From the IMG/VR virus record IMGVR_UViG_3300043410_001917, positions 3,331 to 67,330 of that record: 64,000 nt of DNA; one strand, written 5' to 3'. The position numbers and the translations under genes were made by a program. The notes below the pieces were generated by a model, which did no database searches, had not been told where the DNA came from, and saw only the letters and a program-made list of their open reading frames with translations. Shown here one piece after another: positions 1 to 64,000 of this stretch. Positions within the stretch are counted from its first letter, which is position 1. The number at the start of each line of letters is the position of its first letter. Source of the stretch: a virus.

Positions 1-573
1 ACAGGTTTTGATAAATATTTCAATGATATTATGTTGATGGAATTGAGAGAAGAACGTGACAACAATAGGTTTGATATCTATAATATATGGAATGTTAAAT
101 CGGAAAAGTTGCAAATGGTGAAGGAGAAATTGTTAGAATTACACAAACAAGAACTGTTTGAGTATTTGAATCAAAATCATCCAGCTGGTTATGAACCATA
201 TCTATCAAATGGTTGGTTGAATTATTTTAATACCGGAGAAGGTCTGACTTTACATGACCATGCAGGATCTTTACTGGCTGCAACATATTATGTAAGTGTG
301 CCAGAAAATTCAGGCGATATATATTTTAATGATCCTAGAGGTGCGGTCGATTGGGATTGGCGCTGTGATGGAAAAGTTAAATACACTTCCAAGTTAATTA
401 GAATCAAACCAAAAGCGGGCCAAATTATTATGTTTCCTGCATTTCTCTTTCATGGTGTCGAAGAAAACAAATCAAATAAACCAAGAATTACAGTTACAAC
501 AAATATAATAAATGGAGACATAAAAAACCCTCCAAAAACATTAATAAATAAGCTCTATGATAAACTACTCTAA
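1..573 (+). CDS. 2OG-Fe(II) oxygenase (TIGR02466-like), possibly 5'-truncated by the window edge
   Basis: HDH...YYV...DPRG...FPAFLFHGV...R jelly-roll motifs; frame is open from base 1. Confidence 0.8.
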   Translation, partial: TGFDKYFNDIMLMELREERDNNRFDIYNIWNVKSEKLQMVKEKLLELHKQELFEYLNQNHPAGYEPYLSNGWLNYFNTGEGLTLHDHAGSLLAATYYVSVPENSGDIYFNDPRGAVDWDWRCDGKVKYTSKLIRIKPKAGQIIMFPAFLFHGVEENKSNKPRITVTTNIINGDIKNPPKTLINKLYDKLL

Positions 574-585
574 AACGGAATAAAA

Positions 586-993
586 ATGACCACGCCAACC
601 TCAGGTGCGATATCCTTCTCCAATGTTAATTCTGAAACAGGCCTTGCTGCTGGTGGAGCTTCTTCCAACATGAGTTGGGTTAAGGACAATTCGAAAACCA
701 GTGTTGGTGGAAGCACCGGTGTAGTCAAAGACATGGGTTCATTATACAATAAGGCCTATTATCAAAACAATATGGGTGGTGCTTGTAATAATGGTAACTG
801 CACCAATCAATGTAATTGTGGTAATATAAATTGTAATAATTGTGTTATTAGTGGAACTGTAAATTGTGCTAATTGTGACACTCAAAAATATTTACAACCA
901 AATTGTAATTGTAATTGCACATATAATTGCACTACCACGACCACCTCATACAATTGTAATTGTGATTGTTGGATTTGTGCTTGCACTTGGTAA
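586..993 (+). CDS. Cys/Asn-rich small protein; candidate radical-SAM substrate with a fibre-adhesin-like N-terminus
   Basis: 17 Cys in residues 67-135, 12 of them in Asn-Cys pairs; N-terminus PTSGAISFSNVNSETG; adjacent to rSAM/SPASM gene. Confidence 0.7.
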   Translation: MTTPTSGAISFSNVNSETGLAAGGASSNMSWVKDNSKTSVGGSTGVVKDMGSLYNKAYYQNNMGGACNNGNCTNQCNCGNINCNNCVISGTVNCANCDTQKYLQPNCNCNCTYNCTTTTTSYNCNCDCWICACTW

Positions 994-1020
994 TTTAATA
1001 CATTAATTTATAGGATAATT

Positions 1021-2460
1021 ATGAAATTTGAGATTCTTGCTGAACACTATACTGGTGATAGAAAAACATTCATTTATGACAATGAAACGAATATACTATC
1101 AACTGAAGATGGATTTGTTTTTGAATATCCAGAAATTAAACAACACAATCTAAAAGAAACTAAACCATTTTCAAAATATGATCCTTTAAAAAAATCAAAA
1201 GATATTACACTTATTAAGATTCAATTAGGATTATCTTGTAATTACACTTGTGATTATTGTTCACAACGTTTTGTTGAACGTCCACCAGAAACATCCAAAA
1301 AAGACATTGAAGATTTTATGAAAAAATTGGAAGTGTTGAATATAACTGAAGAACGTGGATTGCGTGTTGAATTTTGGGGTGGAGAACCTCTTGTTTACTG
1401 GAAAACCTTAAAACCTTTAGCTGAAGCAATTGCTGAAAAATTTGGTCATTGGAAAAATAAACCAAGCTTTGGTATGGTAACTAATGGTTCACTTTTAACA
1501 AGAGAAATTTGTTCTTGGTTGTATTATATGAATTTTGGTGTTGGCATTAGTCACGATGGACCAAATCAAGATGTTCGTGGACCAGATCCATTTGATGATG
1601 AAAACAAAAAGAAAATTATATTAGAATTTTATAAAATTATGAAAACACAAAATCGTATTAGTTTTAATGCGATGATGAATGCTAAGAACACGAACAGAAA
1701 AGAAATTAGAGATTGGTTTATTGCACTAACTGGTGATAAAGATGTTCCGATTGGAGAAGGTGGTATGATTGATGCATATGACGATGCGGCCGTATCATTA
1801 TCAATTTCAAGTAAAAGTGAACATTTTGAATATAGACGAAATGCTTTCAATGATATACACACAGAAGGTAAAGAATTAAATTTTGTGTCGGTTCTTAGTA
1901 AAGTGGATGATTTTGTAAATCGTCTATTAAACCACATTGAATCAAAATATGTTGGTCAAAAATGTGGGATGGAAAATGAGGACACAATTGCTCTTGACCT
2001 GAAAGGTAATATTGTCACTTGTCAAAACGTTTCAATTGTAGAAAATAGTAAAAATGGTGAACCACATTATGGTGGCAACTTGGAAGACTATGACAATGTT
2101 CAATTAACATCTGTTACACATTGGAAAAATCGAGTGAGTTGTGGTGATTGTCCTGTATTACACCTATGTAAAGGTTCTTGTATGTATTTGGATGGCCATC
2201 ATTGGGATGTAACTTGTAATTCTGCATATAGTGACAATGTAGTTTCTTTTGCGATTGCAATTTCCAGAATAACAAATGGTTATATTCCTGTTACAATCAA
2301 AGCAGAAGGTTTACCCCTAGATAGACAAGATATTTGGGGAACAGTATATGAACACAAAGAAGAAACAACAAAGAAGATTATTCCTATCAAATTTGTTGCT
2401 GAAAAAATTGGCATGATTGACGATGTTGAGGTTTACGGTAAAACAACAGTAGGAAGTTAA
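1021..2460 (+). CDS. Radical SAM protein with SPASM domain (peptide/protein maturase-like)
   Basis: CNYTCDYC (CxxxCxxC), FWGGEPL, TNGSLL, ISHDG; C-terminal C..C..CGDCPVLHLCKGSC..C. Confidence 0.92.
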   Translation: MKFEILAEHYTGDRKTFIYDNETNILSTEDGFVFEYPEIKQHNLKETKPFSKYDPLKKSKDITLIKIQLGLSCNYTCDYCSQRFVERPPETSKKDIEDFMKKLEVLNITEERGLRVEFWGGEPLVYWKTLKPLAEAIAEKFGHWKNKPSFGMVTNGSLLTREICSWLYYMNFGVGISHDGPNQDVRGPDPFDDENKKKIILEFYKIMKTQNRISFNAMMNAKNTNRKEIRDWFIALTGDKDVPIGEGGMIDAYDDAAVSLSISSKSEHFEYRRNAFNDIHTEGKELNFVSVLSKVDDFVNRLLNHIESKYVGQKCGMENEDTIALDLKGNIVTCQNVSIVENSKNGEPHYGGNLEDYDNVQLTSVTHWKNRVSCGDCPVLHLCKGSCMYLDGHHWDVTCNSAYSDNVVSFAIAISRITNGYIPVTIKAEGLPLDRQDIWGTVYEHKEETTKKIIPIKFVAEKIGMIDDVEVYGKTTVGS

Positions 2461-2461
2461 A

Positions 2462-3172
2462 ATGTCTGAACATTTAAACAATAACATAGAAATATTAAAA
2501 AAAGTATCCGGATGTAATGTTGAGTTGGTGAATATACCACCTCTAATAAAATCGCAAATTGATGTTGAAAGTGTGATGTTTAAATTTACAAAAAAGGGTA
2601 GAGTAGTAAATTTAATAATTCCATCTATATCTGCTGATTTCGACCACAGGTCTACAAATACACATGAAAAATCAGAAGATTTTTTATATGCTGTTAAACA
2701 AATAATGTCAATTTTAGAATCTAACAATCAAGATGAAATTATAAAATTAAAAACTGAAATGCGAGGTGGTGGCCACGATGCACCTTGGCCAGAAATTTTG
2801 TGGCCATTATCTTTTTTTATTGACACTTCAACACATAGAATTATTATTATGAGATATGTGTATCTTGTTACCGAATATGACGAGTGTTTATCATTATTGG
2901 TTGAAGGATTAAAAAAAATTGAAGGTGTTGTAAAAGTAGAAGTGAGAAAACGTTTAGAAGATAAAGATAATGATGTATATTTTATTAGTTGCCACATTGA
3001 TGATTTGATTTATCCTGGTATAACCAACTCTATGGTTGATTGTCATTCAGATGTTGAAACACATGAAATGATAATTCAAAATGTCATCACAACGATACAC
3101 AGTAACAAAATTAGAAACACAATGATGAATGATAGTATGCATTTTAACGAGGAAATTCATACACAACAATGA
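2462..3172 (+). CDS. Hypothetical protein within the enzyme cluster
   Basis: 236-aa ORF starting 1 nt after the rSAM stop; no motif recognised. Confidence 0.6.
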   Translation: MSEHLNNNIEILKKVSGCNVELVNIPPLIKSQIDVESVMFKFTKKGRVVNLIIPSISADFDHRSTNTHEKSEDFLYAVKQIMSILESNNQDEIIKLKTEMRGGGHDAPWPEILWPLSFFIDTSTHRIIIMRYVYLVTEYDECLSLLVEGLKKIEGVVKVEVRKRLEDKDNDVYFISCHIDDLIYPGITNSMVDCHSDVETHEMIIQNVITTIHSNKIRNTMMNDSMHFNEEIHTQQ

Positions 3173-3182
3173 GATAATATAA

Positions 3183-3848
3183 ATGAAATGTGAAAATATT
3201 TTTGGTTTTCCTGTTGTTAGGATAAACTGTGAAGATGAATTAATATATAAAAATGAAGAATTAACTAAGAGTGTTAATTTCGTTTTTAATTCAAACCGTG
3301 TTATTTACCGTGATAGGTCGCTAAAAGGTGATTCACATAAAGGTGGTGGTTTAACTACTGCAAGTGAAAGTTATCTTTCTATCGTGGAACTTCCTGGTGC
3401 TCAACCACTAAAGAAATGGGTGAGCGAACAATTCCTAAAAGTAAAAGATACGATGGGTTGCACATACAAAGGTGACTCAATTTATTTCAAAAGAAGTTGG
3501 GCCAATCGTTTATATCGTGGCGGCCACGGATTGGTTCACAACCATGCCAAAATCGACAACTTCATATCCCAAATGACTGACTATGCCCGTAAGGATTTTA
3601 ATCCTGATGCAGTTGGAATACTCTATGTTGATGTTCCAGAAAGTTCATCCAATCTTGTTTTTATTAACAATGGTAGAACCCAAACCTGGATTGATGAGTA
3701 TGATGAACTTGACACACACTGGATTACACCGATTGAAGGACAACTTGTGATACATCCACCAGAACTATGTCATGCTGTGAGTATTCATCATAACAATCTT
3801 CCACGTAATGTTTTTGTGTTTGATATTGATTATGTTGATGAAGAATGA
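3183..3848 (+). CDS. 2OG-Fe(II) oxygenase (TIGR02466-like)
   Basis: SWAN...HNH...ILYVDVP...HAV...R motif pattern. Confidence 0.75.
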   Translation: MKCENIFGFPVVRINCEDELIYKNEELTKSVNFVFNSNRVIYRDRSLKGDSHKGGGLTTASESYLSIVELPGAQPLKKWVSEQFLKVKDTMGCTYKGDSIYFKRSWANRLYRGGHGLVHNHAKIDNFISQMTDYARKDFNPDAVGILYVDVPESSSNLVFINNGRTQTWIDEYDELDTHWITPIEGQLVIHPPELCHAVSIHHNNLPRNVFVFDIDYVDEE

Positions 3849-4371
3849 AAATCTTTTTGCTACTCCAATCTGGACACACAAACTAGATAAAGAAACAAAT
3901 GATAATATTAAACAAGAAATTGTTAATTATCAGAAAAACACTAATCTGTTTGACTCGGATACCACTGGTATCAAAAAACTAAAAAATACCATTGTTGAAG
4001 CATACGATTCTATTGCCATCGACCACCATTTTATGCGATACTATGGTGAAGTACATGGTCGACTAAATGTAATTGGTTATGGTGTTTGTGATACACCACA
4101 TAATCATATTGGTAAAATGCTTGTTGGTGTTTACTATGTGCAGGTTGGTGAAAATACAGGTGATATTTTGTTACATGACCCAAGAGGTGGAGTCAACTGG
4201 CAGAATTTAAATTTTGATCCACAAGAAAAAGATCCTAATAAAACTTGTAGAACATATCATAGAATTAAACCTGAAAATGGTTTCTTAATTTTGTTTCCTA
4301 GTTATTTGGTTCATTCTGTTGAAACAAATCTTAGTCAAGAAGATAGAATTTCTATCGTAATTAATATTTAA
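3838..4371 (+). CDS. 2OG-Fe(II) oxygenase (TIGR02466-like)
   Basis: LFATPIW start, HNH...GVYYV...DPRG...FPSYLVHSV...RISI; start probably 3838 (or 3832) rather than 3808. Confidence 0.82.
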   Translation: MKNENLFATPIWTHKLDKETNDNIKQEIVNYQKNTNLFDSDTTGIKKLKNTIVEAYDSIAIDHHFMRYYGEVHGRLNVIGYGVCDTPHNHIGKMLVGVYYVQVGENTGDILLHDPRGGVNWQNLNFDPQEKDPNKTCRTYHRIKPENGFLILFPSYLVHSVETNLSQEDRISIVINI

Positions 4372-4380
4372 GGAACATAT

Positions 4381-5910
4381 ATGAAATTTATAGTTGTTGG
4401 TGGTGGAACTTCTGGTTGGTTGACCGCATTATTCACACGAAAAATTTTCCCTGATGCAGAAATAAAAGTTATTGCCAGCAGCGAAATTGGTATACTTGGA
4501 GCTGGAGAAGGTTCGACACCGCAATTCCCACAATTTTTAAAAAGAATTGATATTTCACCATCCGATATCATCAAAAATGCAAAAGGCACACTTAAAAACG
4601 GAATCAAATTTACAAATTGGAACGGTGATGGTGAACACTATTATCATGGATTTCAAGACAATTTAGATTATCTGAAAAAAACAAATTACAACTATCGTGC
4701 TGAATATCTAAACAAAATTAAAAATAATAAATGTTTGGATGATTTACATTTAACTCCATATATTTCTGAACAAAAACAAGTAAAATATAGGAAAGATACA
4801 AATGAACCTGTTGGCCAAGATTCACTACATTTCGATGCAAACTTATTAGCCAAATATTTACAAAGTGTTGCATTTCAAAGAAACATTGAATTGATTGATG
4901 ATGAGGTTGTGGGTATCAATACACATGAAGATAATTACATTAAATCATTGACATTAAAGAATAAGGGTGAAGAAACTTTAGATTTTGTTTTTGATTGCAC
5001 AGGATTTAGACGATTAATCATTGGTGATTTTTATAAAACCAAATGGAACTCATACAAAGACAAGTTACCAATGAATCGTGCTATGCCATTTTTTATTCAA
5101 AATGAAGGTGAACAATTACCTCCATATACAGAATCTATTGCAATGAAATACGGTTGGATTTGGAAGATTCCTGTTCAGGGTAGATATGGGTGTGGTTATG
5201 TGTTTGATTCTAGTTTCGCTAGTGATGAAGAAATCTTGCAGGAAATCAGAGATATGTTTGGAGACGATGTTGTTAGCCCAAGAACGTTTAGTTTTGATGC
5301 AGGTTACTATGACAAAGTTTGTGTTAATAATTGTATTGCCGTTGGTTTATCATCCGGTTTTGTTGAACCTTTGGAAGCCACAAGTATTTGGGTTCAAATT
5401 GTCGCACTAACTCAATTTGAATTTAGTAGAAACGAAATATTAACCCGCAATCAAAAATACATTGATAATTATAATCAAACATTAAAATCAATAAATCAAT
5501 CAGTATTGAATTTTATATATTTTCACTATTTAACTCCACGTAATGATAGTAATTTTTGGAAAACATTTAGAGAAAAAAATCAAGTTCTACCTTTCATTGA
5601 AAAACTGAGTGAAATTTGTGAGGAAAATATTCCTGAAAAAGAGGTTTATGAATATCTTACATCAATGGAAAATGTTCGAATTGGTTGTCAAAATGTTTCA
5701 GATACAAATATATTTTCTAGAGATAGTTGGTTACAGGTTGGTTCTGGCATTCGCTTCTTTAGTAAAGATATTGCCGCCAAGGAATTTGAACAAAACTTTA
5801 AATATTATAAACCAAGTTTAGATATGATTGAATTACATAAACAAAACAATTTGGATCTATTAAAACATAATCAACATTTACAAAATATAAAAGAGAAAAA
5901 TAATGTCTGA
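4381..5910 (+). CDS. Tryptophan-halogenase-family flavin-dependent halogenase
   Basis: GGGTSG FAD motif, GEGST, TLKNGIKFTNW (catalytic Lys region), DCTGF, WIWKIP (WxWxIP), FVEPLEATS. Confidence 0.92.
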   Translation: MKFIVVGGGTSGWLTALFTRKIFPDAEIKVIASSEIGILGAGEGSTPQFPQFLKRIDISPSDIIKNAKGTLKNGIKFTNWNGDGEHYYHGFQDNLDYLKKTNYNYRAEYLNKIKNNKCLDDLHLTPYISEQKQVKYRKDTNEPVGQDSLHFDANLLAKYLQSVAFQRNIELIDDEVVGINTHEDNYIKSLTLKNKGEETLDFVFDCTGFRRLIIGDFYKTKWNSYKDKLPMNRAMPFFIQNEGEQLPPYTESIAMKYGWIWKIPVQGRYGCGYVFDSSFASDEEILQEIRDMFGDDVVSPRTFSFDAGYYDKVCVNNCIAVGLSSGFVEPLEATSIWVQIVALTQFEFSRNEILTRNQKYIDNYNQTLKSINQSVLNFIYFHYLTPRNDSNFWKTFREKNQVLPFIEKLSEICEENIPEKEVYEYLTSMENVRIGCQNVSDTNIFSRDSWLQVGSGIRFFSKDIAAKEFEQNFKYYKPSLDMIELHKQNNLDLLKHNQHLQNIKEKNNV

Positions 5911-7447
5911 TTGTATTATTATAGGTGATGGAGTAGGTCATGCAGAAGATTTTAGTAGGATACAGAGAAGTCTAGGTGCATATAGAGTTGCTTCAGAATT
6001 AATAGAAAAAGGTTATTCAACATTCGTTTTTGATTTTATTAATGAATTCACTTTGAAAGAAATATTTGATGTTTTAGATAAACACCTGAATGAAAAAACT
6101 TTGTGGGTAGGATTCAGCTCAACATTTTTTTGGCCGATAGGATACCAAGAAGATTTGCAAAATGTTCTGAATAATAAAATTGAACATGAACATTCTTCTT
6201 TGAATTTAATGTATTGGAAAAATTACACTTTTGTTAAAAATATAATCGAATATATAAAAAGTAAAAGTAAGGCAAAAATTGTATATGGTGGTGCAAAAAC
6301 TCCTTACACATTGATTGATAAGAATGTGGATTATTATGTTTTGGGTTATGCTGATGTGACAATTTTAGAATTGACAGATTTCTTAGCAGGAAAAAAACAA
6401 TCCATTGAACATATTGAAGAAGTAGAAATTGATGGTGTAAAGAAATATAAAATAGATTCTTTCAAGTATGCAGAACCAAGAATGGATTCCATTTCAACAA
6501 GTTGGTGGCGTAAAGAATTTAATATATTGCCTGCTGAAAGTTTACCAATTGAAACTGGTCGAGGTTGTATTTTCAAATGTAAATTTTGTTCCTTTCCTTT
6601 ACTTGGTAAGAAAAAAGGAACATATACTAGGTCTTGTGGTATAATAAGAGAAGAATTGATAAAAACATTTGAGACAACAGGAACAACTTCCTTCTACATC
6701 ACAGATGATACATTTAATGATGACAATGATAAGATGGAAGAATTTCATAAAATGTTTACCAGCCTACCATTCAAACCAAAATTAACTGGTTATTTGCGAT
6801 TGGATTTGATAAACAAATACACACATCAAGCAGATTTGTTGTCTGAAATGGGTTTTGTTGGTGCTTTTTTTGGTATAGAAACATTACAACCGGAAAGTGC
6901 TAAGAGTATAGGTAAGGGATTGCATCCTAATAAGGTGAAAGATAGATTATATTGGCTCGCAGAAAAGTGGAAAAATAAAATAAATGTTACTTCCGGTTTC
7001 ATTCTTGGTTTACCATACGATACCACAGATTATTTTGATGAATTATTTAATTGGTCTTTAGAAGATGACAACCCTCTACAAGAGATTATTTTTTATCCAT
7101 TGAAGTTATTCAATAATAAAACTAATAAAGAATTGGATAGATATAATTCCGAGTTTGCTATAAATCCAGAAATATATGGTTATGAATTCAATACGATAAC
7201 TGATTGGAGATTACCATCACAAAAATTAGATTATAATATGTGTAAAAACATTGCAGAATATTATAATAATATTAGGGGACCAAAAAATAAAATTTCTTCA
7301 TTCACTATGCACACTATGGCAAATTTAGGTGTATCATACGATGATATGTATAAATGCACACAAAATGAATTGTTAAATAGATATAACTTTGAAGAATTGA
7401 ATAGATTGAAGATTGAAGAATATAAAGGATTGATTTTGAATGTTTAA
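5903..7447 (+). CDS. Cobalamin-binding-domain radical SAM protein
   Basis: ETGRGCIFKCKFC, ITDDTFN, FGIET, GFILGLPYDT; N-terminal LGAYRVA..L...GY B12-domain-like segment. Confidence 0.85.
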   Translation: MSDCIIIGDGVGHAEDFSRIQRSLGAYRVASELIEKGYSTFVFDFINEFTLKEIFDVLDKHLNEKTLWVGFSSTFFWPIGYQEDLQNVLNNKIEHEHSSLNLMYWKNYTFVKNIIEYIKSKSKAKIVYGGAKTPYTLIDKNVDYYVLGYADVTILELTDFLAGKKQSIEHIEEVEIDGVKKYKIDSFKYAEPRMDSISTSWWRKEFNILPAESLPIETGRGCIFKCKFCSFPLLGKKKGTYTRSCGIIREELIKTFETTGTTSFYITDDTFNDDNDKMEEFHKMFTSLPFKPKLTGYLRLDLINKYTHQADLLSEMGFVGAFFGIETLQPESAKSIGKGLHPNKVKDRLYWLAEKWKNKINVTSGFILGLPYDTTDYFDELFNWSLEDDNPLQEIIFYPLKLFNNKTNKELDRYNSEFAINPEIYGYEFNTITDWRLPSQKLDYNMCKNIAEYYNNIRGPKNKISSFTMHTMANLGVSYDDMYKCTQNELLNRYNFEELNRLKIEEYKGLILNV

Positions 7448-8099
7448 TTATTGCCCACCAAAAGAGATTCCAAAGATTGAATCTCAAACTTTCCCTGATG
7501 GGAAAAGATATTATGTTACACCAAATGGTAAAAAATTGCCATCGGTAACTACTGTGGTGGGCGCACAGAAAAAACAATCCATTTTAGAATGGCGCCGTAG
7601 AGTTGGTGAAGATGTTGCAAACAAAATTTCCAGACAAGCAACATCACGTGGCACCAATATGCATACGATGTGTGAATACTATTTGAACAATGAACCAAAA
7701 CCACCAGGTAACGTCATGCCTGATGCGAAAGAATTGTTCATATCAATCAAACCATATCTAAACAAAATCAACAATATACATTACCAAGAAGTTGGTTTGT
7801 GGTCTGAACAATTAGGTTTGGCGGGTCGTGTAGATTGTATTGGTGAATATGAAGGTAAGTTATCTGTTATTGATTTTAAAACATCCAAAAAAATCAAAAC
7901 ACGTGAATCAATTCTAGATTATTTCTGGCAAACTACTGCATATGCATTGATGTATGAAGAATTGATTGGACAACCTATTGATGATTTGGTAATCATTATG
8001 GCGGTAGACAATGAACAACCAATCATCTTCAAAGAAAAAACACAAGACCATATTGAAGGTTTAGTTAGAGCTATTGATTATTACCACAAAAACAGTTGA
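7440..8099 (+). CDS. PD-(D/E)XK (Cas4-like) exonuclease common in T4-like phages
   Basis: LPSVTTV, RGTNMH, AGRVDC, IDFKTS, QTTAYA motifs. Confidence 0.88.
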   Translation: MFNYCPPKEIPKIESQTFPDGKRYYVTPNGKKLPSVTTVVGAQKKQSILEWRRRVGEDVANKISRQATSRGTNMHTMCEYYLNNEPKPPGNVMPDAKELFISIKPYLNKINNIHYQEVGLWSEQLGLAGRVDCIGEYEGKLSVIDFKTSKKIKTRESILDYFWQTTAYALMYEELIGQPIDDLVIIMAVDNEQPIIFKEKTQDHIEGLVRAIDYYHKNS

Positions 8100-8124
8100 C
8101 AAACTAAATAAATTGGTGTATAAT
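8096..8124 (+). promoter_or_regulatory. Consensus sigma70 promoter with an embedded late-promoter-like CTAAATA
   Basis: TTGACA (8096-8101), 17-nt spacer, TATAAT (8119-8124); CTAAATA at 8104-8110. Confidence 0.85.
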
Positions 8125-8130
8125 ACAATT

Positions 8131-8262
8131 ATGGATAAATTATTTTTACTTGTTATTGTTGTAGGTTTACACGCTTATTGGATTTATAAGTTGGTAAACT
8201 ATGATTGGAATAATTTTGAAAAAGATTCAGAGGGTGACGATTTTTTGAAACCCTATGAGTGA
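8131..8262 (+). CDS. Small (43 aa) putative membrane protein, probably leaderless
   Basis: MDKLFLLVIVVGLHAYWIYKLV hydrophobic stretch plus acidic tail; ATG begins 7 nt after the -10 box. Confidence 0.55.
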   Translation: MDKLFLLVIVVGLHAYWIYKLVNYDWNNFEKDSEGDDFLKPYE

Positions 8263-8307
8263 TTATGGTTGTATGAAGCAACTAGAAACGTATTCTGTAA
8301 TCTTCAA

Positions 8308-8330
8308 CTCCACTAAATAAAAGTGGAGGT
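8308..8330 (+). promoter_or_regulatory. RBS-sequestering hairpin containing a late promoter, upstream of the HNH gene
   Basis: CTCCACT (8308-8314) pairs with AGTGGAG (8322-8328), covering SD GGAG; CTAAATA at 8313-8319. Confidence 0.75.
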
Positions 8331-8334
8331 GTAT

Positions 8335-8880
8335 ATGAGAAGTTATTCCTTGATTTGTTGTGATGGTTGCGAAAAACAATTTGAAAAAGAAACAAGATAT
8401 GTAAAAGCGGCTGAAAAGAAAGGTAGACGCCTTTACTGTTCACTATCTTGCCATGCAAAACACACAAGAGAAGAAAAGTTGGGTGTTTGGGTGCATAGTG
8501 AAGAAAACAAGAAAATGGCCAGAAGTTTGGCTGGTAATAGAAAGGATGAATATAGTCCTTTCAGAACACTATTAAAAAGTTGTAGAACAAGAACTAATAA
8601 AGGTGGGAATCCAAAAGGTGATTTTAATTTGGATTTACCATATCTCAAAGAACTTTGGGAAAAACAAAACGGTAAATGTGCCATCACAAAGGTTGACTTA
8701 ATTTTAGAATCTAGTTATAATAAAAATTATCAAGCGTCACTGGATAGAATTGATAGTTCCAAAGGATATGTGAAAGGCAATGTCAGATACATTAGTGTAT
8801 CCGCAAATTGGTTAAAGAATAACCTGGATGATGAACACATAAAAGAATTTATCCGGATTTGTAAAATGGTAGTAAACTGA
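8335..8880 (+). mobile_element. Free-standing HNH-type (homing) endonuclease with N-terminal Zn-binding motif
   Basis: CDGC...YCSLSC; GKCAIT...SLDRIDSSKGYVKGNVRYISVSAN; SD GGAGGT before ATG 8335. Confidence 0.75.
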
Positions 8881-9162
8881 TTTTTTGAAAAGTTGGCAAG
8901 ACGCCGGGGCAGCACCGGCCATCTCCACCAAAAGAATTCTTCACCCTGTATAGAGACAGACAAGTGCTATAGACTATACTAAAGAGTTCTTTTGATGGGG
9001 ATGAACCAGTTTCGATTGACAAATTAGTAAATTAATTGGCTACCCGACACAGATAGTCGTAAAAACTAAATCAAAGTAAACGCAAACGATGAAAAGTTCG
9101 CATTGGCAGCCTAAACGCTGACTAGGGTTTCGGTAGGTTTCCTCGTAACAGAATAACCTACT
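8868..9162 (+). ncRNA. ssrA: Circularly permuted two-piece tmRNA: acceptor piece ~8868-8930, intervening segment 8931-8996, coding piece 8997-~9162
   Basis: T-arm GCCGG-GGCAGCA-CCGGC then CATCTCC-A-CCA precedes the 5' strand GGGGATG, giving a 7-bp acceptor stem with G3-U70; tag frame 9082-9114 encodes ANDEKFALAA-stop. Confidence 0.92.
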
Positions 9163-9185
9163 ATCTTTTATTAACAGGAGAAAAT

Positions 9186-9728
9186 ATGAAAAAAAGTTTA
9201 GTTGCTCTAGCAACAATGGTTTCATTGTCAGCATTTGCTGGTAGTTATGTTCAAGTTGAACAAGAACATGTTATCGGGCGTGCAGGTGCTGCAAATAGTG
9301 AAGCAACTTACCTACGTGCAGGTAAGGATTTTGGAGACACATCGGTTAACTTGCAAAGTCGTACCGCTCGTTTTTCAACAAACAGCATCAGTTCAAGCCT
9401 AGAAGGAACTGTTTCTAACAAAAACGCAAGCATTCTTGGTATCACACCATTCGTTGGAATGGGCCACGATTTTGGTGGAACCGCTAGTGGTTACAATTAT
9501 GGCCTAGTTGGCGCATCAACTGGTGTTAAAGTTGGACCTGGTTCAGCATATGCAGGTGTTAAAACCCGTGTATTGCGCCAAAATGATTCCGATCCAAAGC
9601 AAACAGTTGTATACGCTGGTTACAACATGCCTGTTGCCAAAGATGTATCATTTAACGTTGGTCTAAGTCATTCAGGCCAAGACATTAAAGAAAGAGGCGT
9701 TTCAGCTGGTCTTTCTTTCGGTTTCTAA
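9186..9728 (+). CDS. Putative outer-membrane beta-barrel protein
   Basis: Sec signal MKKSLVALATMVSLSAFA, amphipathic beta strands, C-terminal AGLSFGF; SD AGGAG. Confidence 0.7.
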   Translation: MKKSLVALATMVSLSAFAGSYVQVEQEHVIGRAGAANSEATYLRAGKDFGDTSVNLQSRTARFSTNSISSSLEGTVSNKNASILGITPFVGMGHDFGGTASGYNYGLVGASTGVKVGPGSAYAGVKTRVLRQNDSDPKQTVVYAGYNMPVAKDVSFNVGLSHSGQDIKERGVSAGLSFGF

Positions 9729-9733
9729 ACCGC

Positions 9734-9779
9734 CTAAATAAGTATATGGGTTCGGTGGAACCCATTTAAAAAATCCACT
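9734..9779 (+). promoter_or_regulatory. Late promoter followed by a leader hairpin or possible pseudoknot
   Basis: CTAAATA 9734-9740; ATGGGTTC-GGTG-GAACCCAT 9746-9765; GTGGA could alternatively pair with TCCAC 9774-9778. Confidence 0.5.
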
Positions 9780-9813
9780 ATCACACATTACACAACACAA
9801 TTAGGAGAAAACT

Positions 9814-10101
9814 ATGTCAAACATGACACCTTTTGAGATCCGTCTTGAACTATTAAAAATGGCGAGAGACATGTTATATGATTCATACAACGCAGAAAGA
9901 GACCGTCTACAACAAGACTGGAACATCAAATGCGATACTGCAAAGGCCAAAGGTGAAACACCACCTGAACATCCGGCTTTGCCAGCAATCCCCTCAGAAC
10001 AAGATATTATCAACAAAGCCCAAACACTAAACGGCTTCGTTTCTAATATTCAATCACCAGAACCAACCACAAAAGTTCTGTCTACAAAGAAATCTACCTG
10101 A
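9814..10101 (+). CDS. Hypothetical protein of a type seen in T4-like phages
   Basis: MTPFEIRLELLKMARDML...DIINKAQTLNGFVS; strong SD AGGAG. Confidence 0.75.
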   Translation: MSNMTPFEIRLELLKMARDMLYDSYNAERDRLQQDWNIKCDTAKAKGETPPEHPALPAIPSEQDIINKAQTLNGFVSNIQSPEPTTKVLSTKKST

Positions 10102-10106
10102 GGGTT

Positions 10107-10124
10107 AGGGGCTTAGGCCCCTTT
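10107..10124 (+). terminator. GC-rich hairpin (weak terminator or RNA-processing/stability stem)
   Basis: AGGGGC-TTAG-GCCCCT followed by only a short T tract. Confidence 0.45.
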
Positions 10125-10143
10125 ACACACACAAGGAGAACAA

Positions 10144-10635
10144 ATGAAGTTTTTATCAACTTTAATTTTATCTTTATCTATTTTATTTTTGCCTGTAAAG
10201 GCATATCAAGCACAACCAGATTTACAACAACAGGTTAGTGCAAATATAAATCAACAAATCCTTTGCATGGCTAAAAACATTTATTATGAAGCTGCAATGG
10301 AACCACATGAAGGAAAGTTGGCCGTAGCACAAGTCACAATCAATCGTGCCAACAATCCAAATTATCCAAAAGATTTTTGCGGTGTTGTTTACCAAAAGAC
10401 AGGTCAAACATGCCAATTTACATGGACTTGCGAGAAGGTTGGTCCAGTAAGAAACCCATATGCTTGGGAAGAATGTTTATATATTGCCAAGAGAGCAATG
10501 ACAGAGGCAATCTTACACAAAGAGATTGCCAAGGCTCGTGCAATGTTTTACCATGCAACATATGTTCGTCCAGGTTGGTCAAACATCCGACCTGTAAGAA
10601 CAATTGGAAACCATATTTTTTATACGAAAGCTTGA
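10144..10635 (+). CDS. SleB-like cell wall hydrolase (Hydrolase_2) with signal peptide
   Basis: CMAKNIYYEA, GKLAVAQVTINR, CQFTW, FYHATYVRPGW, IGNHIFY. Confidence 0.9.
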   Translation: MKFLSTLILSLSILFLPVKAYQAQPDLQQQVSANINQQILCMAKNIYYEAAMEPHEGKLAVAQVTINRANNPNYPKDFCGVVYQKTGQTCQFTWTCEKVGPVRNPYAWEECLYIAKRAMTEAILHKEIAKARAMFYHATYVRPGWSNIRPVRTIGNHIFYTKA

Positions 10636-10637
10636 TT

Positions 10638-10859
10638 GTGCCGACAAAAACAGAGATTAATGAATTTAGTGAAATGATTAGTGGAAAATCGGTTGCCTTG
10701 CAATGTTCCCATATGGAGGCAATCGTTTATCATTGTGAAGAAACTGGTATGGAAGTTGATGTGGCTTCTACTCTAATATCAAGTGCTTTGAAAGCAAAGA
10801 TTAGAGAAGAAGCCCAAGACTTGAATTTGTTGAAGAAAAGTTCTAAATTGCCTCTATGA
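10638..10859 (+). CDS. gp33: Late-promoter transcription coactivator gp33
   Basis: MEAIVYHCEETGME...LKAKIREEAQDLNLLK; GTG start; lies just before gp59. Confidence 0.85.
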   Translation: MPTKTEINEFSEMISGKSVALQCSHMEAIVYHCEETGMEVDVASTLISSALKAKIREEAQDLNLLKKSSKLPL

Positions 10860-11464
10860 CCGAAACGACAGGATTTGAAGCATATGCCCTCTACCAAAGC
10901 ATTAAACTTCATTTTACTTCTGATTCTTACGATTTTTTTCGCTATAACGGAAAAACCAACGTATCAAAGGACAACTTTGCAAACAACAAAGCTAAGTATT
11001 CCTTTTATAAACTTTCCAGGAAGTATAGTTTAGAAGAATTACGGTCGTTTTATATTGCCAATTTTCTGGAAACTACCGTGAATTGGGTTGGTGATATATC
11101 AGGAGTGGAAGGTGAAGAAAATTATAAAAAATGGCAAAAAAGAAACCAGAGCTTGACTTACAAGTTCGAACAAGATATAATAGGACTACTTAACGCAACA
11201 CAATCACCAAATGAAATGTTGATGGTTGAAGATGGACAATATCCATTGTTGTTAAAAGAAATGACTTATGGTAACATAAGCATAGAAACGGTTTGTATAT
11301 TGAATGATATTATGAATTTCTTGCCGATGTGGTCTAAGAAAATAACAGACGATGTTGTTTGGCCATCATACAAAAGAAAGATTGAAAAATATACACCATT
11401 TATTCATTATGATAAACAAAAATTTAAAAATATTTTGAAAGAAAGTCTGAAAGAACATGCCTAA
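10856..11464 (+). CDS. gp59: Helicase loader gp59
   Basis: YQSIKLHFT...YDFFRYNGK, ISIETVCIL, KIEKYTPF; T4 synteny 33-59-32. Confidence 0.9.
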   Translation: MTETTGFEAYALYQSIKLHFTSDSYDFFRYNGKTNVSKDNFANNKAKYSFYKLSRKYSLEELRSFYIANFLETTVNWVGDISGVEGEENYKKWQKRNQSLTYKFEQDIIGLLNATQSPNEMLMVEDGQYPLLLKEMTYGNISIETVCILNDIMNFLPMWSKKITDDVVWPSYKRKIEKYTPFIHYDKQKFKNILKESLKEHA

Positions 11465-11951
11465 AATTAATTGTATCTACCTTGATATGGATGGTGTAAT
11501 ATGTGACTTTGAAAAGAGATACAAAGAATTGTTCAATATTTTTCCCGCAGAAGCGAGGAACAATAGAGAGTTTGATAAATTTTTTGATGAGTTTATTGCT
11601 GGTAATAACTTTGCAACATTAGAAATGATGCCAGACGCTATGCAGTTGATTATGGCATTACGTAATGCATTGCCACCAACACAGATTCTTTCCTCTACTG
11701 CCAGTCAAAAAAGATACGATTCAATTTCAAAACAAAAAATAGAATGGTTGGAAAAACATGATATTGATTTCCAACGCAATTTTGTTCCAGGTAAACAGCA
11801 TAAGAAAAAATATGCTAGAAAAGACACACTAATTATTGATGATACCGAAAGTGTTATCAATGAATGGCGTGCAGCAGGTGGTTTGGCAATCTTTCATAGA
11901 AATATTCCAGATACCTTGGCACAATTGAAGTTTCTACTAGAAAGTGCCTAA
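11457..11951 (+). CDS. HAD-family 5'(3')-deoxyribonucleotidase-like protein
   Basis: IYLDMDGVICDF, KIEWL, LIIDD, WRAAGG. Confidence 0.85.
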   Translation: MPKINCIYLDMDGVICDFEKRYKELFNIFPAEARNNREFDKFFDEFIAGNNFATLEMMPDAMQLIMALRNALPPTQILSSTASQKRYDSISKQKIEWLEKHDIDFQRNFVPGKQHKKKYARKDTLIIDDTESVINEWRAAGGLAIFHRNIPDTLAQLKFLLESA

Positions 11952-12010
11952 ATAATATTATATAATGAATAATGTGGACAATCCGTTTTATATTCCGTTA
12001 ATATTCCGTT
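11948..12010 (+). promoter_or_regulatory. gp32 promoter/leader with three TCCGTT direct repeats
   Basis: CTAAATA 11948-11954, TATAAT 11961-11966; TCCGTT at 11982, 11994 and 12005. Confidence 0.55.
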
Positions 12011-12028
12011 TTAAGAAAGAAGGTAATT

Positions 12029-12922
12029 ATGAGTATTGATTTTTCAAGCCTAAAGAAAAGTTCAGGCAATCTGGACAAGTTGAAATCTAAAGTAGCAGAG
12101 CTCAACGCATCAACAGAAGGCAAATCCGATAAAGAAAATTTTTGGCGACCAGAAGTGGACAAAGCCGGTAACGGCATGGCTACGATTCGTTTTCTACCAG
12201 CAGCTTTTGTTGATGGTGATGACGGTCTTCCTTGGGCTAAGATTTTCGAACACGGCTTTCAAGGTCCTGGTGGTTGGTTAATCGACAAATGTTTGACAAC
12301 CAAGAACCAGCAATGTCCAGTTTGTGAACACAACAACAAATTGTGGAACTCTGGTATTGAAGCCAACAAAGAAATTGTTCGTAAGCAAAAACGCAAACTA
12401 TCTTACATTGCAAACGTGTATATCGTAAGTGATCCAAAGCATCCAGAGAACGAAGGACAAGTTAAATTGTTCAAGTTTGGTGCCAAGATTTTCGAAAAGA
12501 TTACAGAGGCAATGAATCCACAGTTTGAAGATGAAACACCAATCAATCCATTTGATTTCTGGAAAGGTGCTAACTTCAAGTTGAAGATTACTAAGGTTGC
12601 AGGTTATCAGAACTATGATAAGTCTGAATTTATGTCACCATCAGCATTGTTGGATGACGATGCAGAACTAGAGAAGATTTGGAAGTCTCAGCATTCTCTT
12701 TCAGAGTTGACTGCTGACAAAGAATTCAAGTCTTATGATGCTTTGAAAACACGTTTGGATAAAGTTCTTGGTTTGAATGATGATGGTGATGCTCCAAGAG
12801 CAAGAACCACAGTTGAACAAGCTAAGGCTGCACCTAAGAAAGTTGCTGATGATACTCCACCATGGGAACCAGCAACAGACGATGATGACATGGCATATTT
12901 TGCCAAGTTGGCTGACGATTAA
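12029..12922 (+). CDS. gp32: Single-stranded DNA-binding protein gp32
   Basis: DKAGNGMATIRFLP, HGFQGPGGW, CPVCE, YQNYDKSEF, acidic tail DDMAYFAKLA. Confidence 0.97.
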   Translation: MSIDFSSLKKSSGNLDKLKSKVAELNASTEGKSDKENFWRPEVDKAGNGMATIRFLPAAFVDGDDGLPWAKIFEHGFQGPGGWLIDKCLTTKNQQCPVCEHNNKLWNSGIEANKEIVRKQKRKLSYIANVYIVSDPKHPENEGQVKLFKFGAKIFEKITEAMNPQFEDETPINPFDFWKGANFKLKITKVAGYQNYDKSEFMSPSALLDDDAELEKIWKSQHSLSELTADKEFKSYDALKTRLDKVLGLNDDGDAPRARTTVEQAKAAPKKVADDTPPWEPATDDDDMAYFAKLADD

Positions 12923-12955
12923 AAACTAAATCGCTCCTTTCTTCGCCTTTAGTTT

Positions 12956-12978
12956 ACCCCGCCTAGTGCGGGGTTTTT
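12956..12978 (+). terminator. Rho-independent terminator between convergent genes
   Basis: ACCCCGC-CTAGT-GCGGGGT followed by TTTT. Confidence 0.85.
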
Positions 12979-14420
12979 CATATCATCCGTGTAGAATCAA
13001 TAATCAAACCCATGAATGTTGGTTCATCATTTCTAACCGATATCTCAATAGGTCTTAAACCACTCTTAGGTTGAGTTTTGGTCACGTTGTTGACGGTTCT
13101 ATTGATTGAGCTTGCATCAGGTGTTTGATTTGCAGCAATATTAGCAAAATTAACTTGATTTGTTAAATTCGAAACGGGTGCTGATGTTGGTGGTGATTGA
13201 ACTGGTTGTGCTGCTGGTGGGCTTGGTGTTGGTTTTGGTTTACTTCTTTCTTGTTTTGGACCAGCAATTTGATTGCCTTCAGCATCAAATATTTGTCCTT
13301 CTGGTGCTTCTGGAATGGCATTTTCTTTCTTTTTCACAGGAACAGCAGTAGGTTCTGGTTCACTTGAAGGTCCAATCAAATCATCTATTTCTTTTTTTGG
13401 TAATTTTTTGGTGTCTCTCAAATACTCACGCACACCAACATTATAATATTTTGTCAAAAATGGCGCATCTTCTAGTAAACCTTTTAATTTCTCTTGTTTT
13501 TTCTTTTCTTTTTCCAAATCTTCTTTAGATTTTGCACTATTCAACGCCGCAGCTGCTAAAGCTGTGTCACTACCAACATCTCCTTCAATTAATTGTTGAC
13601 GTTGTTCATCCGACATATTAGCAAGCACATTAGTAGCACCATAAGTTAATGCGGCACCACCAGCAAGAACACCGGTTACAGTAGCTGCACCAGAAGCAGC
13701 AAATGCTGTTGCTGCTTGTAGTCCCCAACGACCAGCAGAAGCAAGAGATTCAGCAACTTTTACACCCACTTTTTTAGCAATCTCAAGTAGTGTGTTTTTC
13801 ATCAAAGAAACCAAGTCAGCTAAACCTTTTAATTTTTCCCACAGAGAATCCCACATTGATGTTTCTTCTTTAACTGCTGTTGCTGTGCCACCAGAATTCA
13901 TGTGTTTCATCAATTTTTGTAAAGTATCAATCAGTTCTTTATGGCGTCTTTCCTTTTCTGAAGAAATTTCTTCTTCTTGATTTTTTAGTTGTTCTCTCAA
14001 TCTAACATCATCTTCACGTGAAGATTTCAGAAATGAATATATCTTGGCTAATTGTTCATTAATTCCTTCATCACCACCTTCGCCAGAAAGTTTATTAATT
14101 TTTTCAGCGGTGCCTCTGCCACCTATAACACTTTTTGTTCGTCCTGTAAAATAGTCAATATCTTTTTGACTTCTACCCATAAGTTTACCAGCAAGAGCTG
14201 GAGCAAATCTGGAACCAAATGTCATAAATTTAATGATGTTTAATGGATCAAATTTTTCTTTGAATCCTTTAATTCTTGCTTCGCTTCTGAGAGAAATGGT
14301 TTTACCGATAGCACCAAATAAACCTTTATTTGGATCCGCCAATTGGTCAAGGACCATATCAGAAAACTTAGATTTTCTGATTCTTCTGGCTTGTTGGTAA
14401 TTTAGTTTATTGTCTGCCAT
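12978..14420 (-). CDS. Helical virion protein, possibly hub/tape-measure (gp29-like position)
   Basis: Helical and Ala-rich segments, Pro-rich linker; downstream of the gp26/gp51-like genes. Confidence 0.5.
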   Translation of the reverse strand: MADNKLNYQQARRIRKSKFSDMVLDQLADPNKGLFGAIGKTISLRSEARIKGFKEKFDPLNIIKFMTFGSRFAPALAGKLMGRSQKDIDYFTGRTKSVIGGRGTAEKINKLSGEGGDEGINEQLAKIYSFLKSSREDDVRLREQLKNQEEEISSEKERRHKELIDTLQKLMKHMNSGGTATAVKEETSMWDSLWEKLKGLADLVSLMKNTLLEIAKKVGVKVAESLASAGRWGLQAATAFAASGAATVTGVLAGGAALTYGATNVLANMSDEQRQQLIEGDVGSDTALAAAALNSAKSKEDLEKEKKKQEKLKGLLEDAPFLTKYYNVGVREYLRDTKKLPKKEIDDLIGPSSEPEPTAVPVKKKENAIPEAPEGQIFDAEGNQIAGPKQERSKPKPTPSPPAAQPVQSPPTSAPVSNLTNQVNFANIAANQTPDASSINRTVNNVTKTQPKSGLRPIEISVRNDEPTFMGLIIDSTRMI

Positions 14421-14423
14421 TTT

Positions 14424-16268
14424 TTACTTTCTTTGATGTGCTGGTCTATCATCAACTGGTTTAGGATTTGATGGTGATGTTGTTTCATTTACATTATTAA
14501 CATTAACATTTATTCCTAAATTCTTTTCTGCTTTTAAACCTTCATGTAATTGTGTATTTAAATAAGTTGCTCTGGCGGTATCATTACTAAAAGCACCACG
14601 AACTTGGTCGACTTTAGCAATATCTACTTTTCCTTTACCCGCTGTTAATAAAATTAAAGCCTTGTTTAAGTCATCTGGATTATCATAAGAATTTAAAATA
14701 TTAAGACCTTTTGCATAACCAGCTTTTAATTTTTCGACCGACAGTTTTGGATCCAAACTGTTAGCTGCTAATAAAGCCAAATATGCTAAAGTAGCTTGTG
14801 AAGTTGTTTTTACATCTTTATTGATTAATTCCGGATTGTTAACTAAATCTAAACCCATAAATTTACCAAGAGCTTCGTAGGTCTCTTTGTGTGTTATACC
14901 AATCAAAGACCTACCTTTGTATTTTTCTCCACCTTTATAACCAACAGCTTCAAAAAATTTACCTGGATCCGCATCTTCTATTACAGATTTCCATTGTTCA
15001 GAGGACCATTTTTTACCAAAAGTAAAATTCATATACGCAGTACCGGCACCTGGTCCAGTTTGTGGTGCTGATGAATCTTTACCTTTTATTTTTTCATATT
15101 TGTCAGGCGGAATTTTAGATTTTCCGGACTCCATATTACGCCAAGTATTTTTGTAAGCTACTGGACCTTCTTCACTTAATGTTTGTCCCGCTTGAGTTTC
15201 TTTTGCAGCAACAACCATAATACTAGCTGCAACAGCTGAAGAAGCTCCCATTCCAGTAAGTTCTTTTTTGATGTTTGCCGCTCTTTGAACCGCATCTAAT
15301 CCTTTTAATCCTTCACCTTCTTTACCAACTTTTGTTGCTGATTTGGGTGGTTGTGGTGCAGGTTTGTTTGGCTGTTTTGTTGGTTGTGCAGGTTGTTCTG
15401 GTTTTTCTGGAACCTTTTCAGCTTTTTTTTCTTTTTCCGCAGCTTCACGTTTTAAACGTTCTTGTTCTTCTTTTTTTAATCTTTCTGCGGTTTCTTGTTT
15501 TTTCTTTTCCTCAGCAGCCTTCTTTTCAGCTTCAGCTTTAGCCTTTTTATCAGCTTCTTCTTTAGCTTTCTTTTCAGCTTCTTTTTTCGAAACATCCTCT
15601 TTCTTGGGTGCTTCCTGTTTTTTAGGAACTTCTTCTTTCTTAGGAGCTTCTTCCTTTTTTGGAGTCTCTTGTTTTTTAGGAGCTTCTTCTTTCTTAGGTG
15701 CTTCTTCCTTTTTTGGAGTCTCTTGTTTTTTAGGAGCTTCTTCTTTCTTAGGTGCTTCCTGTTTTTTAGGAGCTTCTTCTTTCTTAGGTGCTTCCTGTTT
15801 TTTAGGAGCTTCTTCTTTCTTAGGTGCTTCCTGTTTTTTAGGAACTTCTTCTTTTTTTGGAGCCCCTTGTTTTTTTGCTTCTTTTTCTTCGGCCTTCTTC
15901 TCACGGCGAACAACTCTCTTTGGTTTTGGTTGTCTACGTAAAGTTAAAGCCCTAATAATTTCTTTGTGTCTTTTTTGTTCTTGGGAATCGTTTTCTTCTT
16001 TTTTATTGGATTGTTGTTCTCTTTCCAATTTTAAATCGTCACGATTTTGAACCAACATCTTGTAAATTTCACCAAGATATTCGGTGTTGGACATTGGTCC
16101 GGCAGTATCCGTTGTGTGTTTGGTTGAACCAAATTTTTTGTGTAGTATATCACCAACTTTATTGACTGTTCTTTTCAATAACCCAGCGGATTCTTTAGAT
16201 TTTTCAGACACGACAGGACTAGACGAAGAATCGCCTTTGTCCTTTTTGTTATTGCCAAATAAATTCAT
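14424..16268 (-). CDS. Tail-associated protein with KK(E/Q)EAP repeats and a divergent GH19/lysozyme-like domain
   Basis: KYKGRSLIGITHKETY...GLDLVNNPELI resembles the GH19 YRGRGxIQLTG..NY...DL...P motif. Confidence 0.6.
   Translation of the reverse strand: MNLFGNNKKDKGDSSSSPVVSEKSKESAGLLKRTVNKVGDILHKKFGSTKHTTDTAGPMSNTEYLGEIYKMLVQNRDDLKLEREQQSNKKEENDSQEQKRHKEIIRALTLRRQPKPKRVVRREKKAEEKEAKKQGAPKKEEVPKKQEAPKKEEAPKKQEAPKKEEAPKKQEAPKKEEAPKKQETPKKEEAPKKEEAPKKQETPKKEEAPKKEEVPKKQEAPKKEDVSKKEAEKKAKEEADKKAKAEAEKKAAEEKKKQETAERLKKEEQERLKREAAEKEKKAEKVPEKPEQPAQPTKQPNKPAPQPPKSATKVGKEGEGLKGLDAVQRAANIKKELTGMGASSAVAASIMVVAAKETQAGQTLSEEGPVAYKNTWRNMESGKSKIPPDKYEKIKGKDSSAPQTGPGAGTAYMNFTFGKKWSSEQWKSVIEDADPGKFFEAVGYKGGEKYKGRSLIGITHKETYEALGKFMGLDLVNNPELINKDVKTTSQATLAYLALLAANSLDPKLSVEKLKAGYAKGLNILNSYDNPDDLNKALILLTAGKGKVDIAKVDQVRGAFSNDTARATYLNTQLHEGLKAEKNLGINVNVNNVNETTSPSNPKPVDDRPAHQRK
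15598..15870 (-). repeat. Coding tandem repeat, 18-bp unit (36-bp higher order), encoding KK(E/Q)E(A/T/V)P
   Basis: About 15 hexapeptide copies; TTTTTTAGGAGCTTCTTCTTTCTTAGGTGCTTC recurs on the plus strand. Confidence 0.9.
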
Positions 16269-16459
16269 TTATTTTTTCTTTGTCGTTCTTTTAGTTTTTG
16301 GTTTTCTTCTTCCAAATATTGAATCAACATAGCAACGTAGATATCTCGTTCCCAAGGTATCATATTCTCAAGTTCAGTAAGACTATACTTATGGTGTTGC
16401 ATCAATGAAAAGTTAGTCTTGTAATAATTTTTTAAGTCATCATAACCAAGTATTAGCCG
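16265..16459 (-). CDS. gp51: gp51-like hub/tail assembly ORF absent from the ORF track; first ATG at 16402, or reached by -1 frameshift from the upstream gene
   Basis: RLILGYDDLKNYYKTNFSLMQHHKYSLTELENMIPWERDIYVAMLIQYLEEENQKLKERQRKNK-stop; stop overlaps the next start (ATGA). Confidence 0.8.
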   Translation of the reverse strand, partial: RLILGYDDLKNYYKTNFSLMQHHKYSLTELENMIPWERDIYVAMLIQYLEEENQKLKERQRKNK

Positions 16460-17178
16460 AAAAAACTTTCGAGGCCCTCCACATCCAAGTGGTGTTCAAA
16501 ACCACACTTGGAACAAGTCATATCAATTTTCTTTTTCAGTTTTGGAATACTATTGAAAAAATTCTCAAGTTTCTCAAACTGTTCCTGATTCAACTGTTCA
16601 ATAAACTCAATCATTTCTTCCGTTGTAACTTCATTTGCATAATGGAACTGTTCACCATCATAAACATATTCAATACAATTAGCTAACATATTAAAGGTAA
16701 CTTCAGTAATATCTTCCAAATCAACAGAATCTTTGACCAATCTGAATGGTGGATATTTCATCTTAACAGAAATTGTATCAGTTAATTGAATTTCAGGATC
16801 AACATATTCTTCCTGAACGGGAAAAATTTCAGTCAAGTTAACTTTTGCTTCCATAATATTTCCACAAACTTTTTCCTCAACTTCATTGTTACAACGATAT
16901 TTTGATTCAGAAATTTCACCAACAGATTTTGCTCTCAGTTGTAGGAAATAATATTCAATGTCTATAATTGGTAAATCATCAATATCAACATCTTTAGACA
17001 ATGTGCATACATTTAATATTTCTCTTACATTATGTTGAATGGTTTTGGCATCGGAAGATTCCATGGCCATCATTAATGCTTTTTGTTCTCTGACCAAGTA
17101 TGGTCTGTATTTTATGTCCTTTTTAGAAACAGGTAATTGCAATTCATATGTTGGCACTTCAAGTTTTGGTAAAGCCAT
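16453..17178 (-). CDS. gp26: Baseplate hub assembly protein, gp26-like
   Basis: MALPKL..PTYEL, YRPYLVREQK, LRAKSVGE, MKYP, CSKCG, LESFF. Confidence 0.85.
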   Translation of the reverse strand: MALPKLEVPTYELQLPVSKKDIKYRPYLVREQKALMMAMESSDAKTIQHNVREILNVCTLSKDVDIDDLPIIDIEYYFLQLRAKSVGEISESKYRCNNEVEEKVCGNIMEAKVNLTEIFPVQEEYVDPEIQLTDTISVKMKYPPFRLVKDSVDLEDITEVTFNMLANCIEYVYDGEQFHYANEVTTEEMIEFIEQLNQEQFEKLENFFNSIPKLKKKIDMTCSKCGFEHHLDVEGLESFFG

Positions 17179-17193
17179 AATAACTCCTTATCA

Positions 17194-17862
17194 TCATTCA
17201 TTAAAATTTATTGGTGAATTCACAGCATCTGCCATAGAATTAAAACCACTAGACAAACCACTTCCAAGAGAACCTCCCAATCCACCAAGAGAAGTCGCTA
17301 CAGATTCTAAACCTGCATCCAAAAGATCCATACCCAAACCTTGTAGAGATAGATTTTTCCAGTAGGTGTATGCAAATGTAACCGATAGTTTGTGATAACC
17401 ATCACCGTTCCAATCTAAATCTAGTTGATTCATTGAAATTGGATATGCATCAATCAAACTCACAGAATAAGTTTTTTCATTTGCAGTATCATATTGGTTA
17501 ATTGTAATTGTCGTTGCGTAATTTTCTTTGTAACGCATATTGTTGTTGTAGGTTGGATTGATAAAATTCAACCAACCGTCAAAAAGAAATTTTTGAGACA
17601 TATCTTCATCAACAATAAAAGTCAAATCAATATCGTTGTATGTTGTCAGATATGGAAACTTTTCTACTGGACCATATGTTTTTTGATCCATTGTGGAAAG
17701 ACTTTTACCCGGCAAGTTTGCAACTTCACAACGATATTTCAAAGTTCTTGCTGTTTTCACATAAGGTATCAATGTTAATGGTATTGGTATATCAACATCA
17801 AACCTACTGGTTCTTGCTAAGTCACCACGAAAACTTGATTTAAATTCGCTAATCGTAGACAT
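17194..17862 (-). CDS. gp54: Baseplate tail-tube initiator, gp54-like (tail-tube fold)
   Basis: LARTSRFDV, CEVANLPG, DAYPISMNQLDLDW, VTFAYTYW. Confidence 0.7.
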   Translation of the reverse strand: MSTISEFKSSFRGDLARTSRFDVDIPIPLTLIPYVKTARTLKYRCEVANLPGKSLSTMDQKTYGPVEKFPYLTTYNDIDLTFIVDEDMSQKFLFDGWLNFINPTYNNNMRYKENYATTITINQYDTANEKTYSVSLIDAYPISMNQLDLDWNGDGYHKLSVTFAYTYWKNLSLQGLGMDLLDAGLESVATSLGGLGGSLGSGLSSGFNSMADAVNSPINFNE

Positions 17863-18480
17863 TTAAGAGGTCCTTATTTCTTGAATAGAATCTTGCCAGA
17901 CTTGTTTTGGTTGTGCTTTTTTAAATTGATGCACAGGTAAATATGTTGCCACATCCCACTCATTAGGTTCCACAGCCAAAATTCTGGATTTTATGTGATT
18001 ATAAAGGTAGTGTTTGATGCAAGGTCTAAACTCTTTTAGTCTAGAGGATGCGTCCAGGATTGGATAGGTTATACGGATTCTCTTAATTTCATCATCATCG
18101 TTGTAGATTGCAAAATTCAATAATTTTCTCAGGAAAATGACCCTGTATTTTAATGGTAAATAATGTAGGTTTAATCCTATGAACCCATCCGGCAATCTTT
18201 TTAATGGTAATACCAGTGGAAACCTATCATAATATGGTAAACTATCCTTAGTTTTTGGATCGTATACAAAATAATACATACCACCCATCAAAAACTTTTG
18301 GCGGTCACCAGGTCTTGTCCACCTAGATTTTTCTTTTGTTATAGGCACAGAAAGTCGACCTGGATTTCTAAGTGTTGCAATTTTCTGCATCAACCAGCGT
18401 AGAGATTCACGGCTCATTGTTGGGTGTTGAGCCGCAATCTTTTCTTCTGTTAATGTAGTAAGTATGGATTTTGTTATCAT
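17863..18480 (-). CDS. gp2: DNA end protector gp2
   Basis: YDPKTKDSLPYYDRFPLV, GLNLHYLP, PCIKHYL; start likely ATG 18480. Confidence 0.9.
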   Translation of the reverse strand: MITKSILTTLTEEKIAAQHPTMSRESLRWLMQKIATLRNPGRLSVPITKEKSRWTRPGDRQKFLMGGMYYFVYDPKTKDSLPYYDRFPLVLPLKRLPDGFIGLNLHYLPLKYRVIFLRKLLNFAIYNDDDEIKRIRITYPILDASSRLKEFRPCIKHYLYNHIKSRILAVEPNEWDVATYLPVHQFKKAQPKQVWQDSIQEIRTS

Positions 18481-18491
18481 CGGATATTTAG

Positions 18492-18926
18492 TTACAGTCC
18501 GAGGTGGTCTTCCGTAACTAATTTGAATTCCCAACCCCTATCTAAACAATATTCTGTTGCAGCCTTCCATTTGGCTTGATTTACACCCCACGTTGCAACT
18601 TCTTGTATGTATTGTTTGGTAACCCGTCTTTTGGCCACAGGTTGCATAGTTTGTTTCTTTGGTTTAACTTCAAGCATCATCGTTCTTGTTCGACCATCTT
18701 TGTCTCTAACTTTAACCAAAAAATCGGGAAAGTATCGATGCATACGACCATCAACTGGAGATTTATAGGGTATGGTCAATTCTTCTGAAGCCCAAGACAC
18801 AATATTTGGATTTTTGTCGAGCCAATTCATCACTCGACATTCCCATGACGAGCGATATATGATGTTTTTTGGATCCCCAACATATTTTTGAGGATTTGAA
18901 GGTCGGAACTTTCCAGAATATGCCAT
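18492..18926 (-). CDS. gp4: Head completion nuclease gp4 (TnsA-like)
   Basis: YRSSWE, WASEE, HRYFPDF, EVKPKKQT, NQAKWKAA. Confidence 0.93.
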   Translation of the reverse strand: MAYSGKFRPSNPQKYVGDPKNIIYRSSWECRVMNWLDKNPNIVSWASEELTIPYKSPVDGRMHRYFPDFLVKVRDKDGRTRTMMLEVKPKKQTMQPVAKRRVTKQYIQEVATWGVNQAKWKAATEYCLDRGWEFKLVTEDHLGL

Positions 18927-18959
18927 AAATAGTATATATCACTTTTCTAGAAAACAATC

Positions 18960-20015
18960 ATGGCAATTATTTCAATACCAACATCAATCGGTGGTCTAAA
19001 CATACCTGGCGGTATATTTGGTGGTCCCCTATCAGATTTATTCGATTCGGGTGTTGGACATTTCTCATATCAATATCCTAGGGACCTTGGGAGTTCCAGT
19101 AAAGCTCACGCTGTTTATTTCACAATTAAAGAGGTTGAAGAAGTTAAATTAAATGAATTACCAGGTTTTGTTGAAAAGGGTGTTGAAGTTTTAAGTGCAA
19201 CCGGTGAAAATCTTTACAACGATTTTAAAAGTGAAGGTGGATTTTTAGGTATAACATCAAAGGTTCTTGGAGGAGCAACCGACTTATTCACCGGCGACTG
19301 GAAATCAGGTTTAAATACTATTTTTGGTGGATTAACTGGTGCGGTGAGGTCAACTGTTGGTGTTTATGATGCGGTTGGAAGTTTTTTAAATCAACAACGA
19401 AGCACGCCAGTTGGACAAATTGCTTTGTATATGCCAGAAAATTTCAATTTATCAACAGCTTTATCTTATGATGACACATCCACATTAGCTTCAGCAATGG
19501 GTGCAATACCACTAATTGGTGGCGCCGTTAAAACAGCAACCAATCTTGCTGGTGGCGGAGACAATGATGCTTTTAAGTTGATTTTAAATAGAGCAGGTTA
19601 TGTTTTTAATCCACAAAAACAAGTATTGTTTCAAGGTGTTAATTTTAGAGATTTTAATATGTCATTTACTTTTACACCATATTCAGCAGCTGAAGCCGAG
19701 CAGGTGAAAAATATTATTGAGAAATTTAGAATGTATGCGTCACCAAAAAGAAATTCTCAACTTGACACAGGAGAAAACAAATCCAATATGTTTTGGGTTC
19801 CTCCGGCTTTATTTGAAATAGATTTTAAGCAATATGGCCAACACAATGATAAGTTACCAAAATTGAAAGATTGTGTTATAGAAAGTATTGATGTTAATTA
19901 TACTCCAAATGGTTGGACAGCTCACAGTGATGGTGCACCGGTTCAAACAGTTCTAACAATCAATTTCAAAGAAATATCATTGATTGGTAGAGATGATATT
20001 CAAGCAGGTTATTAA
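18960..20015 (+). CDS. gp48: Baseplate tail-tube cap gp48
   Basis: YPRDL, IALYMP, NPQKQVLFQGVNFRDFNMSF, VNYTPNG, LTINFKE; CATAAATA at 18924. Confidence 0.85.
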   Translation: MAIISIPTSIGGLNIPGGIFGGPLSDLFDSGVGHFSYQYPRDLGSSSKAHAVYFTIKEVEEVKLNELPGFVEKGVEVLSATGENLYNDFKSEGGFLGITSKVLGGATDLFTGDWKSGLNTIFGGLTGAVRSTVGVYDAVGSFLNQQRSTPVGQIALYMPENFNLSTALSYDDTSTLASAMGAIPLIGGAVKTATNLAGGGDNDAFKLILNRAGYVFNPQKQVLFQGVNFRDFNMSFTFTPYSAAEAEQVKNIIEKFRMYASPKRNSQLDTGENKSNMFWVPPALFEIDFKQYGQHNDKLPKLKDCVIESIDVNYTPNGWTAHSDGAPVQTVLTINFKEISLIGRDDIQAGY

Positions 20016-20017
20016 AA

Positions 20018-20638
20018 ATGAAATATTTTAATTCTTTACCTAAAGTTGTTTACACAGACAAAAACAACACCAGAACCTTATACACAAATTTAATGTCTAG
20101 AGCAAGTGTTATTCCAAGTGTATTAAATAATGCTTTATCTTTTTATGACTATGATATTCAGGATGAAGATACACCAGAAATTGTAGCACACAAATATTAT
20201 GGTGACATTAATCGTTTCTGGATTGTATTATATTGTAATCAAATTAATGATCCGTTATGGGATTGGCCATTAAGCAACAGAAAATTTCAACAATATATGG
20301 CGAATAAATACAACGGTTCAAATTCAAATCCGAGTGGTCTTTATCCAGATAGTATTCACCACTATGAGATAGTTAAATTGAAAACTTCTTCTTCAACAAC
20401 ACAAACACAAGAAGAAAGAATAATTTGTTCACAAGAAGATTATGATGCAGCTACATTTAATGATTATCCGATTATTACTGTTGGTTCAGAAACAATTAGT
20501 TTTGTAATAACAAAAAAAATTGTCACCAATTATGAATATGAATATGAATTAAATGAATCAAAAAGAAAAATTAAAATATTAAACAAAGAGTATGCAGCTC
20601 AATTTGAAAAAGAATTTGTAAATTTAATGAAAAATTAA
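20018..20638 (+). CDS. gp53: Baseplate wedge subunit gp53
   Basis: YFNSLP, DTPEIVAHKYYG, WIVLYCN, DWPL, YEYELNESKRKIKIL. Confidence 0.9.
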   Translation: MKYFNSLPKVVYTDKNNTRTLYTNLMSRASVIPSVLNNALSFYDYDIQDEDTPEIVAHKYYGDINRFWIVLYCNQINDPLWDWPLSNRKFQQYMANKYNGSNSNPSGLYPDSIHHYEIVKLKTSSSTTQTQEERIICSQEDYDAATFNDYPIITVGSETISFVITKKIVTNYEYEYELNESKRKIKILNKEYAAQFEKEFVNLMKN

Positions 20639-20639
20639 T

Positions 20640-21941
20640 ATGGCCATATTTGCACAAGATTTTGATTTAGAATCGGTTGATATTATTGCCGATAACGACC
20701 AAGTAGTTAAAATAAAATATCTCGTTGTTGAATTAAACTTCTTTGAGGATATATTCTCTTTTGCTTGTTCAGGAAACGTAGTTGTGCGAGATGCATTGGG
20801 CATCATCGAAAAATTAAAATTAGACGGTTCCGAAATCATTCAAATTTCGTATGGCAAATCCACAAGCACAACGAAAAACACAAGAAAATTCAGATTATAT
20901 AAAATTGGTAATAGAATACCTGCCGGTAATAAAACATCAGAACATTTCACATTGTATTTTACATCGGAAGAAATGTTTATTTCAGAACAATTAAAATTGA
21001 GTAAACCATTTAAGGGATTACCAATTTCTGAAATGATTCAAAGAATATTGATTGATGAAATTAATGGATTGGCTGTTTCTAGAGATAGATTACAAGCAAT
21101 ACAACCAACATATGGTTTGTATGATATGATTGTTCCAAAACTTAAACCATTTGAAGCTATAAGTTGGTTGTCGAATTATGCTTTGCCTGGTGAAGGTCTA
21201 GGTGCGGATATGATATTCTTTGAAACTAAAGATGGTTTTTATTTTGCATCACTTGGAACACTATTTGCAAATGATCCTATAGCACAATACAAATATCAAC
21301 CATCAGACACAGAAACTTTTAAAGCGGTCGATTTGTTCAATATTCTAAATTACGAATTCGTAAAAACATACGATTCATTGGAAGCAACCAATTCTGGAAT
21401 GTATGCGAACAGGGTTATCACAATCGATCCTATTTCTAGAACAAAGATTGTAACAGATTTCAACAAGGCATCCTTACCTGGTTACAGCCAAACCGGAACA
21501 AACTTAAATAGATTTGGTAAATATTCAGAAGAAATGGTTGAAAGTAACTTGAAATTGGTTTTTGGAAATGCAAACCAATTAAATGAAGAATATGTAAGTC
21601 AAAGTCCAGAAAATGTTGCCAAAAACATCAATGCAGAAATATTTGTTCCAAATAGAACAGCACAATTAGCTTTAGCCCACTATACAGTAATGAAGGCAAT
21701 TGTTCCTGGAAATAGTAATTTAACTGTCGGACAAACATTAGATATTCAATTAAATTCTTTTGGTATACAAGGGACAGGAAATCAATCTTCTATGGGAGAA
21801 GATATATATTATTCGGGAAAGTATTTAATTACAGCTGTGCGACATATAATACAAACACAAGGTGTATATCAAACAGTTTTGGAATTGGCCAAAGATACTT
21901 CTTCTATGGAATTCCCAAGTCAACAATATGCACTTTCATAA
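20640..21941 (+). CDS. Baseplate hub protein (gp27-like)
   Basis: Between gp53 and gp5; FFEDIFS..SG, FFET, SGKYLITAVRH. Confidence 0.65.
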   Translation: MAIFAQDFDLESVDIIADNDQVVKIKYLVVELNFFEDIFSFACSGNVVVRDALGIIEKLKLDGSEIIQISYGKSTSTTKNTRKFRLYKIGNRIPAGNKTSEHFTLYFTSEEMFISEQLKLSKPFKGLPISEMIQRILIDEINGLAVSRDRLQAIQPTYGLYDMIVPKLKPFEAISWLSNYALPGEGLGADMIFFETKDGFYFASLGTLFANDPIAQYKYQPSDTETFKAVDLFNILNYEFVKTYDSLEATNSGMYANRVITIDPISRTKIVTDFNKASLPGYSQTGTNLNRFGKYSEEMVESNLKLVFGNANQLNEEYVSQSPENVAKNINAEIFVPNRTAQLALAHYTVMKAIVPGNSNLTVGQTLDIQLNSFGIQGTGNQSSMGEDIYYSGKYLITAVRHIIQTQGVYQTVLELAKDTSSMEFPSQQYALS

Positions 21942-21949
21942 GGTGAAAA

Positions 21950-22270
21950 ATGAGTTTTATAGGTAAAGATGGTTTTATATGGTGGGTCGGAGTAAACGAA
22001 TTCAGGGGTGATCCTTTGGGTTTAGGCCGATGCAAGGTTAGAATTTTTGGATGGCATACAGATAACAAAACAGAATTGCCGACCGAAGATTTACCTTGGG
22101 CTTTGCCGATGTATCCAATTAATCATTCAAAATCTTTTTCAGCACCTATGTTAGGTGAATGGATTGTTGGTTTCTTCATGGATGGTGTAGCTGGTCAAGC
22201 ACCTGTTATGATGGGTGTTTTACCAGGAATAGAGAAACCAGCAAGTAATACAGTTCAGGAGATATATTAA
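21950..22270 (+). CDS. gp5: gp5 N-terminal OB-fold domain as a stand-alone ORF
   Basis: WWVGV...DPLGLGRCKVRIFGWH...LPWA...GEWIVGFFMDG..GQAPVMMG. Confidence 0.88.
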   Translation: MSFIGKDGFIWWVGVNEFRGDPLGLGRCKVRIFGWHTDNKTELPTEDLPWALPMYPINHSKSFSAPMLGEWIVGFFMDGVAGQAPVMMGVLPGIEKPASNTVQEIY

Positions 22271-23109
22271 TGGCATATGATTACAGTCAAGAGCCAGCAG
22301 AACCAGGAGCAAAAGATTTGCCACCAGCTGTTGGCAATGAAAATTTGAAACCTCCGCCAGGAGCTGAGAATGACGGTCGTGTGGTGGGCACACCAACTAT
22401 ACCTGCATCCGCAAGAGGTATTGTTGATAAAACAAGTCGTGGAAATAACAATAAAAAATTGGCTCACGTATGTAATTTTATTGATGAAATGCGTAAAAAT
22501 ATATACTTGAAAAAATTTATCAAGGCAACAGCACAAGCAATTAGAGAAGGAATTCGTAAAATTTTATCAGCTTTGGGTTTTACAGACAAAACTGGTCTTT
22601 TTGCAGCTGCTGCAGCTAAATTAAAAGAAGCTGCTCGATGGTTAAAAACCGTTCAAAAATATTTAAAAGATGTAATCGATTTTGAAAGATATGTGTTAGC
22701 ATTTATCACAAAAATTAGAGCACTAATTGCATGGATTCGTTCATTACCAGCAAGATTTATGGCACTTTTAGCACAATGTTTGGCCAAATTTTTAAAATTG
22801 GTTGGTAGTGTTTTTACTGATTTCTTTAAAGAACTTACAGCCGGAGAAGATACTGGTTTTGGTGATTTACTAAAAGAAACTAAAAATTTATTAAACGAAA
22901 CTGTAAAAACAGTAAAATTGGCTGCTACTGCTGTAGCTGGTGCTGGAGCTATTGCCGCATCAGCTTCAACACTTTTAACAGTGCCGGCATCATCAGCTGA
23001 CTTAAAAGCAGCAAATAAAACAATTGCACAATATAAAGCAACGTTACCTTCCACTCAAGATGTTACCGATGCAGCAAAAGTAACACCAGTAAGTAAATCT
23101 ACACCTTAA
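22270..23109 (+). CDS. Hypothetical helical protein occupying the gp5 middle-domain position
   Basis: TAATG overlap with the OB-fold ORF; amphipathic basic helices; no lysozyme motif seen. Confidence 0.6.
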   Translation: MAYDYSQEPAEPGAKDLPPAVGNENLKPPPGAENDGRVVGTPTIPASARGIVDKTSRGNNNKKLAHVCNFIDEMRKNIYLKKFIKATAQAIREGIRKILSALGFTDKTGLFAAAAAKLKEAARWLKTVQKYLKDVIDFERYVLAFITKIRALIAWIRSLPARFMALLAQCLAKFLKLVGSVFTDFFKELTAGEDTGFGDLLKETKNLLNETVKTVKLAATAVAGAGAIAASASTLLTVPASSADLKAANKTIAQYKATLPSTQDVTDAAKVTPVSKSTP

Positions 23110-23114
23110 TTATC

Positions 23115-23990
23115 ATGGAAACATCAGACATTAATTCACCGCCGGTTCCAGGACTCTGGACTGAACCAGAATCTGCAGCCAATACTTATTACCAGCCAGT
23201 TTATCCATATAATAATGTTCAACAAACAGAAGCTGGTCATAAACTTGAAATGGATGACACACCAACCAGAGAACGTGTGTGTTTGTCACACAGAACAGGA
23301 ACATTTATTGAAATGCATCCTAATGGTGATGAAGTTCACAAGGTATATGGTAACGGATTCACAATCATTGTTTCGAATAAAAACGTATTGATTGCAGGAG
23401 ATTGTAATATTGAAATTGTAGGTGATTGTAATATAAAAGTTGGAAAAGACATGAATGTTGAGGTCGGTGGAAATTATAATTTGCAAGTTAAAGGTGAAAC
23501 CAATATTAGGTCTATCGGTAATGTGGATATTTCGGGTGATACTGATGTTAGGATTACAGCTGATGAGAATTTTGGTGGAACGATGTATCTTGGTGCAGCA
23601 GACCATATATCAGTTGCTTCCGACTTAAACGTTGGTGGTTCAATTCACGCAGATATGATAAATGCAGACTCAAGAGTTACCGCATTGGCTGGAGTTTATG
23701 CTGGATATGATGGTTTCACAACCTCTGGTGGACTTTCTGTTGGATTTCCAACCCCAGCATCACCGGTTGCAATTGCAGGACAAATACATTGTGTTGGAAC
23801 AATAAATGCAGCTGTGGCTATGAATACACCATTTCTTACTGCAAAATTAGCGGAAGTTGGAATTCTAGATGCAGTTTTGATGGCCGACAAGGTCAATTCA
23901 TCAATATTTAATGCACATATCCATCCAAATGGTAATCAAGGAGCTCCAACAGGAACACCAGTGACACCATTTAATGGTGCAGGTGTGTAA
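23115..23990 (+). CDS. gp5: gp5 C-terminal beta-helix spike protein
   Basis: YPYNNVQQTEAGH..EMDDTP..ER...HRTGTF.E.HPNG, VxGxxxxx repeats, HIH motif near the C-terminus. Confidence 0.85.
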   Translation: METSDINSPPVPGLWTEPESAANTYYQPVYPYNNVQQTEAGHKLEMDDTPTRERVCLSHRTGTFIEMHPNGDEVHKVYGNGFTIIVSNKNVLIAGDCNIEIVGDCNIKVGKDMNVEVGGNYNLQVKGETNIRSIGNVDISGDTDVRITADENFGGTMYLGAADHISVASDLNVGGSIHADMINADSRVTALAGVYAGYDGFTTSGGLSVGFPTPASPVAIAGQIHCVGTINAAVAMNTPFLTAKLAEVGILDAVLMADKVNSSIFNAHIHPNGNQGAPTGTPVTPFNGAGV

Positions 23991-24002
23991 TGAGGAGTTA
24001 AT

Positions 24003-24806
24003 ATGGTAGCAGTGGCAAACGCAGCAGGAATTTGGCAATCTTTTGGTTATAATTTTGATGATCCAAATGGAAACATAAAGGAATTATCAGATGAAACGAA
24101 ATCTCATCTAGAATCTATGCCACCATTTATAAAGTCATGGCAGGCTCAAGATATTGCAAATAATGACTTTGGTGGTTATTATCAAAATCCGGTGGGCAGT
24201 GTAGCTTCATTGATTTATCAAACCGCAAGTCATATTGTAGTTTCAACTACCGGTGTAACAAATTTATCGAATGTTCATACTTCCGCAACGGGTCTAGTGG
24301 CCAACGCAGACAATTTCCGAACACATACAGCCAGATTATCTGGTTTAATTGAAAATAATGGAACAGACACTCAAAACGTGTATATGGAACAAGCTATGTC
24401 GTTGGGCAGAACTGCCATGTATATAACAAATCAAACGGATGGTATAACAAACAATGCGCCGATTTTGGGTAGTTTTTCTAGTATTATGATAGAGCCACAA
24501 CTTACGGCAAATAGTGATATATTATTAACCTATAAAGAACAACTTAATGGAAGCATTAATGTTTCTTTGTCCTTTTCAAATTTGACAAGCTCACAGATAA
24601 CCACAATAGATAACCACATAAACAGTCTAAATGACTTTATGAATTATAGAAGAACCTCGGATATTAATTTTTATACTAATGTAAAAGTTTTTGTGGATGG
24701 TTATAATAAAACGAAAAAACTCAATAATATGGGAGAATCTGAAAAATATTTGATGAATAATTTCATCGGAACCGAAAAAGCAAAGAACAGGATCAATAAT
24801 AGTTAA
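24003..24806 (+). CDS. Hypothetical virion protein
   Basis: 267-aa ORF with SD GAGGAG in the baseplate module. Confidence 0.65.
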   Translation: MVAVANAAGIWQSFGYNFDDPNGNIKELSDETKSHLESMPPFIKSWQAQDIANNDFGGYYQNPVGSVASLIYQTASHIVVSTTGVTNLSNVHTSATGLVANADNFRTHTARLSGLIENNGTDTQNVYMEQAMSLGRTAMYITNQTDGITNNAPILGSFSSIMIEPQLTANSDILLTYKEQLNGSINVSLSFSNLTSSQITTIDNHINSLNDFMNYRRTSDINFYTNVKVFVDGYNKTKKLNNMGESEKYLMNNFIGTEKAKNRINNS

Positions 24807-24892
24807 TTGCCGAAATTTCGAATTTTTCGATTCCGGCCCGAAAATTTTTCCGCACACTTCCAAAAGTCCAAAAAGCGAATCCACTCCTAGCA

Positions 24893-24900
24893 TATAAATA
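24893..24900 (+). promoter_or_regulatory. T4-type late promoter TATAAATA
   Basis: Exact T4 late consensus 4 nt before the gp25 ATG; TAAATA variants also near 543, 18924, 31563, 44768, 45904, 49030, 58116, 61224, 63204 and 18485-18491 (minus strand). Confidence 0.8.
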
Positions 24901-24904
24901 AAAG

Positions 24905-25300
24905 ATGGCAACCAACATACAAAAATTATTCTCAGACATAGACTTCACACTCGCAAAGAGACCTGTGTTGGGTGATATCGCTTTGAGTTATGACAGTCAA
25001 GCTGTCATACGTTCAATCCGAAATATATTATTGACCAAAAAATATGAAAAACATTGGAATCCATATTTTGGTTCAAACATAGACACATTACTATTTGAAA
25101 ATGTGTCTTTTGCGGCTGCAAATGCACTTGAAAAAGAAATTGCATCTACAATAACAAATTTTGAACCCAGAGTCAACCTCAAAAATGTTGTGGTGGAACC
25201 ATTTACAGACAAAAATGCCTATAATGTTACTTTGACGTTTTTTATAGCCAATGCAACACAACCAACTACTGTAACAGTTTTTTTAGAGAGAAATAGATAA
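24905..25300 (+). CDS. gp25: Baseplate wedge subunit gp25
   Basis: SDIDF, AVIRSIRNILLT, FGSNI..LLFE, NFEPRV. Confidence 0.92.
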   Translation: MATNIQKLFSDIDFTLAKRPVLGDIALSYDSQAVIRSIRNILLTKKYEKHWNPYFGSNIDTLLFENVSFAAANALEKEIASTITNFEPRVNLKNVVVEPFTDKNAYNVTLTFFIANATQPTTVTVFLERNR

Positions 25301-25301
25301 A

Positions 25302-27383
25302 ATGGCAGGTGCAAACTCAAATTTCAACATAACAGAACTAGATTTTAATTCTATAAAGTCTAGTATAAAAAATTATATGAAGGACAATGGTGTTCTTCAA
25401 GATTATAACTATGAAGGTTCTGCCTTGTCCACATTGTTGGATGTTTTGACTTATAACACACAATATAATGCATACTATTTGAATATGGTGGCCAATGAAA
25501 TGTTTTTAGACACGGCAATACAAAGAAATTCTGTCGTTTCTCAGGCTAAATTATTAAATTATGTTCCAAAATCTGCAATTGCTCCAACAGCCACAATCAA
25601 TATTACAGTAAACAATGTAACAACAGATGAATCGTTGACATTACCAAAATACACAAACTTTTTGGCAGAAGCCGTTGATGGAATAAATTACAACTTTGTT
25701 AATATGGATACACATACTGTAAACGTTGTTAATGGAGTTGCACAGTTTAATGAAATCGTATTGAAACAGGGAAATGCACAATCATATTCTTATACGGTTG
25801 ACAAAGGAACTAATCCAAAATCATTTTTTAAAATACCTAACGTAGATATTGATACAACCACACTCTTGGTTGTTGTGCAAGAATCTTCCTCAAATACATT
25901 AATAACAAATTTTACACGTGCTGATAACTTTCTAACATTGGATGGAAATTCCAACGTGTTCTTCTTGCAAGAAGGTCTGAATGGTTATTACGAAATATAT
26001 TTTGGTAATGGAGTTTTAGGTAAAGACTTAAATAATGGAAATATTGTTAGACTTTCATTTGTTTCTACTAAAGGAGTAAGTGCTACTGGTGCGAATAGTT
26101 TTACAGCTATGGCCACGATTGGTGGTTATGGTGACATAGTTGTTACACCAATTTATGCAGCATCACAAGGCGCCGACAAAGAAAGTATAGATTCCATTCG
26201 TTTTCAAGCACCAAAATCATATGCAGCACAAAAAAGAGCTGTCACACAAGATGACTACATTACCGCAATACAACAGAACAATTTAGGTTATTCTTTTGAT
26301 GCAGTCAATGTTTGGGGTGGTCAACAAAATGATCCTCCAGTATATGGTCGTGTATTTGTTTGCGTTAAACCATCTGGTTCCTATACACTAACTGAAAATC
26401 AAAAATCAAAATTGATTAGAGAAGTTTTAAAACCTATATCAATTATGACTGTTGAACCAACATTGGTTGATCCTGATTATACTTACATACAAATTACAGC
26501 AAATGTTCTATACGATCCTAAGAAAACGGTTTTAACATCATCACAGATTAAAGCATCAGTAAGAAATGCTATCAACAATTATTCTAAAACAACTCTCAAC
26601 ACATTTAACTCAACCTTTAAAGCTTCAGATTTTAATAATTTAATTAATTCGGTTGAACCATCAATTATAACAAACGAAATTTCAATCAACCTACAAAAGA
26701 AATTTTTCCCAAATCTAACCACACCTACGACATACAAGTTACACTATGGTGCTGAGTTGGATAAGGGTATGTTTTTGACTGGTATTTTGAGTTCACCAAC
26801 AGTTGTTTATAGAAACCCACTAAACTTGGCACAAACAATCCAAGGTTTGATTATCGAAGAAGTTCCTTCATCGACAGGTGGTGTTGAGTCTATCACACTT
26901 ACAAACCCTGGTTTTGGGTATCAGTCACCACCAACAGTCACCATTTTAGGTGATGGTTCTGGTGCAACAGCACAAGCCGTAGTGGTGAATGGTGTTATAC
27001 GAGAAATAAAGGTGTTAAACAAAGGAACAGGTTACACCGCAGCAATCGTAAAAATTACTAATGCTGCAAACGATACAACAGGAACACTAGCTGCAGCAAC
27101 TGCCACACTTGAAGGTAAATATGGAACATTAAGAACATATTACAATAGTGATTTGAATGTTAAAACCGTATTCAATGGCAACATTGGAACAGTAGATTAT
27201 AAAGGTGGTATTATTACATTGAATGCTTTTGCTCCAATTCAAGTTGACAACCCATTAGGTCAATTAACTGTGACAGCAAAACCAGTTTCAACAATCATTT
27301 CATCAACTTACAATAGAATTATTACAGTAGATGAATTTGATCCACAATCAATCATTGTTAACGTAACAGCTAAATCAACATGA
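25302..27383 (+). CDS. gp6: Baseplate wedge subunit gp6
   Basis: LDFNSIK, DYNYEGS, ANEMFLDTA, ESIDSIR..AP, RAVT..DY, PPVYGRVF. Confidence 0.93.
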   Translation: MAGANSNFNITELDFNSIKSSIKNYMKDNGVLQDYNYEGSALSTLLDVLTYNTQYNAYYLNMVANEMFLDTAIQRNSVVSQAKLLNYVPKSAIAPTATINITVNNVTTDESLTLPKYTNFLAEAVDGINYNFVNMDTHTVNVVNGVAQFNEIVLKQGNAQSYSYTVDKGTNPKSFFKIPNVDIDTTTLLVVVQESSSNTLITNFTRADNFLTLDGNSNVFFLQEGLNGYYEIYFGNGVLGKDLNNGNIVRLSFVSTKGVSATGANSFTAMATIGGYGDIVVTPIYAASQGADKESIDSIRFQAPKSYAAQKRAVTQDDYITAIQQNNLGYSFDAVNVWGGQQNDPPVYGRVFVCVKPSGSYTLTENQKSKLIREVLKPISIMTVEPTLVDPDYTYIQITANVLYDPKKTVLTSSQIKASVRNAINNYSKTTLNTFNSTFKASDFNNLINSVEPSIITNEISINLQKKFFPNLTTPTTYKLHYGAELDKGMFLTGILSSPTVVYRNPLNLAQTIQGLIIEEVPSSTGGVESITLTNPGFGYQSPPTVTILGDGSGATAQAVVVNGVIREIKVLNKGTGYTAAIVKITNAANDTTGTLAAATATLEGKYGTLRTYYNSDLNVKTVFNGNIGTVDYKGGIITLNAFAPIQVDNPLGQLTVTAKPVSTIISSTYNRIITVDEFDPQSIIVNVTAKST

Positions 27384-30300
27384 TAGATACAGGACAACTA
27401 ACATCTATACTGGTCAAAGACCAGTTACCGGAACACATCCGTGATAATTCTAATTACGAAAACTTCCATACATTCCTGAAGGCATACTATGAATGGATGG
27501 AACAGACAGGTAAGGTTTCAGATAGAACAAAAAATCTTTTATCTTACAAAGATGTGGATGAAACTACGGAAGAATTCTTAGACTACTTCACAAATGATTT
27601 TCTTCCTTTCTTTCCAAAAGAAACACTTCTAAGTAAAGAAGAAACAATCAAAGTTGCGAGACAATTATACCAAACAAAAGGAACTCCAGCATCATATGAG
27701 TTCCTGTTTCGTGTTCTATTTAATTCTGAATTTGAAGTTTTCAATACTAAAGAAGCAGTATTCAAAGCTTCTTCTGGATTATGGTATGTTTCAAAGAGTT
27801 TAAAACTTGCATCAAGTAACAGAAACTTTTTAAACACCAAAAATCTTAGAGTTTTTGGTATAGAATCCAAATCAATTGCAACAATTGAAGCCGCAGTTTT
27901 AGTCGGTGAAAAAACAGAAATTTTTATTTCTGATATTGAACGTCTGTTTGAATCTGGTGAGTTTGTTAAAATTGTAGATTCAAACAATCAAGATGTTTTA
28001 TTTGACGGTGAAATATTGACCGCAAAAATTGTAGGTCAAATCAGTCAAATCAAAATCAATTCACAAAAACGTGGTTCATTATATCAACCTGGTGATCCTG
28101 TTGTTGTGTATGATGGTATGGATGATCCTGTTAATGGTGTAGGTGCATCAGCGATTGTTTCAGAAACAACCAAAGGTTCTCTACAAAGAATTAACGTAGT
28201 TAATGGTGGTTTTGGTTACTCATTGAAACCAAATACAATCGTAACAGTTCTCAATGGTGGTGGTGCCAAAGCAAATGTGTATGCATTGTCCGAATACTTA
28301 CCACCATCTTATACAATTGTTAATGCTGGAACAGGTTATAGAGTTAATGATAGAGTCAATCATTCTAATGCCGCATTTGCTTATGTTACAAGTGTAAATC
28401 AAAATGGTGCTATTACTGGTATAAAATACGTTCCATCGGTAAATGCTCAAGCAATAGTGAGTTTAACAGCAACAGTTGAATCATCTAATCCTTTAGCAAC
28501 TGGTGCAATTATAACCACTGCACCAGCACCAGGAAATGCTAGAGCAAATGTAAGTTACATACCAATAGATGTTATTGGTTTTAAAGATGATGTTATTATT
28601 AGCAACAGTCATTTCTTTTTTGCAAATATGGCCAGTGCAAATGTCAATACAAGATTGATTGATGCACTTTCATTCTCAACACTAGAAACAAGTTCAATCT
28701 TTAGTATGGTTGTTGATAATGGTGGCGGCGGTATTGCTGCCATACCAGATATTCAAGTCACATCCACTATACCAACAGAAGATGAATTTGATACCTATTC
28801 AGCCGCACGTTCTGATATTGCGCCATTAGGAATCTTAGCACCAATACAAATCATTAAAGGTGGTGGATGGTATCAAGCAAACGATAAGATTGTTTTTAGT
28901 GGTGGTTCTGGTCGTGGTGCATACGCAAACGTTACATCTGTTGGTGCAAACGGAACTATCACAGGAATTTCTTATGTGTTTAATCCTAATGATCCATTTC
29001 CAATGTATCCATTGGGTGGAACGGGATACAAAAACGAATTTTTACCAGCAGTAACAGTTCAATCGGCAAATGCACAGGCATCAGGTGCGATACTAACTGT
29101 TCCTGGAATATTAGGAACAGGCGCAGAGTTTTCTTTGGTTGTTGACCGAGTAGGTTCAGTCACATCAATTGCACTTGAAAATTACGGTGAAGATTACTCA
29201 TCACAACCTGGTGTTTCTTTGAAGGTTCAAGACATTGTTGTTTCAAATGTGGCAATAGAAAACTTACCACGTAAGGGTGAATATATTTACCAAGGTCCAA
29301 CAATCGACCTGTCCACATATACAGCCAGAGTAAATTCAATTTCTCTATTGGCACCAGATGCAAACACAGAATTGTCTTTGTATAATCTACAAGTCTTTAA
29401 CTATAATTCAAATCCAAATCCAAACTTGATGTTGAAGATATTGGGTGAAGATAGAAATATTAATTTGAAGATGGCAAACTCTGCCTTCCCACAATTCACA
29501 AAGACACATTCATATTATGATGCGTCAGGAAATAAAACAGTATTCACCAGAAATTATAACAAACAAGGTTACATTTCATATGGTGATGGTTCCGCAAAAG
29601 CAAATGCAACTTTCTTAAACGGTCTTGTTATTGGCGAAGGTCAATATTTAACTACACAAGGTCAACCAAGTTCGTTTGACATTATGCAAGATGATAGATA
29701 CAATAACTTTACATATCTAATCACCGTTGACAAAGAAATTTCAAAGTATAGAGAAGTTTTATTGGGTCTATTGCATCCGGTTGGTTCGAATGTGTTGGGT
29801 CGTTATGGATTAAAATCTTATAACAACGTAAATTTACATTCACAAACTGCATCATATACTGGAAAACCTTGGTCTTATTATGCAGGCGAACACGTTTCAG
29901 ATGCAATTACCATTGTCACAGATTTTACCAATAAGAGTAACAACGTTATTAAATTTAACCATACACCTTATGTGGATTTGGAAGAAGTATTAACACCCCA
30001 CTCAACATACATTCAAATTGAATCTAAAAACGGACCGAATGTTTATTCGGAAATTATTGGTGTTAATGGAACAACGAATGAAGTTACATTGGCATCTAAT
30101 GTTTGGTTAACATATTCAAACGTTGCGGTTGTTACCGGAAATTCTGGTTCGAACGCACTAAATATTACATCTTTAACTGGTCTTTTTGACCTAATGAACA
30201 ATGGAAATTATAGTGATTCGGAACATCCAATAAAAGATATTGTTTATAAAGGTGACACGATTCTTGTTGATAATAATACAAGTAAAGTGGTCAACACAGT

Positions 30301-30517
30301 TGATTATGTCAACCAGAAAATATATTTAACAACCAACCTGACAGCTCATGCAAATTCACATTTGGCTGTAAAGAGAAACTTTGTAGCAAATAGTACCATA
30401 TCTTCAAATCAAATAAAAATTATTGGTTCAAATGGTTTACCTTATGTTCCAGCATTTGTCAGTGAAAATGGTATATTAATAACAACAGAACAAGAAGAAT
30501 CAATCCTTTTGGGGTAA
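27380..30517 (+). CDS. Baseplate wedge initiator, gp7-like
   Basis: FLKAYYEWME, YQTKGT..SYEFLFRVLF, YNNFTY, LLHPVG; follows gp6. Confidence 0.7.
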   Translation: MIDTGQLTSILVKDQLPEHIRDNSNYENFHTFLKAYYEWMEQTGKVSDRTKNLLSYKDVDETTEEFLDYFTNDFLPFFPKETLLSKEETIKVARQLYQTKGTPASYEFLFRVLFNSEFEVFNTKEAVFKASSGLWYVSKSLKLASSNRNFLNTKNLRVFGIESKSIATIEAAVLVGEKTEIFISDIERLFESGEFVKIVDSNNQDVLFDGEILTAKIVGQISQIKINSQKRGSLYQPGDPVVVYDGMDDPVNGVGASAIVSETTKGSLQRINVVNGGFGYSLKPNTIVTVLNGGGAKANVYALSEYLPPSYTIVNAGTGYRVNDRVNHSNAAFAYVTSVNQNGAITGIKYVPSVNAQAIVSLTATVESSNPLATGAIITTAPAPGNARANVSYIPIDVIGFKDDVIISNSHFFFANMASANVNTRLIDALSFSTLETSSIFSMVVDNGGGGIAAIPDIQVTSTIPTEDEFDTYSAARSDIAPLGILAPIQIIKGGGWYQANDKIVFSGGSGRGAYANVTSVGANGTITGISYVFNPNDPFPMYPLGGTGYKNEFLPAVTVQSANAQASGAILTVPGILGTGAEFSLVVDRVGSVTSIALENYGEDYSSQPGVSLKVQDIVVSNVAIENLPRKGEYIYQGPTIDLSTYTARVNSISLLAPDANTELSLYNLQVFNYNSNPNPNLMLKILGEDRNINLKMANSAFPQFTKTHSYYDASGNKTVFTRNYNKQGYISYGDGSAKANATFLNGLVIGEGQYLTTQGQPSSFDIMQDDRYNNFTYLITVDKEISKYREVLLGLLHPVGSNVLGRYGLKSYNNVNLHSQTASYTGKPWSYYAGEHVSDAITIVTDFTNKSNNVIKFNHTPYVDLEEVLTPHSTYIQIESKNGPNVYSEIIGVNGTTNEVTLASNVWLTYSNVAVVTGNSGSNALNITSLTGLFDLMNNGNYSDSEHPIKDIVYKGDTILVDNNTSKVVNTVDYVNQKIYLTTNLTAHANSHLAVKRNFVANSTISSNQIKIIGSNGLPYVPAFVSENGILITTEQEESILLG

Positions 30518-30520
30518 AAA

Positions 30521-31564
30521 ATGTCAACAGTAAAAATTTCACAACTACCAGAAAATAGTCCAACAACAAACACAGCCAATACAATTTTGCTTGGTGTTGA
30601 TTTGGAACAAAGTGTTACTGGCATCTATACATTAGGTGATATTTTTGCCTTGTCGGATGCATATGCTCAAGCGGCATTCTTACAGGCAAATACACCTTCA
30701 GAGGTTGCCAATTCTGCTGGTGTTTTTGCAAACGGAGCTTTCGACACCGCAAATACCGCATTAGAAACTGGTGTTGATGCATATCTAAGAGCTAATGCTT
30801 CTTACGATTCACAGAATACCACAGCAATTTTTGCCAACGGAGCATTCGTAGTTGCTAATTCTTCCTATGCCGCACAAAATACCACGGCATCATTCGCTAA
30901 TGGTGCATTTACAAGAGCAAATTCTGGTTTCGCAACAGCAAACTCAGCAGCATCTTTTGCTAATGGTGCATTTGTTGCAGCCAACTCTGGCGCAAACTTT
31001 GCCAATGCAGCCTTCACAAGAGCAAACTCTGGTTATTCCGCTGCAAACTCAGCAGCATCTTTTGCTAACGGCGCATTTACACAAGCGAATACAAATACAA
31101 CAACTGTTGCCTCTGCATATAACCAAGCAAATGCGGCATATAACTATGCAAATACATCATTACAAAACACTTCTAGTATTGTTGTCGATACAAACTTGAC
31201 AGTACCTGGTACATTAACAGTCTCTGGAGCATTGTATGCAGCAAATACAATTAGAACTCCGACTATATTTCCAGGATCTCAAACAGCAATCACTGTTAGT
31301 TTTTCAAATTCTGGTATGGTCAAGGCAAATATTGCAGCTGATTTGGTGGTAACATTAAGTTCTTTTGTTTCAGGAAAATTTGTTGATTTGATTATTACTA
31401 ATACATCTGGTCAACAACATATAATTACACATGGTTGTTCTGCAATTAATTCCACAGTAGGTGCAACTTCATTCAACTTGGGTTCTACAAAAACTTGTTA
31501 TCTAAGATATTTTAGTTTTGATGGTGACCTTGCAAATACATATGTTTCAGCCACATATCAATAA
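30521..31564 (+). CDS. Fibre-like virion protein with ANSA 14-aa repeats
   Basis: KISQLP N-terminus; ANSAASFANGAF repeats. Confidence 0.65.
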   Translation: MSTVKISQLPENSPTTNTANTILLGVDLEQSVTGIYTLGDIFALSDAYAQAAFLQANTPSEVANSAGVFANGAFDTANTALETGVDAYLRANASYDSQNTTAIFANGAFVVANSSYAAQNTTASFANGAFTRANSGFATANSAASFANGAFVAANSGANFANAAFTRANSGYSAANSAASFANGAFTQANTNTTTVASAYNQANAAYNYANTSLQNTSSIVVDTNLTVPGTLTVSGALYAANTIRTPTIFPGSQTAITVSFSNSGMVKANIAADLVVTLSSFVSGKFVDLIITNTSGQQHIITHGCSAINSTVGATSFNLGSTKTCYLRYFSFDGDLANTYVSATYQ

Positions 31565-31574
31565 TAAATAAATC

Positions 31575-32954
31575 ATGGCAAATAAAAATTTACTTACAAG
31601 CGCATCAAAGGTTTCACAGATAGACCTATTGTATTTCGCACCTGTTGCGGTGGTTCCACCGGCAATTACAACTCCATTAAATTCTTATTATTGTTTTCTT
31701 TCCAAACCAACTCCTTGGGCAGATGAAAACAATCCACCAGAACCAACTGGTGATTTAAAAACTATCAAACAAATACAGAAAAATATCTTTGTTGCAAAAC
31801 AAATTAAAACAAGTGATATTTGTCCTGTAATTCAACGTGTTGATTGGACCGAAAATTCCGTCTATGATATTTTCCGTGATGATATAGACATTTTAGAAAA
31901 AGATTTGAATGGTTATTTAAAATACACTTTCTATGTGAAAAATAAATACGACCAGGTTTTTAAATGTCTTTGGAATAATAACGAACAACCATCCACAAGA
32001 GAACCATACTTTGAACCAGGAACATATTCTGCCAACAGAATCTTCCAAGGTGACGATGGATATAAGTGGAAATTCATGTATACAATTGATACCGGTTTAA
32101 AATTGAAATTCATGGACAAAGAATGGATGCCAATTCAAATCGGATCAAATACACCAAATCCACTGGTAACATCCGCTGGCGCAGGCAGTATAGATGTTAT
32201 TAACGTTGTTGATGGTGGTTCAGGATACGACACCGTAAACGCCGTGGTCTATGTAACAATTACAGGTGACGGGACAGGTGCCACGGCATCAGCAAACGTT
32301 GAATCATTGGATGATGGTGGTTCTATACGTGATATTATTGTTGTGAATCCAGGTGGAAATTACACTTATGCTAATATTGCAGTAACATCCGCAATTGGTG
32401 GTAATGCAGTTCTAACTTGGGCAACATCTCCTGTTGGCGGTCATGGTTTTGATCCAATATCTGAGTTAGGTTGTGAACATATTATGTTGACTGCACAGTT
32501 TGATGGTGATGAAAATGGATACGTTCCAACTGAGATTGATTATCATCAGGTTGGTATTTTGGTTAATCCAACCACAAAACAATCCAGTCCAGAACCAGCA
32601 AACGGAGCTATCTACAGCACAACAACAAACGTAATTGTTGCACCTGGATCGGATGCAGGTTACGCACCAGACGAATTTGTTTATCAAGGAACAGAAAATA
32701 ATCCTACATTTTATGGGACAGTTTTGAATTTTGAGGCTGATTCCAATATGATTAGGCTGATAAATACAACCGGAACTCCATCAAATAACAGTCCAATATT
32801 TGGTCAATCGTCTAAAGTAACAAGAACATTATTGTCGTATAACAGTCCAAACTTTGCAGTGAATTCTGGTTATTTGATTTATGTTGAAAATAGGACTGGT
32901 ATTCAAAGAAGTGCTGATGGTATAGAACAATTCAGATTCGTATTAGGTTTCTAA
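31575..32954 (+). CDS. gp8: Baseplate wedge subunit gp8
   Basis: PWADENNPP, RVDW, VFKCL, DGYKWKFMY, GGHG, SGYLIYVENR. Confidence 0.85.
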   Translation: MANKNLLTSASKVSQIDLLYFAPVAVVPPAITTPLNSYYCFLSKPTPWADENNPPEPTGDLKTIKQIQKNIFVAKQIKTSDICPVIQRVDWTENSVYDIFRDDIDILEKDLNGYLKYTFYVKNKYDQVFKCLWNNNEQPSTREPYFEPGTYSANRIFQGDDGYKWKFMYTIDTGLKLKFMDKEWMPIQIGSNTPNPLVTSAGAGSIDVINVVDGGSGYDTVNAVVYVTITGDGTGATASANVESLDDGGSIRDIIVVNPGGNYTYANIAVTSAIGGNAVLTWATSPVGGHGFDPISELGCEHIMLTAQFDGDENGYVPTEIDYHQVGILVNPTTKQSSPEPANGAIYSTTTNVIVAPGSDAGYAPDEFVYQGTENNPTFYGTVLNFEADSNMIRLINTTGTPSNNSPIFGQSSKVTRTLLSYNSPNFAVNSGYLIYVENRTGIQRSADGIEQFRFVLGF

Positions 32955-32963
32955 GGGAAAAAA

Positions 32964-35900
32964 ATGGCTTTAAATTTTAACGTTGATCCATACTATGACG
33001 ATTTCGATGGAACAAAAAACTTCCACCGTATATTGTTTAAACCTGGTGTTGCTGTGCAAGCCAGAGAGTTAACGCAAGCACAAACAATATTACAAAATCA
33101 AATCACAAGTTTCGCTGACAACATCTTTAAACAAAACTCACCCGTTAGTGGTGGTCAGGTCACAACAAACTTTGATGTAAAGTATATCAAAATTCAAGCA
33201 GAATATAACGGTATTACTATTGATGTTGAACAGTTTCAAAATAAACTAATTAGAAATGCAGACGGAACAATTGTTGCTAGAGTTGTGGCCACGGCCGTTG
33301 CAACAGGAACATCTGGTGAAGGCGATCCGGCTACATTAGTTGTTTCTTATAAAACAGGAACACATTTCACAGACAACGATATCATCTATGACGCAGACTC
33401 CAATCTAACTTGCCAAGCTATGCCAAGTGATGCGGTTGGTTCTTCTTCAATCGCTTCAATTGCACAAGGTGTATTCTATGTTTTGGGTAACTTTGTTCAA
33501 GTTAATCCACAGACTGTAATCTTAGACAAGTATGGTAATCTTCCATCAAGACGTATTGGTTTGGAAATTACAGAAACAATTTATGATTATGCAACAGACA
33601 ATTCATTATTGGATCCAGCAGTTGGTGCATCCAACTATCAAGCACCAGGTGCAGACCGTTATGTAATCAGTCTACAATTATCTTCTAGACCATTATATCT
33701 TGGTGATGATGCTTTGTTTATTGAATTGGTTCGTGCAGAAGAAGGAAATGTATTTAAAATGGTTGATGGTTCCGTGTATGCAGCCATCGATGATTACTTT
33801 GCTAAGCGTGACTATGAAACCAATGGTGATTATATTGTTGAAGAATTCAAATTAACACCGAAAGTTTATGATGAAGATGCAGACAAATATACAATGACTG
33901 TCGGCAAAGGTTTGGCATATGTTCATGGATATCGTGTGGAGAATCCAGCACCACTTAATATCATTTCCAACCGTGCAAGAACAACTGCAACACAAGACAA
34001 CGAACCAGCATTTATTGACTATGGTAGTTATTTCTTAGTAAGTAATGTTGCGGGTTCTGGAACATATACATTTCCAGTAACAACTGCCAACACCGTAGAT
34101 TTTCATTGTGTTGCAAATACGGATATTAATACAGCAAACGCAACAACATACAATTCTACATTGGTTGCAACAGCTTATATTCGTGGCCTACAGTTTGATA
34201 ATAGTCCAGTAACAGCCGATGGAAGCACATACGTTTACAAAGCACATGTTTACGATTTAGTAAACAAATCAATTTCTGCAAATGTTATTACGGCAAATTC
34301 AACCTCTATAACATTACCTTCTGTTAATGGAAAAACATCTTCAGTTGACCATGCATATGATGGTGTTGATGTAACAATCACCAAAGGCACTAACGCTGGT
34401 GAAACAAGAACAATTTCAAACTACAACGGAACAACCAGAGTTGCAACAGTAAGCCAGGCCTGGAGTGTTACGCCAGATAGTTCATCTGTTTATGTTTTAA
34501 ATTTTAACACACCAGATGTTGAATCCATGGTGTTTACGGGCACATCTTATCCAAAAACAATATATGCAAGTGCGGACATTGATGACACAGGTAAAACAGG
34601 AAACATTTCTTCTGGTGATACTGTGTTCCAAAATCCAAATATACCAGAAATGGTGTACCCAATTGGTAACCCATATGTTTCCACCATCACATCACCATCT
34701 TATACAACATATCAAGAAATTAAAGGTGTGAATTTCAACGTATCTGGTGGAACAATTACCGCAACAATCGATTTTACTGGAAGTTATGCTGGCGTCATTA
34801 AACATTTAGGTAACGAAGGCACAACACTTTCTGGTGACGTTGTTGAACAATGTTACACAATCATTGTAACAGATAGACAATCAAACTCCACACTAACCAA
34901 TGGACAAATTGTTCCATGGACAATTAATGGACGTTCTGTTACCTTAAACAACGATGGTTCTGTTGCAAACTTTTCAACAGCAACATCAGATTTGTCAGCG
35001 TTCACAGCAACAATTATTGCCAAAGTATTTGTTACAGATGGAACAAACACAAGTCATGTGTTAAAAATTAAAAATTTAGTAAAAGGAAATACTGCAATCG
35101 TAAGTAGTAATGCGTCTGCTTACATGACTACAATTGCAACAAATACTTTTGTGGATGATTCTTCTAGTTCAACTGGTCATGTATACATCAAAAAAGGTGG
35201 TGTTTTGTCTAGTGGCAAACAATCATTATATCTTTCTGATGTTAAGAGAATTGTAAAAATCATTGATACAAAAACTGATATACTTCCAACTGTTGCTATG
35301 TTAACGGATGTTTCATATGATGTTACAAATCGTTACATATTTGATAATGGTCAAAGAGATAGTTACTACGACCATGCGTCCATATCATTGAGACCTGGTG
35401 CAGCAAAGCCCGTTGGTAATTTATTAATTATTTTAGACTATTATAAACATGCGGGTGGTGATGGTTACTTTAGTAAAATGTCATACATAGATACTTCAAG
35501 TTCACCAGAAGATTATAGAGAAATTCCAGTCTACGTGAGTAAACACGGTGCAGCTTATGCGTTGAGAGATTGTTTGGACTTTAGACCTTCAAGACTTAAT
35601 GCACAGTCACAATTTGTTTTCCGTTTCTCAAATCCTTCTTCAACCAGATTGGGTGTTTTACAGCCAGCCAATTTGTCAACATTTGTATGTGATTATTCTT
35701 ATTATCTTGGCCGTAAAGATAAATTGGTTATCACCAAAGATAAAGAAATTAAAATAATTGAAGGTTCACCATCAATTAATCCTATTGCACCAAACGAACC
35801 AGATAAATCATTGGTATTGGCAAATATTACACTGAAACCATACACAAGTTATGTTCCTTCAGAACTATCTTCTGGACTATCCGACCTTTCAATATTACAG

Positions 35901-38900
35901 ACTCAGCACCGCCGTTACACCATGTCTGATATTGCTGGTTTGGATACAAGAATTAATCGTATTGAATACTATACCTCTCTAAGTCAATTGGAACAAAGCG
36001 CAAACGCATTACAAATTTCTGATGCATATGGATTGAATAGATTTAAAAATGGTATTATGGTTGATGATTTCTCAAGCTTTGCAGCTGCTGATGTTGGAAC
36101 AGGAGATTTTAATGCTTCCATTAATCGTAGAACAAAACAATTAACAGCAAAACAACACGTTAAAAACTTTCCATTGAAGAATTTGTCTTTAATTTATAGT
36201 ATGAATAAGACAACAAGTTCTGCTATCGCATCACAAAATTTTGCTAAAACAACCAATGGTTCAACAAATTACTTCTCATTACCATACACAACAACAAATT
36301 TAGTTGCACAAAAATTGGCAAGTAGAACAGTCAACATTAATCCATTTGCTGTTACTACTGCAAAAGGATTGGTATCATTATCTCCAAACGTTGATAATTG
36401 GGTTGATTCAACTTACTCACCATCATTATTAATTGTTGATCCCAATTTACATATATGGCAGAGTGGAAATGAATTAAATACTTTGCTCACTGGAGATTGG
36501 CAAACTGTTTCTGCAACATCACAATTGGTTGGTAGCACATCAACAACATCACAATCGACTGTCAACCACGAAAACCATGGACGTTTTAATGGTCCTTATG
36601 GAACAAACGTTGGTTATACAGAACATATTACCGAAACATTTACAACAGAGACATATAAAGTTACGACAAATCAATCTAGAAATGATATTGTTGGTAATTA
36701 CAGTCAAATAGATAACACCTATTCATTGAATAACGGTTATATTAATGATATTAGTATTCTTCCTTGGATAAGAAAACAAGAAGTTGTTATTTCCGCTTTC
36801 AATTTACTATACAAAACACAAATACATGGTTTCTTTGACACAAAAAATGTCGATAATTATATCAGAAAATCAAATGAAATTGAATTGACAAACGTTGCCG
36901 GTTCATTTAGTCAAGGTGATATTATTGGTTACTATTCGTCAGGAACATATTTTCCAACTGGTATAGTTCTTGGTGTTTATGAATATCCAGATACCAATAA
37001 TTGTAGATTGTATGTGGCTGGAGATGGCAAGACAACAACTTACAATAATGGACTTTCATTACAGAATTCACACTATAATAGTGATGGTGTTTATCAAAAC
37101 ACCACTGCTCAAGGAACATTTGTTAGTCAGAAACACAGAGGTGGATTGGTTCAAACTGTTGGAAGTTCCACATCAATAACATTATCTAGTTTAGCTTCAA
37201 GTGATAATACAGATTATGTTGGACAAACATTATATATTACTTCTGGATCAGGAAAAGGTCAATCAGCCGTTGTATCTAGTTATAATGGAACAACAAAGGT
37301 TATAACATTAACAACAGGAATAACCTGTTCTGCTGGCGATATCTATTCTATTGGAACATTCGTAACAAATGAAGAAGGATCTTTCTACGGCGTATTTACC
37401 ATTCCAGAAAATACTTTCCAAACTGGAACAAGAGTGTTCCGTATGGACAATCGTTTGAATGATAACGAAAGCACCATTACAACTTATGGTGAAGGTTCCT
37501 TCTATGCTTCTGGTCTACAAACCAACAAACAAAACATAGACTTTGGTGCATCACCATCTGGTGCAAAAGACACCTTCACTCAAGTTAATAAACAAACAGT
37601 AATATCTTCCGCAACAAAGAACCTTTATAATAGAAGTGTTTGGATTTCACCATATGATCCTGTTGCACAAACATTTATTATAGACAAAGATAATTATCCA
37701 AACGGCGCTTTCTTGACATCCATTAAAGCATTTTTTGCAAGCAAACCTACAAGTGATACAGCTCCAGTAACTTTGTCGGTTGTCGGAACATTAAATGGTT
37801 ATCCAAATGGTTCAACATTGGATAATGGTATTGTTACATTACCTGCATATAAAATTAAAACATCAGAGTCACCTCAATATTTGGATTCAACAGCATATAC
37901 AGAATTTGTTTTTGATTCTCCAGTTTATGTTCAACCCGAAACACTATATGCATTTATTTTAAAATCATCATCCAATGAATATACATTATATGCTGCAGCA
38001 AATGGTGATAATGCATTACCTTCATCAGTTAAAAATCTCGTAACCGATCCATATCCAAGTTCAATCACAAAGATTTCTGGTGCGCCGTATGTTGGTGGTT
38101 TATTCTTATCACAAAACGCACAGACCTGGACCGTGGATCAAAACCAGAGTTTGATGTTTACAATCGAACGTGCTAAGTTTGACATTACAAAAACACCTTC
38201 AATCAGAATGGTTGTTCCTAAGAAAATGCCACAAAGAACATTGATTGAAGATAGTGTTGATTACTATACCAATGCAAACAATTTAACTGATAATATTGGA
38301 ACAACATCAAACAAAGACTTGTTGGTTGATGCTTTCAACCTGTCAACAACAGATTTTGTTCCTTCTTCAACAAAAATATCATATACTTACTCTGCAATGT
38401 TGCAAAATGGTGCGGATACATCCGAAATTTCTGTCAATCCAGGAAGATACGGAACAACCATGTATAACCACATTTATTTGAATGATAATAAAGGTGAAAG
38501 AATCATTAAAGCAAACTCAACAACATCATTCTCAATGTATGGTTATTTGGAATCTACAAATGATGCTGTATCTCCTTTTATTGCCGATTCTGGAACATCA
38601 GTATTTGCAATTCAATATGATATTAACAACTGTCCATTATCCAATAATTTGATTACCGTGACAGACGGCGGCAGTGGTTATAATGTTCAAACAACAACAG
38701 TAAGCATTTCTGCACCAACAGGAAAGAATAGTGAACAAGCTTATGCAACCGCAAACGTGGTGAATGGAGTGATTGACGCAATCTATATCACAACACCTGG
38801 TGCGGGATACATTGAGACACCTACAATTACTATCACAGATGCAAACACTACACCAGGAACAGGTGCAACAGCAATTGTAGCTGGTGAAACATCAAGCCGA

Positions 38901-39335
38901 GGTGGTCCTGCAGCTGCAAGATATATGTCCAAAAAAGTAGTTTTGGATGGTGGTTTTGATTCAGGTGACCTAAATGTTTACATATCTGCATATCGTCCAG
39001 TTGGAACAGATATTAATGTATACTATAAAATTTTGAGTAGAAATGATACACAGAATTTTGATGATGGTGTTTGGCAATTAATGACAAAGACCAGAAGTTC
39101 TGATGGAAACTATTCACAAACAAGAGAAGATATACGTGAATACACCTTTTCACCAGGTTCATTAGGTGTTGATGCAGGTTACGTTTCTTATACTGGAAAT
39201 GGTGGAGAAACATATTACGATTTCAGTCAATTTGCAATCAAGATTGTAATGACTACAACAGACAAAACTCTTGTTCCTTTCTTGGCGGATATGAGATGCA
39301 TTGCTCTGCCACCAAATACTAATACCACATTTTAA
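32964..39335 (+). CDS. Large VrlC-like virion structural protein (DUF4815-type)
   Basis: PYYDDFD, ILFKPG.AVQARELTQ, APGADR, RRYTMSDI..L..RI..IEYYT, FKNG..VDDF, DPVAQTF. Confidence 0.82.
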   Translation: MALNFNVDPYYDDFDGTKNFHRILFKPGVAVQARELTQAQTILQNQITSFADNIFKQNSPVSGGQVTTNFDVKYIKIQAEYNGITIDVEQFQNKLIRNADGTIVARVVATAVATGTSGEGDPATLVVSYKTGTHFTDNDIIYDADSNLTCQAMPSDAVGSSSIASIAQGVFYVLGNFVQVNPQTVILDKYGNLPSRRIGLEITETIYDYATDNSLLDPAVGASNYQAPGADRYVISLQLSSRPLYLGDDALFIELVRAEEGNVFKMVDGSVYAAIDDYFAKRDYETNGDYIVEEFKLTPKVYDEDADKYTMTVGKGLAYVHGYRVENPAPLNIISNRARTTATQDNEPAFIDYGSYFLVSNVAGSGTYTFPVTTANTVDFHCVANTDINTANATTYNSTLVATAYIRGLQFDNSPVTADGSTYVYKAHVYDLVNKSISANVITANSTSITLPSVNGKTSSVDHAYDGVDVTITKGTNAGETRTISNYNGTTRVATVSQAWSVTPDSSSVYVLNFNTPDVESMVFTGTSYPKTIYASADIDDTGKTGNISSGDTVFQNPNIPEMVYPIGNPYVSTITSPSYTTYQEIKGVNFNVSGGTITATIDFTGSYAGVIKHLGNEGTTLSGDVVEQCYTIIVTDRQSNSTLTNGQIVPWTINGRSVTLNNDGSVANFSTATSDLSAFTATIIAKVFVTDGTNTSHVLKIKNLVKGNTAIVSSNASAYMTTIATNTFVDDSSSSTGHVYIKKGGVLSSGKQSLYLSDVKRIVKIIDTKTDILPTVAMLTDVSYDVTNRYIFDNGQRDSYYDHASISLRPGAAKPVGNLLIILDYYKHAGGDGYFSKMSYIDTSSSPEDYREIPVYVSKHGAAYALRDCLDFRPSRLNAQSQFVFRFSNPSSTRLGVLQPANLSTFVCDYSYYLGRKDKLVITKDKEIKIIEGSPSINPIAPNEPDKSLVLANITLKPYTSYVPSELSSGLSDLSILQTQHRRYTMSDIAGLDTRINRIEYYTSLSQLEQSANALQISDAYGLNRFKNGIMVDDFSSFAAADVGTGDFNASINRRTKQLTAKQHVKNFPLKNLSLIYSMNKTTSSAIASQNFAKTTNGSTNYFSLPYTTTNLVAQKLASRTVNINPFAVTTAKGLVSLSPNVDNWVDSTYSPSLLIVDPNLHIWQSGNELNTLLTGDWQTVSATSQLVGSTSTTSQSTVNHENHGRFNGPYGTNVGYTEHITETFTTETYKVTTNQSRNDIVGNYSQIDNTYSLNNGYINDISILPWIRKQEVVISAFNLLYKTQIHGFFDTKNVDNYIRKSNEIELTNVAGSFSQGDIIGYYSSGTYFPTGIVLGVYEYPDTNNCRLYVAGDGKTTTYNNGLSLQNSHYNSDGVYQNTTAQGTFVSQKHRGGLVQTVGSSTSITLSSLASSDNTDYVGQTLYITSGSGKGQSAVVSSYNGTTKVITLTTGITCSAGDIYSIGTFVTNEEGSFYGVFTIPENTFQTGTRVFRMDNRLNDNESTITTYGEGSFYASGLQTNKQNIDFGASPSGAKDTFTQVNKQTVISSATKNLYNRSVWISPYDPVAQTFIIDKDNYPNGAFLTSIKAFFASKPTSDTAPVTLSVVGTLNGYPNGSTLDNGIVTLPAYKIKTSESPQYLDSTAYTEFVFDSPVYVQPETLYAFILKSSSNEYTLYAAANGDNALPSSVKNLVTDPYPSSITKISGAPYVGGLFLSQNAQTWTVDQNQSLMFTIERAKFDITKTPSIRMVVPKKMPQRTLIEDSVDYYTNANNLTDNIGTTSNKDLLVDAFNLSTTDFVPSSTKISYTYSAMLQNGADTSEISVNPGRYGTTMYNHIYLNDNKGERIIKANSTTSFSMYGYLESTNDAVSPFIADSGTSVFAIQYDINNCPLSNNLITVTDGGSGYNVQTTTVSISAPTGKNSEQAYATANVVNGVIDAIYITTPGAGYIETPTITITDANTTPGTGATAIVAGETSSRGGPAAARYMSKKVVLDGGFDSGDLNVYISAYRPVGTDINVYYKILSRNDTQNFDDGVWQLMTKTRSSDGNYSQTREDIREYTFSPGSLGVDAGYVSYTGNGGETYYDFSQFAIKIVMTTTDKTLVPFLADMRCIALPPNTNTTF

Positions 39336-39337
39336 TT

Positions 39338-39568
39338 ATGGAATTGTTGAAAGTTAAAGGCACCAAGCTGGTAAGAGATACCAGAAGTGGTGCCATTATC
39401 AATCAAGACAAAACGGGACTGGATGAATATTTGGCCAAGCGCCGTGGTATGCAAGCCCAAAAAGATGAAATAAATAAAGTAAAGTCTGATATTTTGGAAA
39501 TGAAAAGCGACATGGCAGATATCAAAGATTTGTTAAAAAAACTATTAGAAAAAGGTTCAAATGGCTAA
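39338..39568 (+). CDS. Small coiled-coil hypothetical protein
   Basis: LVRDTRSGAIIN motif plus C-terminal coiled coil; follows the VrlC-like gene. Confidence 0.7.
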   Translation: MELLKVKGTKLVRDTRSGAIINQDKTGLDEYLAKRRGMQAQKDEINKVKSDILEMKSDMADIKDLLKKLLEKGSNG

Positions 39569-42500
39569 TACAGTTACTACATTAAGTTATGCCAATACAT
39601 TCGGCCAGTGGTTGGCCGCTACCGATGCATTGATTGCTGAAAATAATGTGTTGGCCACAGACAACTACGTAAAAGATTCGGGAACAATTTATCTTTCTGA
39701 AGGAACATTAAACGCATTACAATCTAACGGTAATGTTATTATTCAAAAGGCCTTGATGATTCAAGGTGTAGGTTCATATGCAACAGTTCAAAACGATTTA
39801 ACAGTTCAACGCCAAGGTTTATTCACAAATACAGAATTAAGTTTAGTTGCATCAGGTAATGTAAATGTAGACAAAGTTTTGACCGTTTCTGGTTCTGGAT
39901 ATGGTTTGCATGTGGAAAATGATGCTCAAGTGGATGGTGATTTGTATGTTGGTGGTGACCTAGACCTTAATATATTAGAAGCTCGTGAAAAAGTTAATAC
40001 TGCCACGGTTTCTGTAACAGGTTCAACATATACAAACAAACTACAAGCAAACAATTCAATTCTAACTACTGTATTGACCGCTAATAGTGATTTTTATACA
40101 AGTCGCATACAAGCAAACACTTCAATACTAACAACAGAACTTCAAGCTAACACAGTTATCAAATCCCAAACAATTTCTGTATCAACAGGAATGTATGGCA
40201 ACTCATTACAGGCCAATTCTAGTGTTAATACAGCAAATGCTTCTATAACAGGAACAGTATACACCAAACATCTACAAGCAAACTCAACCGTTAATACAGC
40301 AAATGCTTCCATAACAAGCAATCTGTATGTTGGTTCTGTAATTGCAAATAATGAAATTATTGTTCCGTTAATTCTTGCCACAGGAAATGTTTCTATTAAT
40401 GAGAATTTGAATGTAAGTCAAAACGCATTTATAAACAACATATACACAACAGATGGAATGCATAGCGATTTGCTCTTTGCAAATACAGTTTACATTCAAA
40501 ACAATATTTCAACAATTGGTAATACAAATTCAGCTTCGTTCTTTGCAGGATCAAACGTAACATCACCAACAGTATATACAACCGAAACATATGGTGATAA
40601 TATAACCGCAAACGTCAAAGTTTATGCTGCTGATGTTGATGTGGAAGGAACAACACTTACACGTTTCTTACAAGCAAACTCATCCACTAATACATCCAAT
40701 TCTAGTGTGGTGAACACCAGCTATACAAAATACTTGGTAGCCAACACATTGGTAACAACAGCAGGTCTTGCGGTAACAGGTAAAACACATACCAATACTT
40801 TGCAGGCAAACACATCTGCAAATACAGAAACTTTATCTGTAACACAACGTGCATTGATTGACCGTGTTCAAGCAAACACATCAGTTAATACAGAAATTTT
40901 AAGTGTATCAACTACAGCTCTTGTTAAAAATTTACAAGCAAATAGTCAAGTAAATACTGCTGTAATGAGTGTAACAGGAAATGTATACACAAACAGAGTG
41001 TTAGCTAATTCATCCGTAAACACACCAACATTAATTGTTACAGATAAAATTGATGCTAATGATGCTTCAGTTTTTGTAAACGATTTGGAAACTTTAGGTC
41101 AATTATCGGTTGGTGGTAACTTTGTCATCAACGGTGAAACAATTTACAATTCAAATGTATTTACATTAAATGCAGGATCAAATCAAGGACAATTCAGTTC
41201 TATTGCTGTAAATAGAGGTATATCTGGTGCAAACGGTGAGTTGCGTTGGAATGAATCACAAGAATGGTGGGAAACATATGGTGTTCACACTGGTGACTAT
41301 TACAGAATTCTAACTGATGAACATCTAAGTGATGTATTGGATTCTACAAATTCATTGGTTGTTGCATCTTCAAAAGCTGCAAATACTTTGAACGATAAGA
41401 TTCAAACTGCAAATACATTCTTGCAAGGTCGTGTAACTTCTGCTGCAAGTTTTGCTAACGGTGCTTTCTCAAGAGCCAATGCATCTTACACCGCACAAAA
41501 TACAACAGCAACATTTGCCAACAGTGCTTTTGCACATGCAAATGCGGCTTATGCTTCCGCAAACAACGTTGCACCACAGGTTGCACCTGCGTTTAACCAA
41601 GCCAACGCAGCGTTCGATAAAGCAAATACAGTTGTTGCAACAATCAGAGGAACAACCGGTTCAGTTTCGGCAAACAATGCTGGTGTTACCTTAAAGAGTA
41701 ACAATGGTATTGTTATATTTGCCACAAATGATAATCAAAGTGGTAACGTTCTTTCAATTAGCACATCACAAGACCTGAGAACTACCGCATCACCAACATT
41801 TGCCGGCCTTTCTTTGACAACACCTTTGCAAGTAGGCCAAGGCGGCACAGGAACCACCTCACACGCATCTTTGTTTGATTTGGCGGTGACTGCTGCAGCA
41901 GGTTCTGGTTCCTCAGGAAAAGTTTTGGGAACCGATGGTGCTGGTAACTATTCTTGGGTAACAGGTGGTTCAGGTGGTGGCGGTGGCGCACAACCTGGTT
42001 CTAGAATTTCATCATCACGTTTGTCTTATACTGGTGATGACGTTACTGCCAAATTTGCCACACCAACATTCAGTACAGGCACACAACTACGTGCATACAT
42101 TAATGGTGTTCGTCAATTAGAATCTGAATATTGGTCATTTACTTCAAACTCTACTATTTGGTTTACAAATACACCAACAACTGGAGATAAAATTCTTATT
42201 GAAGTTGATGGTTATGCGGTGTATGAATACTATGCAAATAATATTGCATATGGTCCTGCATCAGGTGATATGGTTGGCGCAACAATTCAAGATGCAATTG
42301 ACAACTTAGAAACCAGAAAGATGCCAAAAGCAGGCGGCACATTTACTGGTCGTGTTGATGGTTTGACAATGCCAACAACAACATCTAATACTGTGTTCGC
42401 AACTACACAATTCGTAAACCAATATGCAAATGCTGGTTACACATTGACACACAGTATTACTGGTAATGCAGGCACAGTAACAAACGGTGTATATACATCC

Positions 42501-43793
42501 GGTTCTTATGCAAATCCATCTTGGATTACAAGCATTGCAAACACAAAAATTTCAGGAACAATTGCTGATTCACAATTGATTGATAGTGGAGTAACAGCAA
42601 ACTCTTATGGAAAAGCAAACACCGTTCCAGTAATTAAAGTTGATGCAAAAGGTAGAGTTACTGGTGTAACTAACACCACAATTTCTATTACCAAATCTCA
42701 AATCAGTGATTTCCCCACAATCACCGATACAACCAATGCTGATAACATTACTTCAGGTACATTATCTACTGCTCGACTTGCAGATATTGCGAATTTGACA
42801 ACAGGCGCATATGGTGGTTCAAACAAAGTAGCAAAGGTTACTGTTGATGCAAAAGGTAGGATTACTGCTGCTGAAGATGTGCAAATTTCTTTGACTAAAT
42901 CAGCTATAACAGACTTCCCAACATTGGCTGCATCAGCAACAACAGATACCACTAACGCAAGTAACATTACAAGTGGTACATTGCCTGACGCAAGAATGCC
43001 AACTGGCTACGCAAAATTGGCCGGCGCAGATTTTACAGGTGCAACAACGGTAACCGGCACAGGTAAAATAACATTAGCTTCGAGTGGTGATATTACCGCA
43101 TATAGAACTGGTGATACTACTGGTGCAATTTATCTGAACAAAGCACAAACCAGATATCTATACAATGACGGAACAAAATATTATTTGAATGGCCAAGGTT
43201 TACAGGTTAACGGATCAGATGTTCTTAATACTTCTGACGAATTTAAGATTACAGGCACAAGAAATTACAGGTCTCAATCTTCGGTTGGAACAGGAAATCA
43301 ATCTGGAACATTAGTGTGTTATGGTGATAACGGTGCAATCGGTACAAACCATGCGGTCATGTCTTTCCACAGACCAGGTTCATATGCCATCAACATGGGT
43401 CTTGATAACGATAATATTTTCCGTATTGGTGGTTGGAGTGATGGAACAAATTCATATAGAATGACATTGGACACCATGGGTAATGCAGTTTTTAAAAATA
43501 ACGTTACCGCTTATTCTGATGTTAGATTGAAAACAAATATTGAAACAATCACAAACGCATTAGAAACTGTATCCAAAATGCGTGGCGTTACATATGAAAG
43601 AATAGATTCTGGAATAAAAGGTGTTGGTGTTATTGCTCAAGAAATCAAAGAGGTGTTACCAGAAGTTGTTATGGAAGCATCTAGCGAAGAAGAATTCATG
43701 TCAGTTTCTTACGGCAATATTGTTGGTGTTTTGATTGAAGCCATTAAAGAACTTAAAGCAGAAATTGAAGAACTAAAAGGACAAATTAAATGA
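39561..43793 (+). CDS. Long tail fibre with C-terminal peptidase S74 (intramolecular chaperone) domain
   Basis: AYSDVRLKTNI...GVIAQE...VLPEVV...VSYG...LIEAIKEL; beta repeats, ANSA and VDAKGRVT repeats. Confidence 0.88.
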   Translation: MANTVTTLSYANTFGQWLAATDALIAENNVLATDNYVKDSGTIYLSEGTLNALQSNGNVIIQKALMIQGVGSYATVQNDLTVQRQGLFTNTELSLVASGNVNVDKVLTVSGSGYGLHVENDAQVDGDLYVGGDLDLNILEAREKVNTATVSVTGSTYTNKLQANNSILTTVLTANSDFYTSRIQANTSILTTELQANTVIKSQTISVSTGMYGNSLQANSSVNTANASITGTVYTKHLQANSTVNTANASITSNLYVGSVIANNEIIVPLILATGNVSINENLNVSQNAFINNIYTTDGMHSDLLFANTVYIQNNISTIGNTNSASFFAGSNVTSPTVYTTETYGDNITANVKVYAADVDVEGTTLTRFLQANSSTNTSNSSVVNTSYTKYLVANTLVTTAGLAVTGKTHTNTLQANTSANTETLSVTQRALIDRVQANTSVNTEILSVSTTALVKNLQANSQVNTAVMSVTGNVYTNRVLANSSVNTPTLIVTDKIDANDASVFVNDLETLGQLSVGGNFVINGETIYNSNVFTLNAGSNQGQFSSIAVNRGISGANGELRWNESQEWWETYGVHTGDYYRILTDEHLSDVLDSTNSLVVASSKAANTLNDKIQTANTFLQGRVTSAASFANGAFSRANASYTAQNTTATFANSAFAHANAAYASANNVAPQVAPAFNQANAAFDKANTVVATIRGTTGSVSANNAGVTLKSNNGIVIFATNDNQSGNVLSISTSQDLRTTASPTFAGLSLTTPLQVGQGGTGTTSHASLFDLAVTAAAGSGSSGKVLGTDGAGNYSWVTGGSGGGGGAQPGSRISSSRLSYTGDDVTAKFATPTFSTGTQLRAYINGVRQLESEYWSFTSNSTIWFTNTPTTGDKILIEVDGYAVYEYYANNIAYGPASGDMVGATIQDAIDNLETRKMPKAGGTFTGRVDGLTMPTTTSNTVFATTQFVNQYANAGYTLTHSITGNAGTVTNGVYTSGSYANPSWITSIANTKISGTIADSQLIDSGVTANSYGKANTVPVIKVDAKGRVTGVTNTTISITKSQISDFPTITDTTNADNITSGTLSTARLADIANLTTGAYGGSNKVAKVTVDAKGRITAAEDVQISLTKSAITDFPTLAASATTDTTNASNITSGTLPDARMPTGYAKLAGADFTGATTVTGTGKITLASSGDITAYRTGDTTGAIYLNKAQTRYLYNDGTKYYLNGQGLQVNGSDVLNTSDEFKITGTRNYRSQSSVGTGNQSGTLVCYGDNGAIGTNHAVMSFHRPGSYAINMGLDNDNIFRIGGWSDGTNSYRMTLDTMGNAVFKNNVTAYSDVRLKTNIETITNALETVSKMRGVTYERIDSGIKGVGVIAQEIKEVLPEVVMEASSEEEFMSVSYGNIVGVLIEAIKELKAEIEELKGQIK

Positions 43794-44764
43794 CAACAAA
43801 GATAACGCCATCAGTATTGGCAAACACAGCAGTCACTGCTGGTTCTTATGGTACAGCTTCACAAATACCAACAATTGAAATTGATGCACAAGGTCGAGTG
43901 ACAGGTGCAACACAAACGCCTGTACAAATTAGCACAACTCAAATTACTTCAGGAACAATTGCTGATGCAAGACTACCCACAAAGGTGACCGCAGGATCTG
44001 TAGGCTCGGCGAATAAAGTTTCACGTTTGACAGTTGATGCTTATGGTAGAGTTACAGCTGCTTCTAACGTAGATATCCAAATTACTACATCACAAATTAC
44101 TGGTTATCCAACTTTTGCAACATCAGCCACAACCGATACAACAGTTGCAGATAATATTACAACAGGAACTTTGCCCGCAGGTAGACTACCAACTACAGCA
44201 GTAACAACCGGAACATATGGTTCTTCCGATGGAACACAATACTCAAGATTTGTGGTTGATTCTTACGGAAGAATTACATCATCAGCAAACGTTTCCATCC
44301 AAATACCAACCTCTCAAGTTACTGGATTGGCAACATCTGCAACCACAGACACAACTGATGCAGCAAACATCACAACTGGATTTTTACCTTCTGCAAGATT
44401 AACAATTACTGGCGTAACTGCTGGTTCACAAGGTTCACAATCTCATGTTCCTAGATTTACTGTTGATAATAGAGGCAGATTAACTTCTGCAAATAGTATT
44501 GCAATCGCAATTAATGCATCACAAGTGGCTGGTTTGGCCGCTGTTGCAACATCTGGTTCTTATTACGACCTGCGTGATAAACCATTCATACCAACTGTAA
44601 TCAACACGTTGTCAGCTGCTTATCCTATTGGTTCTGTTTACATGAATGGTTTAGATGGTGCAAACCCTTCCGTTTTGTTAGGTTTTGGAACTTGGACTGC
44701 TGTAGCAAACACAACTTTCACACCAGACATTGATCCATTGTATGTCTGGATGAGAACGGCCTAA
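43790..44764 (+). CDS. Tail fibre/baseplate protein with VDxxGR repeats and a gp10-like C-terminal motif
   Basis: Four (I/V)DxxGRxT repeats; YPIGSVYM...GFGTW...YVWMRTA. Confidence 0.65.
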   Translation: MTTKITPSVLANTAVTAGSYGTASQIPTIEIDAQGRVTGATQTPVQISTTQITSGTIADARLPTKVTAGSVGSANKVSRLTVDAYGRVTAASNVDIQITTSQITGYPTFATSATTDTTVADNITTGTLPAGRLPTTAVTTGTYGSSDGTQYSRFVVDSYGRITSSANVSIQIPTSQVTGLATSATTDTTDAANITTGFLPSARLTITGVTAGSQGSQSHVPRFTVDNRGRLTSANSIAIAINASQVAGLAAVATSGSYYDLRDKPFIPTVINTLSAAYPIGSVYMNGLDGANPSVLLGFGTWTAVANTTFTPDIDPLYVWMRTA

Positions 44765-44795
44765 CAAGATAAATACCTCTAAGAAGGGGATATAA

Positions 44796-45137
44796 ATGCC
44801 AGCAGGTTACCAAGAATTATTTTTAGAACAAGGTTCCAATTTCAATACATCCATAACTCTCGACCAGGCGGATGGAACACCCTTTCAATTAGTTGATTGT
44901 CAAGTTAGAGCTAATATGAAAAAATCATATTACTCTAGCAGCACAACAGCAGAATTTGTTATAACAATTAACGATCCAACCGAAGGTGTTATCATTATGT
45001 CTTTGCCATATGCAAACACAGCCAATATCCCAGCAGGAAGATATGTTTATGATGTTATCATAAAAGATCCGAATAATGTTGTTTCGAGGGTTTTGGAAGG
45101 AGTTGTGAATGTTTTACCTCAGGTTACTGTATTTTAA
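44796..45137 (+). CDS. Small virion structural protein
   Basis: LEQGSNF, GRYVYDV, RVLEGVV; late-promoter motif upstream. Confidence 0.65.
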   Translation: MPAGYQELFLEQGSNFNTSITLDQADGTPFQLVDCQVRANMKKSYYSSSTTAEFVITINDPTEGVIIMSLPYANTANIPAGRYVYDVIIKDPNNVVSRVLEGVVNVLPQVTVF

Positions 45138-45146
45138 AGGAAAAAA

Positions 45147-45680
45147 ATGCCAACAGTAACAGTTAGACAGCCAGCAACCGTTAAAGTAAGGGTTGAAGGA
45201 CAAAAAACTAAAGTCCAAACACTTTCTTATGGAACAAAAACACTTAGAAGTTTAACGGACTTATCACTCACTGGTGCAAACACTGGTGATGTAATTGTTT
45301 ATAATTCCGAAACGAAAACATTCGGTGTAAAAGGACTTGGAACAGATACACCGGTCCATGGTAGTTTGATACCAACAGAATCTAGAATGTTTGACCTTGG
45401 TTCCAGAACTAAAAAATTTCGAAGTTTGTATCTAAGTGGTAACACCATCGATTTGGATGGAACAGTAATTAAAGCTGAAGGAACAACTGGCGCCGTTTCG
45501 ATTACTGCAAAACCGACAGATGCTATTCCCGACCCAATTGCTATTGTTATCTCACCAGTTGGTGGTTTTGCACCAGTTCAAACTGTCGGAGGCATAATAG
45601 ACCCTACTGCTGTTCAAGCAGCAGTGGCAAATTCGGTAACTTATTTGGCATTTAAAGGTGCGGATGCAGGAATGTTTTAA
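45147..45680 (+). CDS. Tail-fibre-associated protein
   Basis: DLGSRTKKFRSLYLSG motif; ends ADAGMF. Confidence 0.6.
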   Translation: MPTVTVRQPATVKVRVEGQKTKVQTLSYGTKTLRSLTDLSLTGANTGDVIVYNSETKTFGVKGLGTDTPVHGSLIPTESRMFDLGSRTKKFRSLYLSGNTIDLDGTVIKAEGTTGAVSITAKPTDAIPDPIAIVISPVGGFAPVQTVGGIIDPTAVQAAVANSVTYLAFKGADAGMF

Positions 45681-45683
45681 AAT

Positions 45684-45908
45684 ATGTCAAATACCACGAT
45701 ACAGATATTACGTTCTTATGCAAATACAGCACCAGCAAACCTAGCAGATGGTGAATTGGCATATTCGTTTCTGTCAAATACTCTTTTCATTGGTAGCACA
45801 ACGTTGAATGTCGAGACTCAATTATGGTCCAACAACATCATTAGTATTGGTGGACCAGATTATATTGCTAATGCGGTTAGTATAATTGACGGTGGCATTT
45901 TTTCATAA
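45684..45908 (+). CDS. Small fibre connector protein (Mtd-N-like domain)
   Basis: IQILRS...P..LADGELAY; ends IDGGIFS. Confidence 0.6.
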   Translation: MSNTTIQILRSYANTAPANLADGELAYSFLSNTLFIGSTTLNVETQLWSNNIISIGGPDYIANAVSIIDGGIFS

Positions 45909-45952
45909 ATAGATAATAGGATTAGTCCAACAAAACAACAAGGATAATAATA

Positions 45953-47842
45953 ATGGCGAATACCTCAATTTTAATTAAACGTTCCACCACGGTAGGGCGT
46001 CCAGTAAGCTTACAAGCTGGTGAACTGGCGTATTCCTACTTATCTAATACCATATTCATCGGTTCACCTGATGGAAATGGTGTTGTTAATGTTGGTGGTC
46101 AATACTATACATCTCAAATTGATTCTGCAACCAATCTAAACACAGGCGGAACGCTAGTTCGCCGTGATTCAAATGGTAACGTTTCGTTGGGTTATGTTAC
46201 TGCTACCGGTATTGATGTTGCTAACATCACCGGTAACGCAAACTCTGCAACTCAATTCCAAACCGACAGATACATCAACGTTTCTGGTGGTGACATTACT
46301 GCATCTGCACAGTTGTTCAATGGTACTGCAAATGCAACATTAAGTGCGTCACTTAACTCTGTTTCTGGACTAAGTGCTGGTGTATATGGTGGTACAACCG
46401 CTATACCAGTTGTTACTGTGGCTGCCAATGGTCGTGTCATGGCAATTGCCAACACAAGTATTTCCACCGACTTAAACATTGCTGGTGATTCCGGCACAGA
46501 CACAATTCACCTTGGATCGGATACATTGACATTTGTTGGTGGTGAAGGTATAACTTCAACTGTTACAGACAATACAGTTTCTTTTGGTGTTGACACAACA
46601 GTTGTTCGTGCAAATACCGCATCAATGAATCAAACAATTGATGGTGACATTACCATCAGCGGTAACTTGCATGTTCTTGGTACACAAACAGTTATTACAA
46701 CTGCAACACTTGAAGTTTCTGACCCATTACTATATCTTGCTGGCAACAACTATGTATCAGATGCAGTTGATATTGGTTGGGTTGGTAACTACAACAATGG
46801 TTCTGCTAACCTACATGCTGGTATTATCCGTCATGCTGGTGATAAAGACTTCTATATCTTTGATGGTTACGACCAAGAACCAGATTCAAACGTTATTGAC
46901 ATTACTGGCAACGGTTTCCATGTTGCAAACTTACATGCAAATCTAATCTCTGCATGGTCTAACGTTACATCTTTACAAGTTGGTACATTAAACGTTGCGG
47001 GTGCAACAACACTTAAATCATTAACATTGACTGATGACTTGACAGTATCCAACGGTGGTACTGGTGCAAGTTCATTCACTGCTGGTGCAATCCTTGTTGG
47101 TGATGGCACAAACTCACTAAAGACTCTTGCAAACAGCACATATACCGCAACAGGAACAGGCGCTGCAAACAATACAGTTTCTTCAATTACCGTAGATGCA
47201 TATGGTAGAGTAACTGCTGCAACATTTGAACAGATTAGTGGTCTAACAGTTGGTCAAGGTGGTACAGGACAATCATCATTCACTGCTGGTCAAGTTGTTA
47301 TTGGCAATGGTTCAGGTGCATTGCAACAACTTGCAAACGTATCTTCTATCAACACCAACGTTGCATCTTCTAACACAGTATCTAACATCACAACAGATGT
47401 ATATGGTCGTGTAACAGGATTCACACAACAAGAAATCTCTGGTCTATCAGTTGCACAAGGCGGTACAGGTGCTTCTTCACTAAGTGCTGGTGGTTTGTTG
47501 ATTGGTAATGGAACAGGTGCAGTTTCTACACTTGCTAACGTTACATATACATTGACTGGTACATTAGGTGCAGCCAAAACAATTACATCTTTGACTGTTG
47601 ATGCTTACGGTCGTGTAAGTGCTGCAACTGCTGCTGACATTTCTGGTTTGACTGTTGCACAAGGCGGTACGGGTGCTTCTACATTCACCGCAAAAGGTAT
47701 CGTATACGGTGATGGAACAAATGCGTTATCAGTTACTGCTGCAGCTGGCACATCCGACCAAACATGGTCTAACCAGATTCTTACAACAACCAATGCGGGT
47801 GTTCCAGTCTGGACATCCACTCTGGATGGAGGTCAATTCTAA
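45953..47842 (+). CDS. Tail fibre protein
   Basis: N-terminal ILIKRS..P.SLQAGELAY; repeated VxxGGTG and DxYGRV modules; ends LDGGQF. Confidence 0.75.
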   Translation: MANTSILIKRSTTVGRPVSLQAGELAYSYLSNTIFIGSPDGNGVVNVGGQYYTSQIDSATNLNTGGTLVRRDSNGNVSLGYVTATGIDVANITGNANSATQFQTDRYINVSGGDITASAQLFNGTANATLSASLNSVSGLSAGVYGGTTAIPVVTVAANGRVMAIANTSISTDLNIAGDSGTDTIHLGSDTLTFVGGEGITSTVTDNTVSFGVDTTVVRANTASMNQTIDGDITISGNLHVLGTQTVITTATLEVSDPLLYLAGNNYVSDAVDIGWVGNYNNGSANLHAGIIRHAGDKDFYIFDGYDQEPDSNVIDITGNGFHVANLHANLISAWSNVTSLQVGTLNVAGATTLKSLTLTDDLTVSNGGTGASSFTAGAILVGDGTNSLKTLANSTYTATGTGAANNTVSSITVDAYGRVTAATFEQISGLTVGQGGTGQSSFTAGQVVIGNGSGALQQLANVSSINTNVASSNTVSNITTDVYGRVTGFTQQEISGLSVAQGGTGASSLSAGGLLIGNGTGAVSTLANVTYTLTGTLGAAKTITSLTVDAYGRVSAATAADISGLTVAQGGTGASTFTAKGIVYGDGTNALSVTAAAGTSDQTWSNQILTTTNAGVPVWTSTLDGGQF

Positions 47843-47889
47843 GCTGACTATATAATGTAAACGTTTTTTCTATATGATAGGAGTTTGAA

Positions 47890-48585
47890 ATGAATAATGA
47901 GAAATATTTAAATTATTATATTGAGACATTAACAACCACAATGACAGATTGTGTGATTCGAAATGTCTCAATGCAAGCGAATGCTAAAATTACTGATGAG
48001 GTTGTAAAAGAACAAAGTGAAAAAATTGATGCGTTGGTTAAATCTAATGGTGAGTTGCAAAAAACAATTCAACAATTAGAACAATCTAAATTGACTAATG
48101 AAAATAATACAATTAATGATTTGAAAAATAAAGTTTCTGAATTGGAAGGAAAAATTTCCACACAGAAACAAGAACATGAGGAATTAATTAGTAAATTCCG
48201 TGATTATGATAGTGTTAAGAATCAAGCAACACATGTTGAAACATTTAAAGGTGAATTGATTAGAGCTAGAGAAGAAACTAACCGAGTTCGTGTTGAACTT
48301 GAAAATAGAATCAACTCTATTAATGCTGAAAATAATGGTAAAATTAATGGTATTAATGAAGAAAATGAAAAGAATGTTAGATTATTGATTCAAAAACATG
48401 AAACTGAAAAAGCAAATCTTAATAACAGAATTGCTGAATTAACTGATAAAATTGACTACTTACAACTGTCTCCTGCCAAAAGAAAAAAAATTGATGAACA
48501 ACTTAAAGATTCATCACCAACAACAATCGTAACAGATTTAATTGGTGTTGAAAATAGTGTACTCAAGGACGGCGGAACGTTTTAA
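47890..48585 (+). CDS. Coiled-coil protein
   Basis: Long E/K/N-rich heptad pattern; ends KDGGTF; SD AGGAG. Confidence 0.65.
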   Translation: MNNEKYLNYYIETLTTTMTDCVIRNVSMQANAKITDEVVKEQSEKIDALVKSNGELQKTIQQLEQSKLTNENNTINDLKNKVSELEGKISTQKQEHEELISKFRDYDSVKNQATHVETFKGELIRAREETNRVRVELENRINSINAENNGKINGINEENEKNVRLLIQKHETEKANLNNRIAELTDKIDYLQLSPAKRKKIDEQLKDSSPTTIVTDLIGVENSVLKDGGTF

Positions 48586-48589
48586 GTAA

Positions 48590-49027
48590 ATGTCAAACAC
48601 ATCGATACAGTTAAAGAAATCAGGACAAACCGGAAATACACCATCAGGCCTTGCTTATGGTGAGGTTGCACTTAACTATGCCGATGGTAAACTGTATTAT
48701 AAAAACAGTCTTGGTGGAACATCATACATTTCCAACCAGTTTTCTTTTGACACAATCAACTCCAACAACTCCCTAATATTTGCGGGAAGTGGTTCAGATA
48801 CCTTATCTATTGCTGCTGGTGATAATATCACTATCAGCACCAATACGACCACAAAAACAATCACAATCAACGCATCGGTTGCTGGAGGAAGCGATCCAGG
48901 ACCTGCGTTTGACCGTGCAAATGCAGCCTATGTTCATGCAAATGCAGCATATGCCAAGGCAAATACCGGAACAACAGCACTAGATGTAAACTCCGAAATT
49001 ATTGCGTTTACTATAGCCATGAGTTAA
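48590..49027 (+). CDS. Fibre connector protein
   Basis: IQLKKS...P.GLAYGEVAL N-terminal domain; hydrophobic end IIAFTIAMS. Confidence 0.6.
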   Translation: MSNTSIQLKKSGQTGNTPSGLAYGEVALNYADGKLYYKNSLGGTSYISNQFSFDTINSNNSLIFAGSGSDTLSIAAGDNITISTNTTTKTITINASVAGGSDPGPAFDRANAAYVHANAAYAKANTGTTALDVNSEIIAFTIAMS

Positions 49028-49057
49028 CGAATAAATAAAAGGTAACGGGAAAATAAA

Positions 49058-49384
49058 ATGGCAAATACATTTAAAAATTATTCACAAGCAGGAGTTGGAA
49101 CATCAGCATCCACAATATATACAGCTGGTTCTGGTGTGACATCCACAGTAATTGGTATGACAATTGCTAACATATTAAACACAACAATAACAGCAAACGT
49201 TATTGTAAATACTGGCGGTTCAGATTTTTATATGGTGAAAATGGCAGAAATTGAACCAGGCAGCTCTTTGATTACAATAGGTGGAGACCAAAAATTAGTT
49301 TTAGAGGCAACAGATTCTATAAAGGTTTCAACAAGTAACGCTTCTGCGGCCGATGTTATTTTAAGTTTGTTGGAAATAACATAA
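49058..49384 (+). CDS. Small beta-rich adaptor-like virion protein (paralog 1)
   Basis: MANTFKN...KLVLEATDSI...SLLEIT. Confidence 0.65.
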   Translation: MANTFKNYSQAGVGTSASTIYTAGSGVTSTVIGMTIANILNTTITANVIVNTGGSDFYMVKMAEIEPGSSLITIGGDQKLVLEATDSIKVSTSNASAADVILSLLEIT

Positions 49385-49385
49385 T

Positions 49386-52271
49386 ATGAAGTTCTCCTAC
49401 ATTGGCAACCAGAGTAATAGAGATGTAAGGTTGGCCGGTGGGTTTGCCAATGGAGCATTCACCACTGCCAACTCAGCAGCATCTTTTGCCAATGGTGCTT
49501 TTGTTCGTGCTAACAATTCACTTAATGTTAGTAGCGGCGGCACAATAACAGGTGACATTTCAGTAACAGGCAATATTATTGTTACTGGAGCAAACACATC
49601 TTTAGGTGAGATTAGTAACGTTCACATTTATGGTGGTAATACTGGTCAAGTATTAATTACTGATGAATTTGGAAATTTAAGTTTCATTGATTTTCCATCA
49701 ATTCAATCCACAGTATATACAGCAAACACAATATCATTAACAAATGGTGTATATGTTTCTGGTAATGTTGATAGCATCAAAACTTTAAATGATGGTGATT
49801 ATTATCAAATTACCGATGGAACAAATACTGGTCCCGCATGGATTATAACAACAACTTTTGAAGGTGTTTCAGCATTCAATAGGGTAGTCACAAACATAGA
49901 CTATACCGCATCTTCAGGACATACAATATATTTTCAAGTATATAACTATGACACAACAGCTTGGGATAATATTGGTTCTTATTCTGGCTCATCTGGTTAT
50001 ATACAATATGCACTTGCAGTATTAAACTACTCGTCATACATCAACACATCTAGTGGTGGAACCGTTCAGGTTCGTTTGTATCATTCAAACACAGGTAATG
50101 CAGGTCACACAACAAAATTAGACTATCTTGCTTTAGAGTTTGGAACAACAGGTCAACAAGGACCTAGAGGACCAACCGGACCAACTGGCGCAACTGGTTC
50201 TGGTATTAATCCTGGTGGAACAGCAGGTCAAATATTATTAAAAAATAGTTCGACAAACTATGATACTTCATGGTCAAATAATTTAATTGATGCATGGAAC
50301 ACTGCTAATGCAGCCTTTACAGCTGCAAACACCTCATCAGGAACTTATGCAGCTTCTGCTTTCGACCAAGCCAACACAGCGGCATCGTTTGCTAATGGTG
50401 CTTTTGACCAAGCCAACTCAGCAGCATCTTTTGCCAATGGTGCGTTCTTAAGAGCCAACGCATCTTACACCGCACAAAATACCACAGCTTCATTTGCAAA
50501 TGGTGCTTTTGTAACAGCCAACTCAGCTGGTTCATTTGCTAATGGTGCCTTTGTAACAGCCAACTCAGCTGGTTCATTTGCTAATGGTGCCTTTGTAACA
50601 GCCAATTCGGCAGCTAGTTTTGCAAATGGTGCCTTTGTAACAGCCAATTCGGCAGCATTATTTGCCAATGGTGCTTTTGACAAAGCCAATTCAGCTGGTT
50701 CATTTGCTAATGGTGCATTTAGTAGAGCTAATAGTGCGTATTCTCAAGCAAACTCAGCAGCTTCATTTGCAAATGGTGCTTTTGTAACAGCCAACTCAGC
50801 AGCAGATTTTGCAAATGGTGCTTTCACATCTGCAAATTTAAAATTTAATAGTAGTGGTGGTACAATTTCTGGTGATGTAAACATCACTGGTAACTTATCA
50901 ATCACAGGAAACACATTCAGCACCAGCGCAACACAAATTGTTGCTAATGATACTCTGTTCATCATGGGAACAGGAAATTATTCTGGTGATGTTCTTGATA
51001 TAGGTTTTGCAGCTCACTATAATAATGGCACTAATGCACACACAGGTCTAATAAGAGATTCCGGCACCAAAGAATGGCAGTTGTTTGAGGAATATACACC
51101 TGAAGTTGGTGCAAACAACAATATTATCATTACTGATAGTTCCTTTAAAATTGCTACACTAAATGCAAATTTAAAGTCAACTACAATAACAATTAAAAAT
51201 ATTGACTTATTGCCATATGTAAACAATGCATATGATAAAGCAAATTCTGGTGCATCTTTTGCCAACGGTGCATTTTTAGTTGCAAACTCAGCAGCATCTT
51301 TTGCCAATGGTGCCTTTGGCCAAGCCAATTCGGCAGCTTCATTTGCAAATGGTGCTTTTGTAACAGCCAACTCAGCTGGTTCATTTGCTAATGGTGCATT
51401 TTTAGTTGCAAACTCAGCAGCTAGTTTTGCTAATGGTGCCTTTGTAACAGCCAATGCATCTTATACAGCACAAAATACAACCGCTGGATTTGCTAACGGT
51501 GCTTTCGTTACAGCCAATTCAGCAGCTAGTTTTGCTAATGGTGCCTTTACAACTGGTAATAGTGCCGCTTCATTTGCTAATGGTGCCTTTGTAACTGCTA
51601 ACTCAGCAGCTAGTTTTGCTAATGGTGCTTTCGATAGAGCCAATGCTGCATTTAATGCTGCAAATACAGGTGGTTCCAGCACGGATTCGTGGGCAAGGTC
51701 TCAGGCCAATGCTGCATTTAATGCTGCAAATACTGCTGTTTCCGCAAGTGGTTCACTAACTGGTTATGTTGATGTATTTACAGGTGATGGATCAACTTCA
51801 AATTTCTCTTTATCAACAACACCAAACAATGAAAATATTACGTTTGTTGCTGTGCAAGGTGTTTTGCAACCAAAAGCTTCCTACTCTTTATCCGGAAGCA
51901 CCCTAACATTTGATTCTGTAATACCAAATTCAGCATATATTGAAGTAACTACCTTATCTGGTGCCGGCGGCGGCAGTTCGATTTCTTGGTATATTGCAAA
52001 CGCAAATACAACAATGGTTGCAAGTCGTGGTTATTTTGTTGATACAACAGTTGGTCCATTGACAATGACTTTACCAGCTACAGCAACATTAGGAGATACA
52101 ATTAGAATAAATGATTTGGCAGGAACATTTAGTGCAAACAATTTAACTATTAATCGAAATTCACATAAAATTGAAGGCGCAACAAATGATTTGTTGGTGA
52201 ATGTGGACCAAACCAGTTTTGGACTAATATATAGTAATAGCACCTATGGATGGAAAGTAATAGAACTATAA
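49386..52271 (+). CDS. Tail fibre protein with a collagen-like stretch and two ANSA repeat tracts
   Basis: GQQGPRGPTGPTGATG; many ANSAxSFANGAFVT repeats; C-terminal YFVDT..TLPATATLGD..YGWK. Confidence 0.75.
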   Translation: MKFSYIGNQSNRDVRLAGGFANGAFTTANSAASFANGAFVRANNSLNVSSGGTITGDISVTGNIIVTGANTSLGEISNVHIYGGNTGQVLITDEFGNLSFIDFPSIQSTVYTANTISLTNGVYVSGNVDSIKTLNDGDYYQITDGTNTGPAWIITTTFEGVSAFNRVVTNIDYTASSGHTIYFQVYNYDTTAWDNIGSYSGSSGYIQYALAVLNYSSYINTSSGGTVQVRLYHSNTGNAGHTTKLDYLALEFGTTGQQGPRGPTGPTGATGSGINPGGTAGQILLKNSSTNYDTSWSNNLIDAWNTANAAFTAANTSSGTYAASAFDQANTAASFANGAFDQANSAASFANGAFLRANASYTAQNTTASFANGAFVTANSAGSFANGAFVTANSAGSFANGAFVTANSAASFANGAFVTANSAALFANGAFDKANSAGSFANGAFSRANSAYSQANSAASFANGAFVTANSAADFANGAFTSANLKFNSSGGTISGDVNITGNLSITGNTFSTSATQIVANDTLFIMGTGNYSGDVLDIGFAAHYNNGTNAHTGLIRDSGTKEWQLFEEYTPEVGANNNIIITDSSFKIATLNANLKSTTITIKNIDLLPYVNNAYDKANSGASFANGAFLVANSAASFANGAFGQANSAASFANGAFVTANSAGSFANGAFLVANSAASFANGAFVTANASYTAQNTTAGFANGAFVTANSAASFANGAFTTGNSAASFANGAFVTANSAASFANGAFDRANAAFNAANTGGSSTDSWARSQANAAFNAANTAVSASGSLTGYVDVFTGDGSTSNFSLSTTPNNENITFVAVQGVLQPKASYSLSGSTLTFDSVIPNSAYIEVTTLSGAGGGSSISWYIANANTTMVASRGYFVDTTVGPLTMTLPATATLGDTIRINDLAGTFSANNLTINRNSHKIEGATNDLLVNVDQTSFGLIYSNSTYGWKVIEL
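50290..51740 (+). repeat. Region containing two 42-bp (14-aa) ANSAxSFANGAFVT tandem tracts; related tracts lie in genes at 30521, 39561 and 58166
   Basis: GTAACAGCCAACTCAGCTGGTTCATTTGCTAATGGTGCCTTT occurs in tandem from 50511; 54 bp identical between 50499-50552 and 58541-58594. Confidence 0.9.
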
Positions 52272-55200
52272 TGACAACGACAAATTTAACAAATATAAGA
52301 GCAAATGCCTGGACAAATGTTGTAACCACAATTATTTCAACAACTGGTTCTTCTGGTGGTCCAAAAATTTCCAGCATTTCATATCCTGGAGATGATGCTG
52401 CGGCTGATGTAAATGGTGGACAAACAATCACATTAACCGGTTCAGGTTTTAATTCTGGTGCAAGCGTTATAATTAATGGAACTTATGCTGGTGTTGTTAC
52501 TGTTGTAAGTAGCACATCAATTACATTTACAGCTCCAGCACAAAGCGCAGGAACATATGCAATTTATGTTGTCAATACGGATGGCGGTACAGCAATTGCT
52601 GTTCCAGGAATAAGTTATAGTGGAACACCAACTTGGAGTAATACAGCCGGAAGCATAGCAACAGTATATGAAGCTTCAAGTATAAGTTCTCAATTAGGTG
52701 CAACAGGTGATGCGCCAGTAACATATAGTGTATATTCAGGAACATTACCTCCAGGAAGTTCTTTGAATACAACTACCGGATTAATATCAGGAACATCAGC
52801 AGCAACATCAAGTCCAACAACTTATAGTTTTACTGTTCGTGCAACCGATGCACAAAATCAAGATACAGACCGAGCATTTAGTATAACAGTTAATCCTGAT
52901 GTTGTCACATGGAGTTCACCTGCTGATAACTCAACCACCACAACATACGAATATGTTGCAATAACTCCAGTATCATTATCAGCAACAAGTGCAGCTGGTA
53001 AATCCATAACATATACAGCAAATGCATTGCCTACTGGTGTCACATTAAGTGGTTCAACAATTTCAGGAACACCAACAACGGTTGCAAATACAAATACACG
53101 TGTGACTGCTAACGCTGCGGCAACTTATAGAACAGCAACAAAAGATATTAATTTTGTGGTTAACCAAGACGTTGTTACGTGGAATAGTCCAGCAAACAAT
53201 ACAGTTTATTCAGTATATACTGATAGTGCTATAACACCCGTAACACTATCAGCAACAAGTGCGGCCGGATTTGGTGTAACATATGCAGCAAATACTTTAC
53301 CAACAGGTCTCACTTTAAGTAGTGGAGTAATTTCAGGAACACCAACAGTTGTTGGAAATACTGATACATTAATAACAGCTACAGCCGCAACAACAAATAG
53401 AACAAAAGTTGCCACATTTAGTTGGATTGTAACTGTTGGTGGTGATCCATATTTTAAAAATACAACACTATTATTGAGTGCTAATACTGATGTTATTTCA
53501 ACCCCACTTATTACTGATAAGAGTTTATTTAATGCACAAATGACCGTTTTTGGTGATTGTAGAGCAAGCAACTTTAATCCATACAGTGAAGGTTATTACA
53601 GCAATTATTTTGATGGTACTGGAGATTACATCACAGCACAATCAATAACCCTCGGAACAAACCCATTCACTATTGAGTTTTGGGCATATCCAACATCAAT
53701 ACCTACAAACGCTATTATATTTGGTACTGCAACAAACGGAGGCATACAACTACAAACTGATAGTGCAGGAAATATGTCGGTTGGAACATATGGGGTATCA
53801 AATACATTATCAACATCAGGAACTCCGTTTGTTACGAATAGATGGCTTCACATTGTGGTTGTGAGAAGCGGAACCGGCACTAACCAAACAAGCGTTTACT
53901 TCAATGGAGTTCGTTATGCTAATGGTACAGTATCCACAAACTATGTTGCGGGCACGGCAACCATTGGTGGGTTAGCGTCACAGACGTTTTTTGGGTATAT
54001 TAGCAATTTCAGATTAGTTGTCGGTACAGCACTGTATGACCCAACACAAACTACAATAACCGTACCAACATCACCATTGACCGCAGTTGCAAATACACAA
54101 CTATTAACTTGTTGTTCAAATAGATTTCTTGATAAATCAACTAATGCGACAACAATAACAGTTACAGGTAACGTAAGTGTTTCTCCAGAAATTCCATTTG
54201 CTGCGCCTAATAATAATTATGGTAGTATCTACTTTGACGGCACAGGTGATTATGTTATGGCTAACAGCAATCCAGCCTATGCGTTTGGTGCGGCTTCAGG
54301 AACAAGTAATGATTTTACTGCTGAATGCTGGGCTTATTTTACTGCTATACAATCAGCTCAAAGTCCAGGCTTAATGTCTGTTGCAAACTCAGCATCAAGC
54401 ACAGGTTGGCAAGTTTATTATGATCCTTCTTCTGGTTGGGGAGTCCGTTCTAATGCGGCTAACATATTCACAAATGCTAGTCCACCAGTTGTTGGCAGAT
54501 GGTATCACGTAGCATACGTTAGAGCCGGATCAACACATACATTGTATATTAATGGTGTTTCAATTGCAACAAGCACAACAGCTGCAACTTGGTCTGACCA
54601 AGTATTCTATTCTGGATACACACCAATTGGCCAAAACGTATATGGTTATGTCAGTGATGTAAGATTGGTGAAAGGTGTAGCAGTTTATACAGGCAACTTT
54701 ACTCCACCAACATCACCATTGGCCATTTCACAATCTTCAGGAACCAATATTGCTGCTGTTTCTGCGGGAAACACAAGTATATTATTATTCCAAAATAATG
54801 GAAGTCATAACAATAATCACATTAAAGATTCTGCAAATGCAATGACAATTATCACAAGAGCCGGTAATGTTCAAGCAGGAACATTTAGTCCTTATGGTGA
54901 TAATTGGAGTGTTTATTTTAATGGTTCTTCCGACTTTTTAACAGTTAGTGGAACAACAACACTTAACGTTGCTAGCACAGGTGCATATACAATCGAATCG
55001 TGGGTTTATCCAACTGGAAGTAGTTCATATAGTTGTATTGCCTCAAAGGATTGGTCTCCAGGAACTACATATGCATCATTCACAGTTTATCTTGATGCTT
55101 CAAGAAAAGTTAACTTTTCTGGCGGCAATGGAACAACAAGCGCAACCGGATCTTTTGGATTTACTGGTGTAAATGCAGTAGCATTAAACACTTGGTCACA

Positions 55201-58120
55201 TATTGCTGTTGTTGTAAGTGCTGGAACATGGAAAATTTATATCAATGGCCTATTAGATGCGACTGGTAGTATGGGAACGGGAGTTGTTGGTGTTAGCACA
55301 AATGCAATGATTGTTGGTGGGTCCAATAGCGGTGGTTCAGGAACAGCATATTTTATAGGTCATCTGTGTGATACAAGAATTACAAAATCTGCCATTTACA
55401 CAGCAAACACCTCAACAAGCACAACTCCATTATTAGCAGATACAAACACTCAAATATTAGTTTGTAATTCAAATAGATTTATTGACAAGAGTTATAATGC
55501 ATATGCATTAACCGCAACAGGTGCACCAAGAACTATAAAATTTAGTCCATATGCAACCATCAACTCATCATTACCAAAATATTATAGTTATGCTTTTGGT
55601 TCAACATCAAACTATTTGTCAGTAACACCTAAAGGAACAGTTTTTCCTTCATCTGGAAATAGTTGGACGGTTGAGGGTTGGTTTATGTTTAAATCATTTG
55701 CAGCTGTTTGTGGTTTAGCGACTGTTGGTGATTTATTAGAATTTAAAGTTACCAGCAGCACACAAATACAGGCAATTTATAGAAACACACCAGCTTCACC
55801 TGTATGGACAACATTTACTGGAACATATTCATTCAACACCTATACATGGTATCATATTGCATTGGTGAATAATAATGGTTCTCTACAAGTTTATGTGAAT
55901 GGTACATCAACAGGAACAGCAGCTGCTGTAGGTGCAATGGCCGATGGTGGAACCGGCGCAAATGCAATGTGGATTGGTGGAAATGACACCTTCGCTTTTG
56001 CATCTTTAGACCAAACACTCAACGGATATATCTCAAATTTCAGAACAGCAAATACTGCGGTATATACCGGAAACTTTACTGTTCCAACAACCCCATTGGC
56101 AATTACACAATCAGCTGGAACAAATATTTCTGCATTAACAGCTGGACAAGTTAAGTTATTAACTTGCCATGAGAACGTAATTTCAGATGGAACAAGCAAT
56201 AATATTGTTATAACATCTACTGCTAATACGGCATTACCGATTTCACCATTTACTGTGACAACAAATAGTGCGTCTTATAGTCCAACAACATTTGGTGGTA
56301 GCATATACTTTGATGGTACTGGAGATTATATAACAATACCAACAACAACTACGTCAGCTGCCACAAACCTTGGTGCTTCTGGTGATTTCACCATTGAGGC
56401 GTGGATTTATAACACATCAACAGCTGCTACATCTAAACTGATATTTGGTAATTGGAATGCTGGCTCAAACGGTGGTTATCAACTATACCTAAGAACAAAC
56501 AACAGATTGGTGTGGCAAGCGTATACACAAAACTCACCAGATTCTGCCACACTTGATGTTCCAGTAAATGCATGGACTCATGTGGCATGGGTTAGAATGA
56601 CTAACGTTGCCTACACTTATATTAATGGAGTTTTAAAAGACACTACAGCATTAACCAACAGTTGTGTTGGCCTTGCGTCAGCAGTATCTATGGGAGCACA
56701 AGACACTTCTTTGGCTTCTAATTATTTCCCAGGATATATCTCAGATTTACGTGTAACAAAGAAAGCATTATACACTTCTAATTTCTGGCCAGGTCCAACA
56801 CCATTAACAACTGTTGCGTATGCTAACAACAGAACTGATGCTTCAAATACATATACAGCATCTATGTTAATCTCTGGTGCATCTGGTGGTATGATTGATG
56901 CAACACAAAAAAATAACATTGAAACAATTGGTGATGTTCACACAGTTCCGTTTAGTCCTTATAGTGGAAATTATTATAGTAATTACTTTGATGGCACTGG
57001 TGATTATTTAACTTTCCCTAATAGTTCAAACTTTGCATTTGGCACAGGCGCATTTACAATTGAATTTTGGATTAATGGACCACTTAACAATGACAAACAC
57101 ATTGTAAATGGTCGTGCTGCTATTGGCACGATGCACATAACAACAGGCGGTTCTGCAAGCACAGCAGGCTCACTTCGTTATGTTGGTAGTAGCACAATTA
57201 CAACAGGAAGTGTATTGATAACAGACAATTTATGGCATCACTGTGCAATCGTTCGTGATGGTTCAAACAATGTGACATTATATGTTGATGGTGTCAGTCA
57301 AGGAACAGGAACAGACACAACAAACTACACATCAACCAGCGGCACTTGGTTTATAGCAAGTAACGATAGTTCCGTTGGTGGCGCCGGCACCAACACTCCA
57401 ACAGCATATATTTCTAATTTAAGAATTGTTAAAGGAACGGCCATCATACCTAGTGCAGGTGGACCAACAAGTCCATTAACCGCTGTTTCAGGAACAAGTT
57501 TGTTAACCTGTCAATCCAACAAACTTAAAGATAGTAGTGTGAACAATAATGTATTAACCAAAAACGGTGATGTGTCTGTCAAATCAACAAATCCATTCCG
57601 AGTTAATACTGGATTGAGTTATTGGTTTGATGGTGCCGGTGACCGATTGGCTATTCCATATAGCATAGCTTCACCTGCATTATTATCACAAGTAGGTGCG
57701 TTTACCTTTGAATGTTGGTTTATGATGACAACACAACCTGGTGTTAACACATATTTGTTAGGTAGAAATGCTGGCGGATTCTTTGGTATAGCTATCAACA
57801 CTTCAAATATTTTAATAGTTGATAAACAAGGTGTTGGAACACAAATTACAGGCACAACCACATTAAAACTTGGACAATGGTATCATATAGCAATGTCTTA
57901 TGATGGCACATATACTAGATTATTTTTAGATGGTGTGTTAGAAGGAACTGTTGCTGGCACAGGTGGTGATGGTAGTGCAGCCACAACAATTGCATATTAT
58001 GAAGCGCTTGGAACTTCAAGTTTTTATGGTTATATTTCTGATATAAGATTTACAAAATATGCACGATACTCATCAAACACAACATTTAGTGTTCCAACAT
58101 CACCAGTATTATTGCAATAA
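52271..58120 (+). CDS. Large adhesin-like protein: IPT/TIG and Ig-like domains plus multiple LamG/ConA-like lectin domains
   Basis: ITLTGSGF (TIG), LPxGxxL..G.ISGT (Ig); repeated YFDGTGDY..FTIE.W..WxHxA..YING..GYIS..R units; start probably 52271. Confidence 0.85.
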   Translation: MTTTNLTNIRANAWTNVVTTIISTTGSSGGPKISSISYPGDDAAADVNGGQTITLTGSGFNSGASVIINGTYAGVVTVVSSTSITFTAPAQSAGTYAIYVVNTDGGTAIAVPGISYSGTPTWSNTAGSIATVYEASSISSQLGATGDAPVTYSVYSGTLPPGSSLNTTTGLISGTSAATSSPTTYSFTVRATDAQNQDTDRAFSITVNPDVVTWSSPADNSTTTTYEYVAITPVSLSATSAAGKSITYTANALPTGVTLSGSTISGTPTTVANTNTRVTANAAATYRTATKDINFVVNQDVVTWNSPANNTVYSVYTDSAITPVTLSATSAAGFGVTYAANTLPTGLTLSSGVISGTPTVVGNTDTLITATAATTNRTKVATFSWIVTVGGDPYFKNTTLLLSANTDVISTPLITDKSLFNAQMTVFGDCRASNFNPYSEGYYSNYFDGTGDYITAQSITLGTNPFTIEFWAYPTSIPTNAIIFGTATNGGIQLQTDSAGNMSVGTYGVSNTLSTSGTPFVTNRWLHIVVVRSGTGTNQTSVYFNGVRYANGTVSTNYVAGTATIGGLASQTFFGYISNFRLVVGTALYDPTQTTITVPTSPLTAVANTQLLTCCSNRFLDKSTNATTITVTGNVSVSPEIPFAAPNNNYGSIYFDGTGDYVMANSNPAYAFGAASGTSNDFTAECWAYFTAIQSAQSPGLMSVANSASSTGWQVYYDPSSGWGVRSNAANIFTNASPPVVGRWYHVAYVRAGSTHTLYINGVSIATSTTAATWSDQVFYSGYTPIGQNVYGYVSDVRLVKGVAVYTGNFTPPTSPLAISQSSGTNIAAVSAGNTSILLFQNNGSHNNNHIKDSANAMTIITRAGNVQAGTFSPYGDNWSVYFNGSSDFLTVSGTTTLNVASTGAYTIESWVYPTGSSSYSCIASKDWSPGTTYASFTVYLDASRKVNFSGGNGTTSATGSFGFTGVNAVALNTWSHIAVVVSAGTWKIYINGLLDATGSMGTGVVGVSTNAMIVGGSNSGGSGTAYFIGHLCDTRITKSAIYTANTSTSTTPLLADTNTQILVCNSNRFIDKSYNAYALTATGAPRTIKFSPYATINSSLPKYYSYAFGSTSNYLSVTPKGTVFPSSGNSWTVEGWFMFKSFAAVCGLATVGDLLEFKVTSSTQIQAIYRNTPASPVWTTFTGTYSFNTYTWYHIALVNNNGSLQVYVNGTSTGTAAAVGAMADGGTGANAMWIGGNDTFAFASLDQTLNGYISNFRTANTAVYTGNFTVPTTPLAITQSAGTNISALTAGQVKLLTCHENVISDGTSNNIVITSTANTALPISPFTVTTNSASYSPTTFGGSIYFDGTGDYITIPTTTTSAATNLGASGDFTIEAWIYNTSTAATSKLIFGNWNAGSNGGYQLYLRTNNRLVWQAYTQNSPDSATLDVPVNAWTHVAWVRMTNVAYTYINGVLKDTTALTNSCVGLASAVSMGAQDTSLASNYFPGYISDLRVTKKALYTSNFWPGPTPLTTVAYANNRTDASNTYTASMLISGASGGMIDATQKNNIETIGDVHTVPFSPYSGNYYSNYFDGTGDYLTFPNSSNFAFGTGAFTIEFWINGPLNNDKHIVNGRAAIGTMHITTGGSASTAGSLRYVGSSTITTGSVLITDNLWHHCAIVRDGSNNVTLYVDGVSQGTGTDTTNYTSTSGTWFIASNDSSVGGAGTNTPTAYISNLRIVKGTAIIPSAGGPTSPLTAVSGTSLLTCQSNKLKDSSVNNNVLTKNGDVSVKSTNPFRVNTGLSYWFDGAGDRLAIPYSIASPALLSQVGAFTFECWFMMTTQPGVNTYLLGRNAGGFFGIAINTSNILIVDKQGVGTQITGTTTLKLGQWYHIAMSYDGTYTRLFLDGVLEGTVAGTGGDGSAATTIAYYEALGTSSFYGYISDIRFTKYARYSSNTTFSVPTSPVLLQ

Positions 58121-58165
58121 ATATGGAATTAAAACAAAATGGATCATATTGGGTAACTCAATAAA

Positions 58166-59443
58166 ATGTCTCTATTAAAAGTAAAACCATTCATCATAGA
58201 TGATGACACAGCAAGTTCTGCATATGCAGCGCAGAACACTACAGCTGTGTTTGCCAATTCTGCTTTCGATAGAGCTAATGCAGCATACTCACAAGCAAAT
58301 ACTGGTGCACCGGATGGTTGGGCAAGAACACAAGCCAACAATGCATATAATACAGCCAATTCTGCTGGTTCATTTGCTAATGGTGCCTTTGACCGTGCAA
58401 ATGCTGCATATGCAGCTGCAAACAATGCGACAGATACATGGGTAAGAAACCAAGCCAATACGGCTTATGATACAGCAAATTCATCTGGTGTATTTGCTAA
58501 CGGTGCTTTTGTAACAGCCAATTCAGCAGCATCATTTGCTAATGGTGCTTTTGTAACAGCCAACTCAGCTGGTTCATTTGCTAATGGTGCCTTTATTACC
58601 GCAAACACAGCATATGGGTGGGGTAACCATGCATCAGTTGGTTATGCAACGACAACTTATGTTGGAACAGAAATTGCCAATCTTGTTAATTCTGCACCAT
58701 CAACATTAGACACATTAAATGAATTAGCAGCTGCATTAGGTAACGATGCTAATTTCAGCACAACAATTACCACAACTCTTGGCATCACAAATTCATTTGC
58801 TAATGGTGCTTTCTTAAGAGCTAATGCATCTTATATTGCTCAAAATACCACAGCATCTTTTGCAAATGGTTCATTTGATAAAGCCAATTCTGCTGGTTCA
58901 TTTGCCAATGGTGCATTTTTAGTTGCAAATTCTTCCGCATCATTTGCTAACGGTGCATTTATAACGTCCAATTCAGCAGCATCATTCGCTAATGGTGCGT
59001 TTGTTACAGCAAATTCATCATCAGATTTTGCCAATGGTGCTTTTGCTCGAGCAAACGCAGCTTATGCACAAGCAAATACTGGAGGTGGTGGTAGTGGTAT
59101 AACGTATACTGCATCTAATACAGCACCATCGACACCGCATGTTGGTGACCAATGGTATTTGATTGCAACAGATATTCTTTATGAATATATAAATGATGGA
59201 ACAAGTAATGTTTGGGTTGATACAACTTCACCAACATTAACAAATAACAGCACACTTAGTATTACAGATGATTGGGTAAGAATTAAAGCCAATTCATCAT
59301 ATGACGCAGCTAATAGTGGTGCATCTTTTGCAAATGCGGCTTTCACACGAGCCAACTCAGCATATGCTGCGGCAAATTCAGCAGCATCTTCTGGATTAAC
59401 TACAGGAAAAGCTATTGCAATGGCAATAGTATTTGGAGGATAA
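58166..59443 (+). CDS. Fibre protein with ANSA repeats
   Basis: APSTLDTLNELAAALGND fibre motif; ends GKAIAMAIVFGG. Confidence 0.75.
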   Translation: MSLLKVKPFIIDDDTASSAYAAQNTTAVFANSAFDRANAAYSQANTGAPDGWARTQANNAYNTANSAGSFANGAFDRANAAYAAANNATDTWVRNQANTAYDTANSSGVFANGAFVTANSAASFANGAFVTANSAGSFANGAFITANTAYGWGNHASVGYATTTYVGTEIANLVNSAPSTLDTLNELAAALGNDANFSTTITTTLGITNSFANGAFLRANASYIAQNTTASFANGSFDKANSAGSFANGAFLVANSSASFANGAFITSNSAASFANGAFVTANSSSDFANGAFARANAAYAQANTGGGGSGITYTASNTAPSTPHVGDQWYLIATDILYEYINDGTSNVWVDTTSPTLTNNSTLSITDDWVRIKANSSYDAANSGASFANAAFTRANSAYAAANSAASSGLTTGKAIAMAIVFGG

Positions 59444-59444
59444 A

Positions 59445-59813
59445 ATGGCAGCAGTAAACGTAGTCAATGTAACAACAATTTATGGTAAAACGGTAGCAGC
59501 AAATTTAACCTCTACCTCGGCCACAAGCATTGTAAGTAATGCTGCAAGTTCATCGACACTAATTAAAATTAATACTTTGAATATTACTAACACAACAGGA
59601 ACAGCAGTTACAGCAACCATTTATTGGAATAATGGTGCCAATCTTACTGGAACTTCATTTAATATTCTCAACACCAGTGTTCCTCCAAACAGTGCATTGA
59701 CAGCTATAGACAAAAACGCTCCTTACTATTTGGAAGAAGGCCAAAGTATAGGTGTAACAGCTGCTACAGCTAATACATTTATTGTTACTTGCAGTTATGA
59801 GGTAATCAGCTAA
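59445..59813 (+). CDS. Small adaptor-like virion protein (paralog 2)
   Basis: VNVTTIYGKT...YYLEEGQSI...SYEVIS; SD GGAGG. Confidence 0.7.
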   Translation: MAAVNVVNVTTIYGKTVAANLTSTSATSIVSNAASSSTLIKINTLNITNTTGTAVTATIYWNNGANLTGTSFNILNTSVPPNSALTAIDKNAPYYLEEGQSIGVTAATANTFIVTCSYEVIS

Positions 59814-60835
59814 TGTCCCAAAACGGTGGTATTAGAGGTCCTGGTCAAATAGTTACGTCAACCGCACCAGCAAAAAAAGCCAATCTTAGTGAAGCACAAC
59901 AATATTCTTCTCTAGGAAATTGGCCAGGTTTGATATTTTATCAAAATTATTCCACACCTGGAACCTATTCATTCACTTCACCAATCGATGGCAATATTTC
60001 TTATATGGCTATCGGCGGTGGCGGTGGCGGTGATAATGGAAATGTTGGTGATGGTGGCGGAGGCGGTGGCGGTGGCGGCGGTTGCATATATGCTTCTAAT
60101 GTTGCTGTGAGTGTTGGTGATATATTAACTATTGTTGTTGGTGCTGGTGGATCTGGACCAGCAACATACAATTCAGATTCTAATCCTGGTGGAAATAGTT
60201 CAGTCACTTTAACTCAAACCGGAAAAACAAATTTTGTCATAACAGCTCAAGGTGGTTATGGTGGCAAAACTTATCCAGCTGGAGTGAGTTTAGGTGGAAT
60301 GTATGATTATACAGCATCATACAACAACGGAACTGTAGCGGGCGGAAGCAATAAAGTTCTAGGAACATATGCCGGCGGTGGCGGCGGCGCTGGATACAAT
60401 GGCGGTGGAGGTGGCGGCGGTGCTGCAAGTGCAGGTGGTAACGGTGGTGGCGGCATAGGTTCAATTGGCACAAATGGTGCTGGAACAATTGGTCCTACCG
60501 GTGGCCAAGGTGGTGCTGCAAGTACAACTGCAAGCGCACCAAGTAGTGGCGGCGGCGCAGGAGGTTCAGGTCAACATGATATAACAGGCGGCGGTGGCGG
60601 AGGAGGATATACGTATAGTTCCTCAGTACCAACAACAGCCGGCGGCAATGGAAATGGACTTACAACCAGCGGTTCAAAAGGTGGGAACGGCGGATTTCCA
60701 GGTGGTGGTGGCGGTGGAAGTTGGGACACTGGAACTGGCGTAACATCAGATGGCGGAAATGGTTTTGTAAGAATAGTATGGGGCACTAACGCATCTGGCG
60801 CAAGATTATTTCCCGTTAATGCATTGGATACTTAA
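59813..60835 (+). CDS. Glycine-rich tail-tip/adhesin-like protein
   Basis: AIGGGGGG, TIVVGAGG, GGNGFVRIVW polyglycine-type motifs. Confidence 0.75.
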   Translation: MSQNGGIRGPGQIVTSTAPAKKANLSEAQQYSSLGNWPGLIFYQNYSTPGTYSFTSPIDGNISYMAIGGGGGGDNGNVGDGGGGGGGGGGCIYASNVAVSVGDILTIVVGAGGSGPATYNSDSNPGGNSSVTLTQTGKTNFVITAQGGYGGKTYPAGVSLGGMYDYTASYNNGTVAGGSNKVLGTYAGGGGGAGYNGGGGGGGAASAGGNGGGGIGSIGTNGAGTIGPTGGQGGAASTTASAPSSGGGAGGSGQHDITGGGGGGGYTYSSSVPTTAGGNGNGLTTSGSKGGNGGFPGGGGGGSWDTGTGVTSDGGNGFVRIVWGTNASGARLFPVNALDT

Positions 60836-61228
60836 ATGAATCTATATATTAAAGTTGAAAATAATACGCCAATAAATTATCCTATAACTTTGGAAAATTT
60901 ATTGATGATACATCCAGATTTTAATGAAACCAATAATTATGGATTCATAAAGTTTAATAGAGGTTCTATTCCAGATATAGTAGAACCTTATTTGATAACA
61001 GAATATTTTTTTACAATACGAGATAATGAATGTTTTGAAAAATATAGAGTTCGTAATATGACCGATGAGGAAAAAAATATTAAAATTAACAACATGCAAG
61101 AATCGAAACCATATGAAAGTTGGATTTTCAATGAATCTAAATGTTCATGGGAACCACCTATTCCTATGCCTGATGGTAAATACCGTTGGAACGAAGAAAC
61201 AATTAGTTGGCAACCAGATGAAGCTTAA
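60836..61228 (+). CDS. Hypothetical protein, possible fibre assembly chaperone
   Basis: KPYESWIFNE..CSWEPPIPMP..YRWNEE..SW motif; follows the Gly-rich gene. Confidence 0.6.
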   Translation: MNLYIKVENNTPINYPITLENLLMIHPDFNETNNYGFIKFNRGSIPDIVEPYLITEYFFTIRDNECFEKYRVRNMTDEEKNIKINNMQESKPYESWIFNESKCSWEPPIPMPDGKYRWNEETISWQPDEA

Positions 61229-61252
61229 ATAAGTATATAAAAGGTTTATTAA

Positions 61253-61657
61253 ATGTCATTTCCAACAAGTCCAACAAACGGCCAAACAGCCACAATAAAC
61301 GGTATAACGTATACTTATAGTGCCACTTATGGTACTTGGACAAGAGTGCCTGCGCCAGGTAATATCGCAGTCAATATAGATACTTTTGTTGGTGATGGTA
61401 GTAATACAAGTTTTACTATGTCTACTGCACCAACAGATGCAAACAACGTTATCATTAACGTTAATGGTGTCATTCAATTAAAAGAAGCATATACAGTAAC
61501 AGCAAATTCCACAACACTCACACTATCATCAGCACCGGCCAATGGTGCCAAGGTCGATGCAATTATCTTTAAGAGTGGTGCAGTATCATCAACATCAGGT
61601 GGTGGTGGAACAACAAGAGCTCAGTCTATGACTATGGGCATATTATTCGGAGGTTAA
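61253..61657 (+). CDS. Small fibre connector protein
   Basis: FPTSPTNGQ..YTY...TW; FVGDGSNTSF; ends RAQSMTMGILFGG. Confidence 0.65.
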   Translation: MSFPTSPTNGQTATINGITYTYSATYGTWTRVPAPGNIAVNIDTFVGDGSNTSFTMSTAPTDANNVIINVNGVIQLKEAYTVTANSTTLTLSSAPANGAKVDAIIFKSGAVSSTSGGGGTTRAQSMTMGILFGG

Positions 61658-61658
61658 C

Positions 61659-62021
61659 ATGGCAGCACCAAATTTATTAACAAGTACATCAGTAACAGGA
61701 AATGTTGCAGGTCAAGCAATAACAACTTCAGCAACAGCGATTGTATCTAATGCAAGCAGTAGTGGTAAATTATATAAAATTAATTCTTTATATGTTTCAA
61801 ATATAAATGGTTCAGCAAGTGCTGACGTTACTGCTGATGTTTACAAAAACGGTACAACTGCATATAGATTAGCTTACTTAATTACTGTTCCAGCAAAATC
61901 GACAATCAACATTGTTGCAAAAGATATAACAGTTTATTTGGAAGAAAATGATAGTTTAAGATTAACTGCCAGTGCAAATAGTTATTTGGAAGGCGTTTGT
62001 TCTTTTGAGGTTATCAGCTGA
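61659..62021 (+). CDS. Small adaptor-like virion protein (paralog 3)
   Basis: MAAPNL...IVSNASSSGK..KIN...YLEENDSL...SFEVIS; clearly similar to 59445-59813. Confidence 0.7.
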   Translation: MAAPNLLTSTSVTGNVAGQAITTSATAIVSNASSSGKLYKINSLYVSNINGSASADVTADVYKNGTTAYRLAYLITVPAKSTINIVAKDITVYLEENDSLRLTASANSYLEGVCSFEVIS

Positions 62022-63202
62022 TGAGTAATTCATTTAAAGGCCTTGGTGATATTAGAAAAGTTGCAAGGTCAACCTGGTCAAATCAACCAACAGGAATGTT
62101 TTCTCTAGATACACAATATAGAGAAAATTTAAATAATATTTGGCCAAATTCAAATACAACAATGATAATTAGCGGTGCAATGTCACAAGCACCTTATTTA
62201 CAAAGTTATGCTATTGGTGGCCAACAAGATGGTAGCTACCAACAAGGTTTAGATTATAGATTTGCAAATAATTCTATTGGTTTGGCAATTGCTGGTCAAG
62301 CAAATGATGTGTCTTGGGAAAAAACAGGAACTTACATTGCTGTAGCTCACGCAACAACACCTTATGTAACGATTTGTAAAAAAACTATAACTAACAATTG
62401 GTATCCAACATTAACAAAATTATCAAATCCTGCAACGTTACCACCAGCTACAGGAAATGGTGTGGAATTCAGTCAAGATGGAATTTACCTTGCTGTAGCT
62501 CACAACACGACACCTTTTGTAACAGTCTATAAAAGAAGTGGTGATACATTTACTAAATTAACAAATCCAGCAACATTACCGGCTAGTTCGGGATTTGGAG
62601 TATCATGGAGTCCGAGTGGAACTTATCTTGCTGTAGCTCACGCAGTGACACCTTTTGTAACAATTTATAAATTAGATAAAACAACCGACACTTTAACAAA
62701 ACTTTCCAATCCTGCAACGTTACCACCTAGTACAGGTGCTAGATGTGCATGGAGTCCAGATGAAGGATACCTTGCTGTAGCTCACACATCGACACCTTTT
62801 GTAACAATTTATCAAAGAAGTGGTGACACATTTACGAAAGTGGCCAATCCATCAACGTTGCCAGCCAGCGTTGGCAATGATGTATCATTTAGTCCTGATG
62901 GTCGGTGGTTAGCAGTTGCACATAATAACACACCATATTGCAGTTTATATGATACAACTGGTGGTGGATTTACATATGTTTCTATATCAAGTTATTTTGG
63001 AACATTACCAACAGGAACCGGTCAATCGGTGGTGTTTTCGAAAGATAGTAATATATTATATATTGGCCATACAACATCACCTTTTTTAACTTTGGTTGGT
63101 GGACTTAAAAATTGGGCTGGGGGTGGTTTAACATCGTATTTTTTCGATACTGATATCACACCTGTTCCATTAGGAACACTTTTAGGTATAGACGTTTACT
63201 GA
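62021..63202 (+). CDS. WD40-like beta-propeller protein (putative receptor-binding head)
   Basis: Near-identical ~44-aa blades, YLAVAHxxTPFVTIY..SGDTFTKL.NPATLP. Confidence 0.8.
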   Translation: MSNSFKGLGDIRKVARSTWSNQPTGMFSLDTQYRENLNNIWPNSNTTMIISGAMSQAPYLQSYAIGGQQDGSYQQGLDYRFANNSIGLAIAGQANDVSWEKTGTYIAVAHATTPYVTICKKTITNNWYPTLTKLSNPATLPPATGNGVEFSQDGIYLAVAHNTTPFVTVYKRSGDTFTKLTNPATLPASSGFGVSWSPSGTYLAVAHAVTPFVTIYKLDKTTDTLTKLSNPATLPPSTGARCAWSPDEGYLAVAHTSTPFVTIYQRSGDTFTKVANPSTLPASVGNDVSFSPDGRWLAVAHNNTPYCSLYDTTGGGFTYVSISSYFGTLPTGTGQSVVFSKDSNILYIGHTTSPFLTLVGGLKNWAGGGLTSYFFDTDITPVPLGTLLGIDVY

Positions 63203-63215
63203 AAATAAATAAAAC

Positions 63216-63944
63216 ATGGCATTAACAACAATACTCCCATCAGGTTTAAATTCAGCGAATGATTTTTCATCGTTGGTGCCGTCTGCCTACTCAACAGCAA
63301 ATGCGGCCTTCATACAAGCTAACGCAGCGTTCACTCAGGCAAACACCGATGTAACAAACATATCGATTTCAACTGGTGTTTATGGTGGTGCATCTGTTGC
63401 TCCTGTTATTACCGTAGCTGCCAACGGAAGAATAATTGCGGTAAGTAACGTGTCTATTTCAGGTGGCGGCGGTGGCGGTGGAGCATCCGTAACTGTTGGT
63501 CCAACTGCACCTTCACCCGCAGCAAATGGTTATTTGTGGTATGATGACACCTCAACGGGTGAATTGTTTGTTTATTCTTCTGGTGCTTGGGTTACCACCA
63601 GTATTATGCCTTCAACAAGTGCTGATGCACCGTCTATCACCGGACCAACTGAAGCAAACGAAGCAACAACACAAACATTTACAATCAGTAATTATAATGG
63701 AGCGTATACATATATAATTGCAGTAACAGGCGGTTCAGTTACAAGAACGAACCAAAACATTTATTGGACGATGCCTTCTGTTACAACAAATACAACATAT
63801 TATATGACAACGCAAGTCGTTAACGCTGGAACAACAACAGCGGTAGACACAAGAACAGTATTAGTTGTGAACTTGAATGTATCCGATACATCAGTTATCA
63901 TCACCGATTTCACGGTGAATAGTCTAAGTGCAGGATGGTATTAA
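63216..63944 (+). CDS. Tail-fibre-associated protein
   Basis: ANAAF repeats, VAANGRI, APSP..G.LWYD motifs. Confidence 0.65.
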   Translation: MALTTILPSGLNSANDFSSLVPSAYSTANAAFIQANAAFTQANTDVTNISISTGVYGGASVAPVITVAANGRIIAVSNVSISGGGGGGGASVTVGPTAPSPAANGYLWYDDTSTGELFVYSSGAWVTTSIMPSTSADAPSITGPTEANEATTQTFTISNYNGAYTYIIAVTGGSVTRTNQNIYWTMPSVTTNTTYYMTTQVVNAGTTTAVDTRTVLVVNLNVSDTSVIITDFTVNSLSAGWY

Positions 63945-63947
63945 TAA

Positions 63948-64000
63948 ATGAAAGCATATTCAGCAAATGGTAGTTTTGTAACTAACATATATCAACAAGA
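63948..64000 (+). CDS. Start of the next ORF (truncated by the window end)
   Basis: ATG AAA GCA TAT..., open to the end of the window. Confidence 0.4.
   Translation, partial: MKAYSANGSFVTNIYQQ

Follow-up and report, generated by a model that had tools for sequence, protein, structure and literature searches.

Among the closest described counterparts of the locus analysed here is the CrpC/CrpA pair of Methanococcus voltae (Dieter et al. 2026, PMC13692751), in which the target of a SPASM enzyme with three Fe-S clusters is not a short peptide but a Cys-rich protein encoded next to it. CrpC installs several thioether (ranthionine) links on CrpA, and the parts of that paper drawn on here assign no protease or exporter to the pair, as in our cassette. 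As described there, however, CrpC/CrpA is archaeal and cellular, its substrate is unrelated and lacks an Asn-Cys code, and it comes without halogenase, oxygenases or B12-type enzyme. The same pairing of a radical SAM/SPASM enzyme with a Cys-rich precursor is seen in NxxcB/NxxcA, PapB and CteB (5wgg; PMC9389541). NxxcB joins Cys to the Asn beta carbon, and Asn is also the dominant residue of the phage ladder, but the precursors in these systems are described as short, exported leader-core peptides, whereas the phage substrate would be a 135-amino-acid protein with a folded N-terminal domain.

For the halogenase there is a likeness in proposed reaction to SrpI/SrpE, where a flavin-dependent halogenase acts on a Cys-rich ribosomal peptide; the core of that peptide ends in -LCCCW, and bromination of this C-terminal Trp by SrpI provides a precedent (PMC10286304). 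The account places SrpI in a sponge-symbiont proteusin pathway with YcaO chemistry, whereas the phage enzyme is closest to free-Trp halogenases and VirX1. Finally, T4-like phages are also the setting of VirX1 (PDB 6qgm) and of the cyanophage arrays, where a variable region holds several 2OG-type oxygenases beside Trp-halogenase-family genes (Iyer et al. 2010, PMC2938197). As far as that account goes, the arrays are described without a Cys-rich substrate or radical SAM maturase and are read as small-molecule biosynthesis, whereas here a protein substrate can be named.

Layout of the phage cassette

The cassette lies at the left end of a 64,000-nucleotide stretch of viral DNA, the window, and its source is a freshwater T4-like phage. 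Eight tightly packed, co-oriented genes on the + strand occupy positions 1-7447, with intergenic spacing of -41 to +27 bases; they encode six enzymes, one Cys-rich protein and one protein without an assigned family.

1..573, +, first 2OG-FeII_Oxy_5 oxygenase, cassette left end (full gene 208 aa; PF13759, E 1.1e-20)
543..550, +, T4-type late-promoter-like motif AATAAATA, 42 bases upstream of the ladder gene start
586..993, +, Asn-Cys ladder protein, presumed substrate (135 aa; N-domain, ladder, C-terminal Trp)
1021..2460, +, radical SAM/SPASM maturase (Radical_SAM; phrog_1802 at 1.9e-63)
2462..3172, +, fast-evolving 'post-rSAM' protein (236 aa; profile of positional homologues)
3183..3848, +, second 2OG-FeII_Oxy_5 oxygenase, divergent (PF13759, E 1.4e-6; phrog_81, 6e-19)
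3808..4371, +, third 2OG-FeII_Oxy_5 oxygenase (PF13759, E 3.4e-19)
4381..5910, +, flavin-dependent Trp-halogenase family enzyme (Trp_halogenase PF04820, E 1.2e-97, 328 bits)
5903..7447, +, B12-type (class B-like) radical SAM enzyme, cassette right end (PF04055, E 3.1e-13)
7440-8099, PD-(D/E)XK exonuclease, right border, directly downstream of the cassette

A sequence-only reading had proposed this content, six tailoring enzymes packed around one small Cys-rich protein, and ORF and family searches confirm it. Its suggestion that the cluster might extend to the left holds for 53 bases, where the first gene begins (the cassette runs from -53 to 7447), but no further: PhoH (PF02562, E 3.7e-38) lies directly upstream of the first oxygenase. 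PhoH and the exonuclease also border the same slot in related phages. The -41 overlap is between the second and third oxygenases. The N-terminus of the latter (the sixth gene), compared with that of the first oxygenase, points to 3832 or 3838 as its probable start, which would leave about 11-17 bases of overlap. Over positions 1-8000, GC content is 0.305-0.324; elsewhere in the window it is 0.306-0.411, for the most part above 0.33. The slot belongs to the replication-gene region, about 32 kb from a DUF4815 protein and about 39 kb from the S74 fibre gene, and the entire cassette was found again, nearly unchanged, in contigs of one run from another study.

Its core is the ladder protein and the radical SAM/SPASM enzyme, the other six genes being accessory and restricted to some lineages. 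A literature search found no paper describing the core pair. What is new here is a tie between the halogenase and a terminal Trp, a late-promoter motif confined to the ladder gene, and the fibre-type modules and neighbours of ladder relatives. With moderate confidence, we suggest that the product of the cassette is a late protein, thioether-cross-linked and tailored, and probably destined for the virion; its chemistry is assigned throughout by analogy with the systems above. The earlier reading had seen no protease or exporter, and Pfam, NCBIfam and PHROG searches of the cassette genes gave no protease or transporter; the cassette also has no visible exporter, signal peptide or leader protease. 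Because leader protease and exporter are missing from it, the product would presumably remain a protein.

The ladder protein and its maturase

The ladder protein has no match in Pfam, NCBIfam or PHROG, but it is a real gene, since it has relatives of near length (161 among 169 candidates) and longer ones (238 among 569), and alignments reveal a conserved framework across the family. Its 135 residues include 17 Cys and 24 Asn. A folded N-domain (residues 1-62) precedes a 73-residue ladder that holds all 17 Cys and 12 Asn-Cys dipeptides, against 4.0 such dipeptides in shuffled sequences, none of 5000 shuffles reaching 12. NxxC spacing is not enriched (6 observed, 3.9 expected, with 728/5000 shuffles reaching 6), which sets the ladder apart from the NxxcB, PapB and CteB substrates. 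In the AF2 model, pLDDT is 70-86 at residues 1-60 and drops under 50 across most of the ladder; the N-domain is thus predicted to fold confidently, in contrast to a disordered leader.

In the maturase, a CxxxCxxC motif (C73, C77, C80) and seven SPASM Cys make up ten cluster-binding Cys, all of them invariant in 65/65 distinct phage homologues. The nearest solved structures are 8vpo_A (1e-11) and CteB 5wgg (1.7e-5). The best NCBIfam matches are the thioether-forming maturases PapB, geopeptide, CcpM and QhpD, but the enzyme falls below every family cut-off: the best curated-family score is 81 bits against a cut-off of 340, and TIGR04463, the CrpC family model, gives 50 bits against 525.

The link between the radical SAM gene and the Cys-rich ORF holds far beyond this phage. 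The two genes adjoin in 79 of 80 ladder-anchored related viral loci, the sole exception (L045) being interrupted by a contig end, while the order of cassette genes varies among lineages. When maturase homologues from bacterial genomes were used as anchors, an NC-x-C-x-C ladder ORF lay nearby in 61 of 80 loci, and 18 of the 19 loci without one have less than 2.5 kb upstream of the enzyme gene.

By analogy with the characterised pairs, the maturase most likely takes hydrogen from ladder residues and bonds Cys sulfurs to side-chain or alpha carbons, and several thioether cross-links would then lock the ladder. The enzyme might instead oxidise Cys to formylglycine, epimerise residues or form C-C or ether links, or only load or fold a metal or Fe-S (metallothionein-like) or Asn-ladder structural module. 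The wide margin by which it misses every curated thioether family fits such alternatives, as do the enrichment of Asn directly before Cys instead of the NxxC of the sole known Asn-acceptor system, and the annotation of its homologue in Achromobacter phage JWF as an anaerobic sulfatase-maturating enzyme; one of 89 ladder family members also comes near a metallothionein Pfam model (E 0.075). We nevertheless consider them unlikely, as the best family matches are all Cys-thioether maturases with full SPASM domains, and in the accounts cited here Cys-rich substrates beside SPASM enzymes gave thioethers wherever tested, including a 28.8-kDa protein (PMC13692751, PMC9389541).

Halogenase, oxygenases and B12-like enzyme

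The halogenase matches the structures of PyrH (2wet, 1e-56) and VirX1 (6qgm, 4.6e-52), and aligns with both at what we take to be the flavin-binding Gly motif, the Lys, the WxWxIP stretch and the EPLE stretch. It is present in 13/80 related loci. The mature end of the ladder protein is Trp in 14/14 halogenase-bearing loci (13 short forms plus L058, where Trp stands just before a self-cleavage motif) and in 0/63 halogenase-free loci. The sequence ends in CxCxW wherever the halogenase is present, although the residues around the terminal Trp vary. Among 76 further halogenase-anchored loci, 22 have the maturase (7 of these are contigs also in the earlier set); a ladder ORF was called in 21, and all 21 end in Trp. 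On the maturase tree the association comes down to 1-2 independent changes and therefore cannot reach significance; the maturase-linked halogenases form essentially one clade of their own, so co-inheritance alone could yield the pattern. With the general co-occurrence, this tie supports the proposal that a multi-enzyme pathway modifies the phage's own Cys-rich protein. In lineages that carry it, the halogenase may halogenate the C-terminal Trp of the ladder protein.

TIGR02466 matches the first and third oxygenases at 63.9 and 71.4 bits, respectively (cut-off 62.5). All three oxygenases keep the HxH...H and Arg (metal and 2OG residues), which vary little or not at all among 64 family members. 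Oxygenases occur in 52/80 related loci, and an Asp/Asn beta-hydroxylase (PF05118) occurs in 39/80 sister loci; sister cassettes have it in place of the oxygenase set. The three enzymes could hydroxylate ladder residues in their lineages, with Asn the obvious candidate because of that replacement in sister cassettes. The B12-like enzyme, found in 9/80 loci with 5 changes on the maturase tree, may methylate an unactivated carbon where it occurs. Its earlier assignment as a B12 radical SAM enzyme stands in so far as its NCBIfam matches are all B12-binding/radical SAM families, but these score far under cut-off and the B12-binding domain PF02310 is weakly detectable (E 0.005-0.036). The post-rSAM protein is matched full-length by a profile of 23 distinct positional homologues (E 7.4e-14, Z set to 1000), each taken from the ORF that immediately follows the radical SAM gene in loci of the halogenase type. 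Its AF2 model (pLDDT 78.8) has two alpha/beta halves, with no significant fold match and no family or atlas match.

Oxygenases and B12-like enzymes come and go, and could have other substrates. The tailoring enzymes are co-located here, as the sequence-only reading had them, yet among the 80 loci they are accessory. More distant phage halogenases do occur without the Cys-rich ORF, 54 of the 76 further loci having neither maturase nor ladder. It is conceivable that the link is limited to the ladder protein and the SPASM enzyme, and that the rest are auxiliary metabolic genes with no connection to them, whose products act on host proteins or small molecules and which share a hypervariable slot of low GC; phages often carry 2OG-FeII_Oxy_5 genes as auxiliary genes (phrog_81; PMC2938197). 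We judge this quite unlikely. The terminal Trp follows the halogenase without exception while its flanking residues vary, the linked halogenases are a separate clade, and W-terminal ORFs are not enriched beside unlinked halogenases (6/517 near, 11/858 far). Moreover, the Asp/Asn beta-hydroxylase of sister cassettes fits an Asn-rich substrate, and the eight genes are packed behind one late-promoter motif with no convincing terminator among them.

Late-promoter motif and fibre-type relatives

Both the short late-promoter motif and the genome are AT-rich; ATAAATA occurs 14 times in the window, all on the + strand, where 28 occurrences are expected by chance. Nine of the 14 sit 11-49 bases upstream of a + strand gene start, namely those of the ladder gene and eight baseplate/fibre-region genes. 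Among T4-like loci, the motif precedes the ladder gene in 21/24 distinct upstream regions, but the maturase gene in 0/23, oxygenases in 0/39, the halogenase in 0/9, the B12-like gene in 0/7 and the exonuclease in 0/19. T4-like cyanophages have NATAAATA as their published late promoter (PMC2984593). We suggest that the ladder gene has a T4-type late promoter of its own.

In some ladder relatives the ladder is immediately followed by a C-terminal Peptidase_S74 chaperone or Hint domain. The S74-ended forms, of about 225 amino acids, share their self-cleaving module with tail-fibre chaperones such as that of the Salmonella phage S16 long tail fibre (PDB 6f45), the S74 part matching chain 6f45_A at E 5.2e-7. 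The window's ladder protein lacks the module and ends where longer forms would be cut; the window's own 1410-amino-acid fibre gene carries Peptidase_S74. In other phages, the short ladder form is placed directly after an S74 tail-fibre gene. The fibre gene of phage JWF ends in a ladder plus Hint, with the maturase homologue (44% identity) two genes on, and the RSP15 side-tail-fibre gene ends in a short ladder.

It is somewhat unlikely, in our view, that the matured protein is instead a late soluble or membrane-bound product outside the virion, acting in the infected cell or released at lysis. As such it could chelate metals, serve as a RiPP-like protein with antimicrobial or signalling function, or counter host defences or rival phages. 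The cassette here does sit among replication and auxiliary genes, the commonest ladder relatives (about 300 amino acids) have a C-terminal domain that contains a predicted membrane helix and is no known fibre module, and structure and sequence searches did not match the N-domain significantly to any part of a fibre or adhesin. Late genes for non-structural products, too, can be under T4-type late promoters. In the published accounts, CrpA, the nearest characterised protein substrate, is a suspected metal binder (PMC13692751), and the cyanophage dioxygenase/halogenase arrays were read as secondary-metabolite genes (PMC2938197). However, the self-cleaving modules and the position right behind tail-fibre genes elsewhere point to fibres, as do the annotated fibre proteins of JWF and RSP15, and no exporter, signal peptide or leader protease is visible. 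Together with the promoter motif, the fibre-type modules support the earlier suggestion of a modified virion part.

We therefore return to a cross-linked, tailored late protein that probably ends on the virion, most plausibly at a fibre tip. If so, chemistry known from peptide antibiotics would have been brought into virus assembly.

The cassette and its core enzyme-substrate pair

The window covers bases 3331-67330 of a contig of 67,330 bases. Eight plus-strand ORFs occupy 1-7447, with gaps of no more than 27 bases or overlaps between them, in agreement with the sequence-only reading that had described eight packed, co-oriented genes forming a phage RiPP-like modification cluster. That reading had also suspected that the cluster reached left of base 1, and the first gene does begin 53 bases left of the window, preceded by PhoH. 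Searches of the Pfam, NCBIfam and PHROG families likewise bore out its remark that no protease or exporter is visible, since neither a protease nor a transporter was found in the cassette. The genes are as follows.

Genes of the cassette (window coordinates, strand, best match)
1-573, +: 2OG-FeII_Oxy_5 oxygenase (E 1.1e-20)
586-993, +: 135-aa ladder protein with 17 Cys and 24 Asn (no match in any library)
1021-2460, +: radical SAM enzyme, the maturase (phrog_1802, 1.9e-63)
2462-3172, +: 236-aa post-rSAM protein (no match)
3183-3848, +: 2OG-FeII_Oxy_5 oxygenase (E 1.4e-6)
3808-4371, +: 2OG-FeII_Oxy_5 oxygenase (E 3.4e-19)
4381-5910, +: Trp_halogenase (E 1.2e-97)
5903-7447, +: second radical SAM enzyme (weak matches, 10 of 12 to B12-type families)

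The eighth gene overlaps that of a PD-(D/E)XK exonuclease. The GC fraction is 0.305-0.324 within the cassette; across the remaining window it mostly exceeds 0.33. Elsewhere the window encodes gp59 and gp32, baseplate components, several fibre proteins and a DUF4815 protein of 2123 aa, and the phage is therefore T4-like. The sequencing runs that carry the cassette are freshwater or aquatic metagenomes, and contigs in one run from another study span 1-7469 with 37 letters differing; a nucleotide search of GenBank phages with 1-8100 gave no match. Just past the cassette lie an HNH/endonuclease VII-like gene (8323-8880) and a 180-aa protein (9186-9728) whose start resembles a signal peptide and which weakly matches the cyanophage outer-membrane beta-barrel family.

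The Cys-rich ORF is genuine: the ladder protein belongs to a family in which we found 161 relatives of near length among 169 candidates and 238 longer ones among 569. Co-occurrence of the radical SAM enzyme with the Cys-rich ORF across phage genomes had been proposed as a check, and a maturase homologue indeed adjoins the ladder gene in 79 of 80 viral contigs, these being the best 80 of 118 confirmed relatives fetched with the family alignment; the sole exception ends at the contig end. Gene order varies between lineages, so this adjacency is not simple shared synteny. Anchoring instead on the maturase alignment, we examined bacterial genomes (the best 80 of 214 loci, mostly prophage-like regions of freshwater Burkholderiales) and found an NC-x-C-x-C ladder ORF in 61 of the 80, while 18 of the 19 loci that lack one have less than 2.5 kb upstream of the enzyme gene. 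In loci L161-L238, which come from prophage-like regions of freshwater Burkholderiales including Limnohabitans and Polynucleobacter, the maturase follows, some 1.5 kb downstream, fibre-like proteins that belong to other families and end in short ladders, some of them Hint-capped.

The maturase matches PF04055 (E 4.1e-10), and its CxxxCxxC motif (C73, C77, C80) is invariant in 65 of 65 distinct homologues, as are the SPASM cysteines C315, C334, C374, C377, C383, C387 and C399. Both SPASM motif blocks were located by pattern, using the seven-Cys formula, Cx9-15Gx4C ... Cx2Cx5Cx3C ... C. The closest solved structures are 8vpo_A and CteB, and a search of residues 1-70 for a recognition (RRE) domain found no Pfam domain. 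We judge it very likely that the maturase and the ladder protein are an enzyme and its substrate.

In an alignment of 89 short family members the ladder is a conserved framework at residues 65-133, in which nearly every Cys is preceded by Asn. The window's ladder contains 12 NC dipeptides where composition-preserving shuffles give 4.0, and none of 5000 shuffles reached 12. The repeated NxxC spacing of NxxcA, which marks the NxxC subfamily, occurs 6 times in the ladder and 3.9 times in shuffles; as 728 of the 5000 shuffles had at least 6, it is not enriched. The enriched word is the NC dipeptide.

By analogy, the SPASM enzyme most likely cross-links this ladder through thioethers. CrpC has been shown to install thioethers on a 28.8-kDa archaeal protein (PMC13692751), and NxxcB provides a precedent for Asn as the acceptor in cross-linking (PMC9389541). 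A competing explanation is that the maturase catalyses a different reaction, or that the role is one of metal binding, and the curated families bear on both readings. The top matches are to the thioether-forming maturases PapB, geopeptide, CcpM and QhpD; the family cut-off is not reached, the best score being 81.1 bits for PapB against 340, and all 25 families listed of the 43 matched (PapB, CcpM, QhpD, SCIFF, TIGR04463 and others) fall far under theirs.

Modelled by AlphaFold2 with the family alignment, residues 1-60 have a pLDDT of 70-86 and most of the ladder is below 50, so the N-terminus is predicted to be a domain and not a disordered leader. The protein thus differs from the short precursor with a disordered leader of a classical RiPP pathway (ranthipeptide or sactipeptide): it is 135 aa long with this modelled N-domain, and the cassette holds no leader protease or exporter. 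The N-domain has no significant PDB match by sequence or fold; the model of the whole protein gave no Foldseek match to the PDB and none with Z of at least 2 in a wide VIA-align search. In BFVD it had one significant match, an uncharacterised phage protein of 46% identity that is probably a member of the family. Two Gp38-domain proteins appeared weakly among the BFVD rows (E 1.4 and 2.6), and none of the 89 family members matched the Gp38 Pfam models at E up to 1. Searched alone against 1.84 billion representatives, the N-domain gave 14 matches, 13 of them family members; the fourteenth, a 1182-aa repeat protein, was judged compositional and discounted. As only its own family was otherwise matched, no fusion of the N-domain to other tails was seen at that sensitivity. 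A tblastn search of GenBank phages with the ladder protein also gave no match.

Late expression and the tail-fibre neighbourhood

The heptamer ATAAATA occurs at 14 sites in the window (11-63211), all on the plus strand, where chance predicts 28, and nine of the 14 fall 11-49 bases before a plus-strand gene start. Eight of the nine genes so marked belong to the baseplate and fibre region, and the ninth is the ladder gene. The strand bias, the occurrence at half the chance rate and the placement before nine starts make ATAAATA usable as a map of late genes in this phage. The late-promoter-like motif of the ladder gene, NATAAATA, lies at 543-550, 42 bases upstream of the start; NATAAATA is the published late promoter of T4-like cyanophages (PMC2984593). 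We then counted ATAAATA no more than 80 bases upstream of cassette genes and the exonuclease gene in 31 T4-like relatives.

Distinct upstream regions with ATAAATA in 31 T4-like relatives
Ladder gene: 21/24
Maturase gene: 0/23
Oxygenase genes: 0/39
Halogenase gene: 0/9
B12-like gene: 0/7
Post-rSAM gene: 0/7
Exonuclease gene: 0/19

The motif is present before the ladder gene irrespective of which gene precedes it. The ladder gene is therefore predicted to head a late transcription unit, as virion genes do. A scan of 1-9200 for sigma-70 promoters and terminators gave counts at chance level.

T4-type late promoters also drive non-structural genes, and a non-virion late product is a rival reading to a place on the particle. 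In the longer relatives a Peptidase_S74 intramolecular chaperone, a Hint domain or a domain of about 165 aa is appended straight after the ladder, and the S74 part matches a solved long-tail-fibre chain, 6f45_A. The window's own ladder protein has neither a Peptidase_S74 nor a Hint domain by Pfam; it and the other short forms stop where the S74 forms would presumably be cut. In other phage types the gene immediately before the short ladder gene encodes a tail fibre that bears S74 and has no Cys, and in ten such loci the fibre gene is itself preceded by a 2118-aa DUF4815 protein. The window's phage has a DUF4815 and S74-fibre pair of its own at 32964-43790, about 32 kb from the cassette. Encoded there are a DUF4815/phrog_358 protein of 2123 aa, a virion protein of 76 aa and a fibre of 1410 aa in which residues 1319-1370 form a Peptidase_S74 module. 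Since such a pair directly precedes the ladder gene in other phages, we suggest the 1410-aa fibre as a candidate docking partner.

The cultured Achromobacter phage JWF encodes a maturase homologue (44% identity over 89% of the query) two genes past a fibre gene whose 3' end encodes a ladder and Hint. In Ralstonia phage RSP15 the homologue belongs to the tail block, close to a gene for a side tail fibre that has a short ladder at its end. A literature search for the JWF fibre or maturase found nothing.

The commonest relatives of the ladder protein are forms of about 300 aa (for example L006:5206-6108 and L017:10001-10903, two of the loci fetched for comparison). Immediately behind the ladder they carry a conserved C-terminal domain, which spans about 165 aa and includes a hydrophobic helix; it has no Pfam match, the atlas gives only viral hypothetical clusters, and no longer relatives of it were found, which is weak evidence. 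A membrane anchor or another processing module is a candidate role.

Other genes of the fibre region include a 1956-aa protein (52250-58117) with seven Laminin_G_3 (ConA-like lectin) stretches and Ig-like and TIG domains, probably a large carbohydrate-binding adhesin, as well as a glycine-rich-domain protein (59813-60832) and a beta-propeller (WD40/lactonase-like) protein (62021-63199). Beside the baseplate hub genes, a 614-aa protein (14427-16268, minus strand) with a chitinase-class-I/endolysin-like stretch may be a tail-associated lysin.

Tailoring genes and the terminal tryptophan

Different T4-like phages carry differing cassettes in the slot between PhoH and the exonuclease. In the window's type the short ladder protein and the maturase are accompanied by a protein of about 215 aa, between one and four oxygenases and a halogenase, and in some cases by a B12-like enzyme. 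The second combines the maturase with a ladder protein of 300 aa and also has an EF-hand-like protein, an unassigned protein and an Asp/Asn beta-hydroxylase (PF05118, found in 39 of the 80 loci), often with a fatty-acid-desaturase-like protein added. A third carries PP-loop and cupin proteins. Examples of swapped sets are found at L069:3826-4605, L029:6121-6819 and L046:11505-12623, and the EF-hand-like protein is 122 aa long. Among the 80 loci, oxygenases are present in 52, the halogenase in 13 and the B12-like enzyme in nine.

The 236-aa post-rSAM protein belongs to a fast-evolving family that always lies right after the maturase in the first type, and it is recognised (E 7.4e-14) by a profile built from 23 distinct positional homologues. 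Pfam, NCBIfam, PHROG and the atlas offered no lead. Its model is confident (pLDDT 78.8), but Foldseek gave no match with an E of 0.001 or less and the highest VIA Z, 5.7, was to a generic alpha/beta half, and we assign it no fold. Two of the three oxygenases (PF13759/TIGR02466) score above both cut-offs, and the remaining one exceeds the Pfam cut-off by 2 bits. The usual metal motif of 2OG oxygenases is HxD/E...H; in this family HxH...H is found in 64 of 64 members (100%) and the Arg in 98%, and all three window copies retain them. The last enzyme matches PF04055 (E 3.1e-13) and has CxxxCxxC in its translation. All 12 of its NCBIfam matches are to radical SAM families, at no more than 70.7 bits against 360, and 10 of the 12 are named B12-binding or are known to be cobalamin-dependent; the B12-binding domain PF02310 itself is barely detectable, at 14-17 bits against a cut-off of 32.1.

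The halogenase scores 328 bits for PF04820 against a cut-off of 21, and aligns with PyrH (2wet) at the flavin-binding Gly motif, the catalytic Lys, WxWxIP and the Glu of EPLE. We compared 77 loci, the window and 76 others, each with a full maturase and ladder protein. Trp stands at the mature end of the ladder protein in 14 of 14 halogenase loci, in one of them directly before the S74 motif, and in none of 63 halogenase-free loci, whose ladder proteins end in Gly, Cys or other residues; with only one or two independent pairs or events behind it, this association cannot be significant. Both traits change twice on the maturase tree, one change being forced by supported branches, and the maturase-linked halogenases form essentially one clade. 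The residues preceding the terminal Trp vary.

The tailoring genes could, alternatively, be unrelated auxiliary genes that happen to share a slot, and further halogenase-anchored loci bear on this from both sides. Of 76 further halogenase loci, 54 are without the maturase-ladder module; beside halogenases that lack a maturase, small W-terminal ORFs were not enriched. The maturase is present in the other 22, seven of which are contigs already counted; of the 22, 21 have a called ladder ORF, Trp-ended in all 21. In the one remaining locus (L092) the missing ladder ORF may reflect a frameshift or assembly error; the near-identical L090 and L091 have one. The pattern matches that of SrpI, which brominates the C-terminal Trp of an -LCCCW core (PMC10286304). 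That peptide brominase has a C-terminal Trp as its target, whereas for the window's halogenase the tie to Trp-ended ladder proteins is one of co-variation only.

A proposed pathway and its implications

If the maturase cross-links the ladder, the remaining cassette enzymes would then tailor the same protein, and the product would be kept whole and made late. We suggest that it is probably mounted on the virion; taken by itself, the virion location is about an even call. The complete scheme is one of RiPP enzymology turned on the virus's own particle, with a late mini-protein stapled by thioethers, halogenated at its C-terminal Trp, hydroxylated, methylated and mounted on a tail fibre, and swappable tailoring sets tuning the tip. 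We put this forward tentatively, as less likely than not. Swaps among the halogenase, Asn-hydroxylase and PP-loop/cupin types would, in that scheme, tune host recognition or make the tip more or less resistant to proteases and oxidants.

The usual view is that phage structural proteins arise by folding and proteolysis, with glycosylation in some cases. Dioxygenase and halogenase arrays of cyanophages were reported by Iyer et al. in 2010, who proposed small-molecule synthesis, and in a 2025 paper the label 'antibiotic synthesis gene' is given to a radical SAM 'maturase' from a cyanophage; neither names a substrate in the portion of text available (PMC2938197; PMC12801897). Our search of openly available full text found no description of phages that pair an Asn-Cys ladder protein with a radical SAM maturase. 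This analysis adds the link between halogenase and Trp, the late promoter specific to one cassette gene, the post-rSAM family, the fixed genomic slot with its alternative tailoring sets and NC, not NxxC, as the enriched word.

The family is large, with about 400 protein clusters found in addition to prophages of common freshwater bacteria. If the proposal is true, the ladder protein would be the first virion protein with enzymatic cross-links and also the first to be halogenated. The cassette would also supply compact enzymes that act on folded proteins, among them a halogenase for C-terminal Trp and an enzyme that cross-links at several sites. A concrete protein substrate would follow for the long-unexplained oxygenase and halogenase arrays of aquatic T4-like phages, and virion assembly and host recognition would gain a new layer of chemistry from a pathway in which a radical SAM enzyme, a halogenase and oxygenases are dedicated to a late protein of the phage.

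Follow-up and report, generated by a model that had tools for sequence, protein, structure and literature searches.

Does a short segment of an uncultured viral genome encode a genuine tmRNA in two pieces, and how did the two halves of this gene, which resemble different bacterial types, come to lie side by side? The segment (8868-9162, + strand) belongs to a window of 64,000 nucleotides, the whole stretch of DNA analysed here, which spans positions 3,331 to 67,330 of the IMG/VR record IMGVR_UViG_3300043410_001917. A preliminary description of the window had read the segment as a circularly permuted, two-piece tmRNA of a T4-like phage.

Identification of the gene

The segment is a circularly permuted ssrA gene. 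The Rfam family tmRNA_permuted (RF04321) matches it over the full model (positions 1-213 of 213) with 121.8 bits against a cut-off of 47, and beta_tmRNA (RF01850) matches 8811-9170 with 108.1 bits against a cut-off of 84. Both cut-offs are the curated gathering thresholds. The preliminary description had suggested checks with Infernal and ARAGORN, and the covariance-model check succeeded with the scores above. The outcome with ARAGORN was divided: at the default threshold the gene scored too low and none was reported, as for the whole clade, while the relaxed -ps setting found it. Since the relaxed setting and two covariance models do recover the gene, the null result at the default threshold is not taken as evidence against it. 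A blastn search with 8811-9170 retrieved no match among 50,697 phage records, so that no cultured phage in this set carries a close copy, although the search tool may skip near-identical records. We consider it likely that 8868-9162 is a genuine permuted ssrA gene under selection, with the two-piece mechanism and mosaic make-up proposed below, in an uncultured freshwater T4-like (Kyanoviridae-like) phage. The sequence statements of the preliminary description were all confirmed.

The novelty that the preliminary description implied is not supported. For the T4-like phage Melnitz, Buchholz et al. 2022 (PMC9004378) reported an ssrA in two pieces, and they counted a further 53 in phage genomes. 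A two-piece tmRNA in a T4-like phage is thus an already published kind of gene, to which the window copy adds no new kind. The only unusual point of this copy looks to be its patchwork appearance, tied to a neighboring nuclease gene. The published census undercounts phage tmRNAs because its tool, ARAGORN at default settings, misses the whole clade.

Melnitz (a Methylophilales phage, MZ577097, with ssrA as gene 86) and the Pelagibacter phage HTVC008M (KC465899) are, like the window phage, T4-like Kyanoviridae-type phages with a permuted gene, which RF04321 scores at 113.4 and 90.6 bits, respectively. Melnitz also has the alpha T-loop GGCAGTA. However, identity to the window is 62-69% in every module for both phages. 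In Melnitz the tag is long and alpha-style (ANDNYVPVDYALAA) and the spacer measures 142 nt; HTVC008M has the T-loop TGCAATA and the tag ANFNEYALAA. Two small hypothetical ORFs are annotated between the nuclease and ssrA in Melnitz, with no HNH gene there. Both phages are marine, whereas the window phage is from freshwater, and the published marine case of Melnitz and pelagimyophages is now extended to a large freshwater lineage. A glutamine (glnA-type) riboswitch was reported in the 3' domain of Melnitz ssrA (PMC9004378). No Rfam riboswitch family was found in the window at the gathering threshold, nor in 8600-9400 at E <= 10.

Genomic setting

The genome carrying the gene is T4-like by PHROGs assignments, which include gp32, gp59, gp2, gp4 and the baseplate proteins gp5/6/7/8/25/48/53/54. 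The tmRNA gene lies between a PD-(D/E)XK nuclease gene and gp59/gp32. The order exonuclease, tmRNA, ..., gp59, gp32 recurs in all five fetched relatives, among them three complete genomes of 161-171 kb, and Melnitz and HTVC008M carry their tmRNA at the same exonuclease...gp59/gp32 locus. The slot is occupied in phages whose gp32 proteins are 49-78% identical. A candidate assignment of orf9814 as gp33 was rejected, as it has no BLASTP similarity to the late-transcription coactivator of S-SCSM1.

The gene could in principle be a decaying passenger or an attP-like remnant of integration at a host ssrA, without function for the phage. Integration at tmRNA genes is common and pieces of such genes are found in prophages (PMC9004378, PMC4131195), and the ARAGORN score of the window copy is below threshold. 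Both tmRNA pieces are complete, however, compensatory change is extensive, and the slot is kept across phages with gp32 as divergent as stated above. The PHROGs scan, which covered 53 ORFs, assigned no integrase family. We regard a functionless remnant as highly improbable.

The stretch is present in freshwater and riverine DNA runs and in six RNA-library runs. Contigs from three RNA runs extend unbroken across the spacer, from 8300 to ~9155, though such contigs hide RNA ends and may reflect DNA carry-over. Missing RNA-contig cover beyond ~9170 carries no information. A pattern scan of IMG/VR returned at least 120 loci.

Acceptor piece, spacer and tRNA-like half

The permuted order shows in the tRNA-like parts: the gene runs from the T-arm through the 3' acceptor strand and CCA to a 66-nt spacer, and only then reaches the 5' acceptor strand. 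In line with the preliminary description, 8930 is the last position of the encoded ACCA and 8997 the first of GGGGATG. The acceptor piece (8868-8930, + strand, 63 nt), delimited by Rfam alignment with base pairs checked, contains the 5' strands of helix P2, the T-arm, the 3' acceptor strand and the encoded ACCA. Its identity across six viral loci is 94-100%. The acceptor stem GGGGATG/CATCTCC forms 7 of 7 pairs with a G-T at position 3, which upholds the proposed G3-U alanylation determinant, and the G-U is conserved in 36/36 aligned relatives. The T-arm (8903-8919, + strand) is defined by pairing and covariation and reads GCCGG-GGCAGCA-CCGGC, with a stem of 5 bp and the non-canonical loop at 8908-8914 that had been noticed earlier. 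The stem is paired in all 36 relatives, and three of its five base pairs show compensatory changes.

The intervening segment (8931-8996, + strand, 66 nt) is predicted to be removed and is closed by a 10-bp helix. As first proposed, AAAGAATTCT (8931-8940) pairs with AGAGTTCTTT (8983-8992) at 10 of 10 positions, one of them G-U, and all ten closing pairs appear in the minimum free energy (MFE) fold of the precursor. The spacer is 98% identical to that of locus L055 and 86% to that of L046, and the tRNA-like domain of L046 differs.

The 5' part of the coding piece (8997-9044, + strand), again delimited by Rfam alignment with base pairs checked, holds the 5' acceptor strand GGGGATG, the D-loop analogue AACCAGTTTCGA and the 3' strands of P2. 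Helix P2d (8893-8899 with 9016-9022) is 97.6% paired with two-sided changes at 7 of 7 pairs. T-loop and D-loop covary perfectly among the 104 viral genes in the matches listed: TTC goes with GG in 73/73 genes, and GGC or TGC goes with AG in 31/31.

Coding piece and tag

The coding piece starts at 8997 and is ~166 nt long. The beta-style mRNA-like domain begins with the first stem of PK1 (CGAC/GTCG, 9045-9059, + strand), located from the Rfam beta_tmRNA alignment, and the MFE fold gives 4 of 4 pairs of this stem. The tag reading frame (9082-9114, + strand) opens with the resume codon GCA, closes with TAA and reads ANDEKFALAA, the tag given in the preliminary description. Just ahead of the resume codon, TAA at 9077-9079 is invariant in relatives. 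An in-frame AND...LAA tag is kept in 35/36 aligned relatives, which encode 18 different peptides. The hairpin that had been seen at the end of the coding piece (9132-9162, + strand) has an 8-bp stem and a 15-nt loop, as defined by covariation and the MFE fold. It is 90.3% paired, 6 of 8 pairs are changed on both sides, and the MFE fold recovers 8 of 8. The loop sequence is nearly invariant in the viral family and agrees with the beta_tmRNA consensus loop. A T-rich tail follows directly 3' of the hairpin. AGGG (9124-9127) and TCCT in the hairpin loop could form a pseudoknot, which gains no support from covariation because both sides are invariant.

In an alignment of 36 viral genes the paired fraction of cells is 80.6%, compared to 68.4% in shuffles, and none of 500 shuffles reached the observed value. 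P2d, T-arm, acceptor stem and 3' hairpin are 90-100% paired in these genes, with many two-sided changes. Helices 1, 2 and 6 are 46-74% paired in the MAFFT alignment, which may be due to misalignment between module types or to real differences. The MFE fold contains 0 of 15 pairs of the inner P2 helices. Because of the poor pairing in helices 1, 2 and 6 and the lack of inner P2 in the MFE fold, covariation support is claimed for P2d, T-arm, acceptor stem and 3' hairpin only. Co-folding of the two pieces gains -13.8 kcal/mol over separate folds. Truncation or loss of pairing is not frequent among relatives.

Proposed mechanism

Two sigma-70-type promoter-like sites precede the gene on the + strand. 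TTGACA-17-TATAAT at 8096-8124 (12/12 consensus matches) coincides with the left edge of the HNH insertion discussed below and is, as a consensus match, a putative promoter. TTGACT-17-TATAAT at 8693-8721 (11/12 matches) lies inside the HNH ORF, ~147 nt upstream of the RNA, where it may act as a promoter too. The RNA would be transcribed from these sites, either jointly with the HNH gene that precedes it or immediately thereafter. Host tRNA-processing enzymes would then cut the precursor, with RNase P acting at 8996/8997 and 3' trimming reaching the encoded CCA at 8930, and the 66-nt spacer would be removed. Pairing in the acceptor stem and helix P2 would hold the acceptor piece (63 nt) and the coding piece (~166 nt) together. 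Host AlaRS could charge the RNA via the G3-U pair, and host SmpB and EF-Tu would bring it to stalled ribosomes. Translation is predicted to resume at GCA 9082 and to add ANDEKFALAA, which would mark the product for host ClpXP-type proteolysis. Host SmpB is assumed because the contig and related records encode none: PF01668 is absent at E <= 1 from the whole 67,330-base contig, which extends the earlier observation for the window, and SmpB was not found in five of five related records, including three complete genomes.

A phage without SmpB must compete for the host protein with its RNA, and the RNA might soak up host SmpB or otherwise block host trans-translation, with no tagging of its own. 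A decoy role of this type has been proposed for a molecule of mycobacteriophage DS6A that consists of a tRNA-like domain only. Hudson et al. 2014 (PMC4131195) cite work in which tmRNA was strongly inhibited by a molecule made up of the tRNA-like domain only. The tRNA-like module of the window gene also differs in type from its mRNA-like domain, which would suit such a role. We nevertheless consider a decoy unlikely, as the full mRNA-like domain is retained. The kept tag frame, in which the AND start and LAA end are fixed and the middle varies, the invariant TAA, the first stem of PK1 and the 3' hairpin all speak against a decoy because a decoy needs none of them. A tagging tmRNA remains the preferred reading. 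The suggestion in the preliminary description that the RNA offsets cleavage of host tmRNA or tRNA is a speculation to which no feature of the sequence speaks.

Two modules of different type

At the level of sequence, the window tmRNA is a mosaic of an alpha-style tRNA-like module and a beta-style mRNA-like domain. The preliminary description had proposed an alpha-type architecture with a short beta/gamma-like tag, and the two halves searched separately bear this out. For the tRNA-like half on its own, alpha_tmRNA (RF01849) is the top model, with 55.9 bits above a cut-off of 50 and a match to model positions 55-193 of 355. For the coding half on its own, the top model within the clan is beta_tmRNA, with 63.4 bits, under the cut-off of 84. 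For the mRNA-like domain, the beta sequence profile scores 32.2 bits and the alpha profile 10.0 bits, hence the tag domain is not alpha-like. The alpha-style traits are the T-loop GGCAGCA, AG and not GG in the D-loop analogue, and P2 strands of its own. The beta-style domain is 93% identical to that of relatives carrying a canonical tRNA-like module.

Alphaproteobacterial genes of the Caulobacter type (RF01849) share with the window gene an AG in place of GG in the D-loop analogue and have a similar T-loop. GGCRGTA occurs in 27/28 parsed alphaproteobacterial genes, and the window loop is one base off (C for T, position 6). The relatives L055, L057 and L077 have GGCAGTA exactly. However, the scores of bacterial alpha genes lie at 123-313 bits for the full alpha model, whereas the phage gene matches only the part given above, and the acceptor stem is GGGGGCG in alpha genes and GGGGATG in the window.

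Sharkady and Williams reportedly described a lineage of betaproteobacterial two-piece tmRNA in 2004. The full window gene passes the betaproteobacterial model RF01850, its 3' hairpin loop follows the consensus of that model, and some Cupriavidus permuted genes encode the identical tag. A tag-region pattern common to the phage gene is found at at least 120 bacterial loci, nearly all in Betaproteobacteria, and 72 among the matches listed are permuted. The T-loops differ, though: all 55 parsed bacterial beta-type genes have canonical TTCRAYT-type loops (TTCGATT, TTCGACT, TTCAATT, TTCGAAT), a pattern that GGCAGCA fails. Of the 36 bacterial genes with a parsed spacer, one has 86 nt and the others 23-44 nt, compared to 66 nt in the phage. 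The upstream promoter block of RF01850 has no counterpart in the phage, and the last hairpin of the model is deleted there. The best bacterial blastn matches cover ~100-116 nt only, at 79-85% identity.

The mosaic is the useful part of the finding. Such genes are natural chimeras that bear on which half of a tmRNA must match host SmpB, AlaRS and proteases. For Melnitz, the ssrA type has been interpreted through a tree as a record of past hosts. Reading the ssrA type as such a record is unsafe if tRNA-like and tag modules recombine freely.

The upstream HNH-like gene

An ORF of 185 aa (8323-8880, + strand) lies just upstream, and its end, stop codon included, reaches 13 nt into the tmRNA gene. 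PHROGs profiles identify it as HNH/endonuclease-VII-like (phrog_3322 endonuclease, 5.4e-22; phrog_1035 endonuclease VII, 3.3e-14; phrog_3118 HNH endonuclease, 8.4e-14). The name comes from these profiles alone, as the ORF has no Pfam match at E <= 1 and no PDB sequence relative at E <= 0.01. Among the matches listed, an HNH-like gene lies just upstream in 7/7 genes of the clade with alpha-style T-loops (6/6 loci and the window) and in 0/97 others.

The HNH-like gene and the alpha-style tRNA-like module might form one mobile cassette, in which a putative free-standing homing endonuclease is spread by repair, with co-conversion to ~9040. We put this forward tentatively, as a possibility on the unlikely side. 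In the canonical allele, the cut would then fall in the highly conserved tRNA-like part or at the exonuclease-ssrA junction, and the cassette's own module, itself immune to cleavage, would be carried along. If the cassette exists, selfish nucleases would drive the modular evolution of phage tmRNAs, the half facing SmpB and AlaRS would be swapped independently of the tag half, and the alpha look would be a homing scar with no trace of host history. The linkage makes homing beside a stable-RNA gene a concrete and cheaply testable idea.

The mosaic might also have arisen by ordinary homologous recombination or by convergent T-loop and D-loop change, with the HNH gene as a neutral marker of a sub-lineage. 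This is a serious possibility, if short of an even chance. Modules are shuffled without an HNH gene as well: L077 and L069 have spacers that are 98% identical and acceptor pieces that are 64% identical, and the spacer shared with L046 likewise goes with an acceptor piece at 64%. The seven cassette genes, four of them near-identical, amount to about three independent observations of linkage. However, the co-occurrence in the matches listed is perfect, and the first bases of the variant module overlap the HNH stop codon. Identity to the HNH-bearing L077 peaks beside the HNH gene and falls off with distance, while identity to the HNH-less L035 rises to 88-100% only from ~9040, a sharp breakpoint. 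Nor are HNH carriers grouped by phage backbone. L035, which has the canonical module, and L077 each have a gp32 78% identical to that of the window phage, and the exonuclease of L035 is the closer one (73% vs 63%). As far as these protein comparisons reach, HNH linkage does not track the phage backbone.

SegB is a free-standing homing endonuclease in the tRNA cluster of T4. Unlike homing endonucleases beside T4-type RNA genes, the window ORF lies upstream of the RNA gene with a 13-nt overlap, outside the spacer or any intron, lacks relatives in Pfam and PDB, and has a putative nuclease activity. What it has in common with those systems is its place right beside a conserved gene for a stable RNA, as a small nuclease-like ORF that some close relatives have and others lack, surrounded by mosaic sequence.

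Identity and anatomy of the phage tmRNA gene

The gene at 8868-9162 (+) is a real phage two-piece tmRNA, and the encoded RNA is probably functional. The permuted architecture proposed in the preliminary description is recovered by two Rfam models above their curated cut-offs, namely tmRNA_permuted (RF04321; 8868-9114, 121.8 bits against 47) and beta_tmRNA (RF01850; 8811-9170, 108.1 bits against 84). A base-by-base check confirmed the order of the pieces, with the acceptor piece (8868-8930, +; 63 nt, 3' end ACCA) preceding the coding piece, which begins GGGGATG at 8997 (+). The intervening 66-nt spacer (8931-8996, +) is indeed closed, by a 10-bp helix including one G-U pair. The acceptor stem pairs at 7/7 positions and carries G-T at position 3, matching the expected alanylation determinant, and the frame at 9082-9114 (+) reads ANDEKFALAA* as predicted. 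The unaided MFE fold of the precursor produces the outer P2 helix, T-arm, acceptor stem, spacer helix, PK1 stem 1 and 3' hairpin in full, while the inner P2 helices are absent from it (0/15 pairs). ARAGORN, suggested earlier as a check, found no gene by default and called a below-threshold permuted tmRNA only with -ps. Default settings likewise called none of the seven members of the alpha-style clade (the window gene and L045, L050, L103, L055, L057 and L077), versus 5/5 canonical neighbours tested.

Phage two-piece tmRNAs are a kind already known, and the window gene is one more member. Buchholz et al. (2022; PMC9004378) report that Melnitz, a T4-like OM43 phage, carries a two-piece ssrA, that ARAGORN called 53 two-piece tmRNAs across 18,146 phage genomes, 50 of these being aquatic, and that 17 of 47 Melnitz-like contigs contain a permuted gene. 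In the tmRNA database paper (PMC11915505), 79 bacteriophage sequences are listed. We verified permuted tmRNAs in Melnitz (113.4 bits) and Pelagibacter phage HTVC008M (90.6 bits), in both cases between a PDDEXK nuclease and gp59/gp32, as in the window; S-H9-2 and S-SCSM1, both checked, contain no permuted tmRNA. Against this background, the mosaic structure and nuclease link described below represent a modest, testable addition.

Conservation and selection

A degenerate permuted-junction pattern matched at least 120 IMG/VR loci. Among the 120 matches listed, ARAGORN called 93 as permuted tmRNA by default and 102 in relaxed mode, and 65 were matched to the window gene by blastn. From these listed matches we aligned the window gene with 35 non-identical relatives whose mRNA-like domains are at least 72% identical, and counted pairing using the structure of the Rfam alignment. 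Paired cells amounted to 80.6% versus 68.4% in shuffles, none of 500 shuffles being as high. P2d is 97.6% paired with both-side changes at 7/7 pairs, and pairing is complete (100%) in the T-arm and acceptor stem. In the 3' hairpin, whose loop is nearly invariant, 90.3% of cells pair and 6/8 pairs have both-side changes. Pairing in this alignment is poor for helices 1, 2 and 6 (46-74%), which were given no weight. G3-U is present in 36/36 genes. An in-frame tag with an AND start and LAA end occurs in 35/36, in 18 versions; the tag of the remaining gene (L074) was unparsed by the pattern used. The TAA at 9077-9079, 3-5 nt 5' of the resume codon, is invariant, and we take it to correspond to the frame-setting U85/A86 region of E. 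coli tmRNA. The window tmRNA gene is under selection.

A mosaic of alpha-style and beta-style halves

The alpha-type architecture and beta/gamma-like tag noted from the sequence alone map onto different parts of the gene. Searched alone, 8860-9044 matches alpha_tmRNA best (55.9 bits, cut-off 50) and 8997-9175 matches beta_tmRNA best (63.4 bits). Sequence profiles built from the parsed bacterial sets concur, giving the acceptor piece 11.1 bits for alpha versus 6.2 for beta, the first 48 nt of the coding piece 2.2 versus 5.6, and the mRNA-like domain 10.0 versus 32.2. Among the viral matches listed, only L045, L050 and L103 also have the non-canonical T-loop GGCAGCA, correctly read in the preliminary description, and L055, L057 and L077 carry GGCAGTA. 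Of 101 alphaproteobacterial genomes searched with RF01849 (including G046, which is flagged unpublished and entered this tally alone), 97 scored above cut-off; among the 28 parsed of the best 30 loci, 27 carry GGCRGTA, from which the loop of the window gene differs by one base, and one GGCAGTG. The beta-type tag pattern matched at least 120 bacterial loci, and 72 of the 120 listed are permuted. After leaving out the seven nearest to the phage, which may be phage-borne (L154, L175, L203, L205, L213, L220, L236), all 55 T-loops parsed from the 113 listed loci kept are TTCRAYT, unlike that of the window gene. Across 104 viral genes, the T-loop and D-loop analogue co-vary perfectly (TTC with GG in 73/73, GGC or TGC with AG in 31/31). 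The unusual T-loop thus belongs to a coherent tRNA-like module and is not a product of decay.

Comparisons among phages place the junction within the gene. The mRNA-like domain of the window is 93% identical to those of L035, L062 and L082, with acceptor pieces at 66-67%, and 82-85% identical to those of L055, L057 and L077, with acceptor pieces at 94-98%. Along the L035 contig, identity to the window is ~30-70% until ~9040 and 88-100% over 9040-9139; along the L077 contig it lies at 75-92% across the 3' half of the HNH-like ORF and the acceptor piece, and goes down to 68% at 9040-9079. Spacer identity reaches 86% between the window (8931-8996) and L046 and 98% between L077 and L069, each pair having acceptor pieces at 64%. 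By these identities, spacers are swapped between phage ssrA genes independently of both flanking modules.

An HNH/endonuclease-VII-like ORF (8323-8880), named by PHROGs only, shares 13 nt with the RNA gene. Homologues lie 5' of the tmRNA in 6/6 alpha-style clade loci versus 0/97 other parsed loci among the matches listed; in 24 of those 97, an exonuclease gene is directly 5'. Because locus flanks extend 400 nt at most, the viral loci show no more of the ORF than its C-terminal part. The L035 phage shares 78% gp32 and 73% exonuclease identity with the window, and the L077 phage 78% and 63%; judged by these proteins, carriers of the HNH-like gene do not form a backbone clade. The simplest reading is that a ~0.95-kb cassette (~8100 to 9044) comprising the HNH gene, acceptor piece, spacer and 5' tRNA-like part moves between related phages, and the putative nuclease may drive this movement.

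Genomic setting and expression

The source contig (67,330 bases, IMG/VR viral, CheckV completeness 39%), of which the window is bases 3331-67330, is T4-like by PHROG profiles for gp32 (12029-12922), the gp59 helicase loader (10856-11464), gp2, gp4 and baseplate proteins of the gp5/6/7/8/25/48/53/54 set. Its gp32 is nearest to those of T4-like cyanophages (57-58% identity) and of HTVC008M (53%), and the public runs in which the stretch occurs carry freshwater or riverine labels. The permuted tmRNA occupies the same slot in 5/5 fetched relatives, three of which are complete (161-171 kb, with terminal repeats): PD-(D/E)XK exonuclease, tmRNA, orf9814 homologue (in 4/5, with none found in L282), cell-wall hydrolase, gp59, gp32. 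The absence of smpB noted for the window extends to the whole source contig and 5/5 related records, so the tmRNA of the window has to rely on host SmpB.

Promoter-like sites lie at 8096-8124 (12/12 consensus matches) and 8693-8721 (11/12). RNA-library contigs from three runs cover 8300 to ~9155 unbroken, which is compatible with precursor or DNA carry-over and uninformative on processing. One RNA-library contig, from run X18, tracks the window to 8992 and then enters the 5' end of another tmRNA. Co-occurring tmRNA genes were probably joined here by a cross-over in assembly, which calls for caution when the 8868-9162 locus is read from contigs.

Directly 3' of the tmRNA, a 180-aa ORF (9186-9728, +) with a signal-peptide-like start has a single, sub-threshold Pfam match (20.6 bits against 27) to PF24653, a cyanophage outer-membrane-protein-like beta barrel. 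Neither the five syntenic relatives nor the listed 120 short viral loci yielded a homologue, and the ORF looks like a lineage-specific insertion in the same hot spot. The tmRNA-adjacent exonuclease homologue of L299 (G115:C1:926-1579) has one in-frame TAG. Elsewhere in the window, PHROG profiles name three 2OG-Fe(II) oxygenases, radical-SAM proteins and a halogenase. One run (31-7447, +) holds the three oxygenase ORFs together with a tryptophan-halogenase-like ORF (4381-5910) and two further ORFs, one a phrog_1802 radical-SAM ORF and the other (5903-7447) carrying a Pfam Radical_SAM domain. This run may be a phage cluster modifying small molecules or peptides. Two very large ORFs encode 2123 aa (32964-39335, +) and 1956 aa (52250-58120, +); the former matches only PHROG families of unknown function, the latter repeat-rich families including virion structural and baseplate wedge proteins.

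Bacterial look-alikes

Cupriavidus sp. amp6 (G003; L175/L247, L242) has two permuted tmRNA genes (156.5 and 127.1 bits); the second, located on a short contig of 7.8 kb, encodes ANDEKFALAA, the tag of the phage. Other Cupriavidus have similar copies (L205, L213, L236), and all of these may be second copies carried by prophages or islands. The best "bacterial" match to the phage tag domain (84.6% over 104 nt) is a beta-style permuted tmRNA (L154/L243; 119.7 bits, tag ANDEQFALAA) on a 23-kb contig of a MAG labelled Haliscomenobacter (G004, Bacteroidota). The same MAG has a second hit elsewhere (67.4 bits), and the 23-kb contig could be a phage contig binned in error.
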